Source: an uncultured Bacilli bacterium (GTDB lineage Bacteria; Bacillota_I; Bacilli_A; RF39; UBA660). Taken from it: a DNA stretch of 64,000 nt. Of the stretch, positions 1-64,000 are shown one piece after another. The translations under genes and the position numbers were made by a program. Positions within the stretch are counted from its first letter, which is position 1; each line of letters starts with the position of its first letter. Below the pieces are notes generated by a model. The model was not told the DNA's origin. It saw nothing but the letters and a program-made list of their open reading frames with translations, and did no database searches. The stretch lies in NCBI GenBank assembly GCA_947626565.1, contig CANQSQ010000002.1:1003-65002 (forward strand). Direction: 5' to 3'.

Positions 1-218
1 ATCTTTCTTATGATTATCTTAGTATTTCAGATGTTAATAAAACAATTCGTACTTTAATGGATGATTATCATTATAAGATTACCAAAAAAGCAACTAAGGT
101 TGATGGTGTAACTACATTTAGTATGACTAATACTAAAAAAGATAAAGGAATAAAAAAGGTGAAGTTTACTATTTATAAAAACAATAAAGTTAAAGTAGAA
201 TATTTTAAAGAAAGTTAA
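1..218 (+). CDS. 3' end of a hypothetical protein (partial, runs off window start)
   Basis: Open frame from 3 to TAA at 216-218 (LSYDYLSISDVNKTIR...KVKVEYFKES*); its stop abuts the RBS (aaggtga) of the next gene. Confidence 0.7.
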   Translation, partial: LSYDYLSISDVNKTIRTLMDDYHYKITKKATKVDGVTTFSMTNTKKDKGIKKVKFTIYKNNKVKVEYFKES

Positions 219-228
219 GGTGATTTAA

Positions 229-3200
229 ATGAGAAAAATATTTCAAAAGAAAATTATTTTGATTAGTCTTTTAACTATTGTTTTTGCAACGATGATTTGT
301 TATTTAAATGTTGATGCAGCTAGTGCTGTAATTTATAATGCTAATGAATGGAGTACTTTTAAGGATAGGACAAAAGAAGATATTGCTAAAGAGTATTCTA
401 AAGTATTAAAGGTAAGTGGTACTTATCGAAATGGTAAAAGTGATACTTATTATAAAGTAAAACCTTCAGATTCATCTCCTTATGAAAGTGGAGTACTAAC
501 AGATGATACACTTGCTGTTATGTCTCAAATGGCCAATTATTATAGATATTTAGTTGGTGTTGAGCCATTAGCAAAATACGCTGAGCATTCAGATGTTTTA
601 CAAGCAGGTGCTTTGATTAGAACTTTTGATTTTAATCATCGTGTAAGTGATGATTATAAGCCAGATGATATGGATGAGGAACTTTGGACTAAAGGGAAGA
701 ATGCCCCTCATAATATCATAGCCCAGGGGTATAGTCCACGAGGAGCTATAACAGGTTGGATGAGTGAAGGATATAGTTCAATGGGTTGGGATACTCTTGG
801 TCATAGAATGGCTATTATTAAAGCAACTCTTAGTGAACTAGAATTTGGTTACTCTGTAGATGTTGCGATTGGTGGTATGAAGGCCTTTAATAATAAGCAG
901 TCTCTAGCTTTTAATGCTTTCCCAGCACCTGGATATATGCCAAATCAATTTGATGCTAAAGATAGTGCATGGTCAATAGAATTTAATAAAAGTAAGTTAA
1001 AATATAATAGTATTAATGATGTAACAGTTAAAGTTACTGATTTAAGTACTAATGAAAGTTATGATTGTACTGCAGCTAATCAAAAATTAAAAGAGTTAGA
1101 TGGTGTTCTTGCTTTTGCACAACCTTCTAGTAGTTTATATTATAGGGAATATGAAGTAGGAGCTAAATTTAAAGTAGAAGTAACAGGTTTAGTTGACGTT
1201 AGTACTTCAAATCCTGCAGAAATAGTTTATACAACAGAATTTTTCGATGTTGATGAATATGCTGATTCATATGTTACATCTGCTTCTGTAAAAGATAGCT
1301 TAAATAATTTTAAATTAACATCTTCTATGCTAACGGAAGAAAATTTAGAGATATTAACACAAATTTTATCTAAAAAAGTTATCGTTAACACAGAAGGTGG
1401 TAGAAAAGCTACGTTAGATGTAGCAGGAGAATGGCAATTAGATACAGCAAATAAGAAATGGACAAATACTATAGATAAAACTAAGCTACCAGACTATATA
1501 ACAGATCCAGATAAAATTTTAGATAAACAATTAGAACTTAATTATGACGAAATAAATTACACTGGTTCATTTACTATTAGCCCATCAGCACCAACTGAAG
1601 GGGCAAGTGGTACTATGCGTATTTCAAAATACATGACGGGAAGATCTGATTTTAAAATTTATCAAGTAACGAAGAAGAGTAGAAGTAACAATTATAATAT
1701 TGTTGAAAAATATAATAGTGAAACACCAAATGTTGAGAATAATGATTTTTATATTAGTGTAAATGTTGATTCTTTTAATAAAGACGATGCTGGTAAATAT
1801 ATTGCTATGTACTATGGAAGTTATGGAGGAACTTATATTGCTGGAATAAAAGATTTGGAAATTAAAGCAAAAGAAGTAAAATCCATTACGGTAACACCAC
1901 CAACAAAAAATACTTATAAAGTTGGTGAAGAGTTAGATGTAAAAGGCGGTAAGGTTCAAGTAGTTTATGAAGATGATTCGACTTCAGAAATTGATATGAC
2001 TGAAGCAATGGTTACAGATTTTTCAACTAAGAATAAAGGAATAACTGTTGCAACAGTAACATATGGAAATAAAACAGCTACTTTTGATAATTTAGTTGTT
2101 GGTTCTCCATCAAATTTAACTGCTGAATATGGAAAAACACTAAAAGATATAGAATTACCAACTGATGATTATGGAACTTATTCTTGGCAAGATGATCAAG
2201 ATACTTCTGTTGGAAATATTGGTATGAGAACTTTTAAAGTAAAATATACACCAAAAGATACTAAATATAGTACTGTAGATGAAATAGAAGTAAAAGTTGA
2301 AGTAGTAAAAGCTACACCTAAGTATCAAACACCATTAACTTTAACAGCTACTTATGGTGATGTTTTAAGTAGTATAAAATTACCAACAGCTGATAATGGT
2401 ACTTATGAGTTTGAACAATTATTATCAACAGAAGTTGGTAATGCTGGCATTAATGAAGATGATTTTACTGTTAAATTTACACCAAAAGATACGACAAATT
2501 ATAAAACAATTACTAATATTCCTGTTGTTTTAACAATTAAGAAAGCTATTCCTAGTTTTAATGTTCCTAAGAATTTAGAAGCTGGTTATGGGGATACTTT
2601 AAAAGATGTTAAACTTCCAAGTGGTTTTACTTGGAATGATGAAAATACTTCTGTAGGTGAAGTAGGTACACATTCATTTCCAGCAACTTATACACCAAAA
2701 GATACAGCAAATTATGAGATTGTAACGGATGTAGAAATTGAAGTTAAAGTTGATAAAGCTACTCCTGAATATGAAATACCTACAGGTTTAACAGCTACTT
2801 ATGGAAATACGTTAGCTGATGTTAAATTACCAGAAGCTACAAATGGTACTTATACTTGGAAAGATAATAAGACTACATCTGTTGGTAATGTTGGAAAAAA
2901 TAAATTTGAAGTAATTTTTACTCCTAATGAATCAGAAACTTATCGTACTGTTACAATGGAAGTAGAGATAACAGTAGCTAAAGCAAATCCAAAATATGAA
3001 GTACCTTCAGGTTTAACGGCTACTTATGGAGATACGTTAGCTGATGTTAAATTACCACAAGCAACTAATGGTACTTATGAGTGGCAAGATAATGAAGATA
3101 CGAAAGTAGGTAATGCTGGAAAAAATAAATTTAAACTAAATTTTATTCCTAAAGACACAAATAATTATAATACTGTTGAAAATATTGAAGTAGAAATAAC

Positions 3201-5118
3201 AGTTGCTAAAGCTAATCCTGAATATAAAATACCAAATAACTTAACAGTTGAATATGGTAAGAAACTAGAAGATGTTTCTTTACCGGCTGAATTTAGTTGG
3301 TTAAATCCATCAGAATCAGTAGGAGAGGTAGGTAAAAAAGCCTTTAGTGCTACTTATACTCCTACAGATCAACAAAATTATAATAATGTTCAAGTAGAAA
3401 TTCCACTTGAGGTAGTAAAAGCTACACCAAAATATGAAGTACCAACTAATTTAACAGCAACATATGGTGATACATTAGCTGATATAGAGTTACCAGTTCT
3501 TGAGAATGGTCGATTTGAGTTTGAAGCTATTTTGACAACCGAAGTAGGTAGAGCTGGTACTAATAAATTTTATTTAACATTTACACCAGTAGATCAAAAG
3601 AATTATAAAACGGTTGAACATATTGAAGTAACAATTTTAGTTAAGAAAGCTAAGGGTGAAAAAGTTGAAATTCCAACTCTTGATGAAGTAGTTTATAATC
3701 CAAATAAGCATTTAGCAGATATTGATTTACCAGAACATTGGCAATGGGCTGATCCAACAATTGTTCCAACTGTAGTAAATAGTGGTTATCAAGCAATTTA
3801 TACACCTGAGGATGCTAATAATTATGATTATTCAGATCAAGATTTAAAACCAATTTTAACGCTTGTTGTTAAAAAAGCTAAGCCAGAATATGCTTTGCCA
3901 GTATTAACAGCTTATAAAAATGAAACATTAAATGATGTGGTATTACCAGAATTATCAAATGGAAAATTCTCATGGCAAGATAGTTTGAGTACCCCAGTAG
4001 GAGATGTTGGAACTCGTAAATTTAAAGTTACATTTACTCCAAATGATACTGATAACTATGAAATAATTACGGATATTGAAGCTACTATTGAAGTTGGTAA
4101 GTTAAGACCATCTTATACTGTTCCAACTGGTTTAAGAGCAACATATGGCGATACATTAGAAAGTGTTGTGTTACCAGAAGGATTTACTTGGAATACACCA
4201 GAAGCATTGGTTGGAGATGCTGGAGAACATATTTTCTTAGCAACATTTACACCAACAGATACAGAAAATTATAGTAGTGTTACTAATATTGAAGTAAAGG
4301 TCATAGTTGATAAGAAAAAGGCAGAAGCAATAGTTGTTCCTGTAATTGATGAAGTAGGTTATGATCCTAATCGTACATTAGCTGATATTACGTTACCAGA
4401 ACATTGGCAATGGGCAGATTCAACAATTGTACCAACAGTAGGTAATGCTGGATATCAAGCAATTTATACACCAGATGATGCTAATAATTATGATTATTCT
4501 GAACAAAATTTAACACCATTTATTAAAGTTCCAGTAAAGAAAGCTGATCCAAATTATACAGTACCTAGTAATTTACAAGTAGAATGGGGAAGTACATTAG
4601 CTGATTTACAATTACCAAATGGCTTTAGTTTACAAGGTGATACTGATCAGTTAGTAGGTGAAATAGGTACTAGAAAGGTTACTTTAACATATACACCTGA
4701 TGATACAAATAATTATAATGTAGTTACAGATATTGAAGTATCAATAACTATTACAAAGGCAACTTTGAAGGTAAAGACTCCAGATGATATTAGTGTTCAA
4801 TTAAGTGATGGTTTAAAATTAGCAGATCTTGTTTTACCAGAGGGATATAGATGGTTAGATCCAGATATGGTACTTACTTCTTCTGGTTTATATCAAGTAG
4901 TTTATACTCCAGAAGATACTGAACATTATGCTGATATAATTACATATGTTAAAGTAAATGTTATATCTGATACTATTTCAAATAGAGAAGTTGATAATAA
5001 TGAAGCTATACCAAATACGGTAGATGGTATTTTTAAATATTTTGTACTAGCAATTATGTCGTTAATATCTATTACTAGAGTTGCTTGGTTAATGAGAAAA
5101 GATTCCAAAGCTCTATAA
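229..5118 (+). CDS. Large cell-surface protein: signal peptide, CAP/SCP-like domain, bacterial Ig-like domain, tandem ~75-aa repeats, C-terminal sorting signal
   Basis: N-terminal signal; NYYRYLVGV and GHRMAII (CAP-like); SITVTPPTKNTYKVGEELDVKGG (Big_3-like); repeats KATP.YE.P.LTATYGDTL.D..LP...FTP.D..NY; ends IPNTVDG + hydrophobic helix + RK. Confidence 0.8.
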   Translation: MRKIFQKKIILISLLTIVFATMICYLNVDAASAVIYNANEWSTFKDRTKEDIAKEYSKVLKVSGTYRNGKSDTYYKVKPSDSSPYESGVLTDDTLAVMSQMANYYRYLVGVEPLAKYAEHSDVLQAGALIRTFDFNHRVSDDYKPDDMDEELWTKGKNAPHNIIAQGYSPRGAITGWMSEGYSSMGWDTLGHRMAIIKATLSELEFGYSVDVAIGGMKAFNNKQSLAFNAFPAPGYMPNQFDAKDSAWSIEFNKSKLKYNSINDVTVKVTDLSTNESYDCTAANQKLKELDGVLAFAQPSSSLYYREYEVGAKFKVEVTGLVDVSTSNPAEIVYTTEFFDVDEYADSYVTSASVKDSLNNFKLTSSMLTEENLEILTQILSKKVIVNTEGGRKATLDVAGEWQLDTANKKWTNTIDKTKLPDYITDPDKILDKQLELNYDEINYTGSFTISPSAPTEGASGTMRISKYMTGRSDFKIYQVTKKSRSNNYNIVEKYNSETPNVENNDFYISVNVDSFNKDDAGKYIAMYYGSYGGTYIAGIKDLEIKAKEVKSITVTPPTKNTYKVGEELDVKGGKVQVVYEDDSTSEIDMTEAMVTDFSTKNKGITVATVTYGNKTATFDNLVVGSPSNLTAEYGKTLKDIELPTDDYGTYSWQDDQDTSVGNIGMRTFKVKYTPKDTKYSTVDEIEVKVEVVKATPKYQTPLTLTATYGDVLSSIKLPTADNGTYEFEQLLSTEVGNAGINEDDFTVKFTPKDTTNYKTITNIPVVLTIKKAIPSFNVPKNLEAGYGDTLKDVKLPSGFTWNDENTSVGEVGTHSFPATYTPKDTANYEIVTDVEIEVKVDKATPEYEIPTGLTATYGNTLADVKLPEATNGTYTWKDNKTTSVGNVGKNKFEVIFTPNESETYRTVTMEVEITVAKANPKYEVPSGLTATYGDTLADVKLPQATNGTYEWQDNEDTKVGNAGKNKFKLNFIPKDTNNYNTVENIEVEITVAKANPEYKIPNNLTVEYGKKLEDVSLPAEFSWLNPSESVGEVGKKAFSATYTPTDQQNYNNVQVEIPLEVVKATPKYEVPTNLTATYGDTLADIELPVLENGRFEFEAILTTEVGRAGTNKFYLTFTPVDQKNYKTVEHIEVTILVKKAKGEKVEIPTLDEVVYNPNKHLADIDLPEHWQWADPTIVPTVVNSGYQAIYTPEDANNYDYSDQDLKPILTLVVKKAKPEYALPVLTAYKNETLNDVVLPELSNGKFSWQDSLSTPVGDVGTRKFKVTFTPNDTDNYEIITDIEATIEVGKLRPSYTVPTGLRATYGDTLESVVLPEGFTWNTPEALVGDAGEHIFLATFTPTDTENYSSVTNIEVKVIVDKKKAEAIVVPVIDEVGYDPNRTLADITLPEHWQWADSTIVPTVGNAGYQAIYTPDDANNYDYSEQNLTPFIKVPVKKADPNYTVPSNLQVEWGSTLADLQLPNGFSLQGDTDQLVGEIGTRKVTLTYTPDDTNNYNVVTDIEVSITITKATLKVKTPDDISVQLSDGLKLADLVLPEGYRWLDPDMVLTSSGLYQVVYTPEDTEHYADIITYVKVNVISDTISNREVDNNEAIPNTVDGIFKYFVLAIMSLISITRVAWLMRKDSKAL
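2100..4960 (+). repeat. Intragenic tandem repeats of ~75 aa (~225 bp), about 13 copies
   Basis: Recurring LTATYGDTLADVKLP / TPxDxxNY; two near-identical variant units (ccagaacattggcaatgggc at ~3730 and ~4396) are 666 bp apart. Confidence 0.85.
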
Positions 5119-5209
5119 TAGTAAATATTTGAGAAAATAAAAATTAAAAGTATAGTAATAATTTAATAACAATTAAGAATAACTTATTTAAAAAAATGGT
5201 ATCAAAATA

Positions 5210-5243
5210 GTATGTCAAGGTAGATTCCTTGGCATACATTTTG
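5210..5243 (+). terminator. Intrinsic terminator after surface protein gene
   Basis: gtatgtcaagg-tagatt-ccttggcatac hairpin followed by attttgttt. Confidence 0.65.
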
Positions 5244-5381
5244 TTTGGAAGTAAAAATTAATTATAAGTAATTTTGGTATATGCTTTAGTACATTTTATT
5301 TTGAAATTAAAAGGTAATGATGAGATTATTTGTATAAAAAATTAAAATGAATAAAAAAATAAAATTTGAAGTGATAAGCTA

Positions 5382-5410
5382 TTGACTTTAACTTTTAAAA
5401 GGTGTACCAT
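5382..5410 (+). promoter_or_regulatory. SigA-type promoter of the rel-like gene leader
   Basis: TTGACT-17 bp-TACCAT, with an AT-rich upstream region. Confidence 0.55.
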
Positions 5411-5439
5411 ATTTGAAAATTAGTTTTGGAGTGATAGCT

Positions 5440-5583
5440 ATGGAAAGTGAATATAAATATCTATCTTTGTCTAATGGGATTGATTTTCAATCCATAAAAA
5501 GTGACATATGTTGCTGTAGAGATTTTTGTTTATGCTATCATTGGGCTTTAAAACAATTAATAAATGTTTTAGTAGGTGTCTAG
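5440..5583 (+). CDS. Putative 47-aa Cys-rich leader peptide
   Basis: RBS ggagtga, ATG 5440, MESEYKYLSLSNGIDFQSIKSDICCCRDFCLCYHWALKQLINVLVGV*; the stop lies inside the 5' arm of a terminator hairpin. Confidence 0.5.
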   Translation: MESEYKYLSLSNGIDFQSIKSDICCCRDFCLCYHWALKQLINVLVGV

Positions 5584-5618
5584 AAGCTATTGTGCTTTTT
5601 AGATGCCTTTTTTGTTTT
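5574..5618 (+). terminator. Leader (attenuator-like) terminator directly upstream of the rel-like RBS
   Basis: aggtgtctagaagc-tattgt-gctttttagatgcct followed by tttttgtttt, then aaggagg. Confidence 0.7.
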
Positions 5619-5635
5619 AAGTAAGGAGGATTTTT

Positions 5636-7075
5636 ATGAAAGAATTGTGTTTGAATGATTTATTAGATTTAGTGGAAGAATATAATCCAGAAGGAAAAGA
5701 AAAAATAAAAAAGGCGTATGAATATGCTGAACATTTACATGAAGGACAAATGCGACAAAGTGGTGAACCTTATATAAGTCATCCATTAAATGTTGCATAT
5801 ATACTAGCTGAAATGCATGCTGATACTGACACTATTTGTGCAGGACTTTTACATGATACATTGGAAGATACAATTATCACAAAAGAGGATATTGCACATG
5901 ATTTTAATCCAGAAATTGCTAATCTAGTGGATGGAGTTACAAAAATTAGTAAATTAAATTTTTCTACTAAACAAGATCAGATTATGGCAAATACAAGAAA
6001 AATAATTACGGGAATTACAGATGATGTTAGAATAATTATTATAAAATTAGCTGATAGAATGCATAATATGAGAACATTACAATTTAAATCCGAATTTAAA
6101 CAAAAAGAAAACTCTATGGAAACAATGGATATATTTGTACCACTGGCTTATTATATAGGGGCATATAGAATTAAATCAGAATTAGAAGATTTATCACTTA
6201 AATATTTGTATCCAGATAAATATAAAAGAATAGAGAACATTAAATTAAGGGTGGAAGATGATAGTAAACATTGTTTAAATGAAATGCTTAGGACGATAAA
6301 TTCTGTACTTGATAATCATTATATACCGCATGATATAAAAGTAAGAACAAAAAATATTTATGGTATATATAAAAGATTAGAACAAGGTAATAAATTATCA
6401 GATATCCATGATTTATTATCATTAAAAATAATGGTTGATTCTATTGCGGATTGTTATTTAACATTAGGTTGTATTCATTCAAAATATCATCCAATAAATG
6501 ATAAATTTAAAGACTATATATTTAATCCTAAAACAAATATGTATCGATCATTACATACAACGGTTTTTGGGGAAGATGATAGATTAGTTCAAACACAAAT
6601 AAGGACATTTGATATGGATAAAATTGCTTCTTTTGGATTAACAGCATATTGGGATATTGAAAAAGGTAATGCAAGAGATGTTATGCAGGAAGATTTAAAA
6701 CAAAAATATCAATTTTTTAAATCATTGGTTGAAATTAATAGTATGTTTGGTGATAATCAAGAGTTTGTTCGTCAAGTAAAGTCGGAGTTATTTTCTGATA
6801 AAATATATGTTTATACGACAAAAGGAGATATAATTGAACTTCCAAAAGGTTCAACGGTAATAGATTTTGCCTATAAAATTCATTCTGATTTAGGTAATAC
6901 TATGGTATCAGCAGTTGTAAATGATAAAGTTGTTGGTCCAGAACATGAATTGAAAACTAAGGATAGAGTTAGAATTATTACCGATGTATTATCATATGGT
7001 CCAAGAGAGGAGTGGCTTGATAAAGTACAAACGACAAAGGCAAAACGAAAGATTAAGGAGTTTAATAAAAAATAA
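5636..7075 (+). CDS. RelA/SpoT homologue (HD hydrolase, synthetase-like, TGS domains; lacks ZFD/ACT)
   Basis: RQSGEPYISHP, LLHDTLED, KLADRMHNMRT, KDYIFNPK, YRSLHT, QIRT, and TGS motif DFAYKIHS. Confidence 0.92.
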   Translation: MKELCLNDLLDLVEEYNPEGKEKIKKAYEYAEHLHEGQMRQSGEPYISHPLNVAYILAEMHADTDTICAGLLHDTLEDTIITKEDIAHDFNPEIANLVDGVTKISKLNFSTKQDQIMANTRKIITGITDDVRIIIIKLADRMHNMRTLQFKSEFKQKENSMETMDIFVPLAYYIGAYRIKSELEDLSLKYLYPDKYKRIENIKLRVEDDSKHCLNEMLRTINSVLDNHYIPHDIKVRTKNIYGIYKRLEQGNKLSDIHDLLSLKIMVDSIADCYLTLGCIHSKYHPINDKFKDYIFNPKTNMYRSLHTTVFGEDDRLVQTQIRTFDMDKIASFGLTAYWDIEKGNARDVMQEDLKQKYQFFKSLVEINSMFGDNQEFVRQVKSELFSDKIYVYTTKGDIIELPKGSTVIDFAYKIHSDLGNTMVSAVVNDKVVGPEHELKTKDRVRIITDVLSYGPREEWLDKVQTTKAKRKIKEFNKK

Positions 7076-7144
7076 TAGACAATTTTTATACTTTTTTGAG
7101 AGTTATTAATGGTTTTTGCTAGCACTATTTATAGTAGAACCTAT

Positions 7145-7170
7145 AAAAAAGTGTGATTGGCACTTTTTTT
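7145..7170 (+). terminator. Intrinsic terminator
   Basis: aaaaaagtg-tgattgg-cacttttttt. Confidence 0.6.
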
Positions 7171-7214
7171 ATTTGGAAAAAACATATATAATATGTTTTA
7201 AGTGGAGATGTGTA

Positions 7215-7555
7215 ATGAAAAAAGTTAAAGCTAAGGATTTTTAGGTAAAGAAGTAGAGGTTATAATGGATAGACCTCTGGGAAGTAGGCATCCAAAACAT
7301 GGTTTTTTGTGTTTACTTAATTATGGATATATTGAAAATACATTAAGTGATGATGGTGAAGAATTAGATGCTTACGTATTAGGATGTTTTGAACCAGTTG
7401 AAAAGTTTACGGGAAAAGTAATTGCTTATATTTATCGAAAAAATGATAATGATGATAAGTTTATTTTTTCTAATAAGGATTATACAGATGAACAAATTAA
7501 AGCTTTAACGGAATTTCAGGAACGTTATTTTGATTCCATTATAATTAGAAAATAG
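7215..7555 (+). pseudogene. Small family I inorganic pyrophosphatase, frameshifted near the 5' end (pseudogene or sequence error)
   Basis: RBS ggag + ATG 7215 reads MKKVKAKDF then TAG; adding one T to the T5 run at ~7238-7242 gives LGKEVEVIMDRPLGSRHPKH...NYGY...DGEELDAY. Confidence 0.7.
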
Positions 7556-7576
7556 CTGTTTTAGGGGGGAAATATT

Positions 7577-9574
7577 ATGGCAGATGATGAAAGAAAATAT
7601 CCACATATCGAAAGACCATGGAAAAAGTGGTATGAGAATACTTATGATATGGAACTTGAAAATACTAATTTAACCGATTATATTAAGAAGAAAAATGTAG
7701 GACGAGAAGATTTAATTGCGGAAACATACTATAAAAATGAAATTAGTTATCGGGAATTATTTCAAAGAATTGATGATGCATCTAGAGCTTTAAGAGCCTT
7801 GGGTGTTGATAAAGGAAAAACAGTTTTTAATTTAGTACCAAATATTCCTGAGAGTGGTCAAATATGGCTTGGAGCTACACAATTAGGAGCGATAAGTGAT
7901 TTTGCTGACCCACGACCTGATAGTATGGATTTAAAGGCTAATGCTTTAAAAATATTGGAGCTTTTAAAGTATGAAAAAGCAGATTATATAGTAGCTTTAG
8001 ATTTATGTTATACATCGATGTTAAAACCAATTGAAAATGAATTAAAAGAGTTAGGTATTAATAATATTGTTGTTGTTTCAGCTAGTGATTCAATGAATAT
8101 TAGAGGAATTATAGATTATTTAAAAGATGTAATTGAATATAATAAGATAAAAAATCAAAAATTAGTTTCAGGAGCAGTGAAGAAATTAAAGTTTTATGAA
8201 GCACTTTATCAAAAAATTACAAAAATGTCAGCTGATAAAAAGGCCTTTGCGACGGCAGTTAAAGATTCACCAATTGAAATAATTAGGTATAAAGATTTAG
8301 TTGCGGAAACGAGAAATGTACCATTTACTGAGGTAAAAGATGAAAATTTAATTAATTATATAGGACATACTAGTGGTACTAGTGGAGCTAAACCTAAACC
8401 TATTCCCCTTACGAATAAAAATCATATTTTTGCGACAGAACAGGCTTTTAAAATGGGAGTTAATGTTTGGCCAGGACAAACAGCGATTCATGAATTACCT
8501 TTCTTTTCCCCTCTAGGAGCTGATAATAATTATATTTTGGATTTGGCATGTGGCGCTAATTTGTTGGATGTACCAGAATTTGAAATAAATGAATTTGGTT
8601 ATTTAGTAAAGAAATATAAGCCTAATATTATTATTGGGACGCCTTCTTGGTTTAGTCAGTTGCCTAAATGTCAATATATAAAGGACATAGATTTGTCTAA
8701 TTTAGAAAGAGTAATTTATGGAGGAGATTCCATGGATAAAAAAATTGAAGTGGAATTAGAGAACTGGTTAAAAGACCATAATGGTCCTACATATGTAGAA
8801 AAAGGACATGGTATGAGTGAGTATTGTGGCGGAGGAACATACGCTACTGGTAAATGGAATCGTTATGAATCAATAGGTATACCTTATCCAGATACTATTT
8901 ATGCTATTGTAGATCCTAATATTGAAGATCGTTTGGTACCAGTTAAAACAGTTGATAAGGATGGTTTTATAGCTGGAGAATTAGTAGTATCATCTGATGC
9001 TGTTACAGAGGGAATATTAAATGGTGAAGTAATAGTTCCTCATTATGAAATGGATGGACGTAGTTATATAAGAACTAGAGATTTAGTAAAAATGGATAAA
9101 GATGGAATATTCTATTTTGATGCTAGAAAAGACCGCTCTTTTACAAGATATGATGGTTATAAGATAAAACCTTATGAAATAGAAAATGAAATTAAGAAGA
9201 GTGAGTTGGTAAAAGATTGTATCATTGTTAATTATTTTGATGAAAATAAAAATGGTTTTATGCCAATAGCTCATATAATTTTAGTTGATGATGTTAAGGT
9301 TTATAATAAAGATGATTATGAAAGAATAGTAAAAGAGATAGTATATAAAAATATAATAAAAAATCCTGATATGTCTTCAAGACAAATACCTTCAAAATTC
9401 AAATTTAGAAGTGATTTTCCATTAACTAAGAATAGTAAAGTTAATTATCAAGCCTTAGTTGGTGAAGAATTAGATGAGACAGAAATTAATGTAGAGATAG
9501 AAGAGACGAATTTAGCTGTTAAAGATATAAAAATATATTCTACAGAAAAAGGTAAAGAAAAAGTAAAAAAATAA
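7577..9574 (+). CDS. AMP-binding adenylate-forming enzyme (acyl-CoA ligase family)
   Basis: TSGTSGAKPK P-loop, GHGMSE, RTRDL, GYKIKPYEIE, PLTKNSKV. Confidence 0.85.
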   Translation: MADDERKYPHIERPWKKWYENTYDMELENTNLTDYIKKKNVGREDLIAETYYKNEISYRELFQRIDDASRALRALGVDKGKTVFNLVPNIPESGQIWLGATQLGAISDFADPRPDSMDLKANALKILELLKYEKADYIVALDLCYTSMLKPIENELKELGINNIVVVSASDSMNIRGIIDYLKDVIEYNKIKNQKLVSGAVKKLKFYEALYQKITKMSADKKAFATAVKDSPIEIIRYKDLVAETRNVPFTEVKDENLINYIGHTSGTSGAKPKPIPLTNKNHIFATEQAFKMGVNVWPGQTAIHELPFFSPLGADNNYILDLACGANLLDVPEFEINEFGYLVKKYKPNIIIGTPSWFSQLPKCQYIKDIDLSNLERVIYGGDSMDKKIEVELENWLKDHNGPTYVEKGHGMSEYCGGGTYATGKWNRYESIGIPYPDTIYAIVDPNIEDRLVPVKTVDKDGFIAGELVVSSDAVTEGILNGEVIVPHYEMDGRSYIRTRDLVKMDKDGIFYFDARKDRSFTRYDGYKIKPYEIENEIKKSELVKDCIIVNYFDENKNGFMPIAHIILVDDVKVYNKDDYERIVKEIVYKNIIKNPDMSSRQIPSKFKFRSDFPLTKNSKVNYQALVGEELDETEINVEIEETNLAVKDIKIYSTEKGKEKVKK

Positions 9575-9580
9575 ATTTGT

Positions 9581-9612
9581 AAATAAAAAGTATTGGAAGA
9601 TACTTTTTATTT
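9581..9612 (+). terminator. Intrinsic terminator
   Basis: aaataaaaagtat-tggaag-atactttttattt. Confidence 0.6.
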
Positions 9613-9670
9613 ATTTTAGAAGAAAAATCATGTATAATAAAATTATATAGGATAGAAAGGTAATTATAAG

Positions 9671-12094
9671 ATGCAAGGGTTTATTTCGATTAATATTTTT
9701 TCATTATTAATAGTGATTTTTATTTCAATAATCTTTTTTTATAAGAAGAGACTTCATCAAGTAGAAGACAATATTTATTCTTTATTTTTAATTGCTGATA
9801 TATTGGTTAGTATATCAGGAATATTCTTAGGATTTGTAGTTGTTCCTAGGTTTAATGTTAGTAGATTTGTTATTTTGCTTCTTAATAAGATTTATTTGTT
9901 ATTTATCGTTTTTTGGGATATGTTACTTGCATATTATACGATTTATATTAGTTATATAAAAAGAGTAAATAAAGATTACAATAATTATAGAAGAAATTCT
10001 TTGTTTATTTTAATGGTTGTTTCTTTATTATTACTAGTATTGCCAGTTCATATATTTATTGGAAATGATAAGGTAATAGCAAAAGGACCGGCAATTTATT
10101 TTTCTTATTTTATGATGATTGCTTTAGGAGTAATTGATTTGATTTCAATTGGTTTTGACTATAAAAATATAAAGAGTAAAAAATATATTCCTTTATATGC
10201 TTTATTGTTGCTAGGAACGTTTGCTGTTGTTGTACAAATTTTTTATCCGGAATTAAATTATCTAATTAATCCGTGTACAGTTTTTATAACATTAATAATG
10301 TTTCATACCATTGAAAATCCTGATGTAAAGATGATTGAAAAGTTAGAATTAGCTAAGGATGTAGCGGATAAAGCTAATTCAGCTAAGACAGATTTTTTGT
10401 CAAATATGTCACATGAAATAAGAACACCTTTAAATGCTATTGTTGGTTTTAGTGAATGTATTGAAGAAGCAGAAGATTTAGATGAAGCTAAAGAAAATGC
10501 TAAAGATATTATTAGTGCTAGTGAAACATTACTTGAAATTGTTAATGGTATACTTGATATTTCTAAGATAGAAGCTGGTAAATTAGAAATAGTAAATTCT
10601 TCATATAATGCCAATGAGTTATTTTTAGAATTGACTAAGTTAATTGCACCTAAAATGAAAGATAAAAATCTAGAGTTTACTTATAATATTGCGCCTGATT
10701 TACCTAATACTTTGTATGGTGATCATGCTAATTTAAAGAAGATAATTACTAATTTATTAAGTAATGCTTGTAAATATACAAGTAAAGGATATGTTCATTT
10801 TGAAGTTTCTTGTATTAATAGTAAAGGAATATGTAAGTTAATAATATCAGTAGAAGATTCTGGACGAGGAATTAAGAAAGAAAATATTGATAAATTATTT
10901 ACAAAGTTTGAAAGATTAGATGAAGACCGTAATACGACGATAGAGGGAACAGGATTAGGTTTAGCCATAACAAAACAATTAATAGAGTTAATGGGGGGTA
11001 GAATTATTGTTCATACCATCTATGGAGAAGGTTCTAAATTTACGGTAGTTTTGAATCAAAAAATTGAAACTTCTAATGTAAATACAGTATTTAAAGAAGA
11101 CAATTTAGATATAAATTTGCATGGAGTAAAAATTTTATTAGTTGATGATAATGAAATGAATTTAAAAGTTACTAATAAACTATTACAAAGATTTGGAGCT
11201 AATGAAATTGTTTCTATTACTAATGGATTTGAATGTATAGAACGAATAGAAAAAGGTGAATATTACGATATCATATTATTAGATGATATGATGCCAAAGA
11301 TGAGTGGAGTAGAGACTCTTCAAAAATTAAAAAATATTCCTAATTTTAATATACCAGTTGTAGCTTTAACAGCTAATGCTATTACGGGAATGAAAGAGAA
11401 ATATATAAATGAAGGATTTACGGCGTATTTGTCAAAACCGCTTGTTAAAGAAGAATTAATTAAAGTATTTAGACAACTTTTGAAAAATGAAAAGAAAGAA
11501 GAAAGCAAAGAGGGAGAAGAAATACCTAAAGAGAAATTTAAAATAGAAACAGCAGTTGATGCTAAGATTGAAAGTGAAGGCGATACTAAAGAAGATACTA
11601 AGAAAGAAGTTGAAGCAGAAACTGAGGTTTTAGAGGAAAATGAAACTGAAGAAAAAGTAGTTGATTCTGCGACTGAGGAGATTAAGCAAATTACAAATGA
11701 TATTGTTGAGCCACCAGAAATAAGTGATGAAGAATATCTAAGAAATAAAGGTGTTGATTTAGATAAAGCCTTAGAATTGTTAGGCGATATGGAAATGTAT
11801 AATGCTACTATGGACGACTTTTTGAAAGAAGTAGAAGGCAAGTGGATGGACATAGAAAAATATAAATTAGAAGGCGATATGGAAAACTATCAAATATTAG
11901 TTCATTCCTTAAAAAGTGATTGTAAATACTTAGGATTTATGAGGTTAGCTGACTTAGCATATCAACATGAACTTAGTAGTAAAGCTAATGATAAAGATTT
12001 TGTAAATAAAAATTTTAATTTATTAGAAGAAGAATTTAATAATGTCCTTAATATTGTAAAGGATTATTTAGATAGAAAAAATAAAACATTATGA
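9671..12094 (+). CDS. Hybrid sensor histidine kinase (7 TM, HisKA, HATPase, receiver, Hpt)
   Basis: FLSNMSHEIRTPLN, NLLSNACKYT, DSGRG, GTGLGL, LLVDDN, LLDDMMP, SKP, Hpt VHSLKS. Confidence 0.93.
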   Translation: MQGFISINIFSLLIVIFISIIFFYKKRLHQVEDNIYSLFLIADILVSISGIFLGFVVVPRFNVSRFVILLLNKIYLLFIVFWDMLLAYYTIYISYIKRVNKDYNNYRRNSLFILMVVSLLLLVLPVHIFIGNDKVIAKGPAIYFSYFMMIALGVIDLISIGFDYKNIKSKKYIPLYALLLLGTFAVVVQIFYPELNYLINPCTVFITLIMFHTIENPDVKMIEKLELAKDVADKANSAKTDFLSNMSHEIRTPLNAIVGFSECIEEAEDLDEAKENAKDIISASETLLEIVNGILDISKIEAGKLEIVNSSYNANELFLELTKLIAPKMKDKNLEFTYNIAPDLPNTLYGDHANLKKIITNLLSNACKYTSKGYVHFEVSCINSKGICKLIISVEDSGRGIKKENIDKLFTKFERLDEDRNTTIEGTGLGLAITKQLIELMGGRIIVHTIYGEGSKFTVVLNQKIETSNVNTVFKEDNLDINLHGVKILLVDDNEMNLKVTNKLLQRFGANEIVSITNGFECIERIEKGEYYDIILLDDMMPKMSGVETLQKLKNIPNFNIPVVALTANAITGMKEKYINEGFTAYLSKPLVKEELIKVFRQLLKNEKKEESKEGEEIPKEKFKIETAVDAKIESEGDTKEDTKKEVEAETEVLEENETEEKVVDSATEEIKQITNDIVEPPEISDEEYLRNKGVDLDKALELLGDMEMYNATMDDFLKEVEGKWMDIEKYKLEGDMENYQILVHSLKSDCKYLGFMRLADLAYQHELSSKANDKDFVNKNFNLLEEEFNNVLNIVKDYLDRKNKTL

Positions 12095-12161
12095 GGAGAA
12101 GACTTTTATTATAAAGGATTTTAGTATATAATATTTAGTAGCAATTTTTAGGAGGCATATT

Positions 12162-13316
12162 ATGGAGAGCGAAATAATTTTAGATGATAAGAATATTATT
12201 GTGATGAAATTACTTCATTATTTTATAACGGAAAAGAATTATAATCCTATAATATTACAAGGGGTAGATAATGAAATTTGGTTAGAGAATTTGGATGAAG
12301 ATTATAAAGTTGTTAGAATAGTATCTGGTTATATACATAATGATGAACAATTTGAATTTGATAAATTTAAGACTAAAAGAATAGTGAAAAAAATAAAAAA
12401 GAAAACGTTAACTTTTAATATAAATGTCTTTAGTATCTTTTTAAATATGGGTGATAATGTTAGTGAAGAAATTAATACTATACCGGGATTATTATGTGTA
12501 AATGCTAAAAATGAAAGTGAATTAAAGAAGAATCCTTTAGTAGAAAAGGCATTTCCTGACTTGAAAAAGAAAATGACTTATTCAGAGAAAGGAGTAGAGT
12601 TATTTATGAAAATTACTAAAGATATTAATAAGCATAATAAAGAAGATTCTAAACGAATGGAAAAGATATTTAGTAGTAAATTTCCATTTGTAACCTATTT
12701 ACTTATTGCGATAAATATAATATTCTTTGTGGTTCCCCTTTTAATGGGACAATTTGATTATGTAATTCAGTCTTATTGTGTACATGGTCCAAGTATTAGA
12801 GCGGGACAATATTATAGATTATTATCAGGAATATTTTTACATGCTAGTATAGCTCATTTAGCTTTTAACTGTTATGCATTATATGTTATTGGATGTCAGT
12901 TAGAAAGCTTATTAGGAAAAGTTAAGTTCATTATAATTTATTTATTTTCTGGTTTGATGGGAGCGTTATTCTCAATGACTTTTGGAGGAGGATATGCTTC
13001 TGTTGGAGCTAGTGGAGCCATTTTTGGTCTTATGGGTTCATTAGTTTATTTCGGATATCATTATAGAGTTTTCTTAGGGAATGTTGTAAAAAATCAGATT
13101 GTTCCTCTTATAGTTATTAACTTAGTGTTAGGATTTATGATGTCAGGAGTTGATAACTTCGCTCATATTGGAGGTTTAATCGGAGGAACTCTAATTACAG
13201 TAGCCTTGGGAATTAAAGATAAAAGTTCAACTTTTGAAATGGTTAATGGTTGGATAGTAACAGCTATTTTACTAGCTTTTATGTATTATATGGCTTTTGT
13301 CTATGCAGTAAGGTAA
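12162..13316 (+). CDS. Rhomboid family intramembrane serine protease
   Basis: YYRLL..IFLH, HLAFN, GASGA, AHIGG motifs. Confidence 0.93.
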   Translation: MESEIILDDKNIIVMKLLHYFITEKNYNPIILQGVDNEIWLENLDEDYKVVRIVSGYIHNDEQFEFDKFKTKRIVKKIKKKTLTFNINVFSIFLNMGDNVSEEINTIPGLLCVNAKNESELKKNPLVEKAFPDLKKKMTYSEKGVELFMKITKDINKHNKEDSKRMEKIFSSKFPFVTYLLIAINIIFFVVPLLMGQFDYVIQSYCVHGPSIRAGQYYRLLSGIFLHASIAHLAFNCYALYVIGCQLESLLGKVKFIIIYLFSGLMGALFSMTFGGGYASVGASGAIFGLMGSLVYFGYHYRVFLGNVVKNQIVPLIVINLVLGFMMSGVDNFAHIGGLIGGTLITVALGIKDKSSTFEMVNGWIVTAILLAFMYYMAFVYAVR

Positions 13317-13322
13317 TTTATT

Positions 13323-14435
13323 ATGAGCACGTGGAATGATAATTTTTGTAAAAATATAGTTAAATCATTAGAAAAAAGATTAGTGATATATAAAGATAAT
13401 TATGATAAAGATAAGCTAAAACTTATTAATGAAAAAATGTTAAAATTGTTGGATGAGGAATTTTCTAGTGAAGAATTAAAAATAATTATTAGTGCATTAG
13501 AAGATAATGTAAAAGGTGATAAGACTAATTTTTATGCTAAATTAGTTTTATGTCAGTATTATGCTTTGTATAATGATAATATTCAAGTACTAAGAAAATT
13601 TTTAGAGAGAGGCTTAAATTTTATTTCTGATGAACAAGATTATCTTTTTTGTTTGGATGAGGAATATAAAGAACTATTTAGCGAAGAAGAAAATGTGGAC
13701 ATTTTTATAAAAAATAAAAAACTTTTTTATAATTGCTTGGAGTATGAATACTTTCAAGATGAACAATATTTAGATAAAGTTCAAGAAATGAAAGTTTTAT
13801 TAGAAATATTTAAAAGAAGGCCTGAAATAAGTAAGGTAAGTTATCAAAGTTATGAGGTAGAAGATTTACCGGATTTAAATGGCGTTGAAGATAGATATTT
13901 ACATTTTTTAAAACCCCAAGTTGTTGAAGTTTTAGGGGTTAGGGGAATTATTAATTTGTCGGAGAGACAAATACAAATGTTAAATGCTATTGAAGATGAT
14001 GAAGTTATTAGAAATCTTTGTGAATTACTAAAACAATATCCAACATATACTATTAGTTCAACGATTAATAGTAAACATTTTTTTGTAGAGGAATTATTTA
14101 TATTATTTAATAATAAAGAAATAGTTGATTTGACTGAAGAGCAAGTAAAAAAATTTGAGATGGTAGGAAGATTTTTATACCAAAAATTAAAAGAAGTATA
14201 TGATATTGATCAAGAGGCTTTTATACCAGATGATGTGCGAGCAATTAATGATTTAGCCTTAGAAGAGTTGGTTGGTTTATCAGAAAAAGATGCTTTGAAA
14301 ATTGAAGAAATATATAAAGATTTTTATGAAGATGGAAACTTTAAAAGAATAGGTAATTTAGTAAAAGAAATTAATTTATTAATGATAAAAATGCGAGCTA
14401 GAAAGATAGGAAAAGAAAAAGTAAAGAAACTTTAA
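13323..14435 (+). CDS. Hypothetical soluble helical protein
   Basis: 370-aa ORF with no recognised motif; basic C-terminal tail GKEKVKKL. Confidence 0.75.
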   Translation: MSTWNDNFCKNIVKSLEKRLVIYKDNYDKDKLKLINEKMLKLLDEEFSSEELKIIISALEDNVKGDKTNFYAKLVLCQYYALYNDNIQVLRKFLERGLNFISDEQDYLFCLDEEYKELFSEEENVDIFIKNKKLFYNCLEYEYFQDEQYLDKVQEMKVLLEIFKRRPEISKVSYQSYEVEDLPDLNGVEDRYLHFLKPQVVEVLGVRGIINLSERQIQMLNAIEDDEVIRNLCELLKQYPTYTISSTINSKHFFVEELFILFNNKEIVDLTEEQVKKFEMVGRFLYQKLKEVYDIDQEAFIPDDVRAINDLALEELVGLSEKDALKIEEIYKDFYEDGNFKRIGNLVKEINLLMIKMRARKIGKEKVKKL

Positions 14436-14499
14436 ATGTTGTAAATGATGTTATTAAATGTTAAAATAAAATTAATAATATTATAGTGAGGTGATTACG

Positions 14500-14751
14500 T
14501 TGCGAGACAAAACTAGTTTATTCAGTGTACAAGAATTAGATACTAAAGTGGTTAGAGATGCTCTAACGGAAGCTTTTGATGCTTTAGAAGAAAGAGGTTA
14601 TAATCCAACTAATCAAATAGTTGGTTACTTAATTAGTGGTGATCCAGGTTATATATCTAGTTATAAGGATGCTAGAAATAAGATTCAAGAAGTGGATCGA
14701 GCTAAGATAGTAGAAATTTTATTAACAGAATTTCATAAAAATAATAAATGA
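14500..14751 (+). CDS. ireB: IreB/ReoM family regulatory phosphoprotein (UPF0297)
   Basis: ALEERGYNPTNQIVGYLISGDPGYISS; TTG start chosen after RBS gaggtga; precedes ruvX as in other Bacilli. Confidence 0.92.
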   Translation: MRDKTSLFSVQELDTKVVRDALTEAFDALEERGYNPTNQIVGYLISGDPGYISSYKDARNKIQEVDRAKIVEILLTEFHKNNK

Positions 14752-15170
14752 AATATTTAGGTCTTGATTTAGGTAGTAAAACGTTAGGTATGGCATTAAG
14801 TGATAGCAGTGGTATTATTGCCAGTAGTTATAAGATAATTAGACATAATGAGGAATATGAACGTTTACTAAATGAAGTTGTTGGTGAGGTAGAAAAATTA
14901 GGTATTGAGGCCATTGTCCTTGGCTTTCCTAAGAATATGAATAATACCATAGGTCCTAAAGGTGAACTTAGTTTAGATTTTAAGGATAAGCTAGAAAAAA
15001 GATTGGAAATACCTATTTTTTTGCAAGATGAAAGACTTAGTACTGTTAGTGCAACTAATGTTTTGATTGATGGTGGAGTTTCACGTAAAAGAAGAAAAAA
15101 GGTTGTCGATAGTTTGGCAGCTACTATAATATTACAAACATACTTAGATAGAAAGGATAAAGAAAAATGA
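14748..15170 (+). CDS. ruvX: RuvX/YqgF family nuclease
   Basis: LGLDLGSKTLG, DERLST, VDSLAATIILQ. Confidence 0.95.
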   Translation: MKYLGLDLGSKTLGMALSDSSGIIASSYKIIRHNEEYERLLNEVVGEVEKLGIEAIVLGFPKNMNNTIGPKGELSLDFKDKLEKRLEIPIFLQDERLSTVSATNVLIDGGVSRKRRKKVVDSLAATIILQTYLDRKDKEK

Positions 15171-15460
15171 AAAAAAATACTTTTTCAATGTTAGATGAAA
15201 ATGGAAATGAAATAGTTTATGATGTATTATTTACATTTGAAAATGAGGAGACAAATAAAAACTATATAGTTTATACAGATAATAGTAAGGATGAACAAGG
15301 AAATATTCAAGTTTTTGCTTCAATATATGATCCAAATGATCCTAAGAGTAGATTAGAACCAATTCAATCAGATAAAGAATGGAAAGTTATTGAAACTATA
15401 CTAGAAACACTTCAAGAAGAAATTAGAAATAAAATGGGTAATGACACAAGTGAAAATTAA
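15167..15460 (+). CDS. DUF1292 family protein (YrzB-like)
   Basis: DENGNE..YDVLFTF, I.SDKEW..IE; conserved position after ruvX. Confidence 0.85.
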   Translation: MKKNTFSMLDENGNEIVYDVLFTFENEETNKNYIVYTDNSKDEQGNIQVFASIYDPNDPKSRLEPIQSDKEWKVIETILETLQEEIRNKMGNDTSEN

Positions 15461-15476
15461 TTTTGTGGGAGATTAG

Positions 15477-16553
15477 ATGGTAGTAAAAAAAAGGAAAGCA
15501 AAACCTTTATTATTTGTTTTAATTCTAATACTTGTAGCTATTTTAATGATTGGAATAGCTATATTTTGGATATATTCTACAAGTTGTGTAGATAAAAATG
15601 ATGATGCTAGTATAGAAGTAGTTATTGAAAAGGGGTATGGTTCAGCAAAAATTGCCCAAATTTTAAAAGAAAAGAATTTGATTAGGAATACATCTATTTT
15701 TAGACTATATGTTAAATTGTATAGTAAAAATACTTTGAAAGCTACGACTTATGAATTTAATAGAACAATGGATGTAAAAGAAATTGTAGAATCTTTAGAA
15801 GCTGGTAATAGTTATGATCCTGATCAATTATTAATAACTTTTAAAGAAGGACAAAGAATAACTGATTATGCAGAAATAATTGCGGAAAAAGTTAATAAAC
15901 CAGTAGATGAAGTTATTGCAGTATTTAATGATAAAGAATTAATTAAAGAACTAATAGGTAAATATTGGTTTTTAGAAGAAAAGATAGTTAGTGAGGATAT
16001 TTATTATCCTTTAGAGGGGTATTTGGCTCCGGATACTTATTTTTTTGCTAAAGATGTGACTGTTAAAGAAATAATTATGACCATGCTTGATGAGATGGAA
16101 GAAAAATTGAATAAATATAAAGATAAAATTAAAGATAATGTTCATGATTATGTGACAATGGCATCGATTGTAGAATTAGAAGGTACTAATCAAGAAAATA
16201 GAAAGATGATAGTTGGAATTTTTAATAATAGAATTGCTAATAAAATGAATTTAGGTAGTGATGTAACAACTTATTATGCTTTACAAAAACCAATGACGGG
16301 TGATTTATCTACTGCAGAATTTAGTACGATAAATCCTTATAATACAAGGGCGGCTAATATGGGTGGTAAGTTACCAGTAGGACCAATTTGTAATTTTGGT
16401 AAGGAAAGCTTAGAAGCTAGTGTTAATCCAACTAGTAGTGATTATTTATTCTTTGTCGCAGATAAAAAGGGAAATATTTATTATACGAAAACGAATAGTG
16501 AGCATCAGCAAAAAGTTGCTGAGATAAAAGAAAAAGGTGACTGGATATGGTAG
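15477..16553 (+). CDS. mltG: Endolytic transglycosylase MltG
   Basis: LEGYLAPDTY, MASIVELE, NPYNT, LPVGPICN, YLFFVA. Confidence 0.93.
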   Translation: MVVKKRKAKPLLFVLILILVAILMIGIAIFWIYSTSCVDKNDDASIEVVIEKGYGSAKIAQILKEKNLIRNTSIFRLYVKLYSKNTLKATTYEFNRTMDVKEIVESLEAGNSYDPDQLLITFKEGQRITDYAEIIAEKVNKPVDEVIAVFNDKELIKELIGKYWFLEEKIVSEDIYYPLEGYLAPDTYFFAKDVTVKEIIMTMLDEMEEKLNKYKDKIKDNVHDYVTMASIVELEGTNQENRKMIVGIFNNRIANKMNLGSDVTTYYALQKPMTGDLSTAEFSTINPYNTRAANMGGKLPVGPICNFGKESLEASVNPTSSDYLFFVADKKGNIYYTKTNSEHQQKVAEIKEKGDWIW

Positions 16554-17149
16554 ATAGTTTTGGGACTATCAAACAAATGAAGGAATATGCGGATAAGTAT
16601 AATGTGCCAATTATAACTGATGAAGGAATTGAGTATATAAAAGATTATATTGAGAAAAATGCAGTTAGAAAAATTTTAGAAATTGGTACAGCTATAGGAT
16701 ATTCAGCTATCATGATGGCTCTTTGTGATAGTGACATTGAAGTGACAACTATAGAAAGAGATGAGAAAAGATACTTAGAAGCTATTAAAAATGTAAAGAA
16801 ACTAAATTTGGAAAGAAGAATTAATTTAATATATAATGATGCTTTTCAAGTTAATTTAACAGATAAATATGATTTAATTTTTATAGATGCAGCCAAGGCA
16901 CAAAATACTAAGTTTTTTGAAAAGTTTGCTGCTAATTTGAGTGATAAGGGTGTTATAATTACGGATAATTTGAGTTTTCATGGCTTAGTAGCAAAGTCTG
17001 ATGATGAAATTGAGAGTAGAAACTTACGGGCATTGGTTAGAAAAATAAGAGATTATATTGCTTTTTTACAAAATAATAAGGACTATGAAACAGAATTTTT
17101 AGATATTGGAGATGGAATAGCTGTAAGTAGAAAAAAGAGTAGTGAGTAA
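16547..17149 (+). CDS. trmR: O-methyltransferase (TrmR/YrrM family)
   Basis: ILEIGTAIGYSA, DLIFIDAAK, GDGIAVS; synteny with mltG and the U32 peptidase genes. Confidence 0.85.
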   Translation: MVDSFGTIKQMKEYADKYNVPIITDEGIEYIKDYIEKNAVRKILEIGTAIGYSAIMMALCDSDIEVTTIERDEKRYLEAIKNVKKLNLERRINLIYNDAFQVNLTDKYDLIFIDAAKAQNTKFFEKFAANLSDKGVIITDNLSFHGLVAKSDDEIESRNLRALVRKIRDYIAFLQNNKDYETEFLDIGDGIAVSRKKSSE

Positions 17150-17164
17150 AGATAAGGTGATAGA

Positions 17165-18100
17165 ATGAAATATTTGCAAATATTGGATTGCACTTCATCA
17201 TTGGGTAATTGTTGTATGGACTATGGGCTAGTTTCAATTATTGACATTACAAGGAAGATATTTGAATTAATACAATTATTTGTGCCAATAATTTTAGTAG
17301 TAATGCTTACGTTTCAATTTGGTAAGTTAGTTCTTAATCCAGAAGAGAAAAATGGAATGAAGAATGTTATTAATAAGTTAATAGCGGCAGTTGTTTGCTT
17401 TTTCTTACCAGTAATTTTAGATGCGGCTATGGGAATGTTACCTGATAGTTTTGTAGTTACTTCTTGTTGGGAGAATGCTAAAGTTATGAGGGAAGTATCA
17501 CTTAATACGCCTTTAAAATATATAAAAATAACGGATAGAGATCCATATAATATTTTACCTGATCCAGATGGTTATGAACAAGGTGAAGAACATAAGGCTG
17601 GTTCTGGTAGTTCGGGTCCAGCGGGGGTAGGTGCTCAAAGATTGCTTAGTGTGGCTATACCTGAGATTGGTAATAATGAAGGTGATAATAGTCATGCTAA
17701 ATATGAAACTTTTAATCACTTAGATTTATCGCAGCCATGGTGTGCAGCTTTTGTGACCTGGTGTGCAGGACAAGCGGGATTTTTAGATTCTGGTATTTTA
17801 CCTAGATATGTTGGTTGTTCAGCTGGAGCTTCATGGTTTAAATCTAGAGGACAATATTATTCTGAAGGTTCAGGTTATACACCGCAACCGGGAGATATCG
17901 TTTTTTATGGATCTGGCGGAGGATACTCACATACCGGAATAGTAGAGAGAGCTGATGCTGATTATGTTTATACTATAGAAGGAAATACCAGTTGTGAAGG
18001 AGAAGCTGTTAGTAAGTGTCATGGTGCTCACGGAGTATCTAGAAAGACAAGAAATCGTCATACTGGATATGTTTATGGTTATGGCAAACCTAATTATTAG
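17165..18100 (+). CDS. Pilin-like membrane hairpin fused to a CHAP amidase/peptidase domain
   Basis: N-terminal two-TM region aligns by eye with the 37685 pilin; C-terminal PWCAAFVTW, PQPGDIVF, SHTGIV, TIEGN. Confidence 0.85.
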   Translation: MKYLQILDCTSSLGNCCMDYGLVSIIDITRKIFELIQLFVPIILVVMLTFQFGKLVLNPEEKNGMKNVINKLIAAVVCFFLPVILDAAMGMLPDSFVVTSCWENAKVMREVSLNTPLKYIKITDRDPYNILPDPDGYEQGEEHKAGSGSSGPAGVGAQRLLSVAIPEIGNNEGDNSHAKYETFNHLDLSQPWCAAFVTWCAGQAGFLDSGILPRYVGCSAGASWFKSRGQYYSEGSGYTPQPGDIVFYGSGGGYSHTGIVERADADYVYTIEGNTSCEGEAVSKCHGAHGVSRKTRNRHTGYVYGYGKPNY

Positions 18101-18121
18101 AAGATAAAAAGGAAGATTGTA

Positions 18122-18844
18122 ATGAAAAAGGTAATTAAAAAAAGAAATGACAAGGTTATTTTGCTAGTAGTTATTGTAGCGACATTTTTGTTTGTTTGTT
18201 TTAATGTTTATCATTACTTTAATACGTACAATAAAAATACAGGGTACAATAATATAAAAGAGGATACATCTAAATTAATTGTTTATACTAGATATACCCG
18301 AGATGTAAGCGATATTGTTACAATGGTTCCTTATATAAATTTAAAAACAGATATAATTGGGGATTTAAATAATCAAATTGCTGAGGTAGCGAATTCTTAT
18401 TTAGTTAATGAAGATAATGTCTTAACATATGAATATCAAATTAGTGGGGATATTTTATCAGTGGTTATGCAGATAAATTGTTATGATCAACCATTACCGG
18501 TAGTATATTTTAAAACTTATAATATAAACTTAAAAGAAAAAAGAATTTTAGAGGATGCCGATATTTTAAGTTTATTTAATATAACGGAAGCTGATGTTTC
18601 ACAAAAGATTGAAGAAAAATTCAAGACCTTTTTTAGAGAAGAAAGAGAAAAAAATATTTTTGATGAGGAATGTGATTATACTTGCTTTTTAGGTTATCGA
18701 AATATTAGTAATTATTTAGACAATATTCATTATTATGTAGATAATGCTCAATTATATGTCTATAAAGAATTTAATATTTATTCTATATATGATGAGGAAG
18801 ATTATTTTAAAAATACAGATTATAAAATGGCAATAACAGAATAA
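18122..18844 (+). CDS. Membrane-anchored hypothetical protein (RsiV/PdaC-like fold suspected), paralogue 1
   Basis: Single N-terminal TM; VPYINLKT, FKTYNINLK, ECDYTCF, YVYKEF shared with the next gene. Confidence 0.7.
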   Translation: MKKVIKKRNDKVILLVVIVATFLFVCFNVYHYFNTYNKNTGYNNIKEDTSKLIVYTRYTRDVSDIVTMVPYINLKTDIIGDLNNQIAEVANSYLVNEDNVLTYEYQISGDILSVVMQINCYDQPLPVVYFKTYNINLKEKRILEDADILSLFNITEADVSQKIEEKFKTFFREEREKNIFDEECDYTCFLGYRNISNYLDNIHYYVDNAQLYVYKEFNIYSIYDEEDYFKNTDYKMAITE

Positions 18845-18860
18845 TTAGAGGAGGTCTTTT

Positions 18861-19631
18861 ATGTTAATGGTAGATAATAAGAAAATGAAAAAAGAACAAA
18901 GACCTACTAAAGGAAATAAAAAAACAACATTTGATGTTAAATATGTACCATTTATAATAACTATGATAGTAATTATAATAGGTTTGTTTGTGGGATATAA
19001 TCTTTTTAGACCGAAAGAGCTTAATTATAAAAAATATATGATAGATAATTCTAAGGATTTAGTTTATACTAACATAGATAAAAGTTATGGTGATTATGTT
19101 AAGAATGTTCCTTATATAAATTTAAATACAGATGCAATTAGTGCTTTAAATGAAGAAATAGAATTGTTTGTAGCAGATTATTTAGATAAAGCTCAATGTG
19201 TTATTTATTATGATTATGATATAAATGATGGTGTAATCTTATCATTAATGATTAGGATTATTGATTATGCAGAAGATAATGGACCAATAAATTATTTTAA
19301 GACGATAAATATTGATTTAAAGACTTTGAATGAAATGGAAGATATTGATATGTTGACAGCTTTCAAAGTTACAGAAAAGGACATTCAGAAAAAAATAGAA
19401 GAGAAATTTAAAGATTATTTTTGGGATTTAGTAATTGATAATAAAATTGATTCAGCTTCATGTGATTTTGAATGTTTTGTGGGAAGAAGAGGGTTCTTAG
19501 GATATATGAGTGATGTCAATTATTACGTTAAAGATAAAAAATTAGTAGTTTATAAACCTTTTTTGATTGCTACTTCCCAAGAAGAATATGATTATTTTGT
19601 AGATAATGAATTTGTATTTGAAATAACATAA
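18861..19631 (+). CDS. Membrane-anchored hypothetical protein, paralogue 2
   Basis: Single TM; VPYINLNT, FKTINIDLK, SCDFECF, VVYKPF. Confidence 0.7.
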   Translation: MLMVDNKKMKKEQRPTKGNKKTTFDVKYVPFIITMIVIIIGLFVGYNLFRPKELNYKKYMIDNSKDLVYTNIDKSYGDYVKNVPYINLNTDAISALNEEIELFVADYLDKAQCVIYYDYDINDGVILSLMIRIIDYAEDNGPINYFKTINIDLKTLNEMEDIDMLTAFKVTEKDIQKKIEEKFKDYFWDLVIDNKIDSASCDFECFVGRRGFLGYMSDVNYYVKDKKLVVYKPFLIATSQEEYDYFVDNEFVFEIT

Positions 19632-19632
19632 A

Positions 19633-19661
19633 TTGCTTGAAATAATTTATTGTGCTATAAT
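19633..19661 (+). promoter_or_regulatory. SigA-type promoter with extended -10
   Basis: TTGCTT-17 bp-TATAAT with TG at -15/-14. Confidence 0.6.
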
Positions 19662-19680
19662 ATGAGTTACTGATTAACTT

Positions 19681-19716
19681 CATCTGAGTCAACGAGAGTT
19701 GAAATCAGATGTTTTT
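19681..19716 (+). terminator. Terminator-like hairpin in the leader of the U32 peptidase genes
   Basis: catctga-g-tcaac-gaga-gttga-aa-tcagatg followed by ttttt. Confidence 0.55.
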
Positions 19717-19738
19717 ATTATAAATTGAGGAGTCGTGT

Positions 19739-20605
19739 ATGAAGTTAGTTGTCGAATATAATGATGTATTAAAAGAAGAAAAAGTTGAAGCTGATGGGAT
19801 AATTGTAGGTTTAAAAGATTTTGCGGTATCTAGTAAAAGGACTTATTCTTTAGAAGAAATAAAAGATATTACGAAGAAATTTGGAGATAAAGAGATATTT
19901 GTAAGTATTAATAAAAATCTTTTTAATGATGAGATTGATGCGTTAAAAGAAATATTAAAAGAGCTAGATAAGTTAAAACTACAAGGAATTATGTTTTATG
20001 ACTTAGCTTTATTGAAATTAAAAAAAGACTTGCATTTGCAAGTAGACTTAGTTTGGAATCAGACACATATGGTAAATAATTATATGACTTGTAATTATTA
20101 TTATGACAAAGGAGTAAAATATGCTATACTAGGAAAAGAAATAACTTTGGCAGAAATAATAGAAATTATTAAACTTAGTAAAATAAAATGTATGGTTGAA
20201 GTGGTAGGTAAGGCTTGTATTGCTTTTTCGAAGAGAAAATTATTAACTAATTATTATAAGGATTTAGATAAAAGGTCTAAAAAGAATTTAGATATTTTAG
20301 AAAAGGTATCTAATACGATGTATGAAGTTGTAGAAGAGACGGCAGGAACTAGTTTTTATCAGAAAGAAATTATGAATGGTTGCGGTGTAATTAAAGAGTT
20401 ATGGGAAAATAATTGTAGTTATATTATTTTTAGAGAGAATGGGTTAGAAGAAATTTTTGAAGAATTAATTAAAGATACTATTACTTATATAAGGAATAAT
20501 TGCCAAGATGAAGCATATGTAAATAAATATAAGGTGTTGGGTGAAAATACTAATTTTTTCTTTAAGAAGACAATCTATAAGGTGAAGAAGAATGAAAAAG
20601 ATTGA
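19739..20605 (+). CDS. U32 family peptidase, YrrN-like (tRNA hydroxylation partner subunit)
   Basis: GIMFYD, LVWNQTH, AILGKEITL, FSKRKLL; overlaps the next U32 gene. Confidence 0.8.
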   Translation: MKLVVEYNDVLKEEKVEADGIIVGLKDFAVSSKRTYSLEEIKDITKKFGDKEIFVSINKNLFNDEIDALKEILKELDKLKLQGIMFYDLALLKLKKDLHLQVDLVWNQTHMVNNYMTCNYYYDKGVKYAILGKEITLAEIIEIIKLSKIKCMVEVVGKACIAFSKRKLLTNYYKDLDKRSKKNLDILEKVSNTMYEVVEETAGTSFYQKEIMNGCGVIKELWENNCSYIIFRENGLEEIFEELIKDTITYIRNNCQDEAYVNKYKVLGENTNFFFKKTIYKVKKNEKD

Positions 20606-21776
20606 GTTATTAGCTCCAGCAGGAGATTTGGAGAGATTAAAAGTTAATTTATTATATGGAGCCGATAGTGTTTATATTGGTGGAGAAAAGTTTAGTTTAA
20701 GAGCTAATGCTACTAATTTTTCGTTAGAAGAAATTAAAGAGGGATGTTGTTTTGCTCATAAGCTGCAAAAAAAGGTTTTTTTAACATTAAATATAGTCTT
20801 TCATAATGAAGATATGGAAGGAGTATTTTCATATATTGATCAAGTTGTAGAAGCTGGAATAGATGCCTTTATTGTAAGTGATCCTTTTATTATTTCTTAT
20901 ATTAAGAAAAAGCATAAGAAGGTGGAAGTACATTTATCAACCCAAAATTCAACAAGTAATTATGAAGCAGTTAATTATTTTAAAGAAGAAGGCGTTGATC
21001 GGGTTGTTTTGGCTCGGGAATTAGGAAAAGAGCAAATAAAGGAAATTATTGAAAAAACCAAGTTAGATGTGGAAGTATTTATTCATGGGGCTATGTGTAC
21101 TTGTTTTAGTGGAAGATGTGCATTATCTAATTATGTGACAAATAGAGATGCTAATAGAGGTGGTTGTAGTCAAGTCTGTCGCTTTGCTTTTAAAACAGAT
21201 GAAGAAAAGGATTTTACATTAGCTACAAAAGATTTGAATATGGCACGTTATATTAAAGATTTAATTAATATGGGAGTGGTATCATTAAAAGTAGAAGGGA
21301 GAATGAGATCTTTATATTATTTAGCAACGGTTATTGGTACTTATAGAGAAATAATTGATCGAATATATGATAATACTTTGACAGAAGATATTATGCAAGT
21401 ACTGGAAGAGAGATTGAATAGAGTTGCTAATAGAGAGGTATCGAGTCATTTCTTTCTAAAAGAAGCTGATTGGACTGATCAGTATTATACAGGTAGAGTA
21501 GAAGTATCTAATCAGGATTTTTTAGGATTAATTACAGGGTATGATGAAGAAAATAAATGTTTAATATTAGTAGAAAGAAATTATTTTGAGCCAGGTGATG
21601 AAGTAGAAATATTTACGCCTGATTTAAAAATTTATTCTTATAAAATAGAAAAAATTTATGATGAGAAGATGCAAGAATTAGAAGTAGCAAGACATCCGGA
21701 GCAAGTATTAAAATTGAAGTTTCCTAAAAAGTTGGCTCAGTATTCGATGATTAGATTAATAAAAAAAGGAAAATAG
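20592..21776 (+). CDS. U32 family peptidase, YrrO/TrhP-like tRNA hydroxylation protein
   Basis: ELLAPAG, HGAMCTCFSGRC, NRGGCSQVCR, SLKVEGRMRS. Confidence 0.92.
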   Translation: MKKIELLAPAGDLERLKVNLLYGADSVYIGGEKFSLRANATNFSLEEIKEGCCFAHKLQKKVFLTLNIVFHNEDMEGVFSYIDQVVEAGIDAFIVSDPFIISYIKKKHKKVEVHLSTQNSTSNYEAVNYFKEEGVDRVVLARELGKEQIKEIIEKTKLDVEVFIHGAMCTCFSGRCALSNYVTNRDANRGGCSQVCRFAFKTDEEKDFTLATKDLNMARYIKDLINMGVVSLKVEGRMRSLYYLATVIGTYREIIDRIYDNTLTEDIMQVLEERLNRVANREVSSHFFLKEADWTDQYYTGRVEVSNQDFLGLITGYDEENKCLILVERNYFEPGDEVEIFTPDLKIYSYKIEKIYDEKMQELEVARHPEQVLKLKFPKKLAQYSMIRLIKKGK

Positions 21777-21788
21777 AGGATTAATAAA

Positions 21789-22910
21789 ATGGATTATAAA
21801 AAAGTAAAGATGAATTTTTTAAATAAAGAAAAGTATTTATCAGAGTTTGCTACTAAGAGTAGTGAAGCTATTAGATTAGAGGAAGAAGTAGAGGATTATC
21901 GTCCCCCTTATTTTCATGATATTGATAGAATAATTCATTCTTATTCTTATACAAGATATTTGGATAAGACCCAGGTTTTTACAAGAATGGGTAATGATCA
22001 TGTTAGTAAGCGGATTACCCATGTTCAATTAGTTAGTAAAATAGCTAGAACGATTGGAAGAGCTTTAAATTTAAATGAAGATTTAATAGAAGCTATTGCT
22101 TTGGGACATGATATAGGTCATACACCTTTAGGTCATATGGGTGAAGCATTATTAAATGAAATATCACGTAAGGAATTAGGAGAATATTTTGCCCATAATA
22201 TTCAAGGTGTAAGACATTATATGGTAGTAGAAAATTTTGGTAAGGGGTTAAATCTTAATATTCAAGTTTTAGATGGTATAATGTGTCATAATGGAGAAAT
22301 GTTAAGTAATATTTATAAACCAGTACCTAAAAGTAAAGAGGAATTTTTAAAAGAGTATCAAGATAGTTATAAAGATTTACAGGCAGCTAATAAGATTCCA
22401 CCAATGACACTAGAAGGTTGTGTAGTAAGAATTAGTGATATTATTGGTTATATAGGTAGAGATATAGAAGATGCTATAATGATAGGTAAGTTAAAAAGAG
22501 AGCAAATTCCTGAAGAAATTAGAAATGTTTTAGGGGATAATAATCGAGATATTGTTAATAATATAATCAATGATATTATTACAAATAGTTTAGATAAACC
22601 TTATATAAAGTTAAGTGATGAAGTTTTTAAAGCTTTATTTGAATTAAAGAAATTTAATTACGCAAATATTTATAAATATAGTTTAACTGATTTAGAAAGA
22701 GAATATTATCGAAAGGGAATGAATAAGATTTTTTATAGCTATTTAGATGACTTAGAAAAAGAAAATAAAGATAGTATTATTTATCAAATATTTTTAGATT
22801 ATCAAAGTAAAGAATATTTGGAAAATAATTCTAATAAAAGAAAAGTTATTGATTTTATAGCTGGAATGACTGATGAATTGTTTATAAATCAAGTAAAAAA
22901 ACTTGCATAA
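21789..22910 (+). CDS. HD-domain dGTP triphosphohydrolase-like protein
   Basis: DIDRIIHS, KTQVF, RITH, LGHDIGHTPLGH, DFIAGMTD. Confidence 0.9.
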   Translation: MDYKKVKMNFLNKEKYLSEFATKSSEAIRLEEEVEDYRPPYFHDIDRIIHSYSYTRYLDKTQVFTRMGNDHVSKRITHVQLVSKIARTIGRALNLNEDLIEAIALGHDIGHTPLGHMGEALLNEISRKELGEYFAHNIQGVRHYMVVENFGKGLNLNIQVLDGIMCHNGEMLSNIYKPVPKSKEEFLKEYQDSYKDLQAANKIPPMTLEGCVVRISDIIGYIGRDIEDAIMIGKLKREQIPEEIRNVLGDNNRDIVNNIINDIITNSLDKPYIKLSDEVFKALFELKKFNYANIYKYSLTDLEREYYRKGMNKIFYSYLDDLEKENKDSIIYQIFLDYQSKEYLENNSNKRKVIDFIAGMTDELFINQVKKLA

Positions 22911-23009
22911 AATGATTTATAGTGCTATAATATGGCTGGTTTTGGGAGAGATAATTTTAAGTAAAAAATACTAAAATTATTGCATTGAGATAAAAAATAT
23001 GCTATACTA
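22903..23009 (+). promoter_or_regulatory. Tandem SigA-type promoters upstream of greA
   Basis: TTGCAT-17-TATAAT (22903-22931) and TTGCAT-17-TATACT (~22980-23008), both with a TG extension. Confidence 0.6.
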
Positions 23010-23070
23010 TAGCGAGTTGAGTAAATATGGTAAGCTCATTTTAATTAATTATTTATAGAGGTGATAATTT

Positions 23071-23541
23071 ATGGGAAATAAAAATACAGTATATTTAACT
23101 CAAGAAGGTTTAGAAGAATTAAAGAATGAGTTAGACAACTTAATAAATGTAAAACGTCCTGAGAATATTCAGGCAATAAAAGAAGCAAGAGCTTTGGGTG
23201 ATTTATCAGAAAATGCCGAGTATGATGCTGCTCGTAATGAACAAGCTGTAATAGAGGCTAGAATTAAACAATTAGAAAAAATGTTAGAAAATGTTTCAAT
23301 AATTGCTGATGTTTCTAAAGATAAAGTAGGAATTGGTAATACTGTTTCTATAAAGTATGTTGATGATGATGAAGAAGATGAATATAAAATAGTTGGAAGT
23401 CAAGAAGCAGATCCATTTGAAAGCAGAATTTCTAATGAAAGTCCAATAGCACAAGCTTTATTTGATCATAAAGTTGGAGATATTGTAACAGTTGAAAGTC
23501 CTAATGGAAGTTATGATATCGAAATAATTGATATCCAATAA
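23071..23541 (+). CDS. greA: Transcription elongation factor GreA
   Basis: ARALGDLSENAEYDAAR, ISNESPIA. Confidence 0.98.
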   Translation: MGNKNTVYLTQEGLEELKNELDNLINVKRPENIQAIKEARALGDLSENAEYDAARNEQAVIEARIKQLEKMLENVSIIADVSKDKVGIGNTVSIKYVDDDEEDEYKIVGSQEADPFESRISNESPIAQALFDHKVGDIVTVESPNGSYDIEIIDIQ

Positions 23542-23543
23542 AT

Positions 23544-23570
23544 GAAAGATTGTCTTAAACAATCTTTTTT
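23544..23570 (+). terminator. greA terminator
   Basis: gaaagattgt-cttaa-acaatctttttt. Confidence 0.7.
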
Positions 23571-23619
23571 GTTGATAAAATATAGTGTAATTTGATATAC
23601 TACTAGAGTAGGAGAACGT

Positions 23620-23790
23620 ATGAGAAAAGAAAAAGAATATAAAGATGCGAAAATGTTTTTTGGTATTGCTACAGTGGTATTGTTAATAGGATGTATTACA
23701 ATGTTTCTGTTAATTGCAAATGTTGATATAAATACAAATAAAAACAAAGAAACACCGGAAATAAAAATAATTTATAAGATAGATAAATAG
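23620..23790 (+). CDS. Small single-TM protein (56 aa), not in ORF track
   Basis: Extended -10 (tgatatact), RBS aggaga, MRKEKEYKDAKMFFGIATVVLLIGCITMFLLIANVDINT...IDK*, followed by hairpin aaatagtattt...aaatactatttt. Confidence 0.7.
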   Translation: MRKEKEYKDAKMFFGIATVVLLIGCITMFLLIANVDINTNKNKETPEIKIIYKIDK

Positions 23791-23892
23791 TATTTGAAAA
23801 AGAAATACTATTTTTTTATAAAAGATACTTTAAAAAAAAAATAAAATAATGTATACTAAAGTAGGAGAATAAGATAAAGAGGGTGTCTAAAG

Positions 23893-25455
23893 ATGGTAAT
23901 TAGAAAACCATATGCATTTTTAATTAAAAACTTTAAGAAAATACATATCTTCTTATTTTTATTGTGTGCCTATATTTATTATAAAGTATTTCAAACTAGT
24001 GGTTTTGTAACACAATTTATGGAATTGAGAAGTTATGATTCTTATAATGAACCTATTAGTAGATATATATCCTTTCTAGGATATTTATGTTTATTATTAA
24101 TTATTATTAGTAATATAGCTTTAGCCTTACTATTAAGACATAAAAATAAACCTTGGAAGTTATATTTATTTCCTGTAATTGTTTATTCAGGAATATTTTT
24201 TGCGTTTGTTTGGACGGCAGGCTATTTTAATAGTTATTTAGGTGATACAGAGACAACTAATATAAGAATGATTAGTGATTTGCTCTTTATTTTGTCTTTA
24301 TTGCAGTATCCTACTTTTTTAATACTATTTATAAGAATATTTGGAGTAGATTTAAAGAAATTTAATTTTAATCAAGATCAAGAATTTTTAGATTTAAGTA
24401 GTGAAGATAGAGAAGAATTTGAAATAAGTATTGATATTGATAAAGAATCATTTAGGAGATTATATAAAAGAACACTTAGAAACTTAGATTATGTTTACCG
24501 AGAACATAAACTTATTTTTAATACTGTGTTTGTGATAATTTTTCTTATTATATTAAAAAATATGTATGTTTATGTATTTATAACTAATAGAGCTTATAAA
24601 CAAGGAGATACTTTTAATGCCAATGGTTATACTATTACAATTAATAAGTCATATTATACGGATAAAAATTATGCTGGAAAAGTAATTACTAAGAATAACG
24701 CATTTGTAATTGTTGATATGACAATTAAAAATAATGAAGGTCCAAGAAAAGTGAATTTAGCTAATTTTCATGTGTTTAATGGCGTTAATAATTATGGTAA
24801 CAGTACAAAGTTATATGCTTTAGACTTTGAAGACTTAGGAACAACAATGGATAGAGTACAAGAGTTAAAAAGAGATCAAAGTATTAATTTAATAGAAATA
24901 TATCGAGTAGATAAAAAATTACCCCTTAAGAGGTTTGTTTTATATTATCAAGAATTAGAAGGAGATCAACATTTAAGAAAGATAAGGCTTAATATTGAAG
25001 ATTTATCAAAGATAAATACTAATGAAGAGGCCAGCCTAGGAGAGAGTCAATATTTTGATTATAAAGGTGAAGAAGAGGAAATTTCTTTTGATGATGTACA
25101 ATTTTTGGATAGTGTAAATTATATAACAAGAATATGTAATACATCAAAGTGTGAAAATAGTAGTAGTCTTTATAATGCTAAAGAGGGACAAAAGATTTTA
25201 TATCTATCTTATGCTTCCTTAGAATTAGATGGTAAAGATATGTTAGATTTTACGTTAAAATATGCTAAGTTACGTTATGAAGATAAAAATGGAGATTTAA
25301 AGACGGCAGAGGTTAATAAGAGTTTTAATACTAGATATTATGGTAAATACTTATATTTAAAGGTACCTACGGAAATGGAAAAATCACCAACCTTACAATT
25401 GATTTACACTATTAGAAATAATCAATATATATATAATTTAAAAGAAATAGAATAA
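23893..25455 (+). CDS. Hypothetical polytopic membrane protein with large extracellular C-terminal domain
   Basis: Four N-terminal TMs, an acidic loop, a fifth TM, then a beta-rich domain; RBS gagggtg. Confidence 0.75.
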   Translation: MVIRKPYAFLIKNFKKIHIFLFLLCAYIYYKVFQTSGFVTQFMELRSYDSYNEPISRYISFLGYLCLLLIIISNIALALLLRHKNKPWKLYLFPVIVYSGIFFAFVWTAGYFNSYLGDTETTNIRMISDLLFILSLLQYPTFLILFIRIFGVDLKKFNFNQDQEFLDLSSEDREEFEISIDIDKESFRRLYKRTLRNLDYVYREHKLIFNTVFVIIFLIILKNMYVYVFITNRAYKQGDTFNANGYTITINKSYYTDKNYAGKVITKNNAFVIVDMTIKNNEGPRKVNLANFHVFNGVNNYGNSTKLYALDFEDLGTTMDRVQELKRDQSINLIEIYRVDKKLPLKRFVLYYQELEGDQHLRKIRLNIEDLSKINTNEEASLGESQYFDYKGEEEEISFDDVQFLDSVNYITRICNTSKCENSSSLYNAKEGQKILYLSYASLELDGKDMLDFTLKYAKLRYEDKNGDLKTAEVNKSFNTRYYGKYLYLKVPTEMEKSPTLQLIYTIRNNQYIYNLKEIE

Positions 25456-25557
25456 TTCAATAAAAGTCATTTGACTTTTTAGGCAATTATGATAAAATTA
25501 GATATAAGGATATTAGAGGATTGGATAGACTTGGTAGTATTTTAAGAGGAGAATATT

Positions 25558-27354
25558 ATGAATAAAAAGGTTAAGAAAGTTTTGAAATTAGTAATAACCG
25601 TTGTTATTATTGGTTTATTTGTATGGTTTTTAGTAATTAATCCTTTCTTGAAGTTTAAAGACTATGAAAAGACGATGACTGAGGCAGCTGAAAGATATTT
25701 TAGACATAATGAAAATGAGTTACCTACTGGTGAGAGAGTAAAGTCAATATCGTTGCAAGATTTGTATTATAAGGCTTATGTAAAAGAAGATTTTTATATT
25801 CCTTATACTAAGAGTCCTTGTTCTTTAACAGAAAGTTGGGTTAAAGTAAAAAGAGAAAATGGTGAATATAAATATTATACATATTTACAATGCGGCGTTT
25901 TATCTTCAACTATTGATCATAAGGGACCAACGATTACTTTGAATGGTGAAAGTAAAGTACGGGTAAGTAAAAATGAAAAATTTGAAGATCCGGGCGTAAA
26001 AAGTGTCGTAGATAATAATGATGGCAAGATAGATGAAAAGGAAGTTACGATAAAAGGAAAAGTTGATACTAGTAAGACAGGAACTTATGAAATAAGATAT
26101 ATTGCTTTTGACAGCTTAAATAATAGAACAGAAGTAAAAAGAGAAGTTGAAGTAGTAGAAGTACTTAAGTCAACAATTAAAGAAGCTACCAAAGATAAAG
26201 GCTATTATAGTGGAGAAAATCCAAATAATTATATTTATTTTTCAAGTATGCTATTTAGAATAATTGGTTTAGATGGTGAAAATGTAAAAATAGTAGCAGA
26301 TAGTGATATTGCTAATGTCAATTATAATGGTATTGATAAATGGTTAGATGATTATTTTTATAGTCATTTGAGTAAAGAATCAAAAAAATTAATTGTAGAA
26401 AATAAGTATTGTAATCAACAGGTAGATGATAATAGCTTAAAAATTGATAAATGTAGTTCTTATACAAGTAAAAGAAAAGTATATATTCCTTCAGTGATAG
26501 ATGTAAATAAGGCTCAAGGTAGTGATGGTAACTTTATGAGACCATTGACAATGAGTTGGGTTGCAAATGCTAAAGATAAGGATATGGCCTATATAACAAG
26601 AAGTTACTTTGTTTCTGGTTCTAATGTCGATTTAGAATTTATGAGTTTTGAGAAAAAGTATAATTTTGGAGTAAGACCAGTTATTACAATAAAAGGTGAT
26701 GCATTAATTACTGATGGTGATGGTAGTAGAAATAATCCTTATCGCTTAGGTGATGTAAAGAAAGCCGAGGCTAAGGAAAAAGTAAGTGATAGATATAGTG
26801 GTGAATATATAAAACTTTCAGGAATGACTTGGAGAATAATAGAAGGCGAAAGTGATGGAACTACTAAGATTATAGCAACTACTGCGTTAGCTCGTGGAGG
26901 ACAAGTTATTTTAACAAATTATGAAGATGATGGAGCTGTTAGTTATAATCCTAAGGAGAAAGGTAATATAGGTTATTATATAAATAATAGTTTATCAGAA
27001 TATATTGATAGTTCTTACTTTACTAATAAACAAATAGAAGTTCCAATCTATAAAAGTGTTTCTAGTTATGGTGGAGAAGTAAATACTAAGAAGTATAAAG
27101 TAAAATTCTCAGCACCTAATATGTATGATATGTTTAGTGCTGCCGATAGCAATGTTTATGGTTCATATTGGTTGATTAATTCTTCAAATGATGAATTAGT
27201 ACGAAATGGTATTTCACAAGTAGGAGTTGTGATGTATGGTGATATGGCTATAACAATGGATTTCGGAATTAGAGTTGTTGGTTACTTAAAGGATGGTTGT
27301 ACAATAGTTAAAGGTGACGGTACATATGATAATCCTTATACAATTGCAAAGTAG
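25558..27354 (+). CDS. Membrane-anchored surface protein with DUF5011 Ig-like and two DUF6273-like domains
   Basis: PTITLNG...FEDPG...VDTSKTGTYEI (DUF5011); FRIIG/WRII and GVRPVI...GDGS..NPY occurring twice. Confidence 0.75.
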   Translation: MNKKVKKVLKLVITVVIIGLFVWFLVINPFLKFKDYEKTMTEAAERYFRHNENELPTGERVKSISLQDLYYKAYVKEDFYIPYTKSPCSLTESWVKVKRENGEYKYYTYLQCGVLSSTIDHKGPTITLNGESKVRVSKNEKFEDPGVKSVVDNNDGKIDEKEVTIKGKVDTSKTGTYEIRYIAFDSLNNRTEVKREVEVVEVLKSTIKEATKDKGYYSGENPNNYIYFSSMLFRIIGLDGENVKIVADSDIANVNYNGIDKWLDDYFYSHLSKESKKLIVENKYCNQQVDDNSLKIDKCSSYTSKRKVYIPSVIDVNKAQGSDGNFMRPLTMSWVANAKDKDMAYITRSYFVSGSNVDLEFMSFEKKYNFGVRPVITIKGDALITDGDGSRNNPYRLGDVKKAEAKEKVSDRYSGEYIKLSGMTWRIIEGESDGTTKIIATTALARGGQVILTNYEDDGAVSYNPKEKGNIGYYINNSLSEYIDSSYFTNKQIEVPIYKSVSSYGGEVNTKKYKVKFSAPNMYDMFSAADSNVYGSYWLINSSNDELVRNGISQVGVVMYGDMAITMDFGIRVVGYLKDGCTIVKGDGTYDNPYTIAK

Positions 27355-27366
27355 GTGTTGTGGTAA

Positions 27367-28185
27367 ATGAAAAAAATTAGTAAAAAAGTCAACAATAATA
27401 CAACTAATGTATTGTTGTTGACAGTAATAGTTGTTATCATCTTAATGATAAGTAGCTTTTATATAATTAAAGAATTAAATATAGTTAACTATTATAAGTT
27501 GGAATCGAGAATTGATGATTTAGCAAAAGCCAAAAAAGAAGATCCTAAAGATGAAGAATATGTTACAGAGGGATGGTTAAAAGTTCAAGGTACGAACATT
27601 GATTATCCGGTAATATATGGACCTAATTATGATTTTTCATATAAAACAGATAATTTTGTATGGACAGAGGCCTTATATGATGATTTAAATAATATAACTT
27701 ATATTTCGGGACATAATATTTTGAATTTATCAATTAATCCGACAATAGCTGATAAAGATCATACAAGATTTGAACAGTTGATGAGTTTTACTTATTTGGA
27801 TTTTGTAAAAGATAATAAGTATATTCAATATTCACTTAATGGTAAAGAATATATTTTTAAGATATTTGCTGTATCTTATCCAGATAATGATGATTTAGAT
27901 TTATTTAATGAAAAAGAATATACCAGTAAGGAAATGAAAAGTTATATTAAAAACGCCTTAGATGAAAGTATATATGATTTTGATATAGATGTTAATGAAA
28001 AAGATAAAGTAATTTCCTTAGTTACATGTACACGAATGTATGGTTATGATAAATCATTTAAAGTTGACGCTAGATTAGTTAGAAATGGGGAGAAGATAAC
28101 TAATTATGGTGTTCAAGAAAATGATAATTATAAAGAGTTAGAAAACGTTATGAAAGGTGGTAATGTAGATGAAAGCAAAGCATAA
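27367..28185 (+). CDS. Class B sortase-like protein
   Basis: GWLKVQGTNIDYPV, ISGHN, YIFKIFAV, ISLVTC. Confidence 0.8.
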   Translation: MKKISKKVNNNTTNVLLLTVIVVIILMISSFYIIKELNIVNYYKLESRIDDLAKAKKEDPKDEEYVTEGWLKVQGTNIDYPVIYGPNYDFSYKTDNFVWTEALYDDLNNITYISGHNILNLSINPTIADKDHTRFEQLMSFTYLDFVKDNKYIQYSLNGKEYIFKIFAVSYPDNDDLDLFNEKEYTSKEMKSYIKNALDESIYDFDIDVNEKDKVISLVTCTRMYGYDKSFKVDARLVRNGEKITNYGVQENDNYKELENVMKGGNVDESKA

Positions 28186-31147
28186 GGTGAGAAAATTTGG
28201 GGTTGTGCTAGTTGTTATTATTGCCTTAATTGTAGCAGTATTAAATGTAAATGCTGAAGATAAAAAAGATGATACTAAGACAAATGACAGTAGTTCAAAT
28301 GTACAAACAAATGGCAGTGGAAAAACTTGTCCAAAAGCTCGAGCTATGGATAAATATGAATTAGACATTGGACTAATTGATGATGATAATTATGTAACAG
28401 TTACTGCTAAAGAGGGATCCTTTAAAATATATGAAGGTGGTAATTCCAATCTTGTTGATGAAAGTGGTAATGTTGTTAAACCAAATGTTAATTATGCTGA
28501 TGTAATTTTAAATTATAATGAAGTTAAAGATGCAATTTTAACTAAAGATTCTCCTCTTAAATTACATTTAGATGCTTCTAAACTAAAAACAAATTATGAT
28601 GGAACGATAGAAATAGTATTTTTGTTAGCAGCAAGTGATGATTTGTGTGATGCAGGACAATATTATGAAGTATTGGCAACATCAATTAATACAACTAGTT
28701 TAGAGGATGTTGCGACTAAGGATAATGAACAATATAATACATTGTGTCGTGCTATTAGAGAAGGAGCTAGAAATGTTGGTATTTCTAATGATGTAATGGA
28801 TTTATATAATGCAGATGGGTTATCTTTTTATAAAGAATATGCTGAATATTGTTGGAATGCAAAAGTATTTGTTAGTTTAACAGATAGCCAAGTAAAAGAT
28901 TTAATCTCTGATACAATTGAAAGTTATTATTATGTTAATTATCAAGATTATGTAAATACAGATACATCTTTTGGTGAAGCCTTTAATGCTTCAAAAAATA
29001 GTGCTTGTAATGCTACAAATAAATCTACACATTGTTTTGAAGATATAAAGTCATCTGATTTGACAGTTAAAAATTTAAAATGTAATTCTAATTATAGTTT
29101 AGGTAATGTTTCTCAAGAATATACATATCCTAATATAACATCTTATTATGGAAAAAATGTTACTGATTATAAGGTTACTTATGAGTATCATAAAACTGGT
29201 TCTGGTTGGTTAAAAGATGGTAAAGGAAATGTATTAAGAACTAATTATGGTTCTACAGAAAAAGAAGATAAAACTGTTTGTAAGAGAGTCTGTGAAGAAG
29301 CCGTTGATGTAGAATATGGTCCTCCGGTTGCTTCAATTGCTGGTGGTTGTTTTGAATATCGAGTTAAAGTTACAAGTAGAGTAAAATGTACAGGTGAAGT
29401 AACTCCTGGTAGTACTCCTGTAAAAAGTAAAGTATGTGAGCCTATACCTAACTGTGCTAATAGAGCAGTTGGGGCATACCATGAACATCAAGGTGGACCA
29501 GTAATTGATTTTGATCAATGTGTAAATGAATGTGATGGTGGAAAATATACAAAACAATGTAGTACTAAATGCTATAAAAAAGTTTATGGTAGTAATTTAG
29601 GAAAAATGGCTGCTGATATGTTTGAAGCAGAAGTAGAAAAAATGCAGTTAAGATCTTTCCAATACTCTGATACTTATCAAGTTAATAATGGTACAATTTG
29701 TGCTTTAGGTGATGGTTATGCAAGATGGTATCGTATTAATGAAGATGCTAAAACTAAAGGAGATCATGGTACTTATACTTGGTGGGATTGTGGATTTAAA
29801 CGTCGTAATTATGGAGGCAGTGTATGTGGAGAAGTATGTTCATTTAAAACATATGGATGCAATAGTGGATACTTAAATCATATCGATGTTGATTATGATT
29901 ATAGTCAAAATCTTAATGCTTATAATACTAAAGTAAAAGAATGTAAGGCTGCAGCTAGTTGTACAACAAAGACCGCTGAATTTACAATGTCTGCTACATA
30001 TACAGATGGTGAAAATAGAGAAATAACAGTAGATTATCCATTATCAAGTAAATCTTCATTAGATTCAACTACATCGGGAACTGTTTCAGCTAAGGATAAA
30101 TTAAAGAAAGATGCTAATAAAGATACAGTAATATATGATTATAATGGATGTTATAATGGACCAGATGCTAGAGATTTCTATCAGACAGAAATTACTTTCC
30201 CAGGCGTTTGGAAAAATAATAAGACACAAGAAATATCATTCCAAAGACCAAGTAATACTAAAGGTTGGTATCTAGATAAAGTTAAATTCTGTTTACCATT
30301 TGATGCACAAAATGTTAATGTTCAATGGTGGAACTGGTATTACAATAAATTAGCAGAACAGAATGGTGATGATAATTATTATTATGAGTCTAACGAATAT
30401 AGTAGTGTGTGTGATGCAATAAAGAATGTTGCAACTGCACCTTATAATCCTTCAAGTATTAAATATAATATTAATGCAGATGTTAAGAATTTTGGATACT
30501 TCGGTTGGAACTTTAATATAAAATGTTTCTATGCTTTAAATAATAATCCAACTACTTCACCAAAAGATGATGCTAATAAGTGTCTTACAGATCCATTAAA
30601 TTATAGTGTAAGAAGTGTAAATAATTCGAATTTATTCCCTGATCCAGATGAAGCTGTAAGTGTTGGAACGGATTATAGTTCGACTGGAAGACAACCTGGA
30701 TTTAACTGGACTTCTTCAGCAACGATTCCAGCTTCTAAAGCAACAACGGGTTACGGAACTAGTGATTATTATGTTAATCCAGAATTGTTAATAGCTAAGA
30801 TTCAAAAACGTGGTGATTCAATTTATAATAATGATAGTGAGTATTTGGATTATGATTTCCATTTAACGCCTGAAATGTTGAATAAATTGAGAGATTATAA
30901 TAAGGTAGCTAAATCATATACGCAATTTAATGGTCAATTCTATGATTCAAAAGATCAAATAAGTAAATATGGATTGATATTATATAAGAGTAACTTGTTT
31001 AACTTTAGTGGTTCTGAATCAACAAGTACAGGATACGCTAACTTGCTAGGTAATGTTGGTGGTAAGTATGTTAGAGCTGTTGGTAATGTTGGATGTAATA
31101 ATGATGCTTCAGGTTTTGGATGTGAATCATCTTCAAGTTTAGATTAA
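28169..31147 (+). CDS. Large secreted cysteine-rich protein
   Basis: Signal peptide (...LNVNA/ED), about 30 Cys in 992 aa, no C-terminal anchor. Confidence 0.75.
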   Translation: MKAKHKVRKFGVVLVVIIALIVAVLNVNAEDKKDDTKTNDSSSNVQTNGSGKTCPKARAMDKYELDIGLIDDDNYVTVTAKEGSFKIYEGGNSNLVDESGNVVKPNVNYADVILNYNEVKDAILTKDSPLKLHLDASKLKTNYDGTIEIVFLLAASDDLCDAGQYYEVLATSINTTSLEDVATKDNEQYNTLCRAIREGARNVGISNDVMDLYNADGLSFYKEYAEYCWNAKVFVSLTDSQVKDLISDTIESYYYVNYQDYVNTDTSFGEAFNASKNSACNATNKSTHCFEDIKSSDLTVKNLKCNSNYSLGNVSQEYTYPNITSYYGKNVTDYKVTYEYHKTGSGWLKDGKGNVLRTNYGSTEKEDKTVCKRVCEEAVDVEYGPPVASIAGGCFEYRVKVTSRVKCTGEVTPGSTPVKSKVCEPIPNCANRAVGAYHEHQGGPVIDFDQCVNECDGGKYTKQCSTKCYKKVYGSNLGKMAADMFEAEVEKMQLRSFQYSDTYQVNNGTICALGDGYARWYRINEDAKTKGDHGTYTWWDCGFKRRNYGGSVCGEVCSFKTYGCNSGYLNHIDVDYDYSQNLNAYNTKVKECKAAASCTTKTAEFTMSATYTDGENREITVDYPLSSKSSLDSTTSGTVSAKDKLKKDANKDTVIYDYNGCYNGPDARDFYQTEITFPGVWKNNKTQEISFQRPSNTKGWYLDKVKFCLPFDAQNVNVQWWNWYYNKLAEQNGDDNYYYESNEYSSVCDAIKNVATAPYNPSSIKYNINADVKNFGYFGWNFNIKCFYALNNNPTTSPKDDANKCLTDPLNYSVRSVNNSNLFPDPDEAVSVGTDYSSTGRQPGFNWTSSATIPASKATTGYGTSDYYVNPELLIAKIQKRGDSIYNNDSEYLDYDFHLTPEMLNKLRDYNKVAKSYTQFNGQFYDSKDQISKYGLILYKSNLFNFSGSESTSTGYANLLGNVGGKYVRAVGNVGCNNDASGFGCESSSSLD

Positions 31148-31167
31148 TAGGAGGGTGAAAATAGAGT

Positions 31168-31644
31168 ATGAATAAAGGTATGTTAACAGTAGGAATTATA
31201 ATTTTATCTCTTATAGCTTTGTTATTAGTAAATGTTATAAATAACTATTCAACAGGTGGAGAACTTGATTTCTACTTATTAAAAGAAACGACATCGGCTG
31301 CTATGGAAGATGCAGTAGATATAAATTATGCTAGAGATCATGGTTTAGTTAGAATAGACAAAGAGAAGTTCGTTGAGAGCTTCCTTCGTCGATTCGCAGA
31401 TGGTGTAGATAATACTAGAACTTATGATATTAAGTTTTATGATATTAATGAAATTCCACCAAAGGTTAGTATTAAAGTTAATTCAAATACTGTTTTAAGT
31501 TTTGATGGACAATCTGCAGGGATTGAAACAAGAATTAATTCAATTATTGAATCTAAAAACATTGGTAATCCTAAAGTTGAAAGTGGCTTAGAGAATAACT
31601 TTGATGATACTGGTAGAGCTATGGGTACTAGAAGAAATCGTTAG
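31168..31644 (+). CDS. DUF5411-like protein (TadE/pseudopilin-like)
   Basis: N-terminal hydrophobic helix, YLLKETTSAAMEDAVD, EKFVESFLRRF, DINEIPPKVSI; first gene of the tad block. Confidence 0.65.
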   Translation: MNKGMLTVGIIILSLIALLLVNVINNYSTGGELDFYLLKETTSAAMEDAVDINYARDHGLVRIDKEKFVESFLRRFADGVDNTRTYDIKFYDINEIPPKVSIKVNSNTVLSFDGQSAGIETRINSIIESKNIGNPKVESGLENNFDDTGRAMGTRRNR

Positions 31645-31659
31645 AAAAGAGGGAAAATA

Positions 31660-32475
31660 ATGGGAAATTTAGGACAAAGTATTAAAAAATTTGCGCAAAA
31701 CAAAAATACTGTTACTGTGGTTGGTGTTATATTAGCAATTGTTGTTTTATATGTAGCATATAATATGCGTGTAAAATCAGCAATTAATCCTATTAATGTG
31801 CCTTATGCTTTAAAGCAGATTAACCCAGGAGAGCAAATAACAGAGGATATGGTGGGAGTTAAACAAATACCACCTTCAATGATTGATGGAGCTGATGTTT
31901 ATACTAATCAAGGTGATGTTATTGATAAATATTCTGCAGCTGATTCAGTTATACCTGAAGGTAGTTTATTCTATGAAAGAGCAGTAGTTGAAAAAGAACA
32001 ATTGCCTGCTAATATTATTCTTGATTATCCTAAAGGATACGTTTTATATAATTTAGCCGTTGATTCTACTTCAACATATGGTAACTCAGTATATCCAGGA
32101 AACTATATTGATATTTATCTAAAAGCAGTAAATAAGGTAACAGATGAAACACAATTAAAAGAAGACGATAATAAGATTATGTTAGGTAAATTAATTTCTA
32201 ATATTAAAGTATTAGCAGTTAAAGATGCTTCTGGACAACCTGTATTTGCAAATATGGATGAGCAAAGAACACCTGCTATGGTAGTATTTGCAGTACCAGA
32301 AGAATACTACATCTTATTAAAGAAAGCTGAATATTTAAGAACTTATGATTCAACATTAATTTTAGTTCCTACTAATGAAAGTTTGAAAGATGAACCTGAT
32401 GATTTGGAAATTAGTAGTGAAATGTTAAAAGATTGGATTAATAGAGTTACTTATTGGGATGAAAATTACGAATAA
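31660..32475 (+). CDS. cpaB: Flp pilus assembly protein CpaB/RcpC-like (SAF domain)
   Basis: TM, then VPYALKQINPGEQITEDMV (SAF), GNSVYPGNYIDIY, NIKVLAV. Confidence 0.8.
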   Translation: MGNLGQSIKKFAQNKNTVTVVGVILAIVVLYVAYNMRVKSAINPINVPYALKQINPGEQITEDMVGVKQIPPSMIDGADVYTNQGDVIDKYSAADSVIPEGSLFYERAVVEKEQLPANIILDYPKGYVLYNLAVDSTSTYGNSVYPGNYIDIYLKAVNKVTDETQLKEDDNKIMLGKLISNIKVLAVKDASGQPVFANMDEQRTPAMVVFAVPEEYYILLKKAEYLRTYDSTLILVPTNESLKDEPDDLEISSEMLKDWINRVTYWDENYE

Positions 32476-32495
32476 AAGAATAAAGGGTGAGTATA

Positions 32496-34154
32496 ATGAA
32501 CGAAAATATATTTGATAAGTTAGATTTTGGACCATTGAGATCATTATTGGATAATGATGATGTTACAGATATTTCGTATGATAATAATGGTCAGATATGG
32601 ATACGTTCACTTACTCAAGGTTCAATGAGAGTAGAAGTTGAAGGGGCAACTCCAGAGTTTATAGAAAAGTTAGCTTTTCAATGTTCTAATGTTATGGGAA
32701 CAACTTTCAATAATGCTAAACCTTTTCTAGATGCTGAATCTGCTGAGTTGCGTCTTAACTTTGTACATCAGTCAATTGCTACAAATGGAATTGCACTAGT
32801 TATACGTAAAACACCAGCTAAGATTAGATTGGAAAAATCTAAATTAATTCAAGAAGATTATTTTACTAATGATATTCATGATTTTTTAATAAAATGTGTT
32901 GAAGGTCACTGTAATATCATGGTAGCTGGAGAAACTGGTTCTGGTAAAACAGAATTTGTAAAATATCTAGCTAGTCATACTAAAACGAATGAAAAAATTA
33001 TTACAATTGAAGATACATTAGAGCTTCACTTGGATAAGATTTTTCCACAAAGAGATATTGTAGCGATGAAGACTAATAATGTAGCTAGTTACTCAGATGT
33101 ATTAGTTACATGTATGCGTCAAAATCCAAAATGGATTTTGTTATCAGAGGTTCGTAGTGCTGAAGCTGTTTCAGCAGTAAGAAACTCAATTTCTTCAGGA
33201 CATAATATTTTGTCAACAATCCATGCTGATAAAGCATCAGCTATTCCATATCGTTTATATTCTTTAATGGAAACGGATTTGGATGTAAACCAATTTTTGA
33301 GTACGATTTATCGTTATATTCAATTAGGAGTTCATATAAAGGCTTTTTATAGTAAAGAATATGGTAAATTTCACCGTGAGTTGGATGAAGTGTGTGAGTT
33401 TTATGTTGATGAAAATAATGTCCCACAAGCTAAAGTTATTTATCAAAAATTATTTGGTAAACCTGTAATGATTAAACCTAGTGACCATTTGATAGAGTAT
33501 TTGGAAAATCAAAATATTGAAGTTCAAGACATTGTATCAAAGTTACCTTTAGAAATGCCATTTAAGGAAAATGGGAATGAAATGGACTTGAGTAAGTTTG
33601 ATTTGGATGATGGTACTTCTGATAATGGTTCTGTTAGTGATAAAAATGATGATGGTACAACAGCTGAGGAACAAAAGAGTAGTCCAGTAGAAGATGATAA
33701 AAATAGTAGTCAAGATTCTGTAGAAAAAGAGGTTGAAACTACACCGGTTACTCCAGTAGCAAGTACTGAGACAGTTGCAAGTACACCTCCAGTAGTTAAT
33801 ACTGAGGTAAGTGCTGTTACTACTCCAGTAGCGGGTGCTGATGCAAGTAATGAGGTAAGTGCTGCTCCTCCAGTAGCTAATACTGAAACAGTTGCAAGTA
33901 CACCTCCAGTAGTTAATACTGAGGTAAGTGATGTTACTACTCCAGTAGCGGGTGTTGATGTAGGTAATGAGGTAAGTGCTGCTCCTCCAGTAGCTAATAC
34001 TGGGACAGGCACAAGTATACCAGTAGTTAGTACTGATGCAAGTGCTACTGCTCCGGTTACTAGTACTGATGTTGTTGCACCAGGGACAGTTGTAGCGAAT
34101 AGTACTAATAATCAAATACAAGTACCACTTACTAAACTAGATCTTGATGAATAG
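32496..34154 (+). CDS. cpaF: Tad pilus ATPase CpaF/TadA with low-complexity C-terminal extension
   Basis: GPLRSLLDNDDVTDI, IRK, Walker A GETGSGKT, IEDTLEL, SEVRS, GH...STIHA; ATG chosen after gggtga (GTG at 32487 is the alternative). Confidence 0.9.
   Translation: MNENIFDKLDFGPLRSLLDNDDVTDISYDNNGQIWIRSLTQGSMRVEVEGATPEFIEKLAFQCSNVMGTTFNNAKPFLDAESAELRLNFVHQSIATNGIALVIRKTPAKIRLEKSKLIQEDYFTNDIHDFLIKCVEGHCNIMVAGETGSGKTEFVKYLASHTKTNEKIITIEDTLELHLDKIFPQRDIVAMKTNNVASYSDVLVTCMRQNPKWILLSEVRSAEAVSAVRNSISSGHNILSTIHADKASAIPYRLYSLMETDLDVNQFLSTIYRYIQLGVHIKAFYSKEYGKFHRELDEVCEFYVDENNVPQAKVIYQKLFGKPVMIKPSDHLIEYLENQNIEVQDIVSKLPLEMPFKENGNEMDLSKFDLDDGTSDNGSVSDKNDDGTTAEEQKSSPVEDDKNSSQDSVEKEVETTPVTPVASTETVASTPPVVNTEVSAVTTPVAGADASNEVSAAPPVANTETVASTPPVVNTEVSDVTTPVAGVDVGNEVSAAPPVANTGTGTSIPVVSTDASATAPVTSTDVVAPGTVVANSTNNQIQVPLTKLDLDE
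33742..34080 (+). repeat. 117-bp tandem repeat (Pro/Val/Thr-rich) in the TadA tail
   Basis: ctccagtagc..atactg at 33751, 33868 and 33985; unit TETVASTPPVVNTEVSxVTTPVAGxDxxNEVSAAPPVAN. Confidence 0.9.
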
Positions 34155-34168
34155 AAAGGAGTAAACCT

Positions 34169-35071
34169 ATGTATATAGAAGAGTTATTATTTATAATACT
34201 AGTCGTTTTAGGAATCTTTTTATACAGAAATTATAAGGGAGAAAATGTAGGCAAGTATGTATTAAATCAAGTTCAAGGTGTTTATGATAAGTTTGCTCCA
34301 TATTCTTTTAAAATGGTTCGTGAAAAGACTAAAGAGTTAGGTCAGGAATATACTCCTAGACAGTATATGATTCAGATTCTTGTTATTTCTGGTTTTACAG
34401 CTGTAGTTACGTATTTGTATTTTTATAATTTAGTTATATCAATTGTATATGTACTTGTTTCAATGATGTTTGTTCCATACTTATCATATTTAAGATGTAA
34501 GAGAATTTATAGTGAGTTTTTATTTGAACAAATACAAGTTTATACATCCAATGTTATTATGGAATTTGCTACGACACAATCATTTGTTAAGGCACTTGAA
34601 GGAGTTAAAAATTCAGGAGTACTTGAAGATCCAGTACTTAGTGATGTTGATCAAATGATTAGTATGTCTTATAGTAATGGTACTATTGATGAAGCTCTAA
34701 ATTATATGAGTAAATTATATCCATATTATATAGTTAAAAATATGCACCAATTATTTTTACAAATTACTAAAGAGGGTGCAAGAGATTCTTCAGAATCGTT
34801 GGAAAATATGCAACAAGATATCGATATGTTAGTTGAAAGTGTATATCGTGATAGAATTGAAAGAGCATCTTTCCATAAGTCTTTTTTACAATTTGGTGTC
34901 ATGCTGTATTTGATGGTTATGTTAGTTCAATACTTATTAGGTAGAGAGACATATTTAGTTTTGTTGGATAGATGGTATGTTTCAGGACTTTTACATGGAG
35001 TATTGATAGTTAATACTTACTTCCTATTAAAAGGTGAAAAATACTATAATGAGAATGTAGGTGCAGAGTAA
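34169..35071 (+). CDS. tadB: TadB-like pilus platform membrane protein
   Basis: Follows TadA; TM pair, helical T2SSF-like region (SFVKALE...GTIDEAL), C-terminal TM pair. Confidence 0.7.
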   Translation: MYIEELLFIILVVLGIFLYRNYKGENVGKYVLNQVQGVYDKFAPYSFKMVREKTKELGQEYTPRQYMIQILVISGFTAVVTYLYFYNLVISIVYVLVSMMFVPYLSYLRCKRIYSEFLFEQIQVYTSNVIMEFATTQSFVKALEGVKNSGVLEDPVLSDVDQMISMSYSNGTIDEALNYMSKLYPYYIVKNMHQLFLQITKEGARDSSESLENMQQDIDMLVESVYRDRIERASFHKSFLQFGVMLYLMVMLVQYLLGRETYLVLLDRWYVSGLLHGVLIVNTYFLLKGEKYYNENVGAE

Positions 35072-35880
35072 TGGAGATAGTAATTGTAGGAGCAATTATC
35101 TTATTTGTATTAGTATATAATCATACTATTGATAAAGATAAGTTTTTTGCTGATAATCAAAAATATTTGGAAGTAGTAAGAGAAGAAGATTATACTTTTC
35201 TTGTATATGCAAGATATGGTGAAGATGTTGATGCTGATGCTTTGTACATGAAAAGAATTACATATGCAGCTATTGTCTTCTTTATTGTTTTAGCTTTTAC
35301 TATTAGTTCAGCTGATACAGCTGAAATTATAAATTCACAGTTTTTCTTAAATTTGGTGTTTGCATCAGTTGTAGCCGTGTTAGTATTTAAGATGCCATAT
35401 ACACAATTAAAACAATATTATAAAGCACATTTGCATGAAATTGATATTATGTTGCCATACTATTTAAAGAGTTTGGAAATATTAATTCAACATTATACGG
35501 TTCCAGTTGCGATTGGTAAATCGATAGAAGATGCACCAGAAATATTTAAACCAGGATTAAGAAAGATGATTGATCGAATTAATTCAGGTGATGCATCAGT
35601 TGATCCTTATATGGAATTTGCTAATACTTATCCAGTTAGAGATTCAATGCGAATGATGAGACTTTTATATCGTCTAGGAATTGGTTCTCAAGAAGGAAAA
35701 CAAGAAAGACTTATGATGTTTGCTAGAACAGTTTCTTCATTACAAAATAAAGCAAGAGAAACTAAATATAAAGAAAGACTTAATCACATGGAAAGTCAAA
35801 CAATGGTAATGCTTGTTGTTACAGGTATTGGTGTTATGCTTATAATATTAATTTCTATGATGATGATGTTTAGTATGTAA
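35071..35880 (+). CDS. tadC: TadC-like pilus platform membrane protein
   Basis: IDIMLPYYLKSLEIL...VPVAI T2SSF-like segment; coupled to tadB (TAATG). Confidence 0.7.
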   Translation: MEIVIVGAIILFVLVYNHTIDKDKFFADNQKYLEVVREEDYTFLVYARYGEDVDADALYMKRITYAAIVFFIVLAFTISSADTAEIINSQFFLNLVFASVVAVLVFKMPYTQLKQYYKAHLHEIDIMLPYYLKSLEILIQHYTVPVAIGKSIEDAPEIFKPGLRKMIDRINSGDASVDPYMEFANTYPVRDSMRMMRLLYRLGIGSQEGKQERLMMFARTVSSLQNKARETKYKERLNHMESQTMVMLVVTGIGVMLIILISMMMMFSM

Positions 35881-35896
35881 AATATATGAAATAATA

Positions 35897-35925
35897 TTGT
35901 TAATTAGAAAAAATTTTGTTATAAT
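35897..35925 (+). promoter_or_regulatory. Internal promoter for the Flp-like pilin
   Basis: TTGTTA-17 bp-TATAAT with TG extension. Confidence 0.65.
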
Positions 35926-35957
35926 CATTTTAGAATAGTTGAAAGGAGTGGTAAATT

Positions 35958-36122
35958 ATGAAGGCAGCAACAGGTGAATTAAACTTGACAGTTATTACTT
36001 TGATTGCTATTGCAGCAGTAATTGGTTTCTTCTGGTTAATGTGGCCAAATATCCAAAATGCAATTAACTCTCAATGGAGTAATATTTCTAGTAACCATGG
36101 TATGGTAGTAATTGAAAGATAA
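35958..36122 (+). CDS. Flp-like major pilin candidate (54 aa), not in ORF track
   Basis: Strong RBS gaaaggag; MKAATGELNLTVITLIAIAAVIGFFWLMWPNIQNAINSQWSNISSNHGMVVIER*; size, hydrophobic-then-amphipathic helix and position after tadC match Flp. Confidence 0.8.
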   Translation: MKAATGELNLTVITLIAIAAVIGFFWLMWPNIQNAINSQWSNISSNHGMVVIER

Positions 36123-36136
36123 ATGAGGTGGATTAG

Positions 36137-36574
36137 ATGCGTGATGCTTTTGGAGGAATTGTAAATATTGCTATTATAGTAGTGTTTTTAGTAATTGTTT
36201 CTGGTTATTTAGCATTTAATGTTAATTATACGAAGGCTTTTAGAGTTAAAAATAAAATAATTTCAACTTATGAAGAATATGAAGGTGCTTGTCAACAACC
36301 TAATGGTGATTGTCGGACTAAGATTCGTGAGTATATAAATGATGTAGGTTATAATGCTGGCAAAATGCGAGTTAGTGATACATCTTTTGCTTGTCAAGAC
36401 GAAGGTTATTGTGTAAAGAAAGTAAGAGATACAACGATTACTGATGGTGAAGAAAGAGCACATTTTGAAATTATTACTCAGATAAATATTAATATACCAA
36501 TAATTAATAATATAATGGGACTTAGTATTTTTCAGGTACGTGGTTCTACTAAAACTATAGTTATTCCAAGCTAA
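36137..36574 (+). CDS. TadE-like minor pilin
   Basis: MRDAFGG + hydrophobic helix, four Cys, C-terminal ININIPII...FQVRGST beta segment. Confidence 0.65.
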   Translation: MRDAFGGIVNIAIIVVFLVIVSGYLAFNVNYTKAFRVKNKIISTYEEYEGACQQPNGDCRTKIREYINDVGYNAGKMRVSDTSFACQDEGYCVKKVRDTTITDGEERAHFEIITQININIPIINNIMGLSIFQVRGSTKTIVIPS

Positions 36575-36586
36575 TGGTGAAAATGT

Positions 36587-37621
36587 ATGAATGTTATAAT
36601 TTGTAATGAACAGCAAGATCAATTAGCAACTTTGGATATAGATGTAATAAAGAATATGACAGGTTCTTTTGAACCTAATGAAATAGTAGAAATGTTTAGA
36701 AGTTTCTTCTATAGTAAGATGATATTGGATGTTACAGCTATTAAACATTATACTGAATTAAAGAGTTATGAAATAATTGCTAAAGGATTAGATCCTAATA
36801 AGATTATATTCTTTTTACCGGAAGGTAGCACTTTATGTGCAGCAAGTTTTTTATCAAATTTAATTGATCTTGGAATATATAATTTTACTACTAATTTTGA
36901 AGGTATAAAGTATTTATTAAAAAAGACTAATACACTTAAAGATGTTGAACATATTAAACAGATGGGTAATACAGGAGCATCTGTTGTTACTAACAATATT
37001 ACAAATATCCAAAGTGCTACAGATTTAGTAGCTTCTAAGAGTTATAGTAGTAATTCTATTGTATTGGGATTTAAAAATATAACTGATCACGCAGGAGCAA
37101 CAACACTTATTTATATGTTAAAAGGAGAGTTAGAATCTTCTTTTGGAAAAGATAATGTTGTGGCTTTAGAAGTTGATAAAAATGAATTCGCATTATTTAA
37201 TGATAAAAATATGATTTCTGTTAAGTCAACAGATATAAAAGCAGCTATAAATAAATTTAATGTAAAGGTTGTACTAGTTGATTTAAATGGAATTTCAGAT
37301 AGTACTATGTGTTCGGAAGTTTTCCATTTAATAGAACCAAGCACGATAAAATTGAATAAATTGATTAGGAAAAATAGAACGATTTTTACTAATCTGCAAA
37401 ATAGAAAAGTTATACTTAATCAGAGTTTACTAATGAATAATGATGTTGCAGATTTTGAATCTGAAGCCAATATTAGAGTATTTTTTAATATTCCGCCTTT
37501 GGATGATAGAAAGAAGAATGGAATATTGAATGACTTTTTAATAAAAATTGGTTTAGTTAATAGCCCTATGATTCAAAGAAGAGAAGGTGCTGGTAGAATA
37601 TTTGGTTTATTTAGGCGCTAA
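36587..37621 (+). CDS. TadZ/CpaE-like protein (receiver-like domain + degenerate P-loop)
   Basis: Receiver-like N-terminus (ILDV...LIDLGIYNF), then IVLGFKNITDHAGATT deviant Walker A, VVLVDL, IPPLD. Confidence 0.6.
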   Translation: MNVIICNEQQDQLATLDIDVIKNMTGSFEPNEIVEMFRSFFYSKMILDVTAIKHYTELKSYEIIAKGLDPNKIIFFLPEGSTLCAASFLSNLIDLGIYNFTTNFEGIKYLLKKTNTLKDVEHIKQMGNTGASVVTNNITNIQSATDLVASKSYSSNSIVLGFKNITDHAGATTLIYMLKGELESSFGKDNVVALEVDKNEFALFNDKNMISVKSTDIKAAINKFNVKVVLVDLNGISDSTMCSEVFHLIEPSTIKLNKLIRKNRTIFTNLQNRKVILNQSLLMNNDVADFESEANIRVFFNIPPLDDRKKNGILNDFLIKIGLVNSPMIQRREGAGRIFGLFRR

Positions 37622-37633
37622 GTTATTTATTAA

Positions 37634-37662
37634 TTGACAAATTTATAATATAATATTATAAT
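37634..37662 (+). promoter_or_regulatory. Perfect consensus SigA promoter for the VirB2-like pilin
   Basis: TTGACA (37634-39), 17 bp, TATAAT (37657-62). Confidence 0.85.
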
Positions 37663-37684
37663 GTTAAATGAAGGAGAGGTAGTT

Positions 37685-37999
37685 ATGGCAAATACAGATT
37701 CTTGTGGTGGATTATTACCATTAGTAAAGGTTGTAAGAAAAGGTGTTTTTCCGTTAGTACAAATATTTATTCCAATTGCTTTAATTATATATGGTACTAT
37801 CGATTTAGGTAAGGCTGTTATTGTAAGCGATGAAAAAGAGGTTAAGGCAGCACAAAGCAGATTAATTAAACGTATTATTTATGCTGTATTGATTTTCTTT
37901 GTAGTAGTTATAGTTTCTGCTGTTATGAATATCGTTGCAACAGGTGGAGAAGGAGATACTTCTGGATGGCAAGCTTGTTGGTCAGCAGCCGCTAATTAG
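37685..37999 (+). CDS. VirB2/TrbC-like T4SS pilin
   Basis: RBS aaggagagg, ATG 37685; two hydrophobic helices around KAVIVSDEKEVKAAQSRLIKR. Confidence 0.75.
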   Translation: MANTDSCGGLLPLVKVVRKGVFPLVQIFIPIALIIYGTIDLGKAVIVSDEKEVKAAQSRLIKRIIYAVLIFFVVVIVSAVMNIVATGGEGDTSGWQACWSAAAN

Positions 38000-38012
38000 A
38001 CATTATGTTAAA

Positions 38013-38047
38013 CAAAAAGGTAGCAAAATAATTGCTATTTTTTTTTT
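38013..38047 (+). terminator. Terminator after the pilin gene
   Basis: aaaaaggtagcaa-aataa-ttgctatttttttttt. Confidence 0.75.
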
Positions 38048-38091
38048 ATTTTGCTATACTTATTATGTTATAATGTATTTGGAGTGGTCTT

Positions 38092-38601
38092 ATGAGAAAA
38101 ATATTAGTTTCTTTTGTACTAGTATTAAGTATTTTTACTATTAGTCCAAATAAGACAGTTGCTTTTGCTAAAGAAAAAATTAATGAGAATTCATTAGTTG
38201 ATTTTGGCGTTGTTCAAAACAATTATTTATATATATTAGATAAAGATAGTGATGAAGAAGTTAATATTGATGATTGGTTAGATGATTATAATCAAGAACA
38301 AAATTGTGATGCAGATAGTTCTTTATTAGGAAATCCTAATGATCCTGATTCTGTTGCTTGGTTATTACAGCAAGTATTAAATTATATTAGAATATTAGGA
38401 CCAATACTAGTAATTGTTTTAAGTAGTATTGAATTTGCGAAAGTTATTGTTACAAGTGATGATGAATCTATGGGAAAAGCTAGAAAAAAGCTTATTAATA
38501 GATTAATTTTAATTGTGGCTTTATTCTTTATACCAACACTTGTATCATTTTTATTAGGTATTTTTGGTATAACTACTGATCCTACTTGTGGACTTCAATG
38601 A
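38092..38601 (+). CDS. Second VirB2/TrbC-like pilin with signal peptide and acidic linker
   Basis: Signal (..TVAFA), then ILGPILVIVLSSIEFAKVIVTSDDESMGKARKKLINR..ALFFIP. Confidence 0.72.
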   Translation: MRKILVSFVLVLSIFTISPNKTVAFAKEKINENSLVDFGVVQNNYLYILDKDSDEEVNIDDWLDDYNQEQNCDADSSLLGNPNDPDSVAWLLQQVLNYIRILGPILVIVLSSIEFAKVIVTSDDESMGKARKKLINRLILIVALFFIPTLVSFLLGIFGITTDPTCGLQ

Positions 38602-38618
38602 TAAAGGGGTGATGAATA

Positions 38619-40772
38619 ATGACAGATACTTATGCCGCTAATACAATGAATGACATGTTTAGAAATATTTCGGCTGTATTATTTGATAAAACATCTTATT
38701 GGCTTTTAGGTTTGTTATATCAGATATTTTTTAATGTGGCATCAGCAGATTTATTTAATAATGCAACGATATTAGGTTTTTATAAAAGAGTGCAACTTAT
38801 AATTGGAGTATTTATGATATTCCAGTTGGCTGTTACTATTATGAGGGGAATTTTGAATCCTGATCAATTACTAGATAATAAATCAGGAGTAAGTTCATTT
38901 ATAACAAGAGTTGTTATGGCTTTAGTTTTGTTGACTGTTTTAGTACCTATTAATATTCCAGGAGCAACTAATGAGTATGAAAGACAACTTAATAATAATG
39001 GTTTATTATTTGGTACACTTTATTCGTTACAAAATAGAATTTTGTCGAATAATACTTTGGGACGGTTGATTTTAGGTACGACTGATGGGGCTATTACAAG
39101 TGATGCGGATGATGATGGTAGTACGGGTCTTACGGGGGCAGATAAGCAAGCTGCTAGTTTGGAAAAGTCTTCTAAAATATTTACATCTACTATTTTAAAG
39201 GGATTTGTTAGGATTAATTTAGTGCCTGAAGAGTATCGTAAAGATCCAGGTGAGGGTAAGACTGAAGAAATGCTTAATGAGAATAGAATTTGTAAGGATA
39301 TCGATGATGCCATTTTGGAGTCTTATACTAGAGTTGATGCTGATGTTGATGAAATTTTAAGTAATATTACAGCTGATTGTGCTTTAGATACGGATGCTGA
39401 ATGGGTAAAAAGTGATTTAGAGCAAACTAAGAGTAGTTTTTTGACAAAGTTATTTGGTAAAAAAAGGTATATGTTTGCTTATAGACCAATAATATCAGCA
39501 ATAGTGGCAATTATCTTTTGTTTTGTATTATTAAGTTTTACCATTGAGATTGCTGTTCGTGCTGTTAAATTAGCAGTACTTCGTTTGATTGCTCCGGTTC
39601 CAATAATTAGTTATATGGATCCTAAAGGTAGTAAAGATGGAGCATTTAATTCTTGGGTTAAGACTTTAACTTCAACATATTTAGATTTATTTATTCGTTT
39701 GGCAGTAATTTATTTTGTTATATATTTGATTCAAGATATGATAGTTAATGGTATTGTAATGAATACTGGTACGGGTATGATTGGTGTTTTGTCAGCTATA
39801 ATTATTTGGATTGGTTTATTTATGTTTGCTAGAGAAGCACCTAAGTTTATTCGTCAAGTTCTTGGTATGAAAGAAGATGCTGGCAGAGGTTTATTCAGTG
39901 GTATTGGTACAGCATTAGGAATGGGTGCAGCTGCTGCTGGAATGGTAGGTTCTGCTTTAACTAATTATAAAGCTTCTAAAGAGGAAAATGAACAATTACA
40001 TGCTGGACAGACTAAAAGAAATATTGCAAGAAATGTTGGCTCAGCTATTACTGGTGCTATATCTGGTGGATTTACTGGTGCTAGAGCAGCTTTGACTGCT
40101 AAGGATCATGCTCTTAAGAGCTCAATTGATGCTATGCAGAAACGTAATGCTATAAGAGCATCTCATTCAACTGCCTTGGGTAGACTTACTAGTTCAGGTT
40201 ATGGATTATTAACTGGTAATTCTTTGGCTAGTAGGGATCAAAATATTTTAGATGCTAATAAAAATGCGGCTAAATCTATTGGTGAATTTAAATCAATGGC
40301 TGAAGCACAGGCAAAGAAAAATGGAGAGTTCGGTACATATAAAAACTTTAATTATAATTATGAAGGTTTAATGGCTGCGATGAATGCTAAAGATAGTAAT
40401 GGTAATTTCCAATATACTGATGCTCATACGAAGCAAACTAGGACCTTTAATGTTAGAGATTTTGATAACAATGTACTTTCAAGTATATTGGATTCACAAA
40501 CAGCAAATTATTTAGCAAGTAATTTTCATAATGGTGCTTTCAATGATGGAAAGCTTCAAGACAAATGGGCTTATGCTAAACATGATATGATTGAAGCAAA
40601 TATTGATTTTGGAAGCACGTATTTAGGAGCTGATACTACAGGTATTGGACTTGAGCAGGCTTATAAGACTATAGGTGCTACTATTGGAGAGGCAAATGCC
40701 AAAGCAAGAGAAAAAGCTACTAATATGGAAGGTATTATGCATAGAGCTAATGAGCAACAAAATAAAAAATAA
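38619..40772 (+). CDS. VirB6/TrbL-like polytopic T4SS membrane protein
   Basis: IAVRAVKLAVLRLIAPVPIISY, FNSWVK, FAREAPKFI and a Gly/Ala-rich tail typical of VirB6/TrbL-like proteins. Confidence 0.75.
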   Translation: MTDTYAANTMNDMFRNISAVLFDKTSYWLLGLLYQIFFNVASADLFNNATILGFYKRVQLIIGVFMIFQLAVTIMRGILNPDQLLDNKSGVSSFITRVVMALVLLTVLVPINIPGATNEYERQLNNNGLLFGTLYSLQNRILSNNTLGRLILGTTDGAITSDADDDGSTGLTGADKQAASLEKSSKIFTSTILKGFVRINLVPEEYRKDPGEGKTEEMLNENRICKDIDDAILESYTRVDADVDEILSNITADCALDTDAEWVKSDLEQTKSSFLTKLFGKKRYMFAYRPIISAIVAIIFCFVLLSFTIEIAVRAVKLAVLRLIAPVPIISYMDPKGSKDGAFNSWVKTLTSTYLDLFIRLAVIYFVIYLIQDMIVNGIVMNTGTGMIGVLSAIIIWIGLFMFAREAPKFIRQVLGMKEDAGRGLFSGIGTALGMGAAAAGMVGSALTNYKASKEENEQLHAGQTKRNIARNVGSAITGAISGGFTGARAALTAKDHALKSSIDAMQKRNAIRASHSTALGRLTSSGYGLLTGNSLASRDQNILDANKNAAKSIGEFKSMAEAQAKKNGEFGTYKNFNYNYEGLMAAMNAKDSNGNFQYTDAHTKQTRTFNVRDFDNNVLSSILDSQTANYLASNFHNGAFNDGKLQDKWAYAKHDMIEANIDFGSTYLGADTTGIGLEQAYKTIGATIGEANAKAREKATNMEGIMHRANEQQNKK

Positions 40773-40791
40773 ATTAGGGAGTGTGATATAA

Positions 40792-41103
40792 GTGAATTAT
40801 TTAATCCCTGCTAATACTAAGAAGGGGCAACTAATTTTAGGAATATTTAGAAAGTCTGATTTAATATTATTTGCGGTTGGGGTCTTAATAACAGTTATAT
40901 TGTTAGCTGTTATGCCTCTTACTTCAACTTTTGTGACAATAATGATAATGTGTCCAGCTTTTATCGCTGGATTTCTAGTAATGCCAGTTCCCTATTATCA
41001 TAATATGTTAAACATAATAGTAGAAATGTATGAGTTTTTAACTAATAGACAAACTTATAGATGGAAAGGTTGGTGCTATAAAAATGTCCAAAAAGGTAAG
41101 TAG
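40792..41103 (+). CDS. PrgI/VirB3-like small membrane protein
   Basis: YLIPAN...ILGIF, two TMs, TYRW; typical position upstream of VirB4. Confidence 0.65.
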   Translation: MNYLIPANTKKGQLILGIFRKSDLILFAVGVLITVILLAVMPLTSTFVTIMIMCPAFIAGFLVMPVPYYHNMLNIIVEMYEFLTNRQTYRWKGWCYKNVQKGK

Positions 41104-41632
41104 TGGTTTTACTGAAGATTGGTTACCAGTAAAAGCTATTCAAAATAATATGATTATAACAACAGATAATTATAAAGTAAGTGGTGTTAAAATTACGCCA
41201 AGAAATATTTTTATACTTGATATAGATACGCAAAATAATATTTTGATTAGTCTTAGAAATTTTTATAATATGATAGATTTTGAGTTTTGGTTAGTAGTAG
41301 CTGATAGACCAGTTGATATTTCAATTTATATGTCACAAATGCAGTTATTATTAAACGAGACAAATTCACCAGCTGTTAGAAAGTTAATAATGCAAGATAT
41401 TGAAAAAGGTGAAACATTTATAAGAAATAATGTTGTTGATACAGAATATTATTTCTTATTTAAAACAAAGAATGTCGATGAAGTTCAAAAAAGAGTAAGA
41501 ATGATGATAAATGGGTTAGCACAGTGTGGTTTAAATGCTTCCCAAATTAGTAATTCTGATTTAAGACTAGTACTTGAAAATTTCTTAAATGGAGGAACAT
41601 CAACAGAATTTGGGACGGTGATGCCAGTATGA
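41084..41632 (+). CDS. T4SS accessory protein (soluble, between PrgI-like and VirB4)
   Basis: TEDWLPVKAI..., VKITPRNIFIL; overlaps both neighbours. Confidence 0.6.
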   Translation: MSKKVSSGFTEDWLPVKAIQNNMIITTDNYKVSGVKITPRNIFILDIDTQNNILISLRNFYNMIDFEFWLVVADRPVDISIYMSQMQLLLNETNSPAVRKLIMQDIEKGETFIRNNVVDTEYYFLFKTKNVDEVQKRVRMMINGLAQCGLNASQISNSDLRLVLENFLNGGTSTEFGTVMPV

Positions 41633-43419
41633 GTATAGGATTAAGAAGTCAGTTAGCTCCTAAAGGATTACATTTTTCACCTAGTGAATTTGTAATTAGT
41701 GATAAATATGCCACAATAATGACAGTGGTATCTTATCCTAAATATATATCACCCGGTTATTTATCATCTTTGACAAATATGGGTGGTATTAAAGTAGTAA
41801 TTAAACATATTCCCGTACCTTTTCAATTGATGTCAAAAATGTTAAATAAACAAGTTGCTGATTTAAAAGATAGATATCAAAATGAAAGAGATCAAACCGT
41901 ACGTGAGAGAATAAGACAAGATGCAGAAAGTTTGGAATACTTTACATCAATGTTAGCTGGTAGTCAGGCTAGAATTTTTGATTTTCAAATGCACATAATG
42001 ATTACGGCTGATACTAAAGAAGAATTAGAATTAAAAAAAGTTAATGTAAAAAATTATCTTGACGCTATGGAATTAAGAGCTATTTCATTGCGTTTTGAAC
42101 AAGAAAAAGTGTTAAAGTCAATACTTCCAGTTTTTCCAGCTCAAGATGTAGAACAAAGAATTGGAACACCAATTCCATCAGTTACTATTTCAGCAATGTA
42201 TCCTTTTATATTTGATAGTATAAAAGATCCAGGATTATCAACTTTATTAGGTGTTGATTTTTCTGGAGGAGTAATATTATTTAATCAATTTTTATATAAA
42301 ATTCGTAAAGAAAATAATAGAAATAATGCTAATATGATTATTTTAGGTACATCAGGTTCAGGTAAATCTACAGCAGCTAAGTTAATGCTTAGATCACATA
42401 TTAGAAATGGTTGTCAAATAGTTATAATAGATCCTGAAGATGAGTATCAGGAGATTACAAGAACTTTTGGTGGAGATACTGTTGATATAGGTAAAGGTGG
42501 AGAATTTGGACTTATTAATCCATTAGAAGTTGTTATTGATGCTGATGAAGAGGAAATTAGACAAGGACTTGGTTATACTGTTTTAACTAGAACATTACAG
42601 TTTTTAAAGGCCTTTATGAAATATTATGATCCATCTATTGAAGAAGATGTTTTGACCATGTTTAGTGAAATTGTTCAAGATACTTATAAACGTTTTGGTA
42701 TTGATTTTAATACAGACTTTTCTAATTATTCATCAAATGATTATCCAACTTTTAGTGATGTTTATGCTACTATTAGGGGACGTTTAATGTCAATGACTGA
42801 ACAAACACAAGAACGAGATATTATGGAACGTCTTGAATTAAAAGTTAGACCAATTACAAAAGAATTGAGATTTTATTTTGATGGTCATACTACTATTAGA
42901 AAAGATAGTGACTTTATGGTTTTCAATATAAAAGAATTAATGAATAGTGATTCTAATGTTAGAAATGCATTATTCTTTAATGTCTTGAAATATGCTTGGG
43001 GTTTATGTTTGGACTTCAATGTAGATACAGTACTAATGATAGATGAAGCGCATGTGTTGCTAGGAGATAATAATGCTTTAGGTGCTGATTTCTTAGCTCA
43101 AGTTCAAAGACGAGCTCGTAAGTACAATACAGGAACAATTATTATTACACAACAACCAAGTGATTTTGCTGATCAGGCAGTTATAACTCAAGGTAAAGCA
43201 ATATTTGATAACTCATCTTATTATTTAGTAATGGGTCTTAGAAAACAAGCTGTTGAAGATTTAGCTTTACTTATTGATTTAAATGATAGTGAAAGAGAAA
43301 GTATAAAACATTATTCACAAGGTGAAGCCTTGTTCGTTTGTGGAAATAGACGAATGCGTATTAATATAGCAGTAACTCAAGAAGAATTAGATTCTTTCGG
43401 TAGTGGTGGAGGACTATAG
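41629..43419 (+). CDS. virB4: VirB4-like T4SS ATPase
   Basis: NANMIILGTSGSGKS, IIDPEDEY, INPL, LMIDEAH, RRARKY, ITQQ. Confidence 0.9.
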   Translation: MSIGLRSQLAPKGLHFSPSEFVISDKYATIMTVVSYPKYISPGYLSSLTNMGGIKVVIKHIPVPFQLMSKMLNKQVADLKDRYQNERDQTVRERIRQDAESLEYFTSMLAGSQARIFDFQMHIMITADTKEELELKKVNVKNYLDAMELRAISLRFEQEKVLKSILPVFPAQDVEQRIGTPIPSVTISAMYPFIFDSIKDPGLSTLLGVDFSGGVILFNQFLYKIRKENNRNNANMIILGTSGSGKSTAAKLMLRSHIRNGCQIVIIDPEDEYQEITRTFGGDTVDIGKGGEFGLINPLEVVIDADEEEIRQGLGYTVLTRTLQFLKAFMKYYDPSIEEDVLTMFSEIVQDTYKRFGIDFNTDFSNYSSNDYPTFSDVYATIRGRLMSMTEQTQERDIMERLELKVRPITKELRFYFDGHTTIRKDSDFMVFNIKELMNSDSNVRNALFFNVLKYAWGLCLDFNVDTVLMIDEAHVLLGDNNALGADFLAQVQRRARKYNTGTIIITQQPSDFADQAVITQGKAIFDNSSYYLVMGLRKQAVEDLALLIDLNDSERESIKHYSQGEALFVCGNRRMRINIAVTQEELDSFGSGGGL

Positions 43420-43448
43420 AAAAAGAAAACAGAAGTAGGTGATGTATT

Positions 43449-45794
43449 ATGCCATATAAAAGTAGAAGAACTGATAATAGCAACGCGCCAAGATATGAAA
43501 AAGATTATGTCGCTGATACAAGTTTTGCTTCTCAAAAAGAGAAAGATAATGCAGCAAAACAAAAATCATCTACAAAAGCTGCTAAAACAGCAGCTAAAGC
43601 AGCGGGTGCTTATTTTGGAGGACCATTAGGAGCTAAAGCGGTAGATGCAGCTTCAAAGACAAAAGCTGGACAGAACTTATTAAATAAAGGTGGTCAAGTT
43701 TTAAATGGTATTCCAGGAATGGGTAGAGCCTCTAAAAAATTAGATGATAGTGGAGTACTTGATGCTGCTGATAGAGTTTTAGATGTAAAAGGATTAAAAG
43801 ATGGAGGAGTTAATACTCTTCCTTCTTCTGCTTCTAATTCTAATGCTAATACTAATAATAAGGAAAAAAATGATGCTACTGATGCAAAAGATAAAAATAC
43901 TAATAATATTGCGGGAGTAAGTTCTACTTTAAATAATGAATTTAGTAAGGAAAATTTAGCTAAAAAGAAGGAAGAAGAGCAGCAAGAAGAAAAAAAGACA
44001 AAGGCTAGAATGAGTTTTTTTGTTACTTTTGCCATACAAGCAGCCTTATTTTTATTATTTCCAATTCTGATGATAGCTGTGTTGGTTGTGGCTGTTATTG
44101 GCAATGTTTCAGGTACAATTGATGAATTTGGTGATGCTTTAGGTGCTCTTTCAGCTTCAGGTGGTGAAACAGGAGAGGTAGTTTATGAGGCAAGTGAAGA
44201 AGCAAGTAACTTTTATCAAAAAATTAATACCGTAAAATTAAGTTATCAATCTTCAGGAAAAACAGTAGATGTTTTGAAAGTTGCGGCTGTTTATCATATA
44301 TTAGCTGCTAATGGGGCTGATATGACTTATGATAATATGACGGAAGATAAAATAAGACAGATTGTAGATATTATGTATAGTGGTAATACTTATAATGAAG
44401 ATACTTTTAAACAGAATTTAATTACTTATTTAATACCTATGTATTTACCAAATACTTCTGATGTTGAAAGAGAACAAATTGCCGATGATGTATTTGATTA
44501 TATTGATAGATATAATAGTTTTATAGGAAATGATGCGGCTGGTAATGGTTCTTATTGTGCTTCAGTTGGTTCTTGTATGTATGATATTAAGGGATTTTAT
44601 ATATCATCTTCAGGAAATATAACAAAGAATATGCAAGTTTCAAATTTACAAGTACGATTAATGGAATGTGGAAGTCCTTATGGAAATGGAAGTTATAGTA
44701 AGGCTATTGATCAACCACTTGTTCCTTTTGAAGATTATGTAATGGGAGTAGCTTATGCGGAAATCGGAGCTAGTTATCCAGAAGAGGCGTTGAAGGCTTT
44801 TATGATTGCGGCTAGAAGTTTTGCTTTATCACGACCTACGGCAATGGGAAATGCGGCTGGAAAGAAGTTAGAGCAAGAAAATGGTCAATGGATTTTACAA
44901 ATTTCTTCTTGTGTAGCTGACCAAGTATTTTGTAATGTTGATGAGGGTTGCTCATATATGGGTGGCGGTGATGGACAAGGTGGAATAGTAAGAAGTGGTC
45001 ATGTTGATGGAGCGGCAAGGTATAGAGAAGCTTTGCCGGCTGATCATCGTTTACGTAGTATTGCAGCTAGTGTACAGGGAGAAGTTTTGGTTAATGAGCA
45101 AGGATATATTATTAACTCAGGATATTTGAGTACAGAACAAAGAATGATTAAAAGTTTGGCAGAACAGGGACTAAATTATAAACAAATATTATTACAAGTA
45201 TATAATCAAGGAAGCAGAAATTATGGAGCGACTGATATTCAAAAGATGAGTTGTAATAGTGGAACCGGTTGTGTTGGTTCGGCTTCGTCTGGTCCTTATG
45301 CTAGTTGGAAACAATATCAAGGTTCTTGGACAGGAGTTCAATTAGGAAGTAGTGGAAAAACAATTAAGCAAGTTGGTTGTCTTGTAACGTCTGTAGCTAT
45401 GTTGATTGCTAAAAGTGGAGTACAAACAAATATTGCTGATTTTAATCCAGGTACTTTTGTAACTTATTTAAATAGTCATGGAGGTTTTTCTGGAGCTAAC
45501 TTTGTGTGGGCAAGTGTTTCGCAAGCGGCTCCTAACTTTAAATATGTGAGTTCCGTTAGTGTAGCTGGTCAATCACAAGCTGAAAAGTTAAATACTTTAA
45601 AAGGACTTTTAGATAAAAATTATTATGTTGTAGCAGAAGTTAAAGGTAATACAGGAGAACACTGGGTAGCAGTTGATGGTATAAGTGGTGATGGAAAAGT
45701 ATTGATGATGGATCCAGGAAGTGAATCTACAGATATGTGGGGAGAATATCCATGGGGAAATACAAGCCGTTTTTCTTATTTTCAAGTATCATAA
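43449..45794 (+). CDS. Membrane-anchored cell-wall hydrolase: SpoIID/LytB domain + C39-like peptidase
   Basis: EDYVMGVAYAEIG..PEEALKAFMIAARSF and DQVF (SpoIID); KQ...W...GCLVTSVAM, HWVAV, MMDPG (C39-like). Confidence 0.8.
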   Translation: MPYKSRRTDNSNAPRYEKDYVADTSFASQKEKDNAAKQKSSTKAAKTAAKAAGAYFGGPLGAKAVDAASKTKAGQNLLNKGGQVLNGIPGMGRASKKLDDSGVLDAADRVLDVKGLKDGGVNTLPSSASNSNANTNNKEKNDATDAKDKNTNNIAGVSSTLNNEFSKENLAKKKEEEQQEEKKTKARMSFFVTFAIQAALFLLFPILMIAVLVVAVIGNVSGTIDEFGDALGALSASGGETGEVVYEASEEASNFYQKINTVKLSYQSSGKTVDVLKVAAVYHILAANGADMTYDNMTEDKIRQIVDIMYSGNTYNEDTFKQNLITYLIPMYLPNTSDVEREQIADDVFDYIDRYNSFIGNDAAGNGSYCASVGSCMYDIKGFYISSSGNITKNMQVSNLQVRLMECGSPYGNGSYSKAIDQPLVPFEDYVMGVAYAEIGASYPEEALKAFMIAARSFALSRPTAMGNAAGKKLEQENGQWILQISSCVADQVFCNVDEGCSYMGGGDGQGGIVRSGHVDGAARYREALPADHRLRSIAASVQGEVLVNEQGYIINSGYLSTEQRMIKSLAEQGLNYKQILLQVYNQGSRNYGATDIQKMSCNSGTGCVGSASSGPYASWKQYQGSWTGVQLGSSGKTIKQVGCLVTSVAMLIAKSGVQTNIADFNPGTFVTYLNSHGGFSGANFVWASVSQAAPNFKYVSSVSVAGQSQAEKLNTLKGLLDKNYYVVAEVKGNTGEHWVAVDGISGDGKVLMMDPGSESTDMWGEYPWGNTSRFSYFQVS

Positions 45795-45803
45795 GGAGGA
45801 ATT

Positions 45804-46586
45804 ATGAGAGGCAAAAAAATATATGTAGCTATAATAATCATATTACTAATTTACCTTGGCATATTATACTTTGCTTGGGGAAAGGATAATGTTAAAGAAG
45901 GTCAGAACGCTACGACAATGCTAGTTGGAGATAATACTATATGGGTTTATTCTGATAGAAAATGGCTTAATATAACAAAAGAAACAACAATAGATAAGTT
46001 AAATTGGCAAAAGTTTAATATATTTGTTGATAATAAAAGCATGGGAGAAAAATACGTGTGGCATGATGATAAATGGTATTTGTTTGATGAAAAGAAAAAT
46101 GCTGTTATGTTTACTGGTAAATTGTTTGCTTTTAAGTCTAATTTTGATATTTCAATTATGGATTATAAAGAAGAAGAAATTGATGATTATAAATATATAA
46201 ATCAAGTATTAGTAGATAATAATTTAAGTAAGACGTCGGAGTTTACAGTACAGACAATGACTAATCTTGATATTGATAATGATGGTAGTGATGAAAGATT
46301 TTATGTAATTAGTAATGCCTTTGCGATTGATTTTACACCTAGTATGTTATTTTCTATTGTTTTTATGGTTAAAAATGACAAAATATATTATATTTATAAT
46401 GATATTAGTTACAATAATGCTAATTACAATGAATGTAAACCATATTTTAACTACTTTATAGATTTAAATGAAGATAATGTTTATGAAGTCGTTTTAAGTT
46501 GTGGAAAATATAGTGTTGAAGAGGAAGTAAATATGTTATATGAATTTAAAAATGATGAATTTAAATTGCTTATTAGTAATCAATAA
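45804..46586 (+). CDS. Membrane-anchored hypothetical protein with DxDxDG-like loops
   Basis: N-terminal TM; DIDNDGSDE and DLNEDNVYE motifs. Confidence 0.7.
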   Translation: MRGKKIYVAIIIILLIYLGILYFAWGKDNVKEGQNATTMLVGDNTIWVYSDRKWLNITKETTIDKLNWQKFNIFVDNKSMGEKYVWHDDKWYLFDEKKNAVMFTGKLFAFKSNFDISIMDYKEEEIDDYKYINQVLVDNNLSKTSEFTVQTMTNLDIDNDGSDERFYVISNAFAIDFTPSMLFSIVFMVKNDKIYYIYNDISYNNANYNECKPYFNYFIDLNEDNVYEVVLSCGKYSVEEEVNMLYEFKNDEFKLLISNQ

Positions 46587-46643
46587 AGGAATAGACAGTT
46601 TTTACTTTTTACGATATAATAATGGGAGAAAGGGAGTAGTACT

Positions 46644-49013
46644 ATGAAATTTAAATTTAGGGCAGAACCAGAAGATTTATTAATGTTCGTAATTTTTGCC
46701 ATATTTTTATTATATATAGTGGCATTAGGTGTTGTTAATTTAGCATCTTTTGCTACGGAGGGTCAATTTGCTGGATTGAATCCGTTACCGGCTTTTTCTC
46801 CACGTTATATTGGTTCAACTCTTATTTTATATATTTTATTTTTAGCTGGATTGTTTGTTAGTGTTAGTTCCTACTTTTTTGAAAGAGAAAAAGGTTTTGG
46901 TATTACTACAGAAAAAAAGGATAAAGGATATTCTAGATGGGCTAAAGATAAAGAAATGCAAGAAGAACTAGAAAAGGTTGAAATATCTCAAACTAATTCA
47001 AAAGCGGCTGGTGTTCCACTTATTCTTAATAAAGATGCAATGTGGGTTGATAATGGTGAGTATCATTCTTTGGTAATTGGTGCTACTGGTTCAGGTAAAA
47101 CCCAAACGGTTATTTTGCCAATGGTTCATAGTTTGGCTAAGGCTAAAGAATCAATGATTATAACCGACCCTAAAGGTGAAATTTATGAAAAAACTTCTAA
47201 TATGCTTAGAAGTAGAGGATATCAAATATTATTGTTAAATTTCCGTGATCCACAACGTGGTAATGCTTGGAATCCGATGGCTTTGCCTTATGAAATTTAT
47301 AAATCTGGTAATCATGATAAAGCTATTGAGTTACTTGATGATTTGGCTTTAAATATATTGTATGATGACTCAAATAAGAATGCCGATCCTTTTTGGGAGA
47401 AAACATCAGCTGATTATTTTTCAGGAGTAGCTTTAGGATTATTTGAAGATGCTAAACCTGAAGAAATAAATATAAATAGTGTTTCCTTAGCAACGACAGT
47501 AGGAGAAGAAAAATTTGGTGGTTCAACTTATATTAAAGAATATTTTGCAGCTAAAGATCCAGCTAGTGCTGCTGCAATAAATGCTTCTTCAACAATTATG
47601 GCTCCTAATGAGACAAAAGGTAGTATTTTGTCAGTATTTAAACAAAAGGTTAAATTGTTCGCATCACGTGATAATTTGAGTGAGATGTTATCACATAGTG
47701 ATATTGATCTTGAAAGTATTGGTGAAAAACCTACAGCTGTTTTCATTGTTATTCAAGATGAAAAGAAAACATATCATTCTTTAGTTACCATATTATTAAA
47801 ACAAATTTATGAAACGTTAATTGGTGTTGCTCAAAAACATGGTGGGCAATTACCTGTAAGAACTAATTTTTTACTTGATGAGTTTGCCAATATGCCACCG
47901 TTAAAGGATGTTACAACGATGATTACAGCGGCACGTTCAAGAAGAATTAGATTTACAATGATTATTCAAAACTTTGCTCAATTAGATGATGTTTATGGTA
48001 AAGAGGAAGCTGAGACTATTCGTGGTAACTGTGGTAATATTATTTATTTGATTACTTCAGAGTTAAAAGCTTTGGAAGAAATTTCAAAAATGTGTGGAGA
48101 AGTTAAATCAAAGAAAGATGATAAGACGGCTTCAACGCCATTGGTTACTGTTTCTGATTTGCAAAGAATGAAACAATTTGAAGTAATTATAATGAGAATG
48201 CGTAAGCAACCATTTAAAACGAAATTTACTCCTTATTTTCAACTTGATTGGGGTAGAAAATATCCTTTAGCAGATTATCCAACGAGAGAGAAAAATCCAG
48301 TTCATACATTTGATATAAAAGAATTTGTTAAAAATCAGAAGAAGAAGAAATTATTGGAGATGATGAATTCAGCTGGTGATGATAGTGATTCAGGAGGAAA
48401 GACTGATTTTCCTAGTATGATGTCTCCAATGCCACCTTTTCCAATGAACCCATTTGGAAATAAACCAAAGAGTAATAAGGATGAAAATAAGGTTGACAAT
48501 ATACCGAAAATACCTGATTTCTTAACTAGAAAAGATGATTTTATGGATGATGATAAAGATACGGAAAATAATCCTTTTGCAAGGTTTAATGAACCAAAGG
48601 TAGAGGCTAATAGAGATTTTCCTAGCATGGTATCTGGTCCAAAGATAGATGATGATACAGATGATGATAATATGGGCTTTGATATTGATGAATTAGTAAA
48701 GAAAATTGATGCTAAAATTGCGGAAATTGAGGCTGAAGAGAAGAAAAATGAGGCAGCTAAGATACCAGCATTAGAAGAAAAACCAAAGGTTAATACAGAG
48801 ATTAAGGATGCTAAAGTAATAGAGGCTTTGCCTGAGATGCCTGTTGCTACAAATAGTATAAATGATGTTTTTGAAGATGAAGTAGAAAGTAATTTTAATA
48901 ATAAGAAAGTTGAAAGTAGCAGTATAAATCAGCCAGCTAATATTAGTAATGATTTAAATCTTGATGATGATTTAGATGATGATGATTTCTTTGATGACTT
49001 TTTTGATAATTAG
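46644..49013 (+). CDS. virD4: VirD4/TraG-like type IV coupling protein
   Basis: Two TMs, GYSRWA, GATGSGKT, TDPKGE, WNP, DPFW, LLDEFAN, RSRRI, QNFAQL; long acidic tail. Confidence 0.92.
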   Translation: MKFKFRAEPEDLLMFVIFAIFLLYIVALGVVNLASFATEGQFAGLNPLPAFSPRYIGSTLILYILFLAGLFVSVSSYFFEREKGFGITTEKKDKGYSRWAKDKEMQEELEKVEISQTNSKAAGVPLILNKDAMWVDNGEYHSLVIGATGSGKTQTVILPMVHSLAKAKESMIITDPKGEIYEKTSNMLRSRGYQILLLNFRDPQRGNAWNPMALPYEIYKSGNHDKAIELLDDLALNILYDDSNKNADPFWEKTSADYFSGVALGLFEDAKPEEININSVSLATTVGEEKFGGSTYIKEYFAAKDPASAAAINASSTIMAPNETKGSILSVFKQKVKLFASRDNLSEMLSHSDIDLESIGEKPTAVFIVIQDEKKTYHSLVTILLKQIYETLIGVAQKHGGQLPVRTNFLLDEFANMPPLKDVTTMITAARSRRIRFTMIIQNFAQLDDVYGKEEAETIRGNCGNIIYLITSELKALEEISKMCGEVKSKKDDKTASTPLVTVSDLQRMKQFEVIIMRMRKQPFKTKFTPYFQLDWGRKYPLADYPTREKNPVHTFDIKEFVKNQKKKKLLEMMNSAGDDSDSGGKTDFPSMMSPMPPFPMNPFGNKPKSNKDENKVDNIPKIPDFLTRKDDFMDDDKDTENNPFARFNEPKVEANRDFPSMVSGPKIDDDTDDDNMGFDIDELVKKIDAKIAEIEAEEKKNEAAKIPALEEKPKVNTEIKDAKVIEALPEMPVATNSINDVFEDEVESNFNNKKVESSSINQPANISNDLNLDDDLDDDDFFDDFFDN

Positions 49014-49028
49014 AAAGGAAGTGACATT

Positions 49029-50291
49029 ATGGCTTCAAAATTTAATATAGTAAAGAAACCAGTACCTAAAAAAGATGAAGAAGATGATGAATTAGATACT
49101 GAAGAAGAAGATGAAAATGTAGAGGAAGAAGAAACTGAAGAAACGGAAGATGATGAAGAACAAAATAAAAAGAAACAAAGTGTTGCTAGAAAAAGAATGA
49201 TTAAATTTATGGCAATTATTATGGGCTGTTTATTACTTATTTTTTTAGTAATGTTTTTGATATCTATTTTTTCAGTAAAAGAATATACATATGAAGATAT
49301 AGAACAAGTAATTAAAGAGGCTAGTGTTGCTTACTTTAAGGATCATCCAGAGTCATTACCACAAAGTGATGGAGCAATTGTAGAAATTGGTGTAGAAAAT
49401 TTAGTAGCTGAAGAAAAAATGAAAGATTTAAGTGAATATACTAAAGAAGGTGTTTCTTGTACTGGTTATGCTCTAGTAGAAAAAGTAGGGGAAGATTATG
49501 TATATACACCATATTTGAATTGCGGAGAAGATTTTGAAACTATTGAATTGTATAAGAAAATAATTAATACGGAACCAGTTATTACGTCTGGTTATGGTTT
49601 ATATAATGTTAATGGTAATTATATTTATCGTGGTGAAGAAGTTAATAATTATGTACAGTTAGAACAAGGATTATGGCGAATTGTTAAAATAGAAGCTAAC
49701 ACTAATCAAATAGTTTTAATAAAAGAAATTGGAGCTGGTAATCCGACAGCTTGGGATGATAGATTTAATAGTGAAACTAATTATGCTTCAGGAATAAATA
49801 ATTATAGTGCTAGTAGAGTAAAAGAATATTTGGAGCATATTTATAAAGAACCTAATGAAAGTTTAAAAGAGACTATTTTGGGACCTAATGATAAAACTAA
49901 AATGGTTAAATACAATGTTTGTGTTGGTAAAAGAGGAGAAAATGAGGAAACAAATGATGGTTCTATTGAATGTAGTCAAGTTCTAGAGCAGCAACAAGTT
50001 GGATTGTTACCAATATATGATTATATAAATGCTAGTGTTGATCCTAATTGTAAAGCTCCTAATGATAATTCATGTCAAAATTACAATTATTTAGTAGAGA
50101 AATATAATTGGTGGTTAGCTACAGCTGATAAGGCTACTTCTTATAAAGTTTATAATGTCAATGATAGTGGTAGAATTTATGCAAGTAATGCGATAAGCTA
50201 TTCTTTTGTAAGACCGGTTATAACTTTAAATAATATGGTATTATATAAAGATGGCGATGGTACAAAGAGTAAACCTTATATATTAAAATAA
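49029..50291 (+). CDS. Membrane-anchored protein with acidic N-terminus and DUF6273-like domain
   Basis: E/D-rich cytoplasmic head, TM, YTPYLNCG, NNYV...WRIVK, VRPVI...GDGT.SKPY. Confidence 0.72.
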   Translation: MASKFNIVKKPVPKKDEEDDELDTEEEDENVEEEETEETEDDEEQNKKKQSVARKRMIKFMAIIMGCLLLIFLVMFLISIFSVKEYTYEDIEQVIKEASVAYFKDHPESLPQSDGAIVEIGVENLVAEEKMKDLSEYTKEGVSCTGYALVEKVGEDYVYTPYLNCGEDFETIELYKKIINTEPVITSGYGLYNVNGNYIYRGEEVNNYVQLEQGLWRIVKIEANTNQIVLIKEIGAGNPTAWDDRFNSETNYASGINNYSASRVKEYLEHIYKEPNESLKETILGPNDKTKMVKYNVCVGKRGENEETNDGSIECSQVLEQQQVGLLPIYDYINASVDPNCKAPNDNSCQNYNYLVEKYNWWLATADKATSYKVYNVNDSGRIYASNAISYSFVRPVITLNNMVLYKDGDGTKSKPYILK

Positions 50292-50297
50292 AATGAG

Positions 50298-50327
50298 AAA
50301 ATCTATAGTTAATATAGATTTTTTTTT
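50298..50327 (+). terminator. Terminator closing the Tad/T4SS locus
   Basis: aaaatctata-gttaa-tatagatttttttt. Confidence 0.65.
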
Positions 50328-50353
50328 CATAAGTTATAATAGAGGTGAAATTT

Positions 50354-50647
50354 GTGAATAATATAGATATAGGTAGTTTTAAACAATTATTAAAAGAGAA
50401 AAAAGTAAATATTATTGATATCAGAAGTCAATATGATTATAGTAAAGGAGCTATTTTAGGAGCAATAAATATCAGAGAAGATTTATTGATGATGAGACCT
50501 AGGGAGTATCTAAAAAAGAATGAAGTATATTACATTTATTGTAATAATGGAGATCGTAGTAGAAATTGTGTTAGATATTTAAATGCGCTAGGATTTCAGA
50601 CTGTCAATATTGAAGGTGGTTATAAGAATTACTTGTTAATAGAATAG
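50354..50647 (+). CDS. Rhodanese-like domain protein
   Basis: IIDIRS, GAINI, YCNNGDRS, NIEGG; GTG after gaggtga. Confidence 0.88.
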   Translation: MNNIDIGSFKQLLKEKKVNIIDIRSQYDYSKGAILGAINIREDLLMMRPREYLKKNEVYYIYCNNGDRSRNCVRYLNALGFQTVNIEGGYKNYLLIE

Positions 50648-50680
50648 AAATGTACTATAATTGTACGAGAAGGTGATTAA

Positions 50681-51256
50681 GTGGATTTAGTAGCTGATTT
50701 AATAAATAAAAGTACTTCTTTAATAGATAAAGGTGGTCCAATAGTTGGATTTCTTTTAGTTATGTTGGAATCTTTTATTCCTATTTTACCTTTAGCTGTA
50801 TTTGTAGCCTTAAATGTTAATGCTTATGGGATGTTAATAGGACTTGTAGTATCTTGGTCAGCTACTTGTCTAGGATGTTATTTATCTTATTTAATATTTT
50901 ATTATGTAGCTAATAAAGTCGATAAGTTTTTAAGTAAAAAAACAAAAGATAAAATTGATAAAACGATAAATAGATTTTCTGAAATTTCTTTTCCAGGGTT
51001 AGTTTTATTAGTTACTTTACCATTTACACCAGCGTTTTTAATAAATATTTTATCGGGACTTACAAAGGTACAACAAGAGAAATTTGTTATTGCGATATTA
51101 ATTGGAAAAGTCTTTTCAATTGCTTTTTGGGGATATATAGGTAAAAGTTTTATTGAAAGTATGATGGATATTAAAGCAATTGCATTTATAATTTTAGCGT
51201 TAATTATGGCTTATGTAGTTTCAAAGATTGTAAGTATAAGAATGCATATTGAGTAG
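50681..51256 (+). CDS. TVP38/TMEM64 (VTT/DedA-like) membrane protein
   Basis: LESFIPILP, LPFTPAFLIN, LIGK. Confidence 0.85.
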   Translation: MDLVADLINKSTSLIDKGGPIVGFLLVMLESFIPILPLAVFVALNVNAYGMLIGLVVSWSATCLGCYLSYLIFYYVANKVDKFLSKKTKDKIDKTINRFSEISFPGLVLLVTLPFTPAFLINILSGLTKVQQEKFVIAILIGKVFSIAFWGYIGKSFIESMMDIKAIAFIILALIMAYVVSKIVSIRMHIE

Positions 51257-51270
51257 TAGGAGTTAGGAGT

Positions 51271-52350
51271 ATGGATTATATTATTATTGGTTTATTAATT
51301 GTTATTTTGATTTTAGTTATTATTTCGTTACTAAAAAATATTAATGAGTCTAATATTACGGAAAGACTTGGTAAATTAGAAGTTACAATGTGTAAAGAAC
51401 TAGGTGATTTTAAAAATGAGATTAATCGGAATATGAATGATGATTTTCAGAAGTTAAATGAGGTAGTTGAGAGAAGATTGTTGGCTATTAATGAAAAAGT
51501 AAATGAACGTTTAGATCAAAACTTTGAAAAGACAAATAAAACGTTTATGAATGTAATAGAAAGATTGTCTAAGATAGATGAAGCTCAAAAGAAAATAGAA
51601 AACTTATCAGTAGATATTGTTAGTTTACAGAGTATTCTTACAGATAAGAAAACGAGAGGTATTTTTGGAGAAGTTAATTTAAAGCATATTTTGGTAAATG
51701 TCTTTGGAGAGAAAAATGATAGTATTTATAGATTACAATATACTTTAAAAACAGGAGTTATTGCTGACTGTGTAGTGTTTGCTCCTTTACCTTTAGGTAC
51801 AATTGCGATTGATTCAAAATTTCCTTTAGAAAATTATCAAATGATGGTTGATAAAAAATTACCAATGGAAGCTAGAGAAAATTATGAAAGACTATTTAAA
51901 CAAGATATGAAAAAACATATAGATGCTATTAGTTCTAAGTATATAATTCCTGGAGAAACAGCTGATCAGGCCATGTTATTTTTACCGGCTGAAGCTATTT
52001 TTGCCGAGGTAAATGCTTATCATCCAGAAATTATAAATTATGCTTATAAAAAACGAGTTTGGATAACATCTCCTACTACTTTAATTTCGACATTAACGAT
52101 AATAGAAATGGTCATAAAAAATATTGAAAGAGATAAATATACGTCGATAATTCATGAAGAACTTAATAAATTAGGATTAGAATTTGCACGCTATAAAGAG
52201 CGTTGGGATAAATTATCTAGAAGTATTCAAGTTGTTAATAAAGATGTAGAAAATGTATCAATAACGACTGATAAAATTAGTAAGAAATTTGAAAATATTA
52301 ATAAGGTTGATGTAGCTAAAATAAAGGATTCAGAAGGTATTGTTAAATAG
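51271..52350 (+). CDS. rmuC: DNA recombination protein RmuC
   Basis: KTRGIFGE, IDSKFP, I.SKYI, MLFLPAEAIF, SPTTL. Confidence 0.93.
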   Translation: MDYIIIGLLIVILILVIISLLKNINESNITERLGKLEVTMCKELGDFKNEINRNMNDDFQKLNEVVERRLLAINEKVNERLDQNFEKTNKTFMNVIERLSKIDEAQKKIENLSVDIVSLQSILTDKKTRGIFGEVNLKHILVNVFGEKNDSIYRLQYTLKTGVIADCVVFAPLPLGTIAIDSKFPLENYQMMVDKKLPMEARENYERLFKQDMKKHIDAISSKYIIPGETADQAMLFLPAEAIFAEVNAYHPEIINYAYKKRVWITSPTTLISTLTIIEMVIKNIERDKYTSIIHEELNKLGLEFARYKERWDKLSRSIQVVNKDVENVSITTDKISKKFENINKVDVAKIKDSEGIVK

Positions 52351-52396
52351 AAAAGATTAGGTTATAATTAATAGTAGAGTAGCGTGTGAGGTAATT

Positions 52397-55300
52397 ATGA
52401 AAAAATTTGCTAATCTTTCTAAGAGAGTAAAAAAAAGAATAATTATTATTTCTACCTTTGTATGTATAATGATGTTATTAATTATTATACCTTTTTCGTT
52501 TGCACAATTAGAACCAATAAAAAAAGTAACTATTTATGGTAAAAATGCTAACTATGAAGAGGGTGTTCCAGGAACTTGGAAGATTGAAAAGTCGGGAAAA
52601 TGGACTTCTAAATCTCAAGCTGAAATTACATTTGAGATTGATACAGAAAGAAAAGTTGATTCTACGGCTACAGATGTAATAATAGCTATAGATACGTCTG
52701 GTTCTATGGAAGGTTCACGTTTAATGCGAATGCAAGAGGATTCTTTGGATTTAGTTAGTGCATTATTAAAGAGTAGTAGTAATAGGATAGGATTAATAGG
52801 CTTTTCAAATACGTCTAATATTTTAGTTGATTTAACTGATGATGAAGAGACGTTGAAAAATGCTATTACAAGTTTAAAAGCTGATGGAGAGACTAATTAT
52901 TATGGTGCTTTTATAGATGTAGATAACATGTTAAGTAATTATGAAAAGGAGAAAAATAGGGATGTAATTGTTTTGTTTTTAACGGATGGTTTACCTAGTG
53001 TTAATACGGCAAACGAGATTGTTTATGCCAGATTATTGAAAGAAAAATATCCTTGGTTAGTCATAAACGGGGTTCAATATGAAATGGGTCCAGACGTATT
53101 ACCTCAAATTGAAAATATAACAGATGGTCAATTTGTAGCTGATATAGATACTTTAAATAATGTATTATTAGATGCTAGTGTACCAAGATTAAGTTATGAA
53201 GAATTTGTAATTGAAGATTATATTAATACGGATTATTTTACTGTTACAGATGAGTCACAAATTTCTGTTACGCAGGGTAGTGTTAAGTTTGATAAAGAAG
53301 AACAAAAAGTAACTTGGAATTTAGCAGGATTAAAATCGGGTCTTAAGTCTAGTAGTGAATATATGGATATAAAGATGGTAATAAAAGCTAAACTTAAGGA
53401 TGATTTGGCGGATATGGATGGAATTTATCCTACTAATAAAAAAGAACATATAAAATCAGTTATTGATGGTTATACAGAAGACTTGGATAGTGATTTAACA
53501 CCAATTCTTGCTAGTAAATATCAGGTTAATTATCTTCCTAATGCCCCTGAAGGTTGTGAAGTTACAGGAATGCCGGAGAATGAAACACAATTGGTTTTTG
53601 ATACGGTAGCTTTTAGTGAAAAAGTTCCTAAATGTGAAGGATATATTTTTAAAGGCTTTAGTATGACTAATCAAGATGTAACCATATTAAATAAAGATTA
53701 TTTTATTATGCCAGAAGAAAATGTACAATTAGTTGCTACTTGGAGTAAAATCGGAGTAAAAAAATCGATGGATGGTAAAGTTTATAAGACCCAATTGTTA
53801 TATGAAATGATGCGTGATAGTAGTATTTCTTCTGATGAAGGTTTAAATTCTTCTTCTAAATATCAAAATGGTATTTATCAACGTTATACAACGGCAGATG
53901 ATAAGTATCCAGTTTATTATTATCATGGTAAAGTTAATAATAATGTAGCGTTTGCGAATTTTTGTTGGAAGATTGTGAGAACGACAGAATTAGGTGGTAC
54001 AAAATTAATTTATAATGGTCCTTTAGCAGAAGATGGTACTTGTAATAATACGGGAGATAGTACTATTATAAAAAATGATAGATTTTATAGTAATGATAAT
54101 TCTCCAGCATATGTAGGTTATATGTTTGGTAATACAGATTCACGACGAACACAAACGATTGTAACAGAGTGGTATAGTTTAGTTGGTAAGACAGTTATTA
54201 GTGATGAACAAGTAGGAAGTTATTATTATAGTGATAGTGTTCAGTGGGATGCTGATAGTGGATATACATTGGTAAGTCCACAAAATAAATTATGGAATGA
54301 TAATTTTAAAACATTACAGGGTTATTATACGTGTGCTGTAGAGGCAGATGGAGCATGTAGTAAAATTAGATATGTGATTAAAGATGATAGTAAAAATACG
54401 CAATCTAGCACAGTAATGAAATATGTTGAACTAGAAAATGGAGAAACTTACGAAAGCTTGTATGCGGAGGCTGAGAAGCAGTATATAGTTTTTGGAAATG
54501 ATGTTAAGTGGGATAGTGAAACTAGTAGTTATACTTTAGAAGATCCATTACGAATTAAGAATGTTGAATTTTTAAATCAAAGTTTAGGAAAACATCATTA
54601 TACTTTTTATAGTGATGCTGAAAGTGGAACGGGTGTATACTATGTTTATTATCTTAGTGATAGTAGTACATATAGCCTTTATTTGACGGGTGGAGAGAAT
54701 ATAACTGATTTATTGGATAGAGTAGTTGTTAATGCTACTAATAAGACGAACTCTTACCCTAAAAAAGATATTGATGATTGGTATGCTAGTAATTTGGATG
54801 GTACTGATGATTCATATTTGTTAGAGGATGCTATTTTCTGTAATGATAGAAGTATTTATAATTATGGAAGTTTTGATAAGGACAGTACTACTTTTAATGG
54901 AAGATTGTATTTTTCAGGTTATTATAGAAATATACAAACCGCTGAAGTAACATGTAAAAATAAAAATGATGCCTTTACAATGAATAATGTTACGGGTAAC
55001 GGTGCTTTAAAATATCCAGTGGGAATGTTAACAGCTGATGAAGTTTTATTGGCTGGAACGGGTTCAAATAGTTATTTATATAATGGTGTAGATGGTTGGA
55101 CAATGACCCCATACCAGTTAGGTAATGGTTCGGCTTACAGTTATTTTATTAGTTCAAGTGGTTCATTATCAAGTAATTATAGTGTTTGGTTTGCTCACAA
55201 TGTACGTCCTGTTATTTCACTAGTTCATGATTTGGTTATTGAAAGTGGAGATGGAACAACTAATTCGCCTTATCATTTGACTGATGTTCGTAGAAAGTAT

Positions 55301-55801
55301 AAAGTAACATTGACGGCTAGTGAAGAGGTTAGTGTTGATACCGAAGAAGCCTTTGGTGGTCGAGTAGTTAAGTTAAGTGTAGATAATCCTTATAGAGAAA
55401 TAATCTCATTTAAAGTTAATGGTGAAGTACATACGGGGGATAGCTTTATAATGCCGTTTGAAGATGTTGAGATTACTGATGTAGTAGTAGATTATGTAAA
55501 AGTTGTAGAAACGCAACATTATCCTTATTTAGCTAGACAATATGATGTACTTTATTACGAAAATACATTTGAAGGAGTTAAGTCTATAACGGTAGATTTA
55601 GATTATGAAACGTATAATGGTTTTGCCGATTATGTTTCAATAATAGGTAATAATTTTTCAGAAAGATATGGTGGTAAACCAAGAACGCAAACTACTTTAG
55701 AAATTGAAGGTAATTATTTAAAAATATACTTTAATTCACAACCACAATCTCCTAATCCAAATTATTATGGTTTTAAAGCAGTAATAACATTACATTATTA
55801 A
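52397..55801 (+). CDS. Large surface protein: vWA domain, InlB B-repeat-like, DUF6273-like, C-terminal CUB-like domain
   Basis: MIDAS DTSGS and LTDG; PKCEGYIFKGF...LVATW; CWKIVRT and VRPVISL...GDGT.NSPY; ETQHYPY...IYFNS...YYGFKA. Confidence 0.78.
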   Translation: MKKFANLSKRVKKRIIIISTFVCIMMLLIIIPFSFAQLEPIKKVTIYGKNANYEEGVPGTWKIEKSGKWTSKSQAEITFEIDTERKVDSTATDVIIAIDTSGSMEGSRLMRMQEDSLDLVSALLKSSSNRIGLIGFSNTSNILVDLTDDEETLKNAITSLKADGETNYYGAFIDVDNMLSNYEKEKNRDVIVLFLTDGLPSVNTANEIVYARLLKEKYPWLVINGVQYEMGPDVLPQIENITDGQFVADIDTLNNVLLDASVPRLSYEEFVIEDYINTDYFTVTDESQISVTQGSVKFDKEEQKVTWNLAGLKSGLKSSSEYMDIKMVIKAKLKDDLADMDGIYPTNKKEHIKSVIDGYTEDLDSDLTPILASKYQVNYLPNAPEGCEVTGMPENETQLVFDTVAFSEKVPKCEGYIFKGFSMTNQDVTILNKDYFIMPEENVQLVATWSKIGVKKSMDGKVYKTQLLYEMMRDSSISSDEGLNSSSKYQNGIYQRYTTADDKYPVYYYHGKVNNNVAFANFCWKIVRTTELGGTKLIYNGPLAEDGTCNNTGDSTIIKNDRFYSNDNSPAYVGYMFGNTDSRRTQTIVTEWYSLVGKTVISDEQVGSYYYSDSVQWDADSGYTLVSPQNKLWNDNFKTLQGYYTCAVEADGACSKIRYVIKDDSKNTQSSTVMKYVELENGETYESLYAEAEKQYIVFGNDVKWDSETSSYTLEDPLRIKNVEFLNQSLGKHHYTFYSDAESGTGVYYVYYLSDSSTYSLYLTGGENITDLLDRVVVNATNKTNSYPKKDIDDWYASNLDGTDDSYLLEDAIFCNDRSIYNYGSFDKDSTTFNGRLYFSGYYRNIQTAEVTCKNKNDAFTMNNVTGNGALKYPVGMLTADEVLLAGTGSNSYLYNGVDGWTMTPYQLGNGSAYSYFISSSGSLSSNYSVWFAHNVRPVISLVHDLVIESGDGTTNSPYHLTDVRRKYKVTLTASEEVSVDTEEAFGGRVVKLSVDNPYREIISFKVNGEVHTGDSFIMPFEDVEITDVVVDYVKVVETQHYPYLARQYDVLYYENTFEGVKSITVDLDYETYNGFADYVSIIGNNFSERYGGKPRTQTTLEIEGNYLKIYFNSQPQSPNPNYYGFKAVITLHY

Positions 55802-55860
55802 TTAGTAAAAAGAAAAGAATAATTATGAGTAAAGTAATTATTCTTTTCATATTATGTAGT

Positions 55861-56064
55861 ATGTTAATACGATTTATAATAATGTTTATAGCGTTTATAA
55901 TGATGGTTTTTGGTTTATCTTATATATTAATATACATAAATCTTTTTTCTTTTGGATATAATATAAAAGAGTATATCCAATTTCTCTTACAGAGATATGA
56001 ATGTTATTTATTAATGGGAGGATTAGTAGTAGAATTAATATTTTTAGTAAGAAAGGATAAATAA
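55861..56064 (+). CDS. Small two-TM membrane protein
   Basis: Hydrophobic ORF adjacent to the next gene; the upstream ATG (55825) lies in a hairpin (gaaaagaataatta...taattattcttttc), so 55861 is preferred. Confidence 0.6.
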   Translation: MLIRFIIMFIAFIMMVFGLSYILIYINLFSFGYNIKEYIQFLLQRYECYLLMGGLVVELIFLVRKDK

Positions 56065-56065
56065 G

Positions 56066-56710
56066 ATGACTTGTGTATATGATGTATTACTAAATTTTAC
56101 GAATGATTTAGAGTTAATTGATTTTTTTGAGTGGCAAGAAAAAGATATTGTAGAGCATATAAAAAAAATTTATTTAGTAAGAATTAGTTCACAAATGATG
56201 GATGATATTTTAAAGTATCGTATTAAAGTAAGTAAAGAATTTTTAGAAGAGATTAATAATAAGACAATATTATATAAAAATAAACGTATAATTAAATATG
56301 CAGCTCTTTTTACTGATTTTAATAAAGTAGTTGCTTTAGAATTTGATAATAATGGAGTGGTAATAGCGAGAAGTTCCTTGCTTTTAGATGAAGAAGAAGA
56401 TATTATTGAAGAATGCAGTAATATAGAAAAAATTTCGGTAAAATATGAGAAAATAGGTAAATATCAAAATAAATTATTTTTAACAAGAGAAGAAAGATTA
56501 CGAAGAAATTACTTAATAAAAGAAATAAAATTGACCTATGAAAATAAGTGGTATGATAAGTTAGAATATCTTTATCAAGAAATTTATGAAAGTGATGATA
56601 AAGATATAGCCCTTAAATATAGGGTACTGATGAATGATTTAATTAATAATTATAGTAATCAACATAATAAGTTATATGAAATTGTGCGATTAACTTATAC
56701 AAAAAAATAG
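56066..56710 (+). CDS. DUF3603 (YjbA-like) protein
   Basis: YDVLLNF, FFEW..D.VEHI, RSSLL; convergent with trpS as yjbA is in Bacillus. Confidence 0.8.
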   Translation: MTCVYDVLLNFTNDLELIDFFEWQEKDIVEHIKKIYLVRISSQMMDDILKYRIKVSKEFLEEINNKTILYKNKRIIKYAALFTDFNKVVALEFDNNGVVIARSSLLLDEEEDIIEECSNIEKISVKYEKIGKYQNKLFLTREERLRRNYLIKEIKLTYENKWYDKLEYLYQEIYESDDKDIALKYRVLMNDLINNYSNQHNKLYEIVRLTYTKK

Positions 56711-56728
56711 ACTTTAATAGTCTATTTT
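56702..56728. terminator. Bidirectional terminator between convergent genes
   Basis: aaaaaatagact-ttaat-agtctatttt. Confidence 0.6.
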
Positions 56729-57715
56729 CATGGCTTTTTTTATTTTGGACATTTGCTCTTGAGCTTTTTGTAGAGCTTGAGAAGTTCCTTCTTTGAGAAT
56801 TTGATCAACAACTTCAGGATGTTCATCGTAATATTTTCTTTGTTCTTGAATAGGTTTTAAAAAATTATTCATGGCTTCAATAAGTTCTTTTTTACATTGA
56901 ACACAACCACGAGTTCCTTTTTGACATTCAGAACAAACTTTAGTAGTATTTGCTTCTTTATTTACTAGTTTGTGGTAGTAATAAACCATACAGACATCGG
57001 GGTTAGCTGGATCATCTTTTTTTATTTTATTAGTATCAGTTAAAGCACCCATTATTTTTTTTCTGATTGTTTCTTCATCATCAACTAAGTAAATAGCATT
57101 GCCTAGACTTTTACCCATTTTATCATTACCATCTAATCCTTTAACACGAGTAGTGGTACTTAAAACTTGGGTAGGTTCTTTAAGGGTTTCTCCATAAATA
57201 GAATTGAATTTACGGACAATTTCTCGACATTGTTCTAAAAGAGGTAATTGATCATCACCAACAGGAACTAATTCTCCATCAAAGGTAGTAATATCAGCAG
57301 CTTGACTGACAGGGTAACCTAAAAAACCATAGGTAATGCTTTCACCATTGTTACCAAAAAGTTCTTTTTTTTGCGCAATTTCAGTTTTTACGGTAGGATT
57401 TCTTTGGAGACGAGAAACAGTAACAAGATTAGAGTAAAAAACAGTAAGTTCAGCTATTTGCGGTATTTTAGATTGAATAAAAATATGAACTTTATGAGGA
57501 TCGAGACCGATAGCTAGAAGATCTTTGGTAATTTCATAAACATTTTTACGAACTTTATCAGGATTATCAAAATTATCAGTTAAAGCTTGGACATCAGCTA
57601 TTTCTAGATAAAAATCATAATCATCTTGCATTTTTAAATAATTTTTACCAGCACCAAAGTAATGTCCTAAATGTAAGTTACCTGTTGGACGTAATCCAGT
57701 AAGAATTGTTTTCAT
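56714..57715 (-). CDS. trpS: Tryptophan--tRNA ligase
   Basis: TGLRPTGNLHLGH, YPVSQAADI, VPVGDDQ, KMGKS. Confidence 0.97.
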   Translation of the reverse strand: MKTILTGLRPTGNLHLGHYFGAGKNYLKMQDDYDFYLEIADVQALTDNFDNPDKVRKNVYEITKDLLAIGLDPHKVHIFIQSKIPQIAELTVFYSNLVTVSRLQRNPTVKTEIAQKKELFGNNGESITYGFLGYPVSQAADITTFDGELVPVGDDQLPLLEQCREIVRKFNSIYGETLKEPTQVLSTTTRVKGLDGNDKMGKSLGNAIYLVDDEETIRKKIMGALTDTNKIKKDDPANPDVCMVYYYHKLVNKEANTTKVCSECQKGTRGCVQCKKELIEAMNNFLKPIQEQRKYYDEHPEVVDQILKEGTSQALQKAQEQMSKIKKAMKIDY

Positions 57716-57913
57716 AAATTTATACCTATAATCTAATTATTTATAACTTATTAGATTCCTTTCACTTATATTTTTATAGTTAAATTATACTTTTGAAAGA
57801 AACAACATTTTAAAATTAGAGTGATTTAAAATAATATTGTGCTTTCTTTTTATATTTTATCATGTATAATAGTTATTAGTAAATTAAAAGTTAAAGGAAA
57901 GATGGGGATTAGT

Positions 57914-58501
57914 ATGGGTAAAATAGTTTTATTGATAGGACCTTCGGCTTCGGGAAAGGATACTTTACTTAGAGAAGTTAAAAATTTAGATGGAATGGAG
58001 TTTAAGGATATTATTTTACATACAACTAGACCAATGCGAGTAAATGAGGAGAATGGCCGAGAGTATTATTTTTGTAGTGAAGAGGAAATGCAAAAATTAG
58101 AAGAAGAGGGAAAAATAATTGAAAGAAGAACTTATAATACAATTTATGGTCCCTGGCATTATTTTACAGTAAGTAGTGAATTTAATTTGAAGGAGAAAAA
58201 TTATATTGGACTAAATACTTTGGAGGGGCTAGATCAATATTTAAAGTTTTATAATAAGGAAGATATTATTTCTTTTTATATTCATGTTGATGAAGAAGTT
58301 AGATTAGAAAGAGCTTTGGAAAGAGAAAAAAGGGAAGAAAAGCCTAAATATAAGGAATTATGTAGACGGTTTTTAGCTGATTGTGAAGATTTTTCCCAAG
58401 AAAATATTAGGAAAAGACCAATTACAGCTTGTATTGATAATAGTGGGGAAATTAATGATTCAGTTAAACAAATAGAAAAAGTTTTACGTAAAAGTTTGTA
58501 A
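57914..58501 (+). CDS. Guanylate kinase-like protein
   Basis: GPSASGKDT, HTTRPMR..E.NGREYYF; start placed at ATG 57914. Confidence 0.8.
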   Translation: MGKIVLLIGPSASGKDTLLREVKNLDGMEFKDIILHTTRPMRVNEENGREYYFCSEEEMQKLEEEGKIIERRTYNTIYGPWHYFTVSSEFNLKEKNYIGLNTLEGLDQYLKFYNKEDIISFYIHVDEEVRLERALEREKREEKPKYKELCRRFLADCEDFSQENIRKRPITACIDNSGEINDSVKQIEKVLRKSL

Positions 58502-58552
58502 TTATAACCTTTTAGTGGTATAATATGCCTAATTTTGAGGGGGAAAAAGAAT

Positions 58553-58927
58553 ATGAATACGCTTAATTTTTTAGATAAATTAAGACTTGATGAATTAGTT
58601 GAGTTACAAAATTATGTGCAGAATAATACACGAAAAGATTTGAAAAAAGAAATAAAAAGGTTAATAAAAGAAAAAGATGAACAGAGAAAGAGAAGTTTAA
58701 ACTATCGTGTAAAATTAGAAGATATAAGTACTTTTACTTTGGAAGATAGATTAGTTTTGAAAAGAAATAATATAAATAATATGCAAGACTTAGTAGAAGC
58801 TAAGATAGAAAAGTTAAAGGGAATAGATTTAATAACAAAAGAGTCTTTGGAATGGGCTCAGAGTTTTTATGATTTTAGTGGTTTAGAGGAACATAATGAT
58901 AGTAATAAGCATAATATAGTAAAGTAG
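58553..58927 (+). CDS. Hypothetical protein with RNA polymerase alpha-CTD-like C-terminal motif
   Basis: RBS gagggg, ATG 58553; LKRNNINNMQDL..KLKGI resembles alpha-CTD LKRAGINTVQEL. Confidence 0.6.
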   Translation: MNTLNFLDKLRLDELVELQNYVQNNTRKDLKKEIKRLIKEKDEQRKRSLNYRVKLEDISTFTLEDRLVLKRNNINNMQDLVEAKIEKLKGIDLITKESLEWAQSFYDFSGLEEHNDSNKHNIVK

Positions 58928-58934
58928 TAATAAT

Positions 58935-58963
58935 TTGACAAAGTAAAAAAATTGTAGTAAGCT
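58935..58963 (+). promoter_or_regulatory. Promoter of the T-box leader
   Basis: TTGACA-17 bp-TAAGCT. Confidence 0.65.
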
Positions 58964-58969
58964 TATAGA

Positions 58970-59225
58970 GAAATCAATGAAGAAGACGAGTAAAAGTTAA
59001 GCAACTTTTATAGAGAGTTAGGGTGTGGTGGAACCTAATAAAGACTTACTTTGAAAAACACTTCTGAGTACTTAAAGAAATTTTAGTAGACTAAGTCGGT
59101 AGCACACCGTTAAAAGTGCTAAGGTTTGTTGGAACCGAAGGTGATTACAGAAATGTAATAATTAGGGTGGTACCGCGGAACACTAGTTTTCGTCCCTTAG
59201 GGATGAGACTAGTGTTTTTGTTTTG
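58970..59225 (+). promoter_or_regulatory. T-box riboswitch (probable Asn specifier AAC) controlling gatCAB-aspS
   Basis: AGTA, AGAGAG and GGTGGAA stem I motifs; GAAAAAC at 59053-59059; T-box agggtggtaccgcg at 59164-59177; terminator aacactagttttcgtccc/gggatgagactagtgtt + U tract. Confidence 0.92.
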
Positions 59226-59238
59226 AAGGAGGATTAAG

Positions 59239-59538
59239 ATGATAGAAAAAGAAAAATTACAAGATTATGCTCATAAATTAATGTTTGATATGAAAGATGA
59301 AGAATATAAAACATTACAAGAAGAGTTTGCTGTTATATTAAAACAAATGGATTTAATTGGAAAAATACCTAATATAAAAGAAGTAGAACCAATGACATTT
59401 CCCTTTAAAAATACAGATGCAGTATTAAGAGAAGATGAAGTAGGAGATTATTTAACAACAGGAGAAGTCTTAGAAAATGTTAAGCATCAAATAGATGATC
59501 AAGTAAAAGTACCAAGGGTGGTGGATGAAGATGTATAG
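59239..59538 (+). CDS. gatC: Asp-tRNA(Asn)/Glu-tRNA(Gln) amidotransferase subunit C
   Basis: VEPM, LREDE, KVPRV; first gene of gatCAB. Confidence 0.9.
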   Translation: MIEKEKLQDYAHKLMFDMKDEEYKTLQEEFAVILKQMDLIGKIPNIKEVEPMTFPFKNTDAVLREDEVGDYLTTGEVLENVKHQIDDQVKVPRVVDEDV

Positions 59539-61000
59539 AGGAAAGAGTATTGTAGAATTAAGAGATTTAATTGATAAAGGGGATTTAGGTAAAGAAGAGG
59601 TCTTTGAAAAGGCGAATTATTTAGCTCATTTTTTTCAGGATGATTATAATTCTTTTGTAACAATACTTGATAAGTATAAGAGTAAGGATAGTGATAGTGA
59701 TAGTTTACTTAATGGAATACCTTATTCTTTGAAGGATAATTTCTCAACAAGTGGTATTTTGACAACAGCTTCATCTAATATTTTAAGGGATTATGTACCA
59801 GTTTATGATGCGACAGTTTATAAGAAGTTAAAAAAAGCGGGGGCTTCTTTAGTAGGAAAAACAGTTTTAGATGAGTTAGCAATGGGTGGAACAGGAACAA
59901 CTGGACATACAGGAGTGGTAAGAAATCCCTATGATAAAGAGCGTATGATTGGTGGTTCTTCAGCTGGAAGTGTAGCTTCTGTGGCGTTAGGAATAGTACC
60001 TTTTTCCATTGGCTCTGATACAGGAGATTCAGTAAGAAAGCCGGCTAGTTATGGTGGAGTAGTAGGTTTTAAACCAACTTATGGTTTAATTTCAAGATAT
60101 GGATTATTTGCTTTTGCCTCTAGTCTAGATCATGTAGCGATTGTTACTAGAAGTGTTGAAGATGGTGCTATAGTTGCGGATACTTTAAAAGGTTATGATT
60201 CTTTAGATATGGTTACTTATAAAAGTAGTAAAGAGGAATTTAGAAAGAGTTTAGATAATGATATAAAAGGGAAAAAATTATTTTATATTAAAGAAGTATG
60301 TGGAATGGATGCTTATAAAGATAGTGATGATAAAGAACTTAAAGAAGTATTAGAAAGCTTTCAAGAGGTGTTAGCTGAATGTCGTAAGAAAGGTTTTATT
60401 ATTGAAGAAGTATCAATTGATAAAAAAATACTTGAAGCATTGTATCCTGCTTATATGTGTATTAGTTGTGCTGAGGCAACGTCTAATAATGCTAACTTGA
60501 CAGGAATTCAATTTGGACCTCGGGGTGAGGGAGAAACTATTGAAAGTATTATGTTTGATGCTAGAACAAAAGGATTCTCCGAATTAATTAAAAGACGTTT
60601 TGTATTAGGAAGTTATATTTTACAAAAAGAAAATCAAGAAAAGTTATTTTTAAATGCTTGTCGAGTAAGAAGAATGATTGTTGATAAGATAAATGAATTA
60701 TTCCAAGAATATGATGGAATGATTGCTCCTTGTAGTGGAGGAGTTGCGCCTACTTTTGATAGTAGTAGTGAAAAGTTATCAGATAGATATTTAATTTTAG
60801 AGAATCATTTAGTTATTGGTAATTTTGGAGGTTTTCCATCTATTACAATTCCTTATCATAAAATAAATGGTTTACCAGTAGGTTTAAATATAACAGGTAG
60901 AGTAAAAGAAGATGCGGTTGTTTTGAATATGGCTAAAAAAATAGAAGAGATAACAGGATTAAAAGGTATTTATGCGGAAGTAGGTGATGGTGATGTATAA
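59525..61000 (+). CDS. gatA: Amidotransferase subunit A
   Basis: KDN, GGSSAGS, GSDTGDSVRKPA, GFKPTYG. Confidence 0.95.
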   Translation: MKMYRGKSIVELRDLIDKGDLGKEEVFEKANYLAHFFQDDYNSFVTILDKYKSKDSDSDSLLNGIPYSLKDNFSTSGILTTASSNILRDYVPVYDATVYKKLKKAGASLVGKTVLDELAMGGTGTTGHTGVVRNPYDKERMIGGSSAGSVASVALGIVPFSIGSDTGDSVRKPASYGGVVGFKPTYGLISRYGLFAFASSLDHVAIVTRSVEDGAIVADTLKGYDSLDMVTYKSSKEEFRKSLDNDIKGKKLFYIKEVCGMDAYKDSDDKELKEVLESFQEVLAECRKKGFIIEEVSIDKKILEALYPAYMCISCAEATSNNANLTGIQFGPRGEGETIESIMFDARTKGFSELIKRRFVLGSYILQKENQEKLFLNACRVRRMIVDKINELFQEYDGMIAPCSGGVAPTFDSSSEKLSDRYLILENHLVIGNFGGFPSITIPYHKINGLPVGLNITGRVKEDAVVLNMAKKIEEITGLKGIYAEVGDGDV

Positions 61001-62432
61001 AGTTGTTATAGGGTTAGAAGTACATTGTGAATTAGAGACAAAATCAAAGAATTTTTCGCAAGCTCCTAATAAATTTTCAACATTTCCTAATGAAAATGTG
61101 GCTACTGTTGATTTAGGATTACCAGGAATATTACCGGTAGCTAATAAAGAAGCTTGTCGTAAAGCTTTGTTAACAGCTATGGCTTTGCATTGTGAAAATC
61201 CTGATGAAGTTATTTTTGATCGAAAAAATTATTTTTATCCTGATTTACCTAAGGGATATCAAATTACTCAAGTTACAAAACCAATGGGAAGAAATGGTTA
61301 TTTAGATATAGTGATTAATGGTCAAGTAAAAAGAGTTTTAATTCATCAATTGCATTTGGAAGAAGATACAGCTTCTTTAGAACATCATAATAAATATTCG
61401 TTAATTGATTATAATCGGAGTGGTGTTCCTTTAATTGAAATAGTAACTGAACCTTGTATCGAAAGTGCTGATGAAGCCGTTACATTTTTAGAGGATTTAA
61501 GAGATGTATTTTTATATTTGGGAGTAAGTGAAGCTAAAAGTAATTATGGTCAGATGAGATGTGATGTTAATATTTCATTGATGAAAGAGGGTTCTCAAAA
61601 ATTAGGTACTAAGGTAGAGATGAAAAATATAAATGCCTTTAATAGTGTAAGAGAAGCTATTGTATATGAAATAAAAAGACAGAGTGAAATATTAAATAGT
61701 GGAGGTCAAGTAATTCAAGAAACAAGGCGAATTGCGGAAGATGGAAAAACTTATGCTATGAGGGAGAAAGTTGATGCGGTTGATTATAAGTATTTTGTTG
61801 AGCCTAATATTCCAGCAACACCCCTTACGGATGAATATTTATATGAATTGAAAAAGAGTTTACCAGAATTAAAAATAGATAGATATTTTAAATATATAGA
61901 AAAGTATGGTATAAGTGAATATGATGCTCAAGTATTAACTAAAAGTAGAGATATTGCTGATTATTTTGAAGAGGTTATAGATAAGGTAGATGATATTTCT
62001 TTAGCCGTTAATTTTGTAACAACAGCTATTCTTGGAACATTAAATAAATTAGAAATTGGAATAGATGAGTTGTTTATTAAACCAGAAATGTTAAGTAAAG
62101 TAATTAATTATGTAGAAAAAGGAGATATATCCCTTGATCATGGTAAGAAAATTTTATATGAAGCTATTGAGAAAAAGATTGATCCTAATGAATTAATTAA
62201 AAAAGCTAATTTAAAGCAAATAAATGATGAAGAGGAGTTATTAAAATTAATTAGAAAAGTAATGGATGATAACAAAGAACAAGTAAGACAATATGTAGAA
62301 GAAGATAATATTCATGTAATTAATTTCTTTGTAGGACAAACAATGAAAGTATCTCAAAGACAAGCTAATCCTAATATGTCTTTAGAAATAATAAAGAAAG
62401 AGTTAGAGAGGAGAAAGAAAGATGGCAAATAA
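60993..62432 (+). CDS. gatB: Amidotransferase subunit B
   Basis: VIGLEVH, RKNYFYPDLPKGYQITQ, NRSGVPLIEIVTEP, MRCDVNIS. Confidence 0.97.
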   Translation: MYKVVIGLEVHCELETKSKNFSQAPNKFSTFPNENVATVDLGLPGILPVANKEACRKALLTAMALHCENPDEVIFDRKNYFYPDLPKGYQITQVTKPMGRNGYLDIVINGQVKRVLIHQLHLEEDTASLEHHNKYSLIDYNRSGVPLIEIVTEPCIESADEAVTFLEDLRDVFLYLGVSEAKSNYGQMRCDVNISLMKEGSQKLGTKVEMKNINAFNSVREAIVYEIKRQSEILNSGGQVIQETRRIAEDGKTYAMREKVDAVDYKYFVEPNIPATPLTDEYLYELKKSLPELKIDRYFKYIEKYGISEYDAQVLTKSRDIADYFEEVIDKVDDISLAVNFVTTAILGTLNKLEIGIDELFIKPEMLSKVINYVEKGDISLDHGKKILYEAIEKKIDPNELIKKANLKQINDEEELLKLIRKVMDDNKEQVRQYVEEDNIHVINFFVGQTMKVSQRQANPNMSLEIIKKELERRKKDGK

Positions 62433-64000
62433 ATATAGAACACATAAGTGTGGTGTGTTAAGTGAAAAAGAAATTGGTAAAGAAGTAAAAGTAGCAGGTT
62501 TTATTGAAAATATAAGGGATCATGGAGGCGTTATTTTTGTTGATGTTAGAGATGATTCGGGAGTTATACAAGTAGTTAGTAATGATGATAGTATTTTTGA
62601 GGGAATAACGAGAGAGTCAAGTGTCAGTATTAGTGGAGTAATTCGTAAAAGAGATGAAGATGACTATAATGAAAGAATTACAACCGGGACGATTGAATTA
62701 TTAGTAGATAATATAGATATTTTAGGTAAAGCTAAAAATGTTTTACCTTTTGAAGTAATGACTTCTCATGAAGTAGCAGAGGATGTTAGATTAAAGTATC
62801 GCTATTTGGATTTACGTAATCCTAAGGTTAAGGATAATATTATTTTTCGGTCAAAAGTAATTGATTTTTTAAGGAAATTGATGAAAAAGGAAGGCTTTTT
62901 AGAAGTACAAACACCAATTCTTACCGCATCATCTCCTGAAGGAGCAAGAGACTTTATTGTGCCAAGTCGAAAATTTCATGGAAAGTTTTATGCTTTACCC
63001 CAAGCTCCACAACAATTTAAACAATTATTAATGTGTGGAGGTTTTGATAAGTATTTTCAAATTGCACCTTGTTTTAGAGATGAAGATGCTAGAAGTGATA
63101 GAGTGTATGGGGAGTTTTATCAATTAGATTTAGAGATGGCTTTTGCAGAAGAGGATGATGTTTTACAAGTAGGAGAGAAGATTTTTTATGAGACATTTAA
63201 AAAGTTTGCGAGAGGCAAAAAAATTAGTAAGAAACCATTTGTAAGACTTAGTTATAAAGAAGCTATGGAACGTTTTGGAACAGATAAACCAGATTTAAGA
63301 AATCCATTAGAATTAATTGATTTAACCGAGGTTTTTGCTGAGACAACTTTTCGTCCTTTTCGAGGTGTTACAGTTAAAGGAATAGTAGTTGATGGTATTA
63401 GTGATAAGTCTAATTCATGGTTTAATGAATTAGTGGAGTTTGCGAATGAAATTGGAATGCCAGGAATTGGTTATTTCAAGGTAATGGATGATATGAGTTT
63501 TGCCGGACCAATTGATAAGTTTTTAAGTGAGGAAGAAAGAGATGAGTTAATTAAAGTAGCTAAGTTAAAACCACAAAGTGTTATTTTCTTCATCGCTGAT
63601 CGAAATAAGGCTTATAAATATGCTTCCCAAATTAGAGATGAACTTGGTCGAAAATTAGATTTGATAGATAAAAATGAATATTGTTTTTGTATTGTTAAGG
63701 ATTTTCCAATGTATGAGTGGGATGAAGAAGAAGAGAAATATATTTTTACCCATAATCCATTTAGTATGCCACAAGGAGGAATGGATGCTTTAGAGCATAA
63801 AAAGATTGAAGAAATTTTAGCTTATCAATATGATTTTGTTTGTAATGGCATTGAAATGGCTAGTGGAGCAGTTAGAAATCATGATTTAGATGTGATGAAA
63901 AAAGCTTTTGAGATAGCAGGATATAGTGAGGAAGAATTAGAAAAGAAATTTCAAGCTTTGTATGAAGCCTTTAAGTATGGAGCACCACCACATGCAGGAA
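62422..64000 (+). CDS. aspS: Aspartate--tRNA ligase, probably non-discriminating (partial, runs off window end)
   Basis: ATG 62422: MANKYRTHKCG...RDHGG, YRYLDLR, PEGARDF, ALPQAPQQFKQLLM, FRDED, GAPPHAG; His in RDHGG and the gatCAB context suggest the ND type. Confidence 0.96.
   Translation, partial: MANKYRTHKCGVLSEKEIGKEVKVAGFIENIRDHGGVIFVDVRDDSGVIQVVSNDDSIFEGITRESSVSISGVIRKRDEDDYNERITTGTIELLVDNIDILGKAKNVLPFEVMTSHEVAEDVRLKYRYLDLRNPKVKDNIIFRSKVIDFLRKLMKKEGFLEVQTPILTASSPEGARDFIVPSRKFHGKFYALPQAPQQFKQLLMCGGFDKYFQIAPCFRDEDARSDRVYGEFYQLDLEMAFAEEDDVLQVGEKIFYETFKKFARGKKISKKPFVRLSYKEAMERFGTDKPDLRNPLELIDLTEVFAETTFRPFRGVTVKGIVVDGISDKSNSWFNELVEFANEIGMPGIGYFKVMDDMSFAGPIDKFLSEEERDELIKVAKLKPQSVIFFIADRNKAYKYASQIRDELGRKLDLIDKNEYCFCIVKDFPMYEWDEEEEKYIFTHNPFSMPQGGMDALEHKKIEEILAYQYDFVCNGIEMASGAVRNHDLDVMKKAFEIAGYSEEELEKKFQALYEAFKYGAPPHAG

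Follow-up and report, generated by a model that had tools for sequence, protein, structure and literature searches.

Introduction

What could a peptidoglycan hydrolase do at the end of a pilin? This question is raised by a gene at 17165..18100 of a 64,000-nucleotide stretch of DNA from an uncultured member of the Bacilli, referred to here as the window. The gene joins a pilin-like hairpin to a CHAP domain and lies among housekeeping genes, while the free pilins that it resembles belong to a T4SS locus further downstream.

Domain Structure of the Fusion Protein

The following features were assigned to the gene and its parts:

17165..18100, + strand: fusion gene (pilin-like hairpin, linker and CHAP, 311 aa); from the ORF, a Shine-Dalgarno sequence, Pfam, an alignment of 30 homologs and an AF2 model
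17165..17497, + strand: pilin-like module, residues 1-111; from PF18895, BLASTP to the free pilins, an alignment of 40 modules and AF2
17498..17614, + strand: linker with a Gly/Ser run, residues 112-150; from AF2 (pLDDT under 50, disordered) and the paralog alignment
17615..18097, + strand: predicted CHAP peptidoglycan amidase/endopeptidase domain, residues 151-311; from PF05257, invariant residues, AF2 (pLDDT about 90) and Foldseek

The reading frame opens with ATG at 17165, preceded by AAGGTGA, and its stop codon ends at 18100. According to the AF2 model (pLDDT 64-79), the pilin-like module starts with a short outer tail containing Cys17, followed by a helix at 20-57, a loop at 58-63, a second helix at 64-91 and a third at 97-113 that carries Cys101-Trp. 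Two hydrophobic helices with a short charged loop (NPEEKN, 58-63) between them, as modelled here, are the arrangement of the T4SS_pilin family. With the enzyme attached, however, the whole protein exceeds the small size of members of that family. Inspection of the N-terminus by eye revealed no signal peptide: nothing hydrophobic precedes residue 20 and Cys9 is preceded by Asp, so that both a Sec and a lipoprotein signal were discarded.

The C-terminal domain is predicted to be a peptidoglycan hydrolase with intact catalytic residues. PF05257 matches residues 189-274 (E 1.2e-15, 58.2 bits against a cut-off of 26), and C193, H256, E272 and N274 are invariant among 30 aligned homologs of the CHAP fusion, which share 42-73% identity. 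When the whole fusion model was submitted to Foldseek, the matches were dominated by the CHAP domain, with PlyPy (5udn, E 2.6e-4), Ly7917, PlyGRCS and LysK CHAPK at the top; their TM-scores are modest because the query was the whole protein. A first-pass annotation of the window, made by eye, had described a CHAP domain with intact Cys, His and Glu behind a Gly/Ser linker. The match to PF05257 and the invariance of C193, H256 and E272 confirm the former, and the linker is present and modelled as disordered; its motif DP.GYE.GEE is common to all three paralogs in the alignment.

The T4SS Locus and the Origin of the Module

The window also holds the following genes:

31660..35880, + strand: genes of a Tad-like pilus, immediately upstream of the T4SS; from Pfam
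37661..37999, + strand: free pilin type 1, 112 aa; from BLASTP and alignments
38092..38601, + strand: free pilin type 2, 169 aa, with signal peptide, N-terminal extension and C-terminal pilin module; from PF18895 (26.8 bits) and NF045849, Mbov_0395 pilin-like (E 7.6e-4, weak)
38619..49013, + strand: T4SS core; from Pfam and NCBIfam

The core comprises a TrbL/VirB6-like gene (38619), a VirB4 split into two ORFs (41084-41632 and 41629-43419), a SpoIID+C39_2 hydrolase (43449-45794), which the first-pass annotation did not mention, and VirD4 (46644). No relaxase family matched within the locus. The Tad-like genes encode an RcpC/CpaB-like protein, a CpaF-like ATPase and two membrane proteins without a family match, which are TadB/C-like by position only.

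Homology of the fusion module to pilins is supported by several comparisons, while its Pfam score is marginal. BLASTP aligned the module with the type 1 pilin at E 3e-9 (34% identity over 58 aa) and with the type 2 pilin at E 1e-8. PF18895 (T4SS_pilin) matched the whole fusion protein at E 2.9e-5 with 24.5 bits, under the cut-off of 26.6, and residues 1-112 alone with 27.0 bits, barely above it. The same family was found at E<=0.01 in 25 of 40 related modules, and a paralog on another contig reached 32.5 bits and matched TrbC (PF04956) at E 0.029. Across the 40 modules P41 and C101 never vary, and C17, F79 and P82 hardly do. The type 1 pilin has the same Cys...Cys-Trp signature and ends just past Cys-Trp, at the point where the fusions go on into the linker. 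Searched with the module HMM, the 3191 ORFs of the genome gave exactly five matches (E 7.6e-45 to 1.1e-31), the next best being at 0.017. Against PDB sequences the module profile retrieved only chance matches to membrane proteins (GPCRs, Sec61 gamma; best E 0.06). The resemblance to the standalone pilin that had been seen by eye is thus beyond chance in BLASTP and is recovered by both profiles, PF18895 and the module HMM. The separation of about 20 kb from the pilin genes was likewise reported correctly: the fusion gene lies outside the T4SS locus, after mltG-yrrM, while its free paralogs adjoin TrbL and VirB4.

Genomic Position and History of the Cassette

The fusion gene is framed as follows:

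14748..17149, + strand: housekeeping genes ruvX, DUF1292, mltG and a yrrM-like O-methyltransferase, upstream of the fusion with gaps of a few bases
18122..18844, + strand: partner gene, 240 aa, with an N-terminal membrane helix and an RsiV/DUF4163-DUF3298-like ectodomain; from AF2 (pLDDT 89) and Foldseek
18861..19631, + strand: second partner, a paralog of 256 aa with 37% identity to the first; from the alignment and the family HMM (E 2.1e-74)
19739..21776, + strand: two peptidase U32 genes (yrrN/yrrO-like); from Pfam and synteny in the relative G092

Since no terminator-like site was found between 14300 and 20000, the fusion is probably co-transcribed with ruvX-mltG-yrrM and thus with housekeeping wall genes (mltG). 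In G092 the cassette is missing and yrrM is directly followed by the two U32 genes. The first-pass annotation, starting from the order of Bacillus subtilis, in which yrrN-yrrO come right after yrrM, had spoken of an insertion, which suggests a recent local event. This part has to be revised: the fusion follows mltG-yrrM, together with a partner gene, in 12 of 12 related loci (found via the fusion), and the cassette occupies this position in four further loci. Consequently, the cassette is old and inherited, and the conserved synteny rules out a recent mobile insertion. Rapid turnover, islands or displaced cassettes, which are traits of toxin-immunity systems, were not found, as the position after yrrM is conserved.

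The RsiV-Like Partner Genes

The two genes that follow the fusion had gone unrecognized as RsiV-like partners. With the model of the first, Foldseek returned 3cyg (E 5.3e-5) and the RsiV-lysozyme complex 5jen (E 6.3e-5 to 7.4e-5, TM 0.43-0.52), with the DUF3298 entries 3s5t and 4e72 ranking lower. The first partner matched no Pfam family at E<=0.1 and no NCBIfam family, and hence neither DUF4163 nor DUF3298 by sequence. RsiV is described as an anti-sigma factor and as a receptor and inhibitor of lysozyme that binds the active site of this wall hydrolase (PDB 5jen; relevant passages of PMC5014341). As modelled, the partner ectodomain has the fold of RsiV in that account, with two domains behind a single membrane helix. 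Its presumed ligand, in contrast, would be a cysteine peptidase of the cell itself instead of lysozyme, and the binding is putative. Only about 10-20 residues precede the membrane helix (10-40), and with so short a cytoplasmic tail the partner has no room for a sigma-binding (anti-sigma) domain.

This partner family has 28 members beside fusions and adjoins four enzyme types, namely CHAP, NlpC/P60, C39_2 and Amidase_3-like fusions. Nearly every fusion has a small exported neighbor, which belongs to the RsiV-like family or, in other genera, is a lipoprotein (about 210 aa, lipobox L-x-x-C). A profile-profile comparison of the RsiV-like family with these lipoproteins detected no relation (probability 2%).

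Size of the Family and Range of Fused Enzymes

The window genome encodes three fusions (CHAP, SGNH-like and C39-like), and the gene at 17165..18100 provides its only CHAP domain. An exhaustive search of representatives with the module profile yielded 9258 representative clusters. Neither the three fusions nor the very large family with its many enzyme types had been noticed in the first pass. Among 77 long representatives, 54 carry domains of wall-enzyme type, mostly NlpC/P60. In detail, 35 NlpC/P60, 7 C39_2, 3 CHAP, 2 M23, 2 glucosaminidase and one each of VanY, Amidase_3, YkuD, GDSL, ATLF and S9/DLH were recorded, besides one likely spurious membrane match, 6 proteins with the pilin only and 15 with nothing. 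The 42 scanned proteins of relatives contain CHAP, NlpC/P60, C39_2, Amidase_3 (weak), GDSL, Big_2 together with YkuD, or Peptidase_S11. A constant N-terminal module is thus combined with variable C-terminal enzyme domains, as in polymorphic toxin-immunity systems. Tandem arrays exist, and one genome of 1.2 Mb (G017) has up to 16 module matches. Outside the host's family the module occurred in 2 of 179 scored Bacilli genomes, in both as short open frames of 103-141 aa.

Co-occurrence with the T4SS

In this family of Bacilli with small genomes the T4SS belongs to the core, with a core VirB4 ortholog in 379 of 401 genomes. Twenty listed genomes lack core VirB4; 12 of them have core VirD4, in two a contig end truncates the locus, and in six no marker was found. 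The two with a truncated locus (G376, G301) were discarded as fusion carriers without T4SS. The idea that fusions are confined to genomes with the T4SS, which the first pass implied, holds for five of the six genomes without a marker: G069, G092, G106 and G369 have no module, and the pilin forms of G075 are all reversed or free. The sixth, G453, has two intact fusions with their partners, and VirB4, VirD4, TrbL and CpaF were not found in it; as a 90%-complete assembly, it is no clear exception. Conversely, no module was found in G322, G339 and G340, which have core VirD4. Because both features are near-universal and the relatives are not independent, the co-occurrence is carried by a handful of losses, and the link between fusion and T4SS is one of genome-level co-occurrence only.

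CHAP was found in none of four genomes without T4SS markers. Non-fused NlpC/P60 proteins are present in G000, G092 and G075, showing that a housekeeping endopeptidase is available independently of the fusions. The window organism has 5 PBP, 4 Mur-ligase and 4 SEDS matches (one of the latter a fragment); a wall-less organism with muropeptide-scavenging enzymes was rejected on these grounds. PBPs, Mur ligases and SEDS proteins are also kept by G092, G069 and G075.

Possible Functions of the Fusion

Our favored but tentative explanation, to which we assign a probability of roughly 45%, is a modular pilin of the VirB2 type, by which a wall hydrolase would be brought to the T4SS while a partner holds it in check. 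The PF18895-type module would sit in the membrane as a two-helix hairpin with both ends outside, and this topology would leave the linker and the CHAP hydrolase on the outer face. As the hairpin is the same module as that of the free pilins of the chromosomal T4SS, we propose that the T4SS handles the fusion like a pilin. The enzyme might thereby arrive at the site of assembly, or in the filament should there be one, and might cut peptidoglycan where the machine crosses the wall: that of the producer and probably that of a contacted cell as well. As long as the enzyme is waiting in the membrane of the producer, the two RsiV-like membrane proteins would hold it bound and inactive. Co-assembly into a pilus is pure inference, and the pilus of this system is itself hypothetical.

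Several observations count against a reading as T4SS pilin. These are the distance of 20 kb from the T4SS, the probable co-transcription with mltG and the hydrolase that the locus already possesses, as well as fused domains that usually serve housekeeping (Peptidase_S11, YkuD, VanY), the fusions of G453 and the missing modules of G322, G339 and G340.

The combination of one module with many swappable enzymes, including two (ATLF, S9/DLH) for which no action on walls is known, would also suit an effector-immunity system used in antagonism or predation. In that case the pilin module would be an N-terminal trafficking domain and the enzymes toxins against the walls of other bacteria, perhaps released from the hairpin, with the downstream membrane protein or lipoprotein genes conferring immunity. 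The tandem arrays and the small exported neighbor of nearly every fusion fit this idea, as does the window itself, where one fusion is accompanied by two partner paralogs, one of them like a spare immunity gene. Furthermore, a tree of the modules (without support values) groups them by genome rather than by type of enzyme. However, one partner family serves four kinds of enzyme, unlike toxin-specific immunity, and the cassette is syntenic and vertically inherited at a housekeeping site, neither shuffled nor on islands. The 42-73% identity of the CHAP fusion in 30 homologs does not resemble an arms race either, and no release site is evident. We consider this explanation unlikely, though the best of the alternatives.

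Another scenario, in our view also unlikely, ranks next: the hairpin, although derived from a pilin, might merely tether ordinary wall-remodeling enzymes outside, independently of the T4SS, with the partner as a regulator of autolysis. The position and probable co-transcription with ruvX-mltG-yrrM speak for this, as do the classical housekeeping enzymes among the fused domains (Peptidase_S11, YkuD, VanY, NlpC/P60), the fact that the organism makes a wall, and G453 with fusions but no T4SS marker found. Against it, five of the six genomes without a marker have no N-terminal fusions, yet keep PBPs, Mur ligases and SEDS proteins where tested (G092, G069, G075). CHAP is absent from the four such genomes tested, while a separate, non-fused NlpC/P60 is present, and since ordinary signal peptides are used elsewhere, for instance in the 169-aa pilin, a special anchor would need a reason. 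Gram-positive T4SSs need a membrane-anchored wall hydrolase such as PrgK or TcpG, and the fusion might accordingly be a VirB1-like helper only, which stays in the membrane, docks with its module on the VirB6/TrbL platform and opens the producer's wall for assembly of the T4SS or Tad pilus. The co-occurrence with the T4SS agrees with such a role. However, the locus already contains the SpoIID+C39_2 hydrolase, and a single task is hard to match with three to sixteen fusions per genome, about ten enzyme classes and inhibitor-like partners. While a VirB1-like protein would be encoded in the T4SS operon, one per system, this fusion lies outside the locus and is one of three in its genome. We regard a helper role as very improbable.

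Returning to the modular pilin, one might speculate further that this family of small-genome gut Bacilli lives attached to other bacteria in the manner of Patescibacteria. Its core T4SS pilus would include pilins fused to wall-degrading or wall-editing enzymes, the cargo would be exported as part of the filament and breach the partner's wall, and the RsiV-like or lipoprotein neighbors would protect the producer. We consider this extended scenario improbable, less so than the helper role.

Significance

Irrespective of mechanism, a walled family of Bacilli possesses the pilin family of Patescibacteria (PF18895) in a core, highly conserved chromosomal T4SS, and about ten classes of wall enzymes have been grafted onto the pilin module thousands of times. 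The catalogue offers pairs of a wall hydrolase and a candidate protein inhibitor. If the module routes enzymes to the machine or filament, this would explain how the T4SS crosses thick walls, give 'pilin arrays' a testable function and extend the principle of the modular pilin from type IV pili to conjugative-type pilins. If it is only an anchor, what remains is a large family of wall enzymes tethered to the membrane, so far undescribed but of modest interest. An enzyme-studded pilus, if true, would deliver its cargo in a way that is not known from any T4SS, and would place VirB2-like pilins in the T4SS lineage of Firmicutes, where they are absent according to the relevant passages of a review (PMC12857230).

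Comparison with Known Systems

We found no paper on a VirB2-type pilin fused to a wall hydrolase; the supplementary tables of the Patescibacteria paper, which were outside the search, could list such architectures. Among described proteins, the conjugation hydrolases PrgK, TcpG, CwlT and TgaA of Gram-positive bacteria combine an N-terminal anchor with CHAP, NlpC/P60, SLT or M23 domains and are needed for T4SS function. The fusion shares this order of membrane anchor and wall-enzyme domain. To our knowledge, the gene of such a hydrolase lies within the T4SS operon, with a single one in each system, and the simple anchor is unrelated to pilins. The fusion gene, in contrast, lies outside a locus that has its own hydrolase and is accompanied by paralogs and partners. 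The bacteria-killing T4SS of the Xanthomonas type (X-Tfe/X-Tfi) exports soluble effectors with a C-terminal signal read by VirD4 and employs lipoproteins for immunity. It resembles the present system in its wall-degrading enzymes, which are linked to a T4SS and accompanied by a neighboring gene for a small exported protein, while the constant part here is an N-terminal pilin-type membrane hairpin.

The closest named models for the T4SS of the window are those of the Mycoplasma ICE (NCBIfam Mbov_0395 pilin-like, Mbov_0396 and Mbov_0397 VirB4_plasma), with E 4.7e-107 for VirB4, 1.2e-4 for the TrbL-like protein and 7.6e-4 for the 169-aa pilin, all under the model cut-offs. Unlike the ICE, the T4SS of the window is no mobile element but a chromosomal locus conserved across a whole family, and its VirB4 is split in two ORFs. 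Searched by tblastn with the module and the 169-aa pilin, 72,556 plasmids gave no match at E<=0.01.

VirB2-like pilins of PF18895, including pilin arrays, are reported for the T4SS of Patescibacteria (PMC12102498; PMC12857230), which the passage of the review concerned names as the sole exception among Gram-positive T4SSs without VirB2 pilins (PMC12857230). With the Patescibacteria described there, the present system shares the Pfam family, small two-helix proteins beside VirB4/VirB6, a chromosomal T4SS without relaxase match, a small-genome monoderm host and several divergent pilin paralogs per genome. It differs in that the module carries enzyme domains, which the passages concerned of PMC12102498 and PMC12857230 do not mention, and in that its host belongs to the class Bacilli and has a wall.

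In architecture, the fusion is similar to modular type IV pilins such as PilB of Streptococcus sanguinis, for which passages of PMC8179133 report more than 1,200 proteins in 264 architectures, one of them a peptidase. Both consist of an N-terminal pilin module, a linker and a functional module, which in the case described there is presented by the filament (PMC8179133). However, the type IV pilin with its class III signal peptide and the VirB2-type T4SS hairpin belong to different superfamilies and machines. Incorporation into a filament is only proposed here, and the grafted modules, in contrast to those of type IV pilins as described (PMC8179133), are almost all wall enzymes.

Pilin module and CHAP domain of the fusion

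The open reading frame downstream of yrrM is a real gene, which joins an N-terminal two-helix module (residues 1-111) to a CHAP domain:

17165-18100, + strand: fusion gene, 311 aa, ATG start, AAGGTGA seven bases upstream

The first-pass annotation had matched its N-terminus to a pilin by eye. This likeness is confirmed, since BLASTP aligns the fusion with both small ORFs of the T4SS locus, 37661-37999 (E 3e-9) and 38092-38601 (E 1e-8), and since an HMM trained on the window genome's five modules sets 5 of 3191 genome ORFs (E 7.6e-45 to 1.1e-31) clearly apart from the next one (0.017). Pfam T4SS_pilin (PF18895) matches residues 27-86 of the whole protein with E 2.9e-5 and 24.5 bits, under the cut-off of 26.6, and reaches 27.0 bits if residues 1-112 are scanned alone. 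The proposed CHAP domain with intact catalytic residues was found as well: Pfam places it on residues 189-274 (E 1.2e-15, 58.2 bits), and C193, H256 and E272 are invariant among 30 aligned homologs. In the AlphaFold model (30 homologs), helices span residues 20-57, 64-91 and 97-113 at pLDDT 64-79, a disordered stretch covers residues 112-150, and the confidently modelled CHAP domain (pLDDT about 90) has the CHAP endolysins PlyPy, Ly7917, PlyGRCS and LysK CHAPK as its nearest solved folds. What the first-pass annotation observed of the fusion is thereby confirmed; its interpretation as a wall-lytic enzyme displayed on the T4SS pilus is partly supported.

A Pfam search of the same genome revealed two further module-bearing open frames, both about 300 aa long: one of 302 aa on contig C28 (PF18895 32.5 bits, weak GDSL/SGNH match) and one of 332 aa on contig C7 (Peptidase_C39_2, E 6.4e-8). 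All three fusions share an N-terminal Cys, a Cys-Trp after the second helix and the linker motif DP.GYE.GEE; the Cys-Trp is also aligned in the free 112-aa pilin, which ends just after it. Two residues, P41 and C101, never vary across 40 modules of this genome and its relatives, and three more (C17, F79, P82) are nearly invariant. Because CHAP must be outside and the two conserved cysteines flank the hairpin, one in the tail ahead of helix 1 and one immediately behind helix 2, both ends of the module would, judging from sequence, be located outside. A module tree, which carries little weight (108 columns, no support values), groups by genome and not by enzyme. The SGNH-type fusion (L001, G000:C28:7893-11072) lies between two NAGPA phosphodiester-glycosidase genes and a GNAT acetyltransferase gene, neighbours also present in the relatives L101 and L102, and this neighbourhood hints at an action on wall glycopolymers.

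Gene order and partner genes

Among the 120 protein clusters listed in the fusion search, about 88 cover nearly the entire protein and 15 carry a precomputed PF18895, and none that spans the whole fusion bears a functional name (one is called hypothetical protein). The match was full-length in 12 of 80 kept loci from species-representative genomes and ran from residue 119 onward, thus covering only the CHAP part, in the other 68. The 12 are labelled uncultured Bacilli, uncultured Erysipelotrichaceae, unclassified or probably mislabelled MAGs and Clostridium sp. CAG:451. In every one of them yrzL-ruvX-DUF1292-mltG-yrrM precedes the fusion, and the gene behind it is homologous to the one that follows the fusion in the window, although these loci, being retrieved via the fusion, say nothing on how many genomes lack it. 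Seven of the 12 hold two or three tandem fusions, and four more loci of other genera (L092, L096, L103, L108) carry a fusion at the same site. In the window the genes are 15-21 bases apart, and 14300-20000 contains no terminator-like site. Given the conserved site, the cassette is old and inherited; the insertion into a housekeeping cluster that had been proposed is thus not recent. In genome G092, yrrM is directly followed by two U32 genes with no cassette between, and no T4SS genes follow greA.

Two partner genes, 37% identical to each other, lie 3' of the fusion:

18122-18844: partner of 240 aa
18861-19631: partner of 256 aa

Among 523 ORFs of 39 sources, 28 belong to their family, and every one of these lies beside a fusion, be it with CHAP, NlpC/P60, C39_2 or an Amidase_3-like domain. 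Neither window partner matched Pfam or NCBIfam. The AlphaFold model comprises one membrane helix and an ectodomain (pLDDT 89), whose best solved matches are 3cyg and the RsiV-lysozyme complex 5jen (E 6.3e-5, TM 0.43-0.52), then DUF3298 proteins. According to passages of PMC5014341, RsiV is a 1:1 inhibitor of lysozyme that binds in its active-site cleft, 3CYG is the best structural match of RsiV, and not every protein of this fold binds lysozyme. Unlike RsiV, the window partner has no room for an anti-sigma domain. In other genera (L093, L094, L104-L106) the place behind each fusion is taken by a lipoprotein gene (about 210 aa, L-x-x-C lipobox, conserved Cys pairs), whose product showed no relation to the RsiV-like partners in a profile comparison. 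From fold and position, the partners may be binders or inhibitors of the fused enzymes.

Repertoire of fused domains

In 42 module proteins Pfam identified CHAP, NlpC/P60, Peptidase_C39_2, Amidase_3 (weak), GDSL/SGNH, Big_2 with YkuD, and Peptidase_S11 as domains fused in relatives. An exhaustive search of 1.84 billion representatives with the module profile yielded 9258 proteins at E<=0.001, of which 2837 also pass E<=1e-10. Among the best 149 representatives of the 9258, 77 comprise at least 250 aa; many of the short ones stop within linker-like sequence, which suggests cut genes.

Pfam domains in the 77 long (at least 250 aa) representatives among the best 149 of 9258
NlpC/P60: 35/77
Peptidase_C39_2: 7/77
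CHAP: 3/77
Peptidase_M23: 2/77
Glucosaminidase: 2/77
VanY: 1/77
Amidase_3: 1/77
YkuD: 1/77
GDSL: 1/77
ATLF: 1/77
S9/DLH: 1/77
Membrane match, probably spurious: 1/77
Pilin only: 6/77
No domain: 15/77

Behind the pilin module, two representatives (P0228, P0236) carry domains for which no action on walls is known: one has an S9/DLH alpha/beta hydrolase, the other a Pfam ATLF metalloprotease-like domain (E 3.5e-46). In a second, reversed architecture a big N-terminal domain precedes a C-terminal pilin module, and the window's 169-aa pilin (38092-38601) is a short form of it. Two such genes of relatives lie beside TrbL and encode 517-519 aa:

L109:7205-8758, - strand: reversed fusion
L110:6480-8039, - strand: reversed fusion

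Their N-terminal domain was assigned to no family, with one weak WXG100-like match.

T4SS locus and co-occurrence with the module

31660-49013: T4SS locus with, in order, Tad-like genes (RcpC/CpaB-like, CpaF-like ATPase, two membrane proteins), two pilins, TrbL/VirB6-like, VirB4, one SpoIID plus C39_2 hydrolase, VirD4
41084-41632: VirB4 part 1, 182 aa, VirB4_plasma positions 100-277 (NCBIfam)
41629-43419: VirB4 part 2, overlapping part 1, 596 aa, VirB4_plasma positions 295-891

The closest named NCBIfam models are those of Mycoplasma ICEs and the CD1110/CD1115 families, every score being under its cut-off. VirB4 is split in the relatives L109, L110 and L114 as well, and no scanned window ORF matched a relaxase family (Pfam, NCBIfam). 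Of the 121 order-sample genomes, 113 have a VirB4 ortholog (64-90% identical), as do 379 of 401 in the family sample (E<=1e-150, 64-95% identity), with genome sizes of 0.6-2.1 Mb in the family; the chromosomal Tad-like pilus and T4SS locus is a core system of the whole family. Outside the family, 2 of 179 scored Bacilli genomes gave module matches, confined to short open frames of 103-141 aa, and tblastn of the module gave no match in 72,556 plasmids. Two DUF6273 surface proteins, similar to targets of diversity-generating retroelements, flank the T4SS (25558-27354 and 49029-50291; also 52397-55801), and a sortase and Ig-like surface proteins are found at 25558-31147.

In the order sample, 111 of the 121 genomes gave a module match with a 135-aa query, and the five VirB4-positive genomes that this query missed all have the module by profile. 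Core VirB4 is lacking in 22 family genomes, 20 of which were listed and sorted by other markers. Twelve have a core VirD4 ortholog (G025, G085, G104, G322, G339, G340, G381, G400, G421, G437, G450, G478), G301 has TrbL and G376 has Tad genes and a pilin, both at a contig end, and no T4SS marker was found in six (G069, G075, G092, G106, G369, G453), among which the set of markers searched differed. Three of the VirD4-positive genomes (G322, G339, G340; 80 contigs each) yielded no module, which counts against the link.

The first-pass annotation would have the fusion absent where the T4SS is absent. This holds for N-terminal fusions in five of the six marker-less genomes: the profile search found no module in G069, G092, G106 and G369, and G075 has only reversed and free pilin forms, beside RmuC. 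There (L112, G075:C9:30000-49000), reversed pilin genes (420, 438 aa) and a 175-aa pilin lie between RmuC and U32 genes without VirB4 or VirD4, and the locus looks like a remnant or a remodelled one. G453 is the sole candidate counterexample, with two intact N-terminal fusions and lipoprotein partners (L116, G453:C8:16000-30000) syntenic with its congener G005, and with no VirB4, VirD4, TrbL or CpaF found. As its assembly is 90% complete in 20 contigs, a 20-kb T4SS locus is possibly missing through incompleteness. The Tad ATPase is absent from the three marker-less genomes tested (G092, G069, G369), and the outgroup G001, of another family of the order, has neither module nor T4SS. Since same-genus sister species of G092, G069 and G075 keep both module and VirB4, the losses give the impression of independent events, though their number is small and related genomes are not independent samples.

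Role of the fusions

Taken together, a modular VirB2-type pilin that carries a wall enzyme and is used by the T4SS fits best. The pilin hairpin would carry the enzyme, a co-anchored inhibitor would keep it silent, and the T4SS would use it where the machine must cross a wall. According to its gene content the organism makes peptidoglycan (5 PBP, 4 Mur-ligase and 4 SEDS matches, one a fragment); G074 and three marker-less genomes (G092, G069, G075) likewise make it by their gene content. The fusion is the sole CHAP protein of the window's genome. CHAP was absent from all four marker-less genomes tested, and G000, G092 and G075 possess a separate, non-fused NlpC/P60 protein; thus the fusions seem to be accessory and to go together with the T4SS rather than to serve as the basic autolysins. 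It is chiefly this that speaks against the module being a plain membrane anchor, a reading weakened also by the joint absences of fusion and T4SS.

A purely VirB1-like role is weakened too, by the hydrolase inside the T4SS locus itself and by the copy number of the fusions. For an effector-immunity system the evidence pulls both ways: the fused enzymes are varied and numerous and the partners exported, yet the position among housekeeping genes is conserved and one partner family serves several enzyme types.

Comparison with known systems

The portions of PMC12102498 considered here describe PF18895 pilins and pilin arrays for Patescibacteria and, together with those of a 2025 review (PMC12857230), present Gram-positive T4SSs as otherwise lacking VirB2. 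For Mycoplasma ICEs, NCBIfam does include a 'pilin-like' model. Modular pilins are an established feature of type IV pili, as sections of PMC8179133 set out; type IV pilins belong to a different superfamily from the VirB2-type module. In main texts, supplements aside, our search turned up no description of a VirB2-type pilin fused to a wall enzyme. To the known VirB2-like pilins, T4SS wall hydrolases and modular pilins we add a Bacilli family with such fusions, a catalogue of their enzymes, the RsiV-like partner and a test of the co-occurrence of module and T4SS.
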